Shown: positions 1 to 21,446 of the stretch, one piece after another
Layout: each line of letters starts with the position of its first letter
How positions within the stretch are numbered: the first letter of the stretch is position 1
Notes under the pieces: model-generated
What the model was told of the DNA's origin: nothing
Databases searched by the model: none
What the model saw: only the letters and a program-made list of their open reading frames with translations
Made by a program: the position numbers and the translations under genes
NCBI GenBank assembly: GCA_040905425.1
Contig: JBBDRO010000019.1
Span: 1-21,446, forward strand
Length of the DNA: 21,446 nucleotides
Direction of reading: 5' to 3'
Origin: Gemmatimonadota bacterium
GTDB lineage: Bacteria; Gemmatimonadota; Gemmatimonadetes; Longimicrobiales; RSA9

Positions 1-208
1 TCACCGCCTCCGGATAGCCCGTGCGTGCCAGGAGGCGGAGTGCGTTCGGCGCCGAAAAGACCCCCGGCCGGATGCTGTAGTCAAAACGAACGCCCGAGTC
101 CTCCACCTCCTCGCGGAAGTGCCCGGCCGTCCAGCGCTCCCTGAGCAGCTCCGCCAGCTCCACGTCGTGCGTACCAGGCAAAGGCGCCCCACCCGCCCCA
201 TGAACGCC
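1..208 (-). repeat. Diverged duplicate of the 3' end of the MutS-family ATPase gene (matches 8021-8232); runs off the left edge
   Basis: Manual alignment of 1-172 to 8021-8192 gives 13 mismatches in 172 nt. A 4-nt deletion follows (gtacca vs gtggctacca), and similarity ends at cccatgaacgcc (208/8232). The minus strand encodes THDVELAELLRERWTAGHFREEVEDSGVRFDYSIRPGVFSAPNALRLLARTGYPEAV. Confidence 0.95.
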
Positions 209-268
209 GCGGCGTGGCAAGCTGCATTCGAGGCGGCCTTCCTCGAGTGGGCCCACGGGGTAGCCGTA

Positions 269-766
269 GCCGCTGCCCTGCCAGGTGAGCATGTTCTCGA
301 CGGTGGCGGGCTCCAGCATGCCCCGGCGCTGGAAGAGGCGGAGGATGCGGCGCTGGCGGAGCCGCTGGAGGTGATGGGCGTCGTCGCTTGTGAGGTGGGT
401 GGCCTCGTGGAAGCGGACGGTGCCGGCCGGCTCCTCGCTGAAGAGGCCGTCCAGCACCACCACGTGGAAGTGGAAGTGTGGGTTCAGGGATGAGCCGAAG
501 CTGTGCAGGAAGGAGACGGCACCGGGGCGGGCGTCGGGCGCTGCGCCGGGGCTGGTGCGGCGGAGGCGGGTCTGGAGGGCACGGAGCAGGACGCGCAGGA
601 TGGCGCCGGCCAGCTGGGGATCGTGGGGCAGGTAGGGGCGCAGGCGCTTGGGCAGGGAGAGGACCCACTGACGGAGCGGGACGGGCGGCAGCACGGCGTC
701 GCTCAGGTGGGCGGCCACCTCGACCATCCGCCTGGCGCCGCATGAGGGGCAAGCGCCGCGGCCCTT
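269..766 (-). mobile_element. IS91/ISCR-family (HUH, rolling-circle) transposase, N-terminal-half fragment
   Basis: Manual translation of a frame missing from the ORF track (no stop inside the window): KGRGACPSCGARRMVEVAAHLSDAVLPPVPLRQWVLSLPKRLR...GAVSFLHSFGSSLNPHFHFHVVVLDG...MLTWQGSG. It has the Zn-binding CPSC, RQWVLSLP and HUH motifs. The catalytic-tyrosine region is absent. Confidence 0.9.
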
Positions 767-971
767 GGCGCGATCTGCCTTTGCTGCTGGCGCCATGCCA
801 ACCGCGGCCGGAACAGGGACCTGAGCCCCCTGCCCGTGGACGTGGAGGTGGAGCGGATCGCGAGCGGATGGCACCGGGCGCGCGAGCGCCAGCTGAATCG
901 AGCGGTGGATGTGTTGTGGGGGCAGATTGGTGGCGGGGGCGGGGGTGGCGGCGGTTGAGACTATGCAGGCG

Positions 972-1664
972 TCACTGAGCGTTAACGGCACTATCTCCCG
1001 TTGGACACAAATCTAGCACCGGACACGGCTCGCAGCGCGGGTTCCTACCGATGCAAAGCGACCTGCCATGGTGGACGAGGTTGACATGCAGTGAGTGCCG
1101 CAGGTCAACGGGGACGAGGTCTTGGAGAACATCGTGGGCAGCTTTCCGATCCACCCGTTCTGGTAGAAATCCGAGCCGGGCCATGACCCGTAGGCAGTGG
1201 CTGTCGACGGGGAAGACGGCGCGATCGAGCGAGTAAAGCAGAACGCAACGAGCCGTCTTCGGGCCGACCCCCGGCAGGGAGGTAAGAAACTCTTCGGCCG
1301 CTTCGGTCGTCATCCTGCGCAGCGGTAAGAGTGTGGCAGAACCAAAGGCCTCAATGATGCGTGAGATCTGAGCGGTAAGCCGCAGCCACTTCAATTCGGC
1401 CATACCACCCTGCTCCAGGATCTCCAGCACTGTGCTCTTGTTCATTTCAATCAGTTGGGACCATTCGCCGGCGCAGGCGTTACGAAGACGCTGGTAGGTC
1501 TTGGCGTAGAGACGTTCCTTCGTCCGGATAGAGAGCTGGATGAAAACGAGTTCATCCAACGGGTCTGACTTGTTGCCGAGGGGGCCGCTGTGATAAACGC
1601 ACTCGATCTCGACCGAGATCGTCCTTAGCCGTGCCTCTTCTGACGGTGAATGCCGGTGTGTCAC
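972..1664 (-). CDS. Endonuclease III (Nth)-family HhH-GPD DNA glycosylase with [4Fe-4S] cluster
   Basis: HhH motif LTSLPGVGPKTARCVLL (Lys retained), FPVDSHCLRV (catalytic Asp) and C-x6-C-x2-C-x5-C (CIGRNPRCEPCPVLDLC). The GTG start lies 2 nt after the mcrC stop. Confidence 0.9.
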   Translation of the reverse strand: MTHRHSPSEEARLRTISVEIECVYHSGPLGNKSDPLDELVFIQLSIRTKERLYAKTYQRLRNACAGEWSQLIEMNKSTVLEILEQGGMAELKWLRLTAQISRIIEAFGSATLLPLRRMTTEAAEEFLTSLPGVGPKTARCVLLYSLDRAVFPVDSHCLRVMARLGFLPERVDRKAAHDVLQDLVPVDLRHSLHVNLVHHGRSLCIGRNPRCEPCPVLDLCPTGDSAVNAQ

Positions 1665-1666
1665 GG

Positions 1667-2968
1667 CTATACCAATCCGTCCACCGCAGGCTGGCTGGCG
1701 GCCAGCACGAGTTCGTGGAGCCGCTCCACAGCATGTGCCCGGCGCTGGCTATCCCCCGATGCGAGACCGAACACATCAACGCTGCCCACAGTCAGTTCAC
1801 CCTGGCCGCCGGCAAGTCGGAAGCGGTTGCGCCACGACGATCTCCCACCTTCCCGCATCCAGGCGGCCTCGGGAAAGAGGAGGAGGCCGCGATCGACCGA
1901 ATGTGCGGCCATGTAGGTCGCGACCTGATAGACGTCGGTTGGGCTGAGGCCATGGGAGCCAGATCGACTGGGAAGCTGCTTCCACTTGGCATCCGCAACG
2001 AGGATCGGGTGCCCCCCGCCGTCGGTCAGCAGAAGGTCTGGTCGGAGCGACAGGGATGCCACTCCAGTGGATACCGAATGAAGGAGCCTCGGCCGGACTG
2101 GCCGCAGCGAGAGCTTCGTCCCTAGCGGCGGGCTGGAGGCAAGCGTTCTACGGATAAGGCGCTCGAACACATCATCGAGAGTGAACAGCAGACCGAAACC
2201 CTTCGCTTCACCGGTGCTGGTCGGAATTGGGGCCTGGCCTCGACGTATCAACACCGCAAGATCGACATACGGCCGCCACCGGTCCTCCTGCCTCGAGAGG
2301 CGCACTCTATGCGGCCGTAGGTGGTGAAGGGAAATTATCCGGGCCGCTCCCAACATGCGGTCACAGTGGTCCAGGGTCATGATATCTTGCCGCGATTCGG
2401 CCGCGTCCCGTAAGGCGGTGCCGAGCGCCCGCAGTACCCTGTTGAGGCCATTGTCGAACTGAAGCGGGGCATGCCTGATCGGGGTGACGTGCCTTTCCGA
2501 AGGTAGACTCGTCGCAAGGGCGCTGAAGCGGATTTTGCCCTTGATCTGGCTAAGGCGCTCCTCGCGTATGTGGTATCGCCGAGGCACCCCGAGCAGGAGG
2601 TCACGGTGCAGTTGTGATGAGAACGAGGAGATGAGGACTTGGAGGAGATGGTGGCGTCCGGAGGCGACCGCGGTACGGGAGATGAGCGGTCGCGGCACCA
2701 GCCCGGCACGATCGAGAAGGTCGAATAGAAATCGGCGGAGGTCGTCAGCCGACAGTTCCGCTGTACCTTTTGGAAGAATCTCGAGTTGGCACCACCCCAA
2801 ATCTACCACTCCAACGTAACCTCCTACGACAACGCCGCGCCCTGTGCGCCGGAGAAAATCCCCCGGGAGGCGAGCCGCAGACCTCATCAACCGGTCCCAT
2901 GCGGCGTTCGACACCGGAGTTTCGCTGGAAACAAGGCCGTGCTCGACCGCGGCGAAACGCCTCTTCAT
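1667..2968 (-). CDS. mcrC: McrC-family PD-(D/E)xK restriction nuclease subunit
   Basis: YVGVV...LEILPK N-terminal signature, LRPDLLL...ILVADAKWK catalytic motif and DVYQVATY. It lies directly downstream of mcrB. Confidence 0.9.
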   Translation of the reverse strand: MKRRFAAVEHGLVSSETPVSNAAWDRLMRSAARLPGDFLRRTGRGVVVGGYVGVVDLGWCQLEILPKGTAELSADDLRRFLFDLLDRAGLVPRPLISRTAVASGRHHLLQVLISSFSSQLHRDLLLGVPRRYHIREERLSQIKGKIRFSALATSLPSERHVTPIRHAPLQFDNGLNRVLRALGTALRDAAESRQDIMTLDHCDRMLGAARIISLHHLRPHRVRLSRQEDRWRPYVDLAVLIRRGQAPIPTSTGEAKGFGLLFTLDDVFERLIRRTLASSPPLGTKLSLRPVRPRLLHSVSTGVASLSLRPDLLLTDGGGHPILVADAKWKQLPSRSGSHGLSPTDVYQVATYMAAHSVDRGLLLFPEAAWMREGGRSSWRNRFRLAGGQGELTVGSVDVFGLASGDSQRRAHAVERLHELVLAASQPAVDGLV

Positions 2969-2977
2969 CGGAATGCC

Positions 2978-4297
2978 CTACACCGTCAACCGGACCAGTG
3001 CCTTCCGGAATCGCGAATCGTCCCACTGACGGGAGTCCGGGTTCCACCAGTCGGCTGCACGGGAGACGTGGAACCCATCTGGGTCAACCGCTAGGTCCTC
3101 TGGGAGAGAGGAGGGCTCAGGAATTTCGACGCCTTCAAGAAGCCCACCGCCAGTGACGAAGTCCGTCCTCCGCCACTCCCCGTGGAAATACTCCTGAAGA
3201 AGCGGAAGTACCTTCATCCTGATGATGGAAGCCATGGCTCGGGCCTTTCCGTCATCCGAAGCGTCCCATCCCGCTCGGAACCGGACCTCCTCCAAACTCG
3301 CTTCCATAAAGTCCGAGTGCCCGAGGCGTAAGTCGTGGGACATGAGGACGGTGATGCGGCGATTCATCTCTTCCAGAATGCCAGCCACCGGAATCCCACC
3401 GTAATCCGAGGGGCAGAGAGAGGGCTCGGGAGCGACCTCGACGAATCGGAAGCGGCGGCGAAGCGCGAGGTCGAACACCGAAAGGGACCGATCGGCGGTG
3501 TTCATCGTGGCGAGAATCGACAATCCCGCTGGGACCGAGAACGTAGTTCGCGAATACGGCAGGACCACCGAGCTCTCCTCGCGACCACCTTCGCGCTTGT
3601 CCAGTTCGATTAGCGTGATCAGCTCGCCGAAAACCCGCGATAGGTCGGCGCGATTGATCTCGTCGATGACGAGCACGACATCCTGGGTCTCCTCCTCAGC
3701 TGCTTGAAGTGCCTCGTAGACGGCCCGGAGATGGCTCGAGTTCGTGAGCAGGGTCGTGGGGAGGTTCGTCCTTCTAGATACGTCCTGGCGCTCTTCATTC
3801 CTCGGACCCGCCAGGGACAGCTGATCCGGCTCGATTTCCCTCGCTCGGAGGCGATTCAACGTCCAAAAGTCGGCATACTGCTCAAGGTAAGGCGAAACTG
3901 CATCCGCCCTGTCTACCTCGCTCCGTAGAACGACTCCACCGGCGTCGATCGCGACAACCTCGTACCGGTCGTTCCCTCCCAGCCGATCTCCAACGGACAC
4001 CCACGTCCGGCAAGCAGCGGACGCAGTTTTAAAGGGTCCGTCCACCACTCGGTAAACGATCTCGCCGCGTTCAGTCTCCTGAGGGCGAAAGCCCTCGACG
4101 AAGTCCTCGTACGAATATGACGGGTGAAATGTGACCCAGAAGATCCGCCCCTGGCGCACGAGTTCGTTGTGTCGAGCTCGGGCCTCCTGGGGATCCTCAG
4201 GAATCTGCCCATCGATAAGCCGCAAGGCTTCCCTCGCAGCTCGGTATGTCTTGCCGGTCCCGGGGGGGCCGTAGAAGACGATCATCTCAGCCGGCAT
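2978..4297 (-). CDS. mcrB: McrB-family AAA+ GTPase without an N-terminal DNA-binding domain
   Basis: Walker A GPPGTGKT, FHPSYSYEDFVEG, Walker B IDEINRAD, McrB signature MNTADRS and ALRRRF. A GAGGA RBS precedes the ATG, and an in-frame TGA shortly upstream rules out an N-terminal extension. Confidence 0.93.
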   Translation of the reverse strand: MPAEMIVFYGPPGTGKTYRAAREALRLIDGQIPEDPQEARARHNELVRQGRIFWVTFHPSYSYEDFVEGFRPQETERGEIVYRVVDGPFKTASAACRTWVSVGDRLGGNDRYEVVAIDAGGVVLRSEVDRADAVSPYLEQYADFWTLNRLRAREIEPDQLSLAGPRNEERQDVSRRTNLPTTLLTNSSHLRAVYEALQAAEEETQDVVLVIDEINRADLSRVFGELITLIELDKREGGREESSVVLPYSRTTFSVPAGLSILATMNTADRSLSVFDLALRRRFRFVEVAPEPSLCPSDYGGIPVAGILEEMNRRITVLMSHDLRLGHSDFMEASLEEVRFRAGWDASDDGKARAMASIIRMKVLPLLQEYFHGEWRRTDFVTGGGLLEGVEIPEPSSLPEDLAVDPDGFHVSRAADWWNPDSRQWDDSRFRKALVRLTV

Positions 4298-4388
4298 AGC
4301 GTTCCTCGCCTGCGTCAGTCAGAGGTCGTACCGTCCCATGAGGATGTGGTCCTTCGAGCAGTCGGGCCAGTGCGGAGTCCGGACACAT

Positions 4389-6773
4389 CTAAACTGCCAC
4401 CGCCTGGAGGTGTTCGTCCTGGCGGCGGGCTTGCAGGGTCAAGAGCTGCGCAACGCGGTCGGCCATCTGGTAGCTCAGTAGCGGGGGAACGGCGTTCCCG
4501 ATCACACGGAACGCGTCCACCAGACCAAGATGGCCGAAGGAGAAGGAGTCAGGGAACGATTGGACTCTGGCGGCTTCTCGGACGGAGAGGGAACGGTCCT
4601 CCCACGGGTGCACATAGGCGTACGTATCCTTGCCCATGTGCGTGACGATCGTCTTGCATGCCCGGCTCCCGTCTAGCCTCGCCAACCAGTCGCCGTGGTT
4701 ACCTTCACGTTTGCGAAGGTAGGTGTCCTTCAGCAGATGATGACCGAGTTCGCCAGGTAGCGGATCGATCGACTCCAGCAATAGTCGAATGCTCAGGTCC
4801 CCATCTACCCTCGAAGCGAGCTCATTGAGTTCTTCGGAGGTAATGTACTCGCCGAGAATCTTGCCATCGGCCGCACCGGCGGACATTAGCGCATGGATCG
4901 CTCGTGAAATCATGTTCAACGTAGGGCTGCTGTCACACCTGTAGTCCATCCACCGATTGCCCGGACCCATGAGGCCGAACCACTCGCGATCATCTCGGCG
5001 GTGGTCCCGAGCAACGTGGGAATCCACCGAGCCTTTGCCATGTCCCGCTGCTTGCGTGATCCAGCGCGCATATCGCGCGGCAGGATTGGAACCACCTCCG
5101 AATGTACCGGCGGACCCTAGATCGACAGCGCGGTCCAACCCGGCTCCTACGCCCTGTCCGCCAACTTCGAATGCGGGCGGGAGATCGTGTAGTGCGTGCC
5201 GGAGTGGCACCTCCTCTTGCACAGGCAACGTCAGGAGCCACTCGGATACATCCGCTGCCGCTTCCAGCGCGGCTACGGCCTCGAGCACGCCGGCCATAAA
5301 GAAACGGTCTCGTCTCTGCGGCACCATGTGGTCGGAGGCCATGATAGTCTTACTCGCTAGCCGATAGTTGAGTCCACCGTCCGATAGCTCCCTCACCGCC
5401 TCTGCAAGGATCTCGGTAGCGAGGAAGGTTCCGTCCGGCGTCTGCACCTCCGTCTGGAAGTGCTTGACGTTCTCGAACACGAATACAGGTGGCTGGAGTG
5501 CGCTGACGAACAGGACGTATTTCTCGAACAGCCGATTTCGGACATCGCCCGCCTCTGCGTCATAGTGCACGTGAACACGGTCGTCGCGGAGGCTCCGGAT
5601 CTTACCCCGGCCGATGCGGGAAAATCCCTGACACGGCGGGCCACCGAGCAGCAAAGCCACCCGCCGATCCCCCGTGTACGCTTCCAACATGCTCTCGTCA
5701 ACAGCCTTCTCCCGGAAAAGCAAGAATCGGAGTGAATCGCGCTGCGTGCGCCAATCCAGCCAGATTTGGCGAAGCGAGGGTACCGCCTCGAGAAACTCCA
5801 GAAACTGCCCAATGCGGCGGGCAGAGGAAGCGAGCTGTCCGCGACCACTTCCCTCAGCCTGTTTCCGGAGCCCTTGGGCCTCCCTGTCCCACCGTGCGGT
5901 CAGCTTACCACGAATCTCACGCTGCTGGCGTGACCAGCGGTTTTCGAATGCTCTCGGAAGGCGAAGCTCTTGGGTGGGCACGGCGCCGTCTTCGCGCCAG
6001 AGCATAGATCCGAGGTCAACAGAACGGGTGGAGGGGACGGGCAACCGCAAAGACTCATGGAAGCCCCGGACCGAAGTCTGACCAAGGGCCCGCGAGTCTA
6101 GATCTGCGTATGCCAACGAGAACGGCTCAATGCTTCTGATGGACTCGAACGCGTCGAGGAAGTCGCGGTCGAGCCTCGCGATCACGGCCTTGAACGTGTC
6201 AAGGGATATTGGCTTTCCCCGAGCCAGCAGCGCATCGATGTCTGGCTGCTCCTCTACCATTCGTAGATGATCGAGGTAGAAGGCACGCACTTCAGCCTCA
6301 TTGATGAAGTCGGAAAGGTCCACCTTCCGGGCCACTGGCGACCTGCTCCGGCAGTGATTGACGTTGAAGGTGTGGACCATTGCGTCCTCGACATCTACCG
6401 CTAAGACAGTTTCGAAAACCCGTCCATCTTCAACGAGGTCGAAGCCGAGTGACAGCCCTCCGCAACCGGAAAAGAGATCTACCACGCGCCACCGAGCGGT
6501 CTGGGTAGCAATAGGCCCCAGCTGGAGATTCTCAAGCGGCGATCGGATCCTAGACTCAGGCTGGCGATCGACCCGGGGGGGGTCAGCCTCAAGGCCGTCT
6601 AGCCAAATCCTGTACTTGGCCGCGGAATCGCTCCTCACATACGCCCCCGATAGGTGCCGGCTCAGAGAATCTACGGTGACACCGACCTCGGCGGCTGCAG
6701 CGCGAACGGCGAGTTCCTCCTCGCGCATACGCTGCCGAACGCGCGTCATCAGTGCCTCAATTGATCCTTCCAT
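4389..6773 (-). CDS. DNA (cytosine-5)-methyltransferase with N-terminal HTH and large insertion (794 aa from the likely start)
   Basis: Motif I DLFSGCGG, IV GGPPCQGFS, VI FVFENV, VIII PQRRDR, IX SVREAARVQSFPD and X IGNAVPP. The start is placed at ATG 6773 (GGAGG RBS upstream). The N-terminus AVRAAAAEVGVTVDSLSRHLSG resembles an XRE-type HTH. Confidence 0.93.
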   Translation of the reverse strand: MEGSIEALMTRVRQRMREEELAVRAAAAEVGVTVDSLSRHLSGAYVRSDSAAKYRIWLDGLEADPPRVDRQPESRIRSPLENLQLGPIATQTARWRVVDLFSGCGGLSLGFDLVEDGRVFETVLAVDVEDAMVHTFNVNHCRSRSPVARKVDLSDFINEAEVRAFYLDHLRMVEEQPDIDALLARGKPISLDTFKAVIARLDRDFLDAFESIRSIEPFSLAYADLDSRALGQTSVRGFHESLRLPVPSTRSVDLGSMLWREDGAVPTQELRLPRAFENRWSRQQREIRGKLTARWDREAQGLRKQAEGSGRGQLASSARRIGQFLEFLEAVPSLRQIWLDWRTQRDSLRFLLFREKAVDESMLEAYTGDRRVALLLGGPPCQGFSRIGRGKIRSLRDDRVHVHYDAEAGDVRNRLFEKYVLFVSALQPPVFVFENVKHFQTEVQTPDGTFLATEILAEAVRELSDGGLNYRLASKTIMASDHMVPQRRDRFFMAGVLEAVAALEAAADVSEWLLTLPVQEEVPLRHALHDLPPAFEVGGQGVGAGLDRAVDLGSAGTFGGGSNPAARYARWITQAAGHGKGSVDSHVARDHRRDDREWFGLMGPGNRWMDYRCDSSPTLNMISRAIHALMSAGAADGKILGEYITSEELNELASRVDGDLSIRLLLESIDPLPGELGHHLLKDTYLRKREGNHGDWLARLDGSRACKTIVTHMGKDTYAYVHPWEDRSLSVREAARVQSFPDSFSFGHLGLVDAFRVIGNAVPPLLSYQMADRVAQLLTLQARRQDEHLQAVAV

Positions 6774-7004
6774 CCCACCCCTCCAACCGAACAGATGCCG
6801 AACCTGGTAGCTTGGTAATGCACCACAATACAGCCTCAGAGGCCCCAGCGCATCCCCCTCGTAGCGCGGACCCCGTGTCGGCTCCTTCACTCCGGCGGCT
6901 TGGGTCCTCCTCCACTCAACCCGGATCCTGCGTTTGAGGCTGGTGAGCCGGCCTGAGGCCGTATAAGGGCCCTGCCCGTCGGTGGCGGTACTCTGATTGG
7001 TGTC

Positions 7005-7107
7005 CCCCGTGCTCCATGGGCGTGCCGGAGAGGCGGAGCAGCGCGCGAACGATGGATGAGCAGCCGTCGCTTGACGGTTCGTGATCGAGACGGAGTTCGG
7101 TGCGCAT
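7005..7107 (-). pseudogene. Possible truncated 5' remnant of a gene, reminiscent of VWA-domain protein N-termini
   Basis: A GGAGG RBS precedes the ATG, then MRTELRLDHEPSSDGCSSIVRALLRLSG, after which the sequence stops looking like protein. The family resemblance is from memory only. Confidence 0.3.
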
Positions 7108-7252
7108 GGCGGTGCCTCCCCTTCCGGTGATCGGGTTGAGGGAGGGAAGGTAGGCGGGGGGGTTGACAGCGTGATGTGCTGGAAGGGCGCGGACGGGCGC
7201 CGACGCGACGACAACTGGACACGGAACGGATGCCTGGAGAGAAGAGGCCGGG

Positions 7253-7276
7253 TTGTGGTAGTGATCACGACCACAA
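7253..7276. promoter_or_regulatory. 24-bp near-perfect palindrome, candidate operator
   Basis: TTGTGGT-A-GTGATCAC-G-ACCACAA has one mismatched pair. It can be extended by CGGG/CCCG across a 1-nt bulge. Confidence 0.5.
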
Positions 7277-7381
7277 ACCCGCAAATGTCCTGCGGCCCCG
7301 GCTCGGTGGCCCATCAGGACGGGCGGCTCGGTGCACGTCCGTTCAATCAGCTCGGCGAGCCAGTAGCCCTCGGCCCCCCCC

Positions 7382-7503
7382 CTACTTCACCCCAACCCCC
7401 ACGTTCATCCGGTTCCGCAGCACCGCCCGTCCCCCTCCGACCGCTCCCGGAGCATGCCGTCCATCACCCGCTGCACCTCACGCTTCTGCTCCTCGGAAAG
7501 AAA
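7382..7503 (-). pseudogene. 3' remnant of a probable class I SAM-dependent methyltransferase gene, frameshifted and truncated at the IS end
   Basis: FLSEEQKREVQRVMDGMLRERSEGDG / AVLRNRMNVGVGVK* resembles the C-termini of small SAM methyltransferases (from memory). It has no start codon and abuts the oriIS. Confidence 0.45.
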
Positions 7504-7507
7504 TGAA

Positions 7508-7860
7508 AGAAATAGGAATTTCAACCCACCTCTTCGTCCTCACCCAAGGAGGGCGGGCTCCTCGGCGGAGGCAAGCGTGCCAAGCGTGCTGTCGGTCGGG
7601 GATCGAAGCTGCGAGCGTTGGCCATGCGCCATGGCGGATCGGGCACGGCGTGATGAAGCGCGGGGTCGGGGGGGTGGGGACGGGTCAGGTGCGGGGTGGA
7701 AGCGTGCCCGGCGGCTCGGGCCCGAGAGGCGCAGGCGCGGATCCGCCCTGAGCCGCCTCAGCTCTGGCTCTGATCGAAGTCGAAGTCCGGGATGGGGTTC
7801 GGCTCGGCGGCACCCTCACCCCACGCAACATGCGTTGCGCGGGGACCCCGAGCGAAGGCG
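7508..7860 (-). mobile_element. IS91/ISCR-family 3' end: degenerate transposase C-terminus plus oriIS
   Basis: The minus strand reads ARGP...AEPNPIPDFDFDQSQS* (stop 7758-7760), typical of these transposase tails. About 250 nt downstream, GGGTTGAAATTCCTAT (7527-7512) matches the IS91/ISCR oriIS pattern (GxTTGAAxTTCCTAT). Confidence 0.75.
7819..7844. repeat. REP-like GC-rich hairpin
   Basis: CCCCACGCAAC-ATGC-GTTGCGCGGGG forms an 11-bp stem with one mismatch (a G-T wobble on the minus strand). Confidence 0.5.
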
Positions 7861-7985
7861 GGCACCTAGTCGAGGTGGTCAGGCGCCTCGGCGTCCAGGG
7901 GGAGCCCCGCGAACCATGCCGGTCCACGGGGCGCGCTGAGCAGCCACCGTCGCTTGCGCGGGCAGGATATCGGCGGCGGCCGTGG

Positions 7986-9422
7986 CTACCGCGCCTCGTA
8001 GATCTCGAACGCCCGCGCCATCACCGCCTCCGGATAGCCCGTGCGTGACAGGATGCGGAGTGCGTTCGGCGCCGAGGAGACGCCCGGCCGGATGCTGTAG
8101 TCAAAGCGGACGCCCGCCTCCTCCACCTCCTCGCGGAAATGCCAGGCGGTCCAGCGCTCCCCGAGCAGCTCCGCCAGCTCCACGTCGTGCGTGGCTACCA
8201 GGCAGAGGTGGCCCCCGTGTCCCATGAACGCCAGGACCCCAGCGGAGGCGGCAATGCGTTCGCGGGTGTTGGTGCCGCGAAACAGCTCGTCCAGGATGAA
8301 CAGGTGCGGGCCGCGCTCGGCCGCCGCGGACAGGAGACCGCCCATCACTTCAGCCTCCACCATGAAGTAGCTGCGGCCCTCCAGCAGATCGTCCTGCCGG
8401 TCGATGAAGGTGCGTACCTCCACCAACGGACCCCGCCAGGCACGGGCAGGGCAGGTGGCCAACGCCTGGCCCAGAACCGCCGCCACGCCCATGGCACGCA
8501 GGTACGTGGTCTTGCCCGCCATGTTGGAACCGGTGATGAGCAGCGAGCGGCCCTCCGGCCGAAGGTCATTCGGGACCGCGTCCGCCAGCAGCGGGTGGTA
8601 GACGCCCTCACCCAGGAGCTGCGTGGCATCGAGCCCCCCATCCGTTGGCGCGGCCGACGCTTCGGGCACGCACCAGAAGGGGAGGTCCTCCCGCAGCTCC
8701 GCCACCGCGCAGAACGCGTCCAGGCGGCCCGCCTGTTCGAACACCGCCACCATGGCTTGCCGGTTGCGCCGGATCAGTTCGATGCTGAACACGAAGGCGT
8801 TCACGTCTAGGAGGAAGAGCAGGTTGGCGTAGGCCATCAGCGTATCCGCCAGCTCATTGCCGCCGGCCTCGTGCACCAACGAGCTGGTGAGGCGTCCCAG
8901 CCACCGGAGCGATCGGCAGCGCGTGGCCAGCTCACCCACCGCCGGGTCCTCCGCGAGCAGAGGTACCTCCCCCAGCCGCCGGCCGGCCGCCAGCAGGCCG
9001 CGCAGGGCCGCCAGTGGGGGCAGCAGGTGCTGCACGTTCGGCCCGTAGTAGCCCTGCACAACAATGTTGATGGCCACGATGGGCAGGAGCAGCAGGAAGA
9101 GACGCGGCGCCTCCGCGATGGCCTGGCGTGCGGCGGGCCGCTCCGCCAGGCGCCGCACGCCAGCGTCACGCTCCGCCAACTCGGTCCAATCCCGGGCGGG
9201 GTGACGCAGCAGGTCGTAGAGCACCTGCTGGCCCACACCGCTGGACGCGCGATCGATGCGCGCGAAGACCGCGTCCATGTCCAGGTCCCGCCAGGTGCGC
9301 TCGTCCAGGCTACCCGGGGCGGCCGGGCTCCGGAGACGCGCATACAAGTCAATGTCATCGATCTGGCCGGGGAGGGCCCGGAGTTCGCGGCGTGCGCGCA
9401 GTGCCGCCAGCACACTACGCAC
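7986..9422 (-). CDS. MutS-family ATPase (domain V only, membrane-associated MutS-like paralog)
   Basis: LLITGSNMAGKTTYLR, SYFMVE, LFILDELFRGTN, VATHD and FDYSIRPG are present, plus a hydrophobic stretch LFLLLLPIVAINIVV. There is no mismatch-recognition domain. The start is uncertain; GTG 9422 avoids overlap with the upstream gene. Confidence 0.85.
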   Translation of the reverse strand: MRSVLAALRARRELRALPGQIDDIDLYARLRSPAAPGSLDERTWRDLDMDAVFARIDRASSGVGQQVLYDLLRHPARDWTELAERDAGVRRLAERPAARQAIAEAPRLFLLLLPIVAINIVVQGYYGPNVQHLLPPLAALRGLLAAGRRLGEVPLLAEDPAVGELATRCRSLRWLGRLTSSLVHEAGGNELADTLMAYANLLFLLDVNAFVFSIELIRRNRQAMVAVFEQAGRLDAFCAVAELREDLPFWCVPEASAAPTDGGLDATQLLGEGVYHPLLADAVPNDLRPEGRSLLITGSNMAGKTTYLRAMGVAAVLGQALATCPARAWRGPLVEVRTFIDRQDDLLEGRSYFMVEAEVMGGLLSAAAERGPHLFILDELFRGTNTRERIAASAGVLAFMGHGGHLCLVATHDVELAELLGERWTAWHFREEVEEAGVRFDYSIRPGVSSAPNALRILSRTGYPEAVMARAFEIYEAR

Positions 9423-9498
9423 AATGGGCAGGGCGCGTATAGGTGACAGAAACCCGCGCGGGGGGCTATGCGTGGGACTCACCGCACCAGCGAACGTT

Positions 9499-10446
9499 TC
9501 ACAGCAGCGTCTCCAACGCCGGCCCCAGCTCCGGATAGCGCCACTCGAAGCCGGACTCCTGGAGCTTCCGCGGCACCACGCGCGCGCCGGCCAGGATGAG
9601 CTCGTCCGCCATGTCGCCGGGCGCCAGCCGGGCGGCAAAGGAGGGCAGGCGGAAGAAGGCGGGGCGCTCCAGCGCGTCCGCCAGATGGCGCGTGAACTCG
9701 TCATTCGTGACCGGGTGGGGGGTGGTGACGTTCACGGGGCCGGCCAGCTCGGGGTGCGCGAGCACGTGGCTCATGGCGCGCGGCATGTCCGGCAGCGCGA
9801 TCCACGACACCATCTGGCGGCCGCTGCCGAGCGGACCACCCAGTCCCAGCCGGAAGAGCGGCTTCAGCGTGCCGAGCAGGCCGCCCTCTCCGCTCATGAC
9901 CAGCCCGAAGCGCAGGTTGGCCACCCGGATGCCTGCATCGGTGGCGGGCGCGGCGGCGGCCTCCCAGGCGTCCACCACCCGGGCCAGGAAGCCGCGTCCC
10001 CGCGCGCTGGACTCGTCCACCGGTTCGGCGGGCGGCCGATCACCGTAATAATTGACCCCCGAAGCCGTCAGCAGCACCGCGGGCGGGCGCTCCAGCCCCG
10101 CCAGCGTCTCCGCCAGGAAGGCGGTGCCGGCCACGCGGCTCTCCCGGATGCGGCGCTTCTTGGCATCCGTCCACAGGCCGAAGATGGACTCGCCGGCCAG
10201 GTGCACCACCACGTCCAGGCCCTCCAGCGCCGCGCTCTCGATGGTACGCTCGCGCGGGTGCCAGACCGCCACCCGCTCGCCAATGCCCGCCTCGCTGAAG
10301 GAACGCACCAGGCGCGTGACCTCGTGGCCCTGCTTGCGGAAGTGGTCCAGCACGGCCGTGCCCACCAGCCCGCTCGAACCCGTCACCGCCACGCGCAGGG
10401 GGCGCTCGCCGCCGGATGACTGGCTGCTGCTGGTGGAGGTTCTCAC
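9499..10446 (-). CDS. TIGR01777-family NAD-dependent epimerase/SDR (YfcH-like)
   Basis: VAVTGSSGLVG Rossmann motif, VVHLAGESI, WEAAA, LRFGLVMS, GSGRQMVSWI and GPVNVTTPHPVTN. The start is uncertain. Confidence 0.9.
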   Translation of the reverse strand: MRTSTSSSQSSGGERPLRVAVTGSSGLVGTAVLDHFRKQGHEVTRLVRSFSEAGIGERVAVWHPRERTIESAALEGLDVVVHLAGESIFGLWTDAKKRRIRESRVAGTAFLAETLAGLERPPAVLLTASGVNYYGDRPPAEPVDESSARGRGFLARVVDAWEAAAAPATDAGIRVANLRFGLVMSGEGGLLGTLKPLFRLGLGGPLGSGRQMVSWIALPDMPRAMSHVLAHPELAGPVNVTTPHPVTNDEFTRHLADALERPAFFRLPSFAARLAPGDMADELILAGARVVPRKLQESGFEWRYPELGPALETLL

Positions 10447-10453
10447 GTGCGCG

Positions 10454-11614
<1,161 letters not shown>

Positions 11615-11646
11615 CGGCTGCGTTCCTCGAAGAAGTGTGCGGCTGG

Positions 11647-12564
11647 CTAGCGGCGCGTGCGCGGCGTCCGGCGTGTGCCCTCCGCCCGGCGCACGCCACC
11701 GCGCTCAACCGCCTCGGCCCCCACCGATTCCGCCTCCTGGCAGGTGCGCTCATAGCAGTCCAGCACGTGCCGGACCGCTTCCTCCGGCTCGTCGGTGTGG
11801 AAGAGCAGGTCCAGGTCCCCGGCCATGACCTTGCCGCCACCCAGCATGCGCTCCTTCATCCACCGCACGAGTCCCCCCCAGTAGTCGATGCCGAAGAGCA
11901 CTACCGGGAAGTTGCGCACCTTGCCGGTCTGGATGAGGGTGAGCGATTCGAACAGCTCGTCCATGGTGCCGAAACCCCCGGGGAAGATGATGAACGCCTC
12001 GGCGTACTTCACGAACATGGTCTTACGCACGAAGAAGTAGCGGAAGTTGATGGCCGTGCGCACGTAGGCGTTCATGCCCTGCTCGAAGGGCAGCTCGATG
12101 TTGCAGCCGATGGACTCGCCGCCGCCCTCCACAACGCCCTTGTTCGCCGCCTCCATGATGCCCGGACCGCCGCCCGTGATGACGCCGAAGCCCGCCCCGG
12201 CCAGCAGCCGCCCCGTGCGTTCGGCCGCCTGGTACATGGGGTCCTCGGGGCGCGTGCGGGCACTGCCGAAGATGGTCACGGAGGGGCCCGTGCGCGCCAG
12301 CGTATCGAAACCCTCCACGAACTCCCCCATGATGCGGAAGACGCGCCACGAATCCGAGGTGCCGTCCGTCGTGGGAGGCTGGAGCCACGGGCGCGCCAGC
12401 AAGCGCTCGTCCTCGGTCTCGTCATCCTTCTTGATGTTGTACTCGGGCACCGGCAGCGGCGGCTGCGGCGGTGGCGGGGATGGCGTGCGGGGCTCCCCGT
12501 GGCGCGTGGCGTCCGCCCGCTCGCCCTCGTCCCCGGCCGGTCTGTTCTTGCTGGACTTCATCAC
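11647..12564 (-). CDS. LOG-family (TIGR00730) nucleotide monophosphate phosphoribohydrolase
   Basis: [32 protein letters not shown] and PGGFGTMDE. The start is uncertain because the N-terminus is low-complexity. Confidence 0.9.
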
Positions 12565-12690
12565 TCTTCTCTGCTGGTGAACACGCGGCCCGGCCGCGCG
12601 GTAGCCGCAAGATAGATGCGCCCGCCGCGGCCGTGCCAGCGGAGGCGCCGCATCTGGACGGGACGGCGGGTGCGCTCCTACCTTTCACGC

Positions 12691-13485
12691 ATGAAAAAAT
12701 GTCCTTCCTGCGGCAAGCAATCCGAAGGTGCCTTCTGCTCCGGGTGCGGCACGGCGCTCAAGAACCAGGGCAACTGCCCCTCGTGCGGCGCGCGGCTACC
12801 CGCCGGCGCCCGCTTCTGCACAGGCTGCGGTCAGGCGGTGGCCGGCGCCGGAGCTGGCGCACGAAAGGGCGGCGCTGGCGCGCGCAGTGGCGGCGGCGGC
12901 TCCAACCTGCCCTGGTATCTGCTCGGCGCCGCGGTGGCGGCGCTGGCGCTGCTGCTGGTGATACCTTACCTGCGGGAGAACATGTCTCCCCGGGCGCCGG
13001 GCGGTACCATCACCGGGAGCGTCTCCGGAGCCGCCGGCGGCGGCACGCCCCCGGCGCTGACCGGCTCCCCGCGCGAGCAGGCGGACGCCCTCTTCAACCG
13101 CATCATGTCCGCACGCGAGAGCGGGGACTCCGCGGGCGCCGTCTTCTTCACGCCCATGGCCATCCAGGCCTATGACATGGCCGCGCCGCTGGATGACGAC
13201 GGCCGCTACCACCTGGCGCTCGTGCACAACGTGGCCGGCAATCACGATCAGGCTGTGGCCGTGGCGGAGGAGATCCTGGAGGGCAACCCGAACCACCTGC
13301 TGGCGCTGGCCGCCGCGGCCGAGGCGGAAGCCATCCGCGGTGACATGGAGGCGGCCCGCGCCTACGCCCGCCGCTTCCTGGAGGCGTACCCCACCGAGCG
13401 CGAGCGTCCGCTCCAGGAGTACCTGGACCACGCCAACATCATCCCGGAGTACGAGCGGGAGGCGCGGGCGCTGGTGGAGGGGTGA
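12691..13485 (+). CDS. Double zinc-ribbon / transmembrane / TPR-like protein
   Basis: Four CxxC pairs (CPSC, CSGC, CPSC, CTGC), a Gly-rich linker, the TM segment WYLLGAAVAALALLLVI and a helical TPR-like C-terminus. Confidence 0.8.
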   Translation: MKKCPSCGKQSEGAFCSGCGTALKNQGNCPSCGARLPAGARFCTGCGQAVAGAGAGARKGGAGARSGGGGSNLPWYLLGAAVAALALLLVIPYLRENMSPRAPGGTITGSVSGAAGGGTPPALTGSPREQADALFNRIMSARESGDSAGAVFFTPMAIQAYDMAAPLDDDGRYHLALVHNVAGNHDQAVAVAEEILEGNPNHLLALAAAAEAEAIRGDMEAARAYARRFLEAYPTERERPLQEYLDHANIIPEYEREARALVEG

Positions 13486-13570
13486 CCCACAGGCTGAGCG
13501 GAGCGCACTCGCTGAGGGCTCCGGCTCGCTGAGAGGTAGACGCCAGTCCGGGCAACGGGAGCCCGATCGT

Positions 13571-13990
13571 TCAGGATTCTCGTATTGCGGCCTCCGCCCA
13601 CCCGGCAAATTCCTTCAACTCATTCAGTAGCTCGAGCCCACGGGATAACGGTGCGTGGCGCGCACCGTACTGTGCTTCATCCTTCCGCCTCAGAATCCTG
13701 TTCAGGCGCTTCTGCTGGGCATTCGGCAGGCGGTTTCCAAGCACGTCGCGAAGCGCCTTCACAGCAGCGGCGTGGTCCTTTTGGTCTACGCGCCCTCCGT
13801 AATAGGCGGTGAGAGCGTCGGTGTAGGCAATCGCGGAGTTGACGACATGGGAGATGATCGGGTTCGCGTTGGCGCCTGACTCGGCCCGCATCACCGCCGC
13901 CTCTGCAGCCTCCAGATAGGCGCGGGCGTTGTTGAGGCGCCCACTTGCAAACGGACCGTCTGCCGGCCTGGCGGGTCCAGTCCTTGTCAT
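13571..13990 (-). CDS. HEPN-domain protein (putative toxin)
   Basis: Helical ARAYLEAAE...NSAIAYTDAL...KDHAAAV...RRKDEAQYG pattern. The start overlaps the MNT stop (ATGA). Confidence 0.7.
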   Translation of the reverse strand: MTRTGPARPADGPFASGRLNNARAYLEAAEAAVMRAESGANANPIISHVVNSAIAYTDALTAYYGGRVDQKDHAAAVKALRDVLGNRLPNAQQKRLNRILRRKDEAQYGARHAPLSRGLELLNELKEFAGWAEAAIRES

Positions 13991-14673
13991 GGCCGCTCAG
14001 ATGTCCCCTGGCGATTTTGTTTCCGGCGCATGTGAGCCGCCAGTTGCGCCGGATCCGGCCCGTCAAGCGCAATCGCCTCGCGCGTCACGTTGGTCCACCA
14101 GGAATCTCCAGCGCTCAGTCGAAGGACGTCATCCAGGCTTATGGCAACCACCGACGCACTGAATCCAAGAGTCTCTTCCGATCTTGCTAACCTCTCCCGG
14201 ATTTCGTCGGCGGCTCGATCCACCGCCATATCCCCCCCGGGGATTACAACGGCCACATCGACGTCACTTCCTGGAGTATCCTCCCTGCGGGCTACGCTGC
14301 CATACAGCCAGACCGCCTCCGGTGGCGGATCAGCTCTCGCTGCTGTCCGGATTGCGTCCGCAATCTCCCCGAACCGCTGCGCCTCCACGTGAAAAAGCCC
14401 ATCCAGTACTGCGTAGAGGGGATGTATCCGGCGCGCCCGGTGCGACGGATGGCCGCCAACGCCAACGGACTCAACCACTTCGAGAGCCGCGAGGCCTCGA
14501 AGAATGCGCGTGGTGTGCTGGCGGGAGAGGCCGACGCGCTTCGCGATGGAAGGAGCGCTCAGTTCGCCGCCATGGCGGAACAATTCACGCAGAACCCGCA
14601 CATTCCCCTCGGAGGAGAAGATGGCGCTCAGAGGAAAGCGCAGTGCGCTCTGGCTGGTGCTGGGAGGCGGCAT
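13987..14673 (-). CDS. Winged-HTH plus minimal nucleotidyltransferase (MNT), putative antitoxin
   Basis: N-terminal HTH (LSAPSIAKRVGLSRQHTTRILRGL) and a GS-x10-DxD motif (LYGSVARREDTPGSDVDVAVV). ATG 14673 is preferred because ATG 14712 lies inside the operator palindrome. Confidence 0.85.
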   Translation of the reverse strand: MPPPSTSQSALRFPLSAIFSSEGNVRVLRELFRHGGELSAPSIAKRVGLSRQHTTRILRGLAALEVVESVGVGGHPSHRARRIHPLYAVLDGLFHVEAQRFGEIADAIRTAARADPPPEAVWLYGSVARREDTPGSDVDVAVVIPGGDMAVDRAADEIRERLARSEETLGFSASVVAISLDDVLRLSAGDSWWTNVTREAIALDGPDPAQLAAHMRRKQNRQGTSERP

Positions 14674-14703
14674 GCTTCTAACTTCCTGTCGAACGACCCG
14701 CGG

Positions 14704-14747
14704 AACATGCATAAGACATATGTAGCATACATGTTACCGATAGTCAA
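14704..14747 (-). promoter_or_regulatory. Promoter/operator of the MNT-HEPN operon
   Basis: A -35-like TTGACT at 14747-14742 is followed, after 17 nt, by a weak -10 (TG-C-TACATA). A nested palindrome AACATGCAT-AAG-ACATATGT-AGC-ATACATGTT (14704-14735) overlaps it. Confidence 0.65.
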
Positions 14748-14754
14748 GGGAGCT

Positions 14755-17664
14755 CTACCGCACCGCCCCCGCCGCGCCCGACCGCCGCGGATCCGCCCCC
14801 GCCACCGCCCGTCCGCCGTCGATCGTGACGGCCGCCCCGTAGCCCATGCGTAGCTCGCCCGTGAGGGAGATGCGCCGGAATTCGTGACCCATGGCCTCCA
14901 GCCGGGCCAGCACCTCGGGGTCGAAGCCGTCCTCGATCTGCGCGGCGCCGCGACCACTCGGCAGCATGCGCGGCAACTCCAGCGCCGCCTGCGGGCCCAG
15001 CTCCAGGTCCATGATGCCCACCGCCAGTGCATAGACCGCCGCCGTGATCCACGCATTGCCCGCCGCGCCGATGGCCGCCAGCGGCCGCCGGTCCCTGCCC
15101 GTGCCCTCGAAGAGCAGCGTCGGCGCGATCACGGTCCCCACGCGCGCGTAGGCCAGCCGCGCGTTCGGCGACTCCGGATCGGAGGAGTAGGAGCGCGCCT
15201 TGTCATTGTAGAGGAAGCCGAGCCCCGGAGTGACATAGAAGTTGCCGCCCCAGGTGCCGAGCGTTTGCGTCACGGCCACCATGTTGCCGCGCCCGTCGGC
15301 CACCGCGAAGGCCGTGGTGCCGCTGGCCGGACAGTCCCACGTGTAGATGCCCACCTCACAGCCATCTTCCTCCTCCTCGTAAGCGACGAGGCCACGCACC
15401 TCCGCGGCCGGCGCGGCCGCGTTCGCGGCGTGCGCCGGGCGCGTGGCGCGCGCGCCGGATGCCGGCGCGGGGACGTCGCTTTCAAGATCCCGTGGGGGAT
15501 AGCCCGCGCAGTCGGGGCGCACGCCGTCCGAGGCCCGCTCGGGGTTGAAGCACTCCCAGCGGGCCGCCGCGGTGTCCTTGCTCTCGAAGGGCGAGTAGTC
15601 CACGGGGAAGAGGTCGGGATCGGCCATGCGGCCGCCGGTGGAGGGCGCCAGCCGCCACGCCTCCATGAGCGCATGCACGCTGCGCGCGTCCCCGGTCCAG
15701 GAACGGGGCGCGTTGGTGCGCTCGAGCAGGTTCAGCTTGCCGGTGAGCAGGGCGCCGCCGGTGGTGGGCGGGGCGCTGGCAAAGACGGTGTAGTCACCCC
15801 GGTAGGTGGTCTGCACGGGCCGGCGCTCGCGCGCGATGTAGCGGCGCATGTCCTGCCGGCTGATGGGATTGCCGTGGGCTGCGAGGTCGGCCACGAGGCG
15901 GCGCGCCACCTCACCCTCGTAGAAGGCGCGGCCGCCGTGCTCGGCCACCTGGCGGAGCGTCCAGGCCAGGTCGGGATTGCGCAGCGTGTCACCAGGCTCG
16001 AGGGGGCTACCGTCACGGAAGAACAGAGCGCGGCTGGACGGCCATTCGGCGTAGCGCTCCTGCTCGCGGCGCAGCGTGGTGGTGAACGCCTCGTCCAGTT
16101 CGAAGCCGTCCTGTGCGTAGCGGATGGCCGGGGCCAGCAGATCGGCCCACGCCACGTTGCCGCTGCCGTACCGGCGGAAGGCCAGCTCCATGCCCGCCAC
16201 GGTACCGGGCACGTTGACCAGTGTGGGCCCTTCCAGCTCGTCGGGCAGGCCGGGCTCGGCGCCCGCCGCGGCGCCCGCCGGCACGCGCGTCATGAACTCG
16301 ATGGCGGTGGGCCGCTCCATGTCCTCCAGGTAGAGCACCATCTGTCCGTAGCCGCCCATGCCGCTGGCATCCGGCTCCACCACGCCCAGGGCAAAGGAGA
16401 CGGCAATGGCCGCTTCCACCACGTTGCCCCCGGCGCGGAGCACCTCGAGGCCGGCCGCCGTGGCCAGCGGATGGGCGCTGGAGACAGCCGCGCGGCCCGA
16501 CGCCGCGCGGCGCAGCGGGGGGCGCTCGGCCATCATGCGGTGCAGGACCCGTTCAAAAGCCTGCGTGTCCTCGGCCTCCACGGCGTCCTCGCGGTAGCGC
16601 TGGCCGAGCTGGCGCCAGCGCTCCAGGGCGTCGGCGGGGGCGCGGGTGGCTCCAGCCACGGCGGTGACGTCCGCCGGCGCGGCGGGGCCGCCGGCCGCCC
16701 CAAAATAGGTGGCGGCCACGCGGTGCCAGGCGCGGTCGAAGGCGGCGGCGTTGGCGGCCTGGCGGTCGGAGGTCACGCTGAGGGTCACGACGCGGGGCGG
16801 TGCCGGCGGCGCGGGCGCGGCCACGAAGCGGAGATTGCCGCCATCGTCGCGGAAGGCATCCCCCGCCGCACGATCACCCTGGCGGTCGGGGTCGCCGTTG
16901 TAGCCGCCGCCGCCCGGCGCCGGGTCGGCCACGGCCAGACGGGTCCCGTCGGGCGACCACGCCGGCTCACCTGCCTCGGTGCTGGCCAGCGTCAGGTAGT
17001 TGCCCGCCGCGTCGGTCACGCGGATGCCGTCATTGCCGCTGAAGGCCAGGCGGCCATCGGTGGACCAGGCGGGTGCGGCTGCGTTCTGCTCGGTGTGCAG
17101 GGGGCGCGCGCTGCCGTCTCGGGGACGCACGTGCAGGGTGGCGCTCCGGCCGCGCTCCGCCACGTACGCAATGCGCTGGCCGTCCGGGGAGAAGGCCGGC
17201 GCGCGCTCCGCGCCCGGCTCCGCCGTGAGCTGCCGCGGCGCGCCGCCGGGCGGCAGCAGCCAGAGATCGGCGCCGGCCCCGGAGCCGCGCACGTAGACGA
17301 TGGCGTCGTCGGGTGCCACGCTGGGCTCGGTCTCCGGCTCCGGCGCGCGGGTCATCCGCTCGGGCTCGCCGGAGGTGCCCGTGCGCCACAGGTCCACGCT
17401 GCCCGCGCGGTCGGATGCAAAGACCACCGCGCCGTCGGGCGTCCACGCCGGATCCCGGTCCCAGGCAGGGCCGCGGGTGAGCTGCTCCGCGCGCCCGGGC
17501 AGGCCGTCGGCGCCGGGGTGCAGAATCCACAGGTCCCCGCGCACCGCCACCGCGATGCGGCCGTCCGCCGCGTAGGCCGGCGCGCGTGCCTGGCGGAGGA
17601 TGTCGAAGTCGGCGGGCGCGGTCTGCTGAAACGCGGCCGCCAGGGCCAGTGCGGTGACGAACAT
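14755..17664 (-). CDS. Gamma-glutamyltransferase-family Ntn hydrolase fused to an N-terminal TolB/PD40 beta-propeller
   Basis: PD40 repeats (DPAWTPDG, APAFSPDG, EPAWSPDG) precede the GGT motifs AVSSAHPLATAAG, GGNVVEAAIA, SGMGGYG, VPGTVAG, nucleophile G-TTAFAVADGRGN and ADPRR. A GGAGG RBS precedes a hydrophobic N-terminus. Confidence 0.88.
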   Translation of the reverse strand: MFVTALALAAAFQQTAPADFDILRQARAPAYAADGRIAVAVRGDLWILHPGADGLPGRAEQLTRGPAWDRDPAWTPDGAVVFASDRAGSVDLWRTGTSGEPERMTRAPEPETEPSVAPDDAIVYVRGSGAGADLWLLPPGGAPRQLTAEPGAERAPAFSPDGQRIAYVAERGRSATLHVRPRDGSARPLHTEQNAAAPAWSTDGRLAFSGNDGIRVTDAAGNYLTLASTEAGEPAWSPDGTRLAVADPAPGGGGYNGDPDRQGDRAAGDAFRDDGGNLRFVAAPAPPAPPRVVTLSVTSDRQAANAAAFDRAWHRVAATYFGAAGGPAAPADVTAVAGATRAPADALERWRQLGQRYREDAVEAEDTQAFERVLHRMMAERPPLRRAASGRAAVSSAHPLATAAGLEVLRAGGNVVEAAIAVSFALGVVEPDASGMGGYGQMVLYLEDMERPTAIEFMTRVPAGAAAGAEPGLPDELEGPTLVNVPGTVAGMELAFRRYGSGNVAWADLLAPAIRYAQDGFELDEAFTTTLRREQERYAEWPSSRALFFRDGSPLEPGDTLRNPDLAWTLRQVAEHGGRAFYEGEVARRLVADLAAHGNPISRQDMRRYIARERRPVQTTYRGDYTVFASAPPTTGGALLTGKLNLLERTNAPRSWTGDARSVHALMEAWRLAPSTGGRMADPDLFPVDYSPFESKDTAAARWECFNPERASDGVRPDCAGYPPRDLESDVPAPASGARATRPAHAANAAAPAAEVRGLVAYEEEEDGCEVGIYTWDCPASGTTAFAVADGRGNMVAVTQTLGTWGGNFYVTPGLGFLYNDKARSYSSDPESPNARLAYARVGTVIAPTLLFEGTGRDRRPLAAIGAAGNAWITAAVYALAVGIMDLELGPQAALELPRMLPSGRGAAQIEDGFDPEVLARLEAMGHEFRRISLTGELRMGYGAAVTIDGGRAVAGADPRRSGAAGAVR

Positions 17665-17695
17665 GCCTTACCTCCGGGAGCGTGGCGGTGAGACC

Positions 17696-17865
17696 CCTAG
17701 TGATGTGTCGCAGAAGTCCCGTGTCGCACCGAGGGGCCGGATGCGCCCGGCCAGCTAGGCGCGAGGAGGAGAGCATAGCCGTAGCTATGCCGACGACGAG
17801 CAACGACGCTGGCTGGGATGCAGCCGGTTCCGAATGCAACGTGACTTCTGCGACACATCACTAGG
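17696..17865. mobile_element. MITE-like element with 23-bp perfect terminal inverted repeats including CTAG/TA target
   Basis: CCTAGTGATGTGTCGCAGAAGTC (17696-17718) is the exact reverse complement of 17843-17865. There is an internal hairpin GCATAGC-CGTA-GCTATGC (17773-17790) and no credible ORF. Confidence 0.8.
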
Positions 17866-17935
17866 ATAACCCCGGCCGGCGGCGAGCGGCCAGCGCCCGT
17901 TGGCCAGCGCGGGTTGTGCTGGTAGCTTTCTACCT

Positions 17936-19621
17936 ATGCCCCGGCCCCCAAACCTTTTACCGCTCCGCGTCACGCTGCTGGCGCTCCTGTGCGTGCCCGT
18001 CCTGCTCACGGCGGGGGCGCAGCGCAGCTCGCTGACGGAGGCCATGGCCACCATCCGCACCGGCCATCTGCACGCCCGCATGGCGTTCCTGGCGGACGAT
18101 CTCCTTGAGGGTCGGGCGCCCGGCACACGGGGCGGTGCGTTGGCCTCGCGCTACATTGCCTCCGAGATGCAACGTATCGGCCTGCGGCCGGCCGCTCCGG
18201 GCTACCTCCAGCCCGTGACGCTCGTGGGCACCCGGCTGGACACCACCCGCGCCTTCCTGCGCGCGGGCGCGCGGCGCACCCCCGGGTCCGTGCGCTTCGA
18301 GCTGGGCCAGGAGGCGGTGATCTGGCGCGGCGGCGAGGCCACCCCCACCACCGTCGAGGCGCCGCTGGTTTTCGTAGGTTACGGCGTGCATGCCCCGGAG
18401 TACGCATGGGATGACTTCGAGGATTACGACGTGCGCGGCAAGGTCCTGCTGGCCCTGGTCAACGATCCGCCCGCCCCACCCGCCGAACCGGACCGCTTCG
18501 AGGGGCGCGCGCTGACCTATTATGGGCGCTGGACCTACAAGCTGGAGGAGGCCAGGCGGCGGGGTGCGGTGGGGGTGCTGCTGGTGCACACCCCTGGTGC
18601 GGCGGGCTACGACTGGTCCGTGGTGCGGAACTCCTGGAGCGGCGAGCGCTTCTTCCTGCCGCGGGACACCGCGCTGCCCGCCCCGCTGGCGCTGGAGGGA
18701 TGGCTGAGCGGCCCGGCCGCGCGGCGTCTGCTGCGCGCCGCCGATCTGGATCTGGGCGAGCTATTCGTGCGTGCGGCCCGGCGGGACTTCAGGCCCGTCG
18801 AGACGAGCCTCACCATCCAGGCGGCGCTGCCGGGCAGGCTGCGGCGAGTGCAGAGCGCTAATGTGGCCGGGCTGCTGCCGGGTAGCGATTCCCTGCTGAT
18901 GCGCGAGACCGTGGTGTACATGGCCCACTGGGACCACCTGGGCATCGGCCCGGCGGTAGGCGGGGACTCCATCTACAATGGGGCCTATGACAACGCGAGC
19001 GGCGTGGCACTGCTGCTGGAGCTCGCCGAGGCCTTCGCAGTGCTGGAGCCCGCGCCCGCCCGCTCCATCCTCTTCCTGGCGACCACGGCCGAGGAGGCGG
19101 GGCTGCTCGGCTCGGAGGCCTACCTGCGTGCGCCGCTGCGATCGTTACGGGGTACGGTGGCCGCGCTCAACGTGGATGGCGCCAATCTGTGGGGTGAGAC
19201 GGAGGACCTCATGGTGCTCGGTGGGACGTGGTCCACGCTCGGCGGGAGTGCCGCCGTTCGGGCGCGTGGGCAGGGCCTCCGACTGACCTTCGACCGGGCG
19301 CCCGAACTCGGCCTGGCTTTCCGCTCCGACCACTTCCCCTTCGCGCGTGCCGGTGTACCCGCCCTGGGCCTCGGCCATGGCCTGGAGTATCGCGGCCGAC
19401 CGACCGGGTGGGGAGAGCGCCAGCTCCTGCGCTACGACTCGGCCGCCTACCATCAGCCCGGCGACGAGTACGATCCCGGCTGGGACCTGAGGGGTGCGGT
19501 GCAGCAGGGCCGGCTGGCCTTCCTGCTCGGCTGGGACGTGGCTACCACCGCCGAGCGGCCGGCCTGGGATCCGGATGCACCGTTTCAGCGGCCCCCTGCG
19601 CCGCGACCATCCGGACGCTGA
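17936..19621 (+). CDS. M28-family metallopeptidase with PA domain, secreted
   Basis: Signal-peptide-like N-terminus, LVFVGYGV (PA domain), AHWDHLG, NGAYDNASG, TAEEAGLLGS, RSDHFPF and YHQPGDEY. Confidence 0.9.
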   Translation: MPRPPNLLPLRVTLLALLCVPVLLTAGAQRSSLTEAMATIRTGHLHARMAFLADDLLEGRAPGTRGGALASRYIASEMQRIGLRPAAPGYLQPVTLVGTRLDTTRAFLRAGARRTPGSVRFELGQEAVIWRGGEATPTTVEAPLVFVGYGVHAPEYAWDDFEDYDVRGKVLLALVNDPPAPPAEPDRFEGRALTYYGRWTYKLEEARRRGAVGVLLVHTPGAAGYDWSVVRNSWSGERFFLPRDTALPAPLALEGWLSGPAARRLLRAADLDLGELFVRAARRDFRPVETSLTIQAALPGRLRRVQSANVAGLLPGSDSLLMRETVVYMAHWDHLGIGPAVGGDSIYNGAYDNASGVALLLELAEAFAVLEPAPARSILFLATTAEEAGLLGSEAYLRAPLRSLRGTVAALNVDGANLWGETEDLMVLGGTWSTLGGSAAVRARGQGLRLTFDRAPELGLAFRSDHFPFARAGVPALGLGHGLEYRGRPTGWGERQLLRYDSAAYHQPGDEYDPGWDLRGAVQQGRLAFLLGWDVATTAERPAWDPDAPFQRPPAPRPSGR

Positions 19622-19703
19622 GCGAAACCCGCCACTGTGCGGCCGATGAGCGGTGCGGCGCGAGCATGCCTCCCGGGTGCCGACCTCAGAGTGCCATGGA
19701 ACG

Positions 19704-20462
19704 TCAGAGCCCCGTGGGCAGGTCCAGGAACTCCCAGGGCAGGCCGAATTGCTCCTGGATGTGGCCGGCGAGCGCCCGCACCCCCCAGGTCTCCGTTGCG
19801 TAGTGGCCCCCGTAATAGGCGTTCACGCCGCCCTCCATGGCGTCGAACCAGGTGTGGTGCGAGCCCTCGCCGGTGACGAGCGCGTCGATGCCCAGGGCCG
19901 CGGCCTCCGGCAGCATGCTGCCCGCGCCGCCCGTCACCACCGCCACCGTGGCAATGCGCTCCGACCCACCCGGAATGAGCCGGACCGGACCGCCGAGCAG
20001 GTCGTCGAGCCGGGCCGTGAGCGCCTCGCGCGAGATGTCGAGCCGCCCGCGCACGCCCACCGCCGTGCCCTTGTAGTCACCGAACCCGTCCTCGATCGCC
20101 ACGCCCAGCTCGCGGGCCAGGACCGCATTGTTGCCCACCTGGGGATGGACGTCCAGCGGAAGATGCGCGCTGTAGACGGCCAGGTCACCTTCCAGGAGCG
20201 CCTTCAATCTGCGATAGCGCCGTCCGGTGACGGGCTGATTACCGTCCCAGAAGAGGCCGTGATGCACCAGCAGCAGGTCACACTTCCGCTCCACGGTTCC
20301 CTGGATGGAGCGGGCGCTGGCATCCACGGCAACGGCCAGCCGGCTCACCTGCCCGGCGTTGGCTACCTGGAGGCCGTTCAGGGCGCCGGCGTAGTCCGGT
20401 ATCTCGGCGATTCGCAGATAGGTGTCCAGATAGCTGACAAGCTCATGGAGTTGCATGCTCAT
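19704..20462 (-). CDS. Nif3-like dinuclear metal centre hexameric protein (YbgI/DUF34)
   Basis: NGLQV, LLVHHGLFW, YSAHLPLDVHP..GNN, VTGE and GHYATETWGV. Confidence 0.93.
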   Translation of the reverse strand: MSMQLHELVSYLDTYLRIAEIPDYAGALNGLQVANAGQVSRLAVAVDASARSIQGTVERKCDLLLVHHGLFWDGNQPVTGRRYRRLKALLEGDLAVYSAHLPLDVHPQVGNNAVLARELGVAIEDGFGDYKGTAVGVRGRLDISREALTARLDDLLGGPVRLIPGGSERIATVAVVTGGAGSMLPEAAALGIDALVTGEGSHHTWFDAMEGGVNAYYGGHYATETWGVRALAGHIQEQFGLPWEFLDLPTGL

Positions 20463-20492
20463 GATGTCCTCGCCCCTGCCAGGTGGGCCCGG

Positions 20493-20515
20493 AAATCCGC
20501 TTGGGAAGCGGATTT
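20493..20515. other. Perfect 10-bp stem hairpin next to the DnaA boxes
   Basis: AAATCCGCTT-GGG-AAGCGGATTT; possibly a terminator or a protein-binding site. Confidence 0.5.
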
Positions 20516-20521
20516 TCCGCC

Positions 20522-20629
20522 TGTGGACAACCGGTGCCGTTTATCCACAGGATGATGTGAAAAAGTGGCAGCCATTTTGTAAATGCGTACGCTGCAATGG
20601 CTTAGCGGAATTTCCAGGATTGTGGAAAA
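20522..20629. promoter_or_regulatory. Cluster of four DnaA boxes in an AT-richer intergenic region
   Basis: TGTGGACAA at 20522-20530 (1 mismatch), TTATCCACA at 20541-20549 (perfect), and TGTGAAAAA at 20556-20564 and TGTGGAAAA at 20621-20629 (both fit TTWTNCACA on the minus strand). Confidence 0.75.
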
Positions 20630-20636
20630 ATCGGGC

Positions 20637-21131
20637 CTACGCGCTGGGCCCGGGCGCTTCGCCGCCCTGGTCGGAGGATTCTCCGCTCGGGGAAGGCGCA
20701 GGGAATGAGCGGTCGCCGGCCGGCGTTCCGCCGCCCTGGGCCACCGCTTCACCCACGCGCACGTCACCGTTGATCACGCCGCCTTCATCCAGCTTGATGC
20801 GGCGCGCCCGGATCTCACCCTCGATCACACAGGTGGCCTGCAGCTCGAGGCGGCTTTCCGCCACCACTGTGCCTGTCACCTTGCCGCCGATGATGGCATC
20901 CTGGGTGATGATGTCCCCCCGGATCACACCTTCCTTGCCGAGCACCACCGCCTTGCCCGCCCGCACCGTGCCCGCGACCGAGCCCTCGATGCGCAGCGTG
21001 CCCTCGGTCTCACAGTCGCCGGTCACGCGCATGCCGGGTCCGATGATGGAAACCACGCCGTCGCGGCCGGTGGTGCTGTCATCATTCTTTGCCATTTCAT
21101 TCCTCGGTGAGGTGCGGCCGAAAATTGCCAT
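20637..21131 (-). CDS. Bactofilin (polymer-forming cytoskeletal protein)
   Basis: SIIGPGMRVTGD...LRIEGSVAGTV...IIGGKVTGTV...LDEGGVINGDV beta-helix repeats. Confidence 0.92.
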   Translation of the reverse strand: MAIFGRTSPRNEMAKNDDSTTGRDGVVSIIGPGMRVTGDCETEGTLRIEGSVAGTVRAGKAVVLGKEGVIRGDIITQDAIIGGKVTGTVVAESRLELQATCVIEGEIRARRIKLDEGGVINGDVRVGEAVAQGGGTPAGDRSFPAPSPSGESSDQGGEAPGPSA

Positions 21132-21138
21132 CGGGCAC

Positions 21139-21446
21139 TCAGGGTTGCCGAACGTAAGTAAGCGGATCGACCGCCATGCCGTCCAGCCGGACCTCGAAAT
21201 GGAGGTGCGGCGCGGTGGATCGTCCGGTGGAGCCGCTGAACGCGATCAGGCGCCCGCGGCGTACGGTATCACCCACGCTCACGAAGAGCCGGGACGCGTG
21301 GCCATAGATCGTCTCCAAACCCCGGCCGTGGTTGATCGTCACATGCAAACCATACACGGAGTCCTCACCCGCCACCTGGACCACGCCGGGCCCCGCGGCC
21401 CGCACGTGCGTATTCCTGGGTACGGCAATGTCGAGGCCGGGATGAT
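21139..21446 (-). CDS. M23-family peptidoglycan metallopeptidase, 5'-partial
   Basis: HPGLDIAV (HxxxD) at the window edge, YGH and STGRSTAPHLHFEV (HxH). It lies upstream of bactofilin, a common pairing. Confidence 0.92.
   Translation of the reverse strand, partial: HPGLDIAVPRNTHVRAAGPGVVQVAGEDSVYGLHVTINHGRGLETIYGHASRLFVSVGDTVRRGRLIAFSGSTGRSTAPHLHFEVRLDGMAVDPLTYVRQP

Follow-up and report, generated by a model that had tools for sequence, protein, structure and literature searches.

A probable methyltransferase-associated McrBC-type restriction-modification module with a glycosylase gene in place of Vsr

The four-gene cassette described here is best explained, with a probability of roughly 65%, as a horizontally acquired methyltransferase-associated McrBC-type restriction-modification (R-M) module accompanied by a repair gene that is the counterpart of Vsr. 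Its methyltransferase, McrB-like and McrC-like genes are co-conserved, being kept together in four other genomes, and the Vsr found in those cassettes is replaced here by a glycosylase. The variant R-M system pairing McrBC homologs with a C5 methyltransferase that the first-pass annotation had proposed is borne out, while its claims of an undescribed four-gene defence system and of a dedicated base-excision arm coupled to McrC are not upheld: the glycosylase tracks the methylase (8/9 loci) and not McrBC, such a glycosylase is found in 0/159 other McrB loci, Vsr stands beside 5/5 orthologous methylases, and methyltransferase-associated McrBC systems have already been described.

Layout and setting of the cassette

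The window analysed is the complete contig JBBDRO010000019.1 (21,446 nt), the left border of the island thus lying out of view. As calculated from the ORF coordinates, the cassette comprises four co-oriented ORFs on the minus strand, separated by 91, 9 and 2 nt, in keeping with the arrangement annotated earlier. These ORFs and the features around them are as follows:

4389..6773, minus strand: C5 methyltransferase, XRE-HTH-fused, 794 aa (PF00145, TIGR00675 dcm)
2978..4297, minus strand: McrB-like AAA+ motor, 439 aa (AAA_5, NCBIfam McrB, PDB and fold matches)
1667..2968, minus strand: McrC-like PD-(D/E)xK nuclease subunit, 433 aa (PF10117 McrBC)
972..1664, minus strand: EndoIII-family HhH-GPD [4Fe-4S] DNA glycosylase, 230 aa, predicted Vsr analogue (HhH, NF053634, nth)
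341..760, minus strand: IS91-family (Y2) transposase remnant (Y2_Tnp, Zn_Tnp_IS91; coordinates derived from the matched residues)
1..208, no strand: direct repeat, left copy, a duplicate of the MutS_V 3' end that is truncated at the contig end
8021..8232, no strand: direct repeat, right copy, within the MutS domain V gene at 7986-9704 (minus strand), which is intact
6774..7985, no strand: 1.2 kb separating the methyltransferase start from the MutS_V gene; no gene recognised

GC content amounts to 0.58-0.63 over positions 1001-7000 versus 0.67-0.78 for most of the remaining window, confirming that the cassette is less GC-rich than its flanks. The transposase remnant, contained in the ORF 2-991(-), matches Y2_Tnp (9.1e-07, profile positions 1-65 of 183 only) and Zn_Tnp_IS91 (2.7e-04), and its frame runs on into the duplicated 3' end of the MutS_V gene, whose intact copy matches MutS_V at 2.6e-26. 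The copies of the direct repeat (1-208 versus 8021-8232) agree at 92% across 172 nt and fall into the repeat families D1 (1-172 versus 8021-8192, 92%) and D4 (166-208 versus 8190-8232, 79%), the MutS_V duplication being also seen at the protein level. This repeat brackets the island, and the operon was probably acquired horizontally. Regarding the mobile island proposed earlier, the IS91-type transposase remnant and the direct repeat speak for it, while its left border is made invisible by the contig end.

The methyltransferase starts at an ATG at 6773 with a GGAGG-like site upstream, and the operon promoter region presumably lies within 6774-7985. In this stretch, the two longest ORFs match no Pfam family, a promoter/terminator scan gave results at chance level, and no similarity was found to the loci L001, L002, L003, L172 or L174 introduced below; short inverted repeats are absent from 6740-7000. 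The cassette therefore contains no further conserved gene, and the earlier statement that it includes no separate recognition subunit holds. Concerning its other end, translational coupling (2-nt gap) links the glycosylase with McrC and not with the methylase, an arrangement that counts against the best explanation.

Features of the four proteins

Domain assignments of all four genes are far above chance in Pfam and NCBIfam profiles, and the catalytic motifs of all four enzymes are intact. The methyltransferase, the sole PF00145 methylase of its genome, matches PF00145 DNA_methylase (4.1e-37, with the match split over three stretches) and exceeds the cut-off of TIGR00675 dcm (110 versus 100.65 bits). 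An XRE-type HTH forms its N-terminus (residues 1-61), motifs I and IV are separated by an all-helical insertion of ~220 residues, and its target-recognition region is enlarged. Motif residues F101/G103/C104/G105/G106, P379-P380-C381-Q382, E434-N435-V436, Q486/R488/R490 and G759-N760/V762 are invariant in 6/6 orthologs, and the family-specific helical insertion is likewise kept in 6/6. This insertion is modelled with pLDDT 60-91, the remainder of the methyltransferase model being poor, while the model of the HTH resembles XRE regulators and R-M controller proteins (2o38, Z 8.7; C.AhdI, Z 8.0; C.Esp1396I, Z 7.8).

The McrB-like protein begins four residues ahead of strand 1 and Walker A and therefore has no N-terminal DNA-binding domain; the N-linker is missing as well. 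It matches AAA_5 (5.6e-14) and NCBIfam McrB (9.9e-31, yet at 106.9 bits versus a cut-off of 637), together with the PDB sequences of T. gammatolerans McrB (5e-43) and E. coli McrB (3.2e-28). The best folds for its model (pLDDT 86) are TgMcrB (E 4.7e-23), EcMcrB and the BsuMI YdjA-YdiS model 9a5m_B (E 1.4e-11), with 26-27% identity to TgMcrB versus 17% to 9a5m_B. Walker A G10-T17, Walker B D212-E213, the M265-N266-T267/D269 loop and R280-R282 are invariant in 25/25 aligned relatives. About 45 extra residues (roughly 94-204) form an internal insertion between Walker A and Walker B, for which a fold search returned no recognisable fold; it is acidic in the window protein (net charge -6) and thus resembles a protein-docking surface more than a DNA-binding one. 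Sequence, alignment and model hence agree with the first-pass annotation on the absence of an N-terminal domain, as alignments and the methyltransferase model do on the presence of inserted regions in both McrB and the methyltransferase. The McrC-like protein matches PF10117 McrBC (2.5e-43) over residues 48-366, keeps P310-D311, D326 and K328 invariant in 9/9 aligned relatives, and reaches 35.7 bits versus a cut-off of 338 for the NCBIfam McrC equivalog.

The glycosylase matches HhH (1.2e-05), NCBIfam NF053634 (4.5e-35) and nth (3.6e-19). It scores below both curated cut-offs (TIGR01083 nth, 69.2 versus 211.7 bits; NF053634, 121.2 versus 400 bits), and its assignment as an Nth or DR2438-type EndoIII-1 equivalog was rejected on these grounds. 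PDB matches include D. radiodurans EndoIII-1 (4.1e-29), E. coli EndoIII (3.1e-14), ROS1 (4.7e-12) and Mig (1kea, 3e-06). K136, which is the lyase-type lysine, D154 and C204/C211/C214/C220 are invariant in 13/13 homologs, fused forms included. D. radiodurans EndoIII-1 (DR2438; 4unf, 8a5c) is the closest solved relative, matching over residues 30-221 with Lys, Asp and Fe-S cluster in common, and is described as a chromosomal repair enzyme that works on thymine glycol and on ssDNA, mostly with monofunctional glycosylase activity (PMC10523315). The window protein differs from it in its score (121 bits versus the 400-bit cut-off) and in belonging to a methylase-linked clade. That the glycosylase is by sequence far nearer to this enzyme than to Mig is a further observation against the best explanation.

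Mig.MthI, which adjoins M.MthTI on plasmid pFV1, and MIG T:G mismatch glycosylases (1kea) share with the window protein the HhH-GPD fold, the [4Fe-4S] cluster loop and the catalytic Asp (D154), as well as the link to a C5 methyltransferase, here within the same operon. The sequence relation is nonetheless distant, covering the C-terminal half only, and instead of the tyrosine of a monofunctional active site the window protein has K136, invariant in 13/13. Mig enzymes are described as counteracting 5mC deamination (PMC1636421), and MIG, with a tyrosine for the EndoIII lysine, is reported to become a lyase upon the Y126K mutation (PMC9945173). As the lysine is kept where Mig has tyrosine, the window glycosylase is probably bifunctional (glycosylase/lyase). 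Together with the thymine glycol activity of its nearest studied relative, this lysine means that the window enzyme could have oxidised pyrimidines as substrate in place of T:G, another point against the best explanation. For the glycosylase, PADLOC returned a single match, to a 'Type II nicking endonuclease' model of 221 positions (residues 127-221 to model positions 117-214); this model would seem to be Mig-derived, since the same glycosylase residues match 1kea (221 residues, 126-221 to 116-214).

Membership in the Vsr family, for which REBASE nomenclature is stated to reserve the prefix 'V.' (PMC4081073), was rejected as well, because no PF03852 match was found in the window or in the whole genome (96.7% complete) and the gene is itself HhH-GPD; two other HhH-GPD relatives are encoded elsewhere in the genome. 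As in Dcm-Vsr and in m5C R-M systems with a V gene, a repair gene accompanies the C5 methylase, this gene being Vsr in the five orthologous loci; unlike in Dcm-Vsr, the window gene encodes a base-excision glycosylase and not a PD-(D/E)xK-like nicking endonuclease. The glycosylase is most likely a Vsr analogue by role, with Mig.MthI as the precedent, and not a Vsr family member.

Conservation of the gene set

The large methylase was found at five other loci (44-58% identity, full length), four of which also contain McrB (37-45% identity) and McrC (about 31-38%) homologs, namely Luteimonas L001, Comamonadaceae L172, Comamonas L174 and the Actinomycetes MAG L003. Gene order and orientation vary among the loci with all three genes, and the genomes come from different phyla. 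Vsr adjoins the methylase in 5/5 orthologous loci (Pfam, 76-90 bits, cut-off 27), overlapping the methylase 3' end in L001 as in dcm-vsr and sitting between methylase and McrC in L001, L172 and L174, whereas in the window the glycosylase comes after McrC. In the remaining locus, L002, the methylase is kept at 58% identity together with its insertion; Vsr and an EcoRII-C-like nuclease accompany it, and no McrB/McrC lies within 7.9 kb upstream or the remaining 1.1 kb downstream. The gene-neighbourhood check suggested for the four-gene set accordingly splits it, methylase, McrB and McrC recurring in four genomes with Vsr instead of the glycosylase.

In 8/9 other loci, homologs of the glycosylase (36-59% identity) either adjoin a C5 methylase or are fused with one, a single glycosylase-methylase ORF being present in L005, L006, L007 and L008 (Pfam) and in L011 (own HMM and tblastn), and adjacent genes in L004, L010 and the viral contig L175. 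Partner nucleases of these loci vary (Z1, HATPase_c_3, DEAD-MZB helicase with PD-(D/E)xK, SNF2), and no McrB/McrC was found in any of the eight; the ninth homolog, in L009 (36% identity), lies in a valS/folC housekeeping context. Among 159 other McrB loci (80 genome and 79 metagenome), many on short contigs and searched with control HMMs for C5-methylase, Vsr and glycosylase that were built from 12, 1 and 7 sequences and are blind to N6/N4 methylases, none has such a glycosylase, none has Vsr, and only one has a C5 methylase near McrB. Because of this last count, the methylase-McrBC link is specific to the clade of this McrB.

Relatives of McrC and of the glycosylase apparently share four metagenomic contigs, co-location being deduced solely from contigs of equal length, and one of these, of 2,598 nt, is nearly filled by the two genes. 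A close clade thus appears to keep McrC and glycosylase together; such a clade would also fit a role of the glycosylase with McrBC, which is to be counted against the best explanation.

Proposed function and competing explanations

LlaI (L. lactis pTR2030) and BsuMI (B. subtilis) are presented as non-canonical, methyltransferase-associated McrBC restriction systems, whose McrB-like motors without a DNA-binding domain function in methylase-protected, site-specific restriction (10.64898/2026.08.31.748284), and LlaJI, with an McrB-like R1 and an McrC-like R2, is described as combining McrBC homologs with C5 methylation and restricting unmethylated DNA (PMC1459862). Methyltransferase-associated McrBC systems are flagged as large clades by a published census. 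The window cassette has in common with LlaI and BsuMI an McrB-like AAA+ motor without fused DNA-binding domain or N-linker, an McrC-like PD-(D/E)xK nuclease and a methyltransferase, and with LlaI also an HTH controller, which is methylase-fused here. It differs from both in lacking the separate DNA-binding R1 protein, in a motor that is nearer to canonical McrBs and has an internal insertion, in its one large HTH-fused C5 methylase, and in the Vsr/glycosylase accessory that belongs to the cassette. The coupling of McrBC homologs to C5 methylation is shared with LlaJI. LlaJI.R1 has an N-terminal site-specific DNA-binding domain, which the window McrB lacks, and one methylase is found here versus two m5C methylases in LlaJI.

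Features of the LlaJI/LlaI/BsuMI kind present in the window are an McrB-like NTPase (Walker A/B, MNT[A/S]D[R/K]S loop, arginine pair), an McrC-like PD-(D/E)xK subunit next to the motor (9-nt gap) and an active-looking C5 methylase 91 nt upstream that is co-conserved in four other genomes; a site-specific DNA-binding module, either fused or as a separate R1, is absent from the cassette, McrB starting at Walker A. With neither the LlaJI-type fused part nor the R1 of LlaI/BsuMI, stating that the module works like LlaI leaves target recognition unexplained, and this is its unusual remaining feature. Canonical Type IV McrBC (E. coli, T. gammatolerans) share the AAA+ core, the MNTAD consensus loop, the arginine pair and the McrC nuclease; membership in this class was rejected given the missing N-terminal modification-reading domain and N-linker, the linked cognate methylase, and the scores of McrB (106.9/637 bits) and McrC (35.7/338 bits).

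According to the best explanation, the C5 methyltransferase would mark host DNA with 5-methylcytosine at its own sites, and its controller-protein-like XRE domain would probably also regulate the operon. We infer that restriction is aimed at unmethylated DNA, so that the McrB-like hexameric AAA+ motor and the McrC-like nuclease would cut DNA without the mark, as LlaJI, LlaI and BsuMI do. The glycosylase/lyase would remain outside the restriction machinery as a functional counterpart of Vsr, and its predicted activity is the removal of T, probably also of U or oxidised derivatives, opposite G after deamination of 5mC or C at methylase sites; by this repair, the cassette would spare the host from mutation.

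As for the putative mode of DNA recognition, the methyltransferase might, using either the helical insertion or the enlarged recognition region, double as the specificity subunit in a Type III-like manner, docking on the McrB hexamer and directing cleavage at unmethylated sites, with the glycosylase as a repair accessory. This proposal is a refinement of the best explanation, compatible with it, and can be entertained only tentatively. The ~220-residue helical insertion (family-specific, the confident part of the model and kept in 6/6 orthologs) agrees with it, as do the acidic, docking-like family-specific insertion of McrB, the lack of an R1-like gene and the co-conservation of the methylase with McrBC in four other genomes; L002, however, keeps the insertion with Vsr and an EcoRII-C-like nuclease and with no McrBC nearby, and the insertion is hence not restricted to McrBC cassettes. 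More doubtful is an McrBC R-M architecture that dispenses with a dedicated DNA-binding module altogether and leaves target choice to the methyltransferase (Type III-like, helical insertion) or to a lesion-reading accessory (glycosylase/Vsr). If the accessory-sensor version were true, a base-flipping enzyme would license the McrBC motor-nuclease, and the Vsr-to-glycosylase swap would exchange the sensor of the system besides its repair gene. An unlikely possibility is a genuine four-component defence, with the glycosylase either an effector excising invader bases or a sensor that hands non-self DNA to an McrBC without DNA-binding domain and so supplies the recognition module. The 2-nt gap to McrC, the absence of any other recognition module and the four apparently shared metagenomic contigs, that of 2,598 nt among them, are compatible with such a role, for which inactivated EndoIII domains of END nucleases, sensing hypermodified DNA, and R.PabI, listed as a restriction glycosylase (PMC4081073), provide precedents. 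The catalytic Lys and Asp are nevertheless invariant, unlike in END sensors; glycosylase homologs follow C5 methylases in 8/9 loci, and those without McrBC; the accessory gene of 4/4 other complete cassettes is the repair nuclease Vsr; and the glycosylase is missing from all 159 other McrB loci.

Readings that dissolve the cassette are less probable. Its being two unrelated units that share an island, with a Dcm-like methylase standing alone with a repair gene of its own and a conventional Type IV McrBC against foreign modified DNA, appears very unlikely, considering that methylase, McrB and McrC occur together in four other genomes of different phyla with different gene orders, that McrB has no modification-reading domain, that a C5 methylase lies near only 1/159 other McrB loci, and that the glycosylase is downstream of McrC within the same tight operon, even though the AAA+ domain of McrB is nearest to canonical McrBs (T. 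gammatolerans, E. coli) and L002 shows the methylase without McrBC. Very unlikely as well is that the fourth gene encodes a plain EndoIII paralog acting on oxidised pyrimidines, a hitch-hiker on the island that is functionally unconnected with the other three genes. Such an origin would concur with the thymine glycol activity of DrEndoIII-1, its best characterised relative, with Lys/Asp/Fe-S motifs of EndoIII type and with the housekeeping setting of the L009 homolog; against this, two further HhH-GPD relatives are already present elsewhere in the genome, the scores are far under the nth and DR2438 equivalog cut-offs, and a C5 methylase link is found in 8/9 homolog loci, five of them gene fusions.

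Layout and genomic setting of the cassette

The window is an entire contig of 21,446 nt from a host genome of 4.12 Mb (96.7% complete), and the four open reading frames of the cassette were located in it as follows:

4389-6773, minus strand: gene 1, C5 methyltransferase
2978-4297, minus strand: gene 2, McrB-type AAA+ protein
1667-2968, minus strand: gene 3, McrC
972-1664, minus strand: gene 4, EndoIII-family HhH-GPD glycosylase

The first-pass annotation had described four co-oriented genes in a patch of lower GC content, and both descriptions hold, the intergenic gaps being 91, 9 and 2 nt (genes 1-2, 2-3 and 3-4, respectively) and the GC fraction 0.58-0.63 over 1001-7000 and 0.67-0.78 across most other parts of the window. 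The methylase was read from the ATG at 6773, with a GGAGG-like site a few bases 5' of it; the longest frame extends to 7274, and all orthologs align from the 6773 ATG. For the glycosylase, the public gene call is of 195 aa and begins at residue 36 of the 230-aa reading, the longer form (GTG at 1664) being more likely because homologs align from residue 4-20 onward. A promoter and terminator scan gave chance-level results, and the operator search found neither inverted repeats nor an operator-like repeat.

Regarding the mobile island in which the genes had been placed, its left flank carries the remnant of an IS91-type transposase, which runs on in frame into a second copy of the 3' end of a MutS_V gene, the intact copy of this gene lies to the right, and a direct repeat links positions 1-208 and 8021-8232. 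Insertion at the 3' end of MutS_V, or recombination through it, is the apparent origin of the island. The remnant and the repeat support the mobile island in part, the contig ending within the left repeat; the cassette pattern fits sporadic horizontal transfer. The MutS_V protein itself (572 aa, 7986-9704, minus strand) consists only of MutS domain V (2.6e-26), without further MutS domains, and it is the last ~70 codons of its gene that are duplicated at the left contig end (1-208).

A second patch of lower GC (0.63-0.64) is found at 13501-14500. In this patch, at 13571-14712 (minus strand), a gene for a 241-aa protein with a MarR-like HTH and a nucleotidyltransferase domain (NTP_transf_2, 1.1e-06) is overlapped by 4 nt by a 139-aa ORF without Pfam match, an arrangement that recalls MNT/HEPN-type toxin-antitoxin pairs. 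The region 14755-17664 (minus strand) encodes a 969-aa protein combining PD40 beta-propeller repeats (8.5e-33) with a gamma-glutamyltranspeptidase domain (6.1e-103).

The methylase, its McrBC partners and Vsr

Gene 1 encodes a C5 cytosine methyltransferase (PF00145 at 4.1e-37, TIGR00675 score above its cut-off), the only PF00145 gene of the host genome, and its motifs I, IV (PPCQ), VI (ENV), VIII and X show no variation across six orthologs. Residues 1-61 adopt an XRE-type helix-turn-helix fold resembling 2o38 (Z 8.7), C.AhdI (Z 8.0) and C.Esp1396I (Z 7.8), its fold relatives being XRE regulators and R-M controller proteins. Since so small a fold often reaches Z values of 7-8, the match informs on fold and not on function; the fused XRE domain is probably autoregulatory. 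An insertion of ~217 residues between PF00145 model positions 56 and 62 is predicted as long helices (pLDDT 60-91). The structure model is otherwise poor (mean pLDDT 49.6, 6-row alignment), its sole usable parts being the HTH and this insertion, and a wide fold search with it matched residues 1-64 only.

A methylase query against a set with a single genome for each species yielded three loci, and the McrC-alignment query yielded two further ones plus the Luteimonas locus again (L173, the same as L001). Luteimonas kalidii (L001), a Comamonadaceae MAG (L172) and Comamonas guangdongensis (L174) share the order McrB, McrC, then convergent Vsr and large methylase; an Actinomycetes MAG (L003) shows Vsr, methylase, a helicase gene, split McrC and McrB. 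The methylase-McrB-McrC linkage holds across phyla, which upholds the proposal of a variant McrBC R-M system. The four-gene set as such is retrieved in part: methylase, McrB and McrC recur at these four loci, where they are accompanied by Vsr and not by the glycosylase. In L003 (10488-17382), a 1,154-aa RNase_H_2 and SF1-helicase protein lies between methylase and McrC, the latter split across two frames, and the open McrB frame (698 aa; 675 aa in the database protein P0103) reaches ~200 residues beyond the AAA+ domain on its upstream side.

The fifth ortholog locus, from a Longimicrobiales MAG (L002, span 6462-10352), presents an EcoRII-C-like nuclease (5.5e-11), Vsr and then a large HTH-methylase of 58% identity, McrBC being absent in the 7.9 kb upstream and the 1.1 kb before the contig end. 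With an EcoRII-C-like partner instead of McrBC, this locus indicates that the large HTH-methylase family is common to different nuclease partners. A HATPase_c gene adjoining the cassette is common to L001 and L172 only, and thus is not core to it. Vsr was confirmed by Pfam at all five methylase-ortholog loci (76-90 bits, cut-off 27); neither the window nor the whole host genome contains a match, control genomes having given them. Vsr and the glycosylase are mutually exclusive beside the same methylase family.

As a control set, 80 genome and 79 metagenome loci holding other McrB relatives, mostly long McrBs with N-terminal regions, were scanned in six frames with home-made HMMs (built from 12 sequences for the C5 methylase, 7 for the glycosylase, 1 for Vsr, 2 for McrC and 2 for McrB). 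A C5 methylase was found in 1/159 loci (L062), N6/N4 methylases lying outside the coverage of the HMMs; Vsr was found in 0/159, with an HMM from a single sequence and many of the metagenome contigs short. The window McrB was recovered at E <= 1e-80 from 1/401 genomes sampled from the host phylum, namely the host genome alone, and the McrBs of its relatives from 0/254 and 0/401 genomes in two further samples, so that methylase-linked McrBC modules of the window type are a rare clade. Plasmid records gave no tblastn match at 1e-60, and the metagenome scan, swamped by the generic McrB motif, and the alignment-based genome scan gave distant McrBs only.

Closer database relatives could be paired by equal contig size: McrB P0004 (73%), McrC P0127 (~55%) and glycosylase P0132 (64%) on 278,262-nt contigs; P0005, P0126 and P0138 on 27,392-nt contigs; McrC P0125 and glycosylase P0137 on 13,631-nt contigs; and McrC P0122 (81%) and glycosylase P0130 (74%) on 2,598-nt contigs. 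McrB P0002 and McrC P0123 share a size of 14,218 nt, with no glycosylase among the proteins listed. These equal sizes, the only basis for the pairing, suggest that a clade at 55-81% identity retains the McrBC-glycosylase order. PADLOC gave only generic MTase_II/DrmMII/DruM matches and weak REase_II matches for McrB, McrC remaining unmatched.

The McrBC motor and site recognition

As had been noted from the sequence, the McrB-type protein lacks an N-terminal domain, its start lying four residues ahead of strand 1 and Walker A. Both Walker motifs (A and B), the arginine pair and the MNTAD loop show no change across 25/25 relatives. The nearest solved structures are those of T. gammatolerans McrB (5e-43) and then E. 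coli McrB, both also matched by the structure model (pLDDT 86), which fits the B. subtilis YdjA-YdiS (BsuMI) model more weakly. Gene 3 is McrC (PF10117, 2.5e-43), its PD...D-x-K residues being invariant in 9/9 relatives. The N-linker of McrB-type motors is described as the source of GTP specificity (10.64898/2026.08.31.748284); because it lacks this linker, the motor may be nucleotide-promiscuous, by analogy with LlaI.R2 and BsuMI.R2.

The LlaI preprint defines a three-gene R1/R2/R3 organisation (10.64898/2026.08.31.748284), and, as anticipated, no R1-like gene is present in the cassette. According to a McrBC census, insertions "likely encoding specificity domains" are frequent in GTPase domains (10.1101/2023.07.31.551357). 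In the window McrB the interval between Walker A and Walker B is ~45 residues longer than in TgMcrB, the extra part being modelled as three strands plus helices. It is acidic (net charge -6, pI 4.75; family median charge 0), which gives no hint of a DNA-binding surface, and the Atlas part-search assigned it to no family, with a best feature score of 0.81, TM values of up to 0.56 confined to short stretches, and PilP-like rows that were weak. PF28529, precomputed on relatives, was discarded as its identity, as it corresponds to "McrB_lid". In the wider McrB clade, 114 of the best 120 matches measure 433-519 aa, also leaving no room for a DNA-binding domain, and the remaining six 581-713 aa. The helical insertion of the methylase is a candidate docking element for the motor, but L002 retains it without McrBC; a complex prediction of McrB (A1) with methylase insertion residues 140-372 (A3) scored 0.00 without controls and indicates neither way. 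For McrBC biology, the question is raised of how a motor that has no DNA-binding part, fused or separate, finds its sites.

The glycosylase as a partner of C5 methylases

The closest match of the glycosylase is D. radiodurans EndoIII-1 (4.1e-29), followed by E. coli EndoIII, ROS1 (4.7e-12) and, distantly, the mismatch glycosylase Mig (1kea, 3e-06), and its scores fall well short of the cut-offs curated for the nth and DR2438 families. All 13 homologs share K136, D154 and the C-X6-C-X2-C-X5-C cluster. At the level of sequence, the conserved motifs establish the domain identities and intact active sites of the four predicted enzymes.

Eight loci in species genomes were retrieved with the glycosylase query and one in viral contigs with the alignment query. 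HhH-GPD and DNA_methylase domains share a single 581-660-aa ORF in L005, L006, L007 and L008; in L011, a 518-aa methylase ORF has an N-terminus matching the C-terminal half of the glycosylase; and in L004, L010 and the viral L175 the glycosylase and C5 methylase genes are adjacent. L009 (36% identity) has a valS/folC housekeeping setting and no methylase. The clade is thus linked to a C5 methylase in 8/9 homolog loci, 5 of them fusions, and this association is its own, independent of the McrBC cassette: tblastn and the home-made HMMs found no McrB or McrC in the nine loci, whose nuclease neighbours vary (a Z1 domain; HATPase_c_3; a DEAD-MZB helicase of 1,820 aa plus a PD-(D/E)xK protein; SNF2).

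The cassette is best described as methylase, McrB, McrC and a repair accessory, a place taken by Vsr at most loci and by an EndoIII-like glycosylase in the window. Because the methylase is co-inherited with an McrBC-type nuclease, the cassette would restrict unmarked DNA, its own methylation protecting the host's, as LlaJI, LlaI and BsuMI do (PMC1459862; 10.64898/2026.08.31.748284). By analogy with Mig enzymes, which are HhH-GPD glycosylases with a repair role against 5mC deamination (PMC1636421), the glycosylase would fill a Vsr-type role. The first-pass annotation had instead seen in it a base-excision arm of an undescribed defence system. END nucleases and Brig1, EndoIII-like or glycosylase proteins able to serve in defence, keep this idea alive, but its probability is low, considering that (i) the homologs follow C5 methylases with no McrBC beside them, and (ii) the glycosylase HMM, itself small, found 0/159 among the control McrB loci, where many metagenome contigs are short. 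An END-type sensor was likewise rejected as the main reading, catalytic residues being intact and homologs tracking methylases.

Vsr genes accompany C5 methylases and repair the T:G mismatches that arise from 5mC deamination. EndoIII-like glycosylases that stand in for Vsr as companions of C5 methylases, as separate genes or in fusions, are a widespread, unstudied clade, which numbers 472 proteins at E <= 1e-25 and longer fused forms besides; in the part of the literature searched, neither an HhH-GPD-C5 methylase fusion nor a bacterial glycosylase as V-gene substitute is described. Two things that resembled one system are now separated, a methylase-linked McrBC clade and a methylase-linked glycosylase clade. 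The latter yields a cheap and clear biochemical prediction, that of a naturally occurring glycosylase of the lyase type that would act on T:G or U:G and be linked to a methylation motif; its genes currently carry the label "endonuclease III" in annotation pipelines and might be taken for effectors by defence finders.

A recurring three-gene set is observed in four of the glycosylase loci (L006, 170-8674; L007, 164-8677; L008, 702-7693; L010, 19-8666), comprising a DEAD/Helicase_C/MZB (DUF1998-like) helicase of up to 1,823 aa, a PD-(D/E)xK nuclease and the glycosylase-C5 methylase fusion, and it has the look of a helicase-nuclease restriction module, DISARM-like or other, in which the methylase is self-repairing. 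In L175 (17-6569), an IMG/VR viral contig, the C5 methylase and glycosylase homolog overlap by ~35 nt and are followed by two ORFs without Pfam matches and a SNF2-family helicase.

Follow-up and report, generated by a model that had tools for sequence, protein, structure and literature searches.

A methylase-linked clade of HhH-GPD/[4Fe-4S] DNA glycosylases as a candidate base-excision counterpart of Vsr

Methylated cytosines are a source of mutations, for which Vsr is the textbook remedy in bacteria. The window analysed here, which is the whole stretch of 21,446 nucleotides, contains a gene for a cytosine-5 DNA methyltransferase (C5 methylase) and, at the end of the same row of genes, a gene for a DNA glycosylase of the HhH-GPD type. 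This raises the question of what the glycosylase does beside the methylase, for which the earlier note had put forward three possible roles: a substitute for Vsr, an eraser of 5-methylcytosine, or an anti-phage effector.

The low-GC island and its glycosylase

The G+C content was 67.8% over the whole window, with 60-62% at about positions 1000 to 7000 versus 68-78% in most of the remaining window, the value rising above about position 6500. The low-GC island contains four co-directional open reading frames (ORFs) on the minus strand, the last of which encodes the glycosylase, and is flanked by a transposase fragment. The features are as follows.

2..991, minus strand, fragment of an IS91/Y2-type transposase that flanks the island and runs off the contig end (weak Pfam matches)
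972..1664, minus strand, HhH-GPD/[4Fe-4S] DNA glycosylase P0001, 230 aa (motifs in the translation, Pfam, NCBIfam, and structure matches)
1667..2968, minus strand, McrC-like protein P0002, 433 aa (Pfam McrBC PF10117, E = 2.5e-43, 148.7 bits)
2978..4297, minus strand, McrB-like AAA+ protein P0003, 439 aa (AAA_5 PF07728, E = 5.6e-14)
4389..6773, minus strand, C5 cytosine DNA methyltransferase (PF00145, E = 8.6e-37; TIGR00675 dcm, 109.1 bits, cut-off 100.65)

As the four genes share one strand and are separated by short gaps (91, 9, and 2 nt), they are compatible with an operon, and the operon coupling claimed in the earlier note holds to that extent. The stop codon of the McrC-like gene lies 2 nt ahead of the glycosylase start. 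The layout of the island is also compatible with a horizontally acquired operon. The P0002 translation contains a PD...DAK stretch (RPDLLL...VADAKWK), which we take to be the McrC nuclease motif. P0003 carries GPPGTGKT at residues 10-17 together with IDEINRAD, is without an N-terminal DNA-binding domain, and scored 106.9 bits against the NCBIfam McrB model PRK11331, under the cut-off of 637. The methylase ORF is open to 7274 (spanning 4389-7274), and its start is likely the Met of 'MEGSIEAL' near 6773; the motifs FSGCGG, PPCQGFS, ENV, QRRDR, and GNAVPP were found in its translation. A terminator-like site is located at 7295-7279, and the promoter and terminator scan of positions 700-7500 yielded matches at or under the shuffle expectation. 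The transposase fragment scored 29.5 bits for Y2_Tnp (PF04986) and 21.3 bits for Zn_Tnp_IS91. When 301 genomes of the phylum were searched with the McrB-like protein, the four-gene layout was not met again, the best non-self match (140.8 bits) being confined to residues 198-393, and all six same-family genomes searched were without an McrB-like match. McrBC beside a methylase and a glycosylase recurs in loci L032 and L051.

The glycosylase ORF (972..1664, minus strand) starts with GTG and encodes a product of 230 aa. The database gene call for the same locus is shorter (P0005, 195 aa); the 230-aa start was preferred because residues 20-39 are conserved in homologues and the structure model is confident there. 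The HhH Lys, the Asp, and the 4Fe-4S motif, which the earlier note had described as intact, were confirmed as Lys136 in LPGVGPKTA (residues 130-138), Asp154 in FPVD (residues 151-154), and the cluster motif C204-X6-C211-X2-C214-X5-C220. In Pfam, P0001 generated hits on HhH families only, passing the cut-off for HHH (PF00633, 25.3 bits, cut-off 24) and remaining under that for HhH-GPD (PF00730, 20.7 bits, cut-off 26.2). Judged from its translation, P0001 has the motif layout of the HhH-GPD superfamily (hairpin, Gly/Pro-rich loop, and Asp) and a predicted [4Fe-4S] ligand set of C-X6-C-X2-C-X5-C. The sole PADLOC match, PDLC03398 'Type II nicking endonuclease' (E = 2.9e-6), covers residues 127-221, which is the generic HhH/cluster half, and was rejected as evidence of membership.

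The AlphaFold2 model of P0001 (mean pLDDT 96.1, pTM 0.91) predicts a two-domain all-helical glycosylase with one contiguous catalytic domain and no added specificity domain. The best solved sequence relative was EndoIII-1 of D. radiodurans (DrEndoIII-1; 8a5c, E = 4.2e-29; 4unf, E = 1.3e-28), and EndoIII-1 entries were also the best Foldseek matches of the model (TMq 0.82-0.85, 33-34% identity), with lower values for Nth-DNA complexes (0.81), ROS1 (0.79-0.81), and Mig.MthI (0.77). Across the closed structures of EndoIII, ROS1, MutY, and Mig, TMq was 0.72-0.85, versus 0.44 for the open NTHL1 structure 7rds. The earlier note had reasoned from the retained Lys to a glycosylase/lyase. The residue is indeed present, but the reasoning is unsafe: lyase activity is not implied by Lys136, because DrEndoIII-1 also has this Lys, together with the Asp, but is described, in the text available from its study, as mostly monofunctional (PMC10523315). 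The same text describes weak action of DrEndoIII-1 on thymine glycol and activity on single-stranded DNA, but not on T:G (PMC10523315).

By sequence, P0001 is a member of a separate EndoIII-like clade and not a housekeeping Nth. It scored 69.2 bits with the nth model TIGR01083 (cut-off 211.7), 41.7 bits with the mutY model, and 121.2 bits with its best NCBIfam model, the DR2438-type NF053634 (cut-off 400). Other contigs of the same genome carry an Ada-AlkA fusion as well as canonical versions of Nth (241 bits, cut-off 211.7) and MutY (311 bits, cut-off 286.5). P0001 was placed in a maximum-likelihood tree of 67 rows, built by a quick search with SH-aLRT as the only support measure, in which stand-ins labelled by NCBIfam best matches under cut-off took the place of authentic Mig.MthI, DME/ROS1, and DrEndoIII-1. 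The tree grouped the window protein with 41 relatives in one clade of 42 rows (SH-aLRT 99). The sister group of this methylase-linked clade consists of proteins whose best model is DR2438-type (EndoIII-1-like), and the two together are separated by a branch with support 95 from canonical Nth, whose 11 rows, among them E. coli nth and the Nth of this genome, form a clade (SH-aLRT 96). Two further groups from which the methylase-linked clade is separate are MutY with the Mig-like protein (support 99) and the MagIII-like proteins (support 100). The Mig-like stand-in L134, which is MutY-like but lacks the NUDIX domain and is encoded next to a C5 methylase, groups with MutY, far from the clade.

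A housekeeping Nth identity was rejected on the nth score (69.2 versus 211.7), the separate clade, and the presence of the genome's own Nth. The earlier note had counted clustering with housekeeping Nth against its own proposal; both the tree and the nth score place P0001 elsewhere. Its comparison with Mig.MthI survives as an analogy in function but not as kinship, with the clade lying away from the MutY/Mig-like branch.

A word-indexed protein search returned 489 proteins at E ≤ 1e-5 among 1056 candidates. Of these 489 relatives, 120 were listed; leaving aside the shorter gene call of the locus itself, they share 50-74% identity with P0001. Almost all are metagenomic, and they carry either the name 'endonuclease III' or none. 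An alignment of 201 sequences was made from the window protein, the proteins of 80 related loci, and 120 database proteins. Lys136, Arg139, Cys140, Tyr144, Pro152, Asp154, His193, Gly200, and Cys204 were invariant (201/201), and the remaining three cluster cysteines were conserved in 200/201; as the 80 loci had been retrieved by peptide patterns containing K..ARC...Y and FPVDS, the invariance at these stretches is partly by construction in those loci. According to their titles, the 80 loci originate from Gemmatimonadota, Acidobacteriota, Planctomycetota, Desulfobacterota, and Chloroflexota, and further from Gammaproteobacteria, Bacillota, Obscuribacterales, and Bathyarchaeia. The clade is scattered unevenly through the window's phylum: a score of at least 210 bits was reached in 6 of the 301 genomes sampled, the own genome included, and in none of the six same-family genomes sampled. 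A tblastn search of PLSDB plasmids matched 92 records, all with < 60% identity and mostly annotated as nth, among which no clade member was seen; the top identity was 39.9% among the 40 matches listed. No description of the clade or of its methylase link was found in the full-text literature searched, most subscription journals lying outside its scope.

Linkage to cytosine methylases and the distribution of Vsr

The 80 related loci were taken from one-genome-per-species contigs with flanks of up to 10 kb. C5 methylases were detected with an HMM iterated from the window's enzyme (E < 1e-20), and glycosylases were counted as the best match per locus only; fusion proteins were in the seed of the iterated glycosylase model, and a clean model was rebuilt. 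A C5 methylase was located within 4.6 kb of the glycosylase in 49 of the 80 loci. The two were fused in 3 of these loci, were separated by at most 300 bp in 22, by 0.3-3 kb in 14, and by 3.3-4.6 kb in 10, and the methylases at most 300 bp away were mostly upstream on the same strand. None of the 80 loci had a C5 methylase between 4.7 and 10 kb, though the flanks reach 10 kb. The 31 loci without a C5 methylase in the available flank comprise 14 with less than 2.6 kb upstream and 17 with ample flank. In the fusions, which were confirmed with Pfam and NCBIfam, an N-terminal glycosylase is joined to a C-terminal C5 methylase (PF00145), the proteins being 678 aa (L028), 760 aa (L057), and 568 aa (L070) long. 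The relatives on viral contigs of IMG/VR were all accompanied by a methylase (4/4), which was directly upstream in two and fused in two near-identical ones.

For the control, 30 genomes, picked mainly for long flanks, were searched with PF00145. Among glycosylase hits of at least 140 bits, 21 of 33 were within 5 kb of a PF00145 match, compared with 1 of the 62 HhH-GPD paralogues that scored lower (Fisher p = 1.1e-11), the five weakest paralogue rows having been dropped (2/67 if counted); chance linkage to methylases was rejected on this contrast. The single methylase-linked paralogue was L134, the MutY-like protein without a NUDIX domain and thus a Mig-like candidate, and the three EndoIII-1-like hits of the sister group in the 30 genomes (148-194 bits) had no methylase on their contigs. 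Two of the 30 glycosylase-bearing genomes, G009 and G016, have no PF00145 match at all. A lack of linkage to methylases in other genomes would, according to the earlier note, have told against it; linkage was found both in the 80 loci (49/80) and against the paralogue control (21/33 versus 1/62), and the adjacency or fusion that belongs to a Vsr-like role was borne out in the 49 loci and on the four viral contigs.

The earlier note had also pointed to the absence of a vsr gene from the operon. This holds and extends to the whole assembly (96.66% complete), in which Vsr (PF03852) generated 0 matches. The own genome carries one PF00145 C5 methylase, which is that of the island, one clade glycosylase, and no Vsr, and so fits the pattern in the 30 genomes. 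Their 59 C5 methylase genes were accompanied within 5.1 kb by the glycosylase in 22 cases, by Vsr in 15, by both in 1, and by neither in 23, so that 44 of the 59 were without Vsr. Vsr was found beside 14 of the 37 methylases without the glycosylase versus 1 of the 22 with it (p = 0.005), in a test that counts related genomes as independent and in which a single genome, G011, contributes 6 of the 14 Vsr-only methylases. The only locus with both Vsr and the glycosylase was L062, and a single-seed phmmer search detected Vsr in 1 of the 80 loci.

The other genes around the glycosylase were investigated by comparing the two nearest ORFs on each side (248 ORFs) with Pfam. They included restriction nucleases of the TdeIII, EcoO109I, BsoBI, MvaI/BcnI, and Bpu10I families, AIPR, HATPase_c_3, DUF2357-PDDEXK_7, GmrSD, McrBC pairs, and MZB (DUF1998), the last accompanied in one case (L028) by a PLD nuclease as part of a DISARM-like set. 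As the partners vary while the methylase is constant, the glycosylase appears to belong with modification and not with any particular mode of DNA cleavage. In five loci lacking a C5 methylase, the neighbouring gene encoded a PF01555 methylase that carries SPP[YF] as its catalytic motif. This motif marks N4-cytosine enzymes, and the five neighbours are probably N4-cytosine methylases, which suggests that the clade may serve cytosine methylation generally, perhaps via U:G. In Gallionellaceae, the glycosylase occupies a fixed site beside a Peptidase_M3 gene while the upstream cassettes change; it could be a core gene there that borders a hotspot of insertion, and part of the linkage in this family may reflect the hotspot. 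A weak lead only comes from D. radiodurans, in which loss of its N4-cytosine methylase was accompanied by a lower DR_2438 transcript (log2 change -1.15) in the part of the study available (PMC6712171).

Proposed role and alternative explanations

We consider it reasonably probable that the glycosylase is a base-excision counterpart of Vsr that serves the adjacent cytosine methyltransferase and acts on T:G and U:G arising from deaminated methylcytosine. The catalytic and cluster layout, the distinct clade, the linkage and fusion to methylases, and the distribution complementary to Vsr support this reading. In the proposed mechanism, the island's C5 methylase would mark its target sites, where deamination of 5-methylcytosine to thymine would generate T:G mismatches and deamination of cytosine, enzyme-promoted or spontaneous, would generate U:G. 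The glycosylase would then flip out and remove the mispaired pyrimidine via Asp154 and possibly Lys136, and host AP-endonuclease, polymerase, and ligase would bring back C. The McrB/McrC-like pair would be the restriction arm of the same island, the glycosylase being an accessory of the methylase and not of restriction. Precedents are the structure of ROS1 on a T:G mismatch (title of entry 7yho) and Mig.MthI, which the text available describes as an HhH/[4Fe-4S] T:G glycosylase (PMC9266487). Among the three roles raised in the earlier note, that of a Vsr substitute thus gained from the linkage, the fusions, the complementarity with Vsr, and an own genome with a single C5 methylase and no Vsr, while the eraser and the effector gained little.

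Several observations run against the counterpart reading. The known HhH-type T:G glycosylases are without the Lys (Mig.MthI has Tyr there), unlike the clade with its invariant Lys136 (201/201). The 17 loci with ample flank and genomes G009 and G016 are without a C5 methylase, and one locus (L062) has both Vsr and the glycosylase. The logic of 5-methylcytosine decaying to T is not directly applicable to the probable N4-cytosine methylases of five loci. Finally, DrEndoIII-1, the closest characterised relative, is reported to act on thymine glycol and single-stranded DNA, not T:G, in the text available from its study (PMC10523315).

A broader proposal, tentative and rather unlikely in our estimate, is that the clade as a whole is a dedicated methylcytosine-damage glycosylase/lyase, recruited by m5C and probably m4C systems and physically partnered with the methylase in such a way that excision is confined to its target sites. 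The recruiters would be Type II restriction-modification (R-M), McrBC-like, DISARM-like, and AIPR cassettes and virus-borne methylases, and in the fusions the partnership with the methylase is covalent. If this broader proposal were true, the clade would represent a second way, through base excision, in which bacteria, archaea, and their viruses offset the mutations caused by DNA methylation. If the Vsr-counterpart reading is true, it would explain how methylase systems without Vsr limit C-to-T decay, and the island in the window would bring its methylase and a repair function together. Such genes are now called 'endonuclease III' or 'hypothetical' in R-M and defence islands, whose annotation would be improved, and a context-directed T:G or U:G glycosylase/lyase might be of practical use.

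The linkage data tie the enzyme to the methylase and not to one lesion, so the glycosylase might repair another by-product of the methylase without being T:G-specific, such as U:G only, 3-methylcytosine-type alkylation, damaged or oxidised methylcytosines, or AP sites through a Lys136 lyase. C5 methylases can cause off-target alkylation, the linkage reaches probable N4-cytosine methylases (5 loci), for which T:G is not the expected product, and the invariant Lys136 would suit a lyase step. We regard this explanation as unlikely, since Vsr is T:G-specific and a distribution complementary to it points to the same lesion for the glycosylase; moreover, we know of no HhH/[4Fe-4S] enzyme for 3-methylcytosine. 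The contexts of the gene can also be read in terms of defence: it always lies in R-M or defence contexts, some cassettes have no recognisable nuclease among the scanned neighbours (e.g., L012 and L067), and a restriction part fused to a methylase is a known design. A restriction glycosylase, that is, an effector excising bases of unmethylated or specially modified invading DNA while the methylase guards the host, would fit these features, and R.PabI, which has a different fold, shows that glycosylases can restrict, as stated in the text available (PMC4081073). Such an effector is nevertheless quite improbable here. The gene commonly coexists with a true restriction nuclease or an McrBC pair and would then be a third component, the protein is predicted to be a single 230-aa catalytic domain without an added specificity domain, it excludes Vsr (1/22 versus 14/37), and it persists without a C5 methylase (17 loci with ample flank; G009 and G016), unlike what is expected for a self-toxic effector.

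Two further explanations draw on the structural relatives. With EndoIII-1 as the closest solved relative and fold match, a DR2438-type best NCBIfam model, retained Lys and Asp, and action of DrEndoIII-1 on thymine glycol in the text available (PMC10523315), the gene might encode an additional, ordinary paralogue of endonuclease III that acts on oxidised pyrimidines, its operon position having no functional meaning. We hold this to be very unlikely given the frequency near C5 methylases (21/33 versus 1/62) and the existence of fusions, the three EndoIII-1-like hits outside the clade with no methylase on their contigs, the NF053634 score of 121 bits versus a cut-off of 400, and the canonical Nth already present in the genome. 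ROS1 was likewise among the matches (sequence E = 4.7e-12; TMq 0.79-0.81), and the Lys is retained, as in an eraser that excises 5-methylcytosine like plant DME/ROS1. We give this role almost no credence: excising the neighbour's marks would be expected to introduce nicks into the host's DNA and leave it unprotected against the operon's own restriction partner, ROS1 scored worse than Nth and the Deinococcus enzymes, and P0001 is one contiguous 230-aa domain, as opposed to the split DME-like core described in the text available (PMC9266487).

Comparison with known systems

Nth (TIGR01083) shares with P0001 its fold, the HhH-GPD motif, both Lys and Asp, and the Cys4 cluster, but P0001 scored 69.2 bits with its model, whose cut-off is 211.7, and Nth forms its own clade (SH-aLRT 96). 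DrEndoIII-1 (DR2438; 4unf and 8a5c; NF053634) resembles P0001 in sequence (E = 4e-29, 33-34% identity) and fold (TMq up to 0.85), with Lys, Asp, and the cluster present in both; it differs in that P0001 reached 121 bits against the NF053634 cut-off of 400, the clades are separate (SH-aLRT 99), and none of the three hits of its type in the 30 genomes shares a contig with a C5 methylase. Mig.MthI (PDB 1kea) comes from a Methanothermobacter R-M plasmid, on which its gene lies beside a C5 methylase. It shares the superfamily and the cluster motif with P0001 and is a plausible functional model, but is distant (E = 3e-6, TMq 0.77, 18% identity), and the clade has an invariant Lys (201/201) at the position of the Mig Tyr.

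The plant DME-like enzymes have a split catalytic core, according to the text available (PMC9266487). DME/ROS1 are similar to P0001 in being HhH-GPD/[4Fe-4S] enzymes with the Lys that are tied to cytosine methylation, and ROS1 binds T:G (title of entry 7yho). They differ in that they match less well than Nth, and in that P0001 is prokaryotic and operon-borne and has neither a split core nor extra domains.

Vsr (PF03852) is likewise encoded by a small gene beside a C5 methylase, and the two replace each other (22 methylases with the glycosylase, 15 with Vsr, and 1 with both; n = 59). Vsr, a partner of Dcm-type C5 methylases, is an endonuclease whose nick falls 5' of the T, whereas P0001 is of the HhH-GPD/[4Fe-4S] type, so that repair would run through base excision, and its clade is also found beside probable N4-cytosine methylases (5 loci). 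Vsr and P0001 are unrelated in sequence and fold and resemble each other only in role. What would be new, if P0001 is the base-excision counterpart of Vsr, is methylase-linked mismatch repair by an enzyme lineage other than Vsr or Mig.

Methylase and McrB-like protein of the island

The Pfam C5 methylase model PF00145 matches the methylase ORF of the low-GC island (window 4389-7274, minus strand) in three separate pieces, as follows.

6312-6488, minus strand: PF00145 model positions 2-56
5277-5660, minus strand: PF00145 model positions 62-164
4455-4643, minus strand: PF00145 model positions 261-321

As the match is split in this way, an insertion of about 215 aa separates the motif I region from motif IV. 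The opening ~167 codons of the ORF are Pro/Ser/Thr-rich and high in GC, and look non-coding; translation probably begins at the Met near 6773, with a possible HTH-like stretch after it.

In the McrB-like protein (2978-4297, minus strand), the Walker A motif lies at residues 10-17, almost at the N-terminus, and thus the protein has no N-terminal DNA-binding domain. Matches to its relatives within the phylum were confined to residues 7-142 at most and 194-428. Since only these flanking residues are matched, residues ~143-193 (up to 95-197 when compared with most relatives), roughly 50-100 aa, look like an unshared insert, which might be the DNA-reading part.

Borders of the island and overlapping ORFs

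The following three genes elsewhere in the window were recognized by family matches.

2-991, minus strand: IS91/Y2-type transposase fragment, weak Pfam matches
7986-9704, minus strand: 572-aa protein whose sole match is MutS domain V (PF00488, E 2.6e-26)
14755-17664, minus strand: 969-aa PD40-repeat and gamma-glutamyltranspeptidase protein

The transposase fragment is situated at the contig end, immediately after the glycosylase gene, and GC falls 8-10% across about 1000-7000. Taken together, the fragment and the GC drop suggest that the island was acquired through horizontal transfer. The MutS domain V gene just upstream of the island is host-like in GC, and a terminator-like hairpin at 7295-7279 separates it from the C5 methylase. 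Outside the island, a 935-aa antisense ORF (14884-17691, plus strand) that generated no family match overlaps the gene of the 969-aa protein; GC is 73-78% around 14755-17691, and this composition most likely accounts for the antisense ORF, which would then be an artefact.

Partners of the glycosylase at related loci

In the Gallionellaceae-type loci (L023, L025, L029, L042, L062, L065, L068, L069, L071, and L078), the Pfam scan of neighbouring ORFs placed a Peptidase_M3 gene after the glycosylase, with a DUF4124 gene also following it in six of the ten, while the upstream genes vary by locus and comprise R-M cassettes, HNH, RhuM, or a HATPase_c_3 ATPase accompanied by a putative O-methyltransferase. 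In these loci, the glycosylase looks like a fixed gene bordering a variable defence island. One of these, L062, is the sole locus carrying a Vsr gene and a clade glycosylase together (8254-8664 and 9920-10612); the C5 methylase at this locus is 3.3 kb upstream.

At five loci without a C5 methylase (L019, L026, L058, L064, and L080), a PF01555 methylase adjoins the glycosylase, and all five of these methylases contain the SPP[YF] motif, which is typical of N4-cytosine methylases. A further glycosylase was found at a paralogue locus, L134 (G025:C17:10300-12700).

L134 578-1507, plus strand: MutY-like glycosylase, 309 aa, no NUDIX domain (141 bits on the mutY model, under the cut-off)

This gene and a C5 methylase are 81 bp apart, and the glycosylase is a candidate Mig-like enzyme; the same genome also carries an EndoIII-like clade glycosylase and two Vsr genes.

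A shorter cassette of MZB protein, methylase, and glycosylase was present in L038, L048, L051, L066, and L079, and partially in L037. Its longer counterpart in L028 (7465-11902) is a DISARM-like set of consecutive genes: one for an MZB (DUF1998) protein, one for a PLD-family nuclease, and one for a fusion of glycosylase and C5 methylase.
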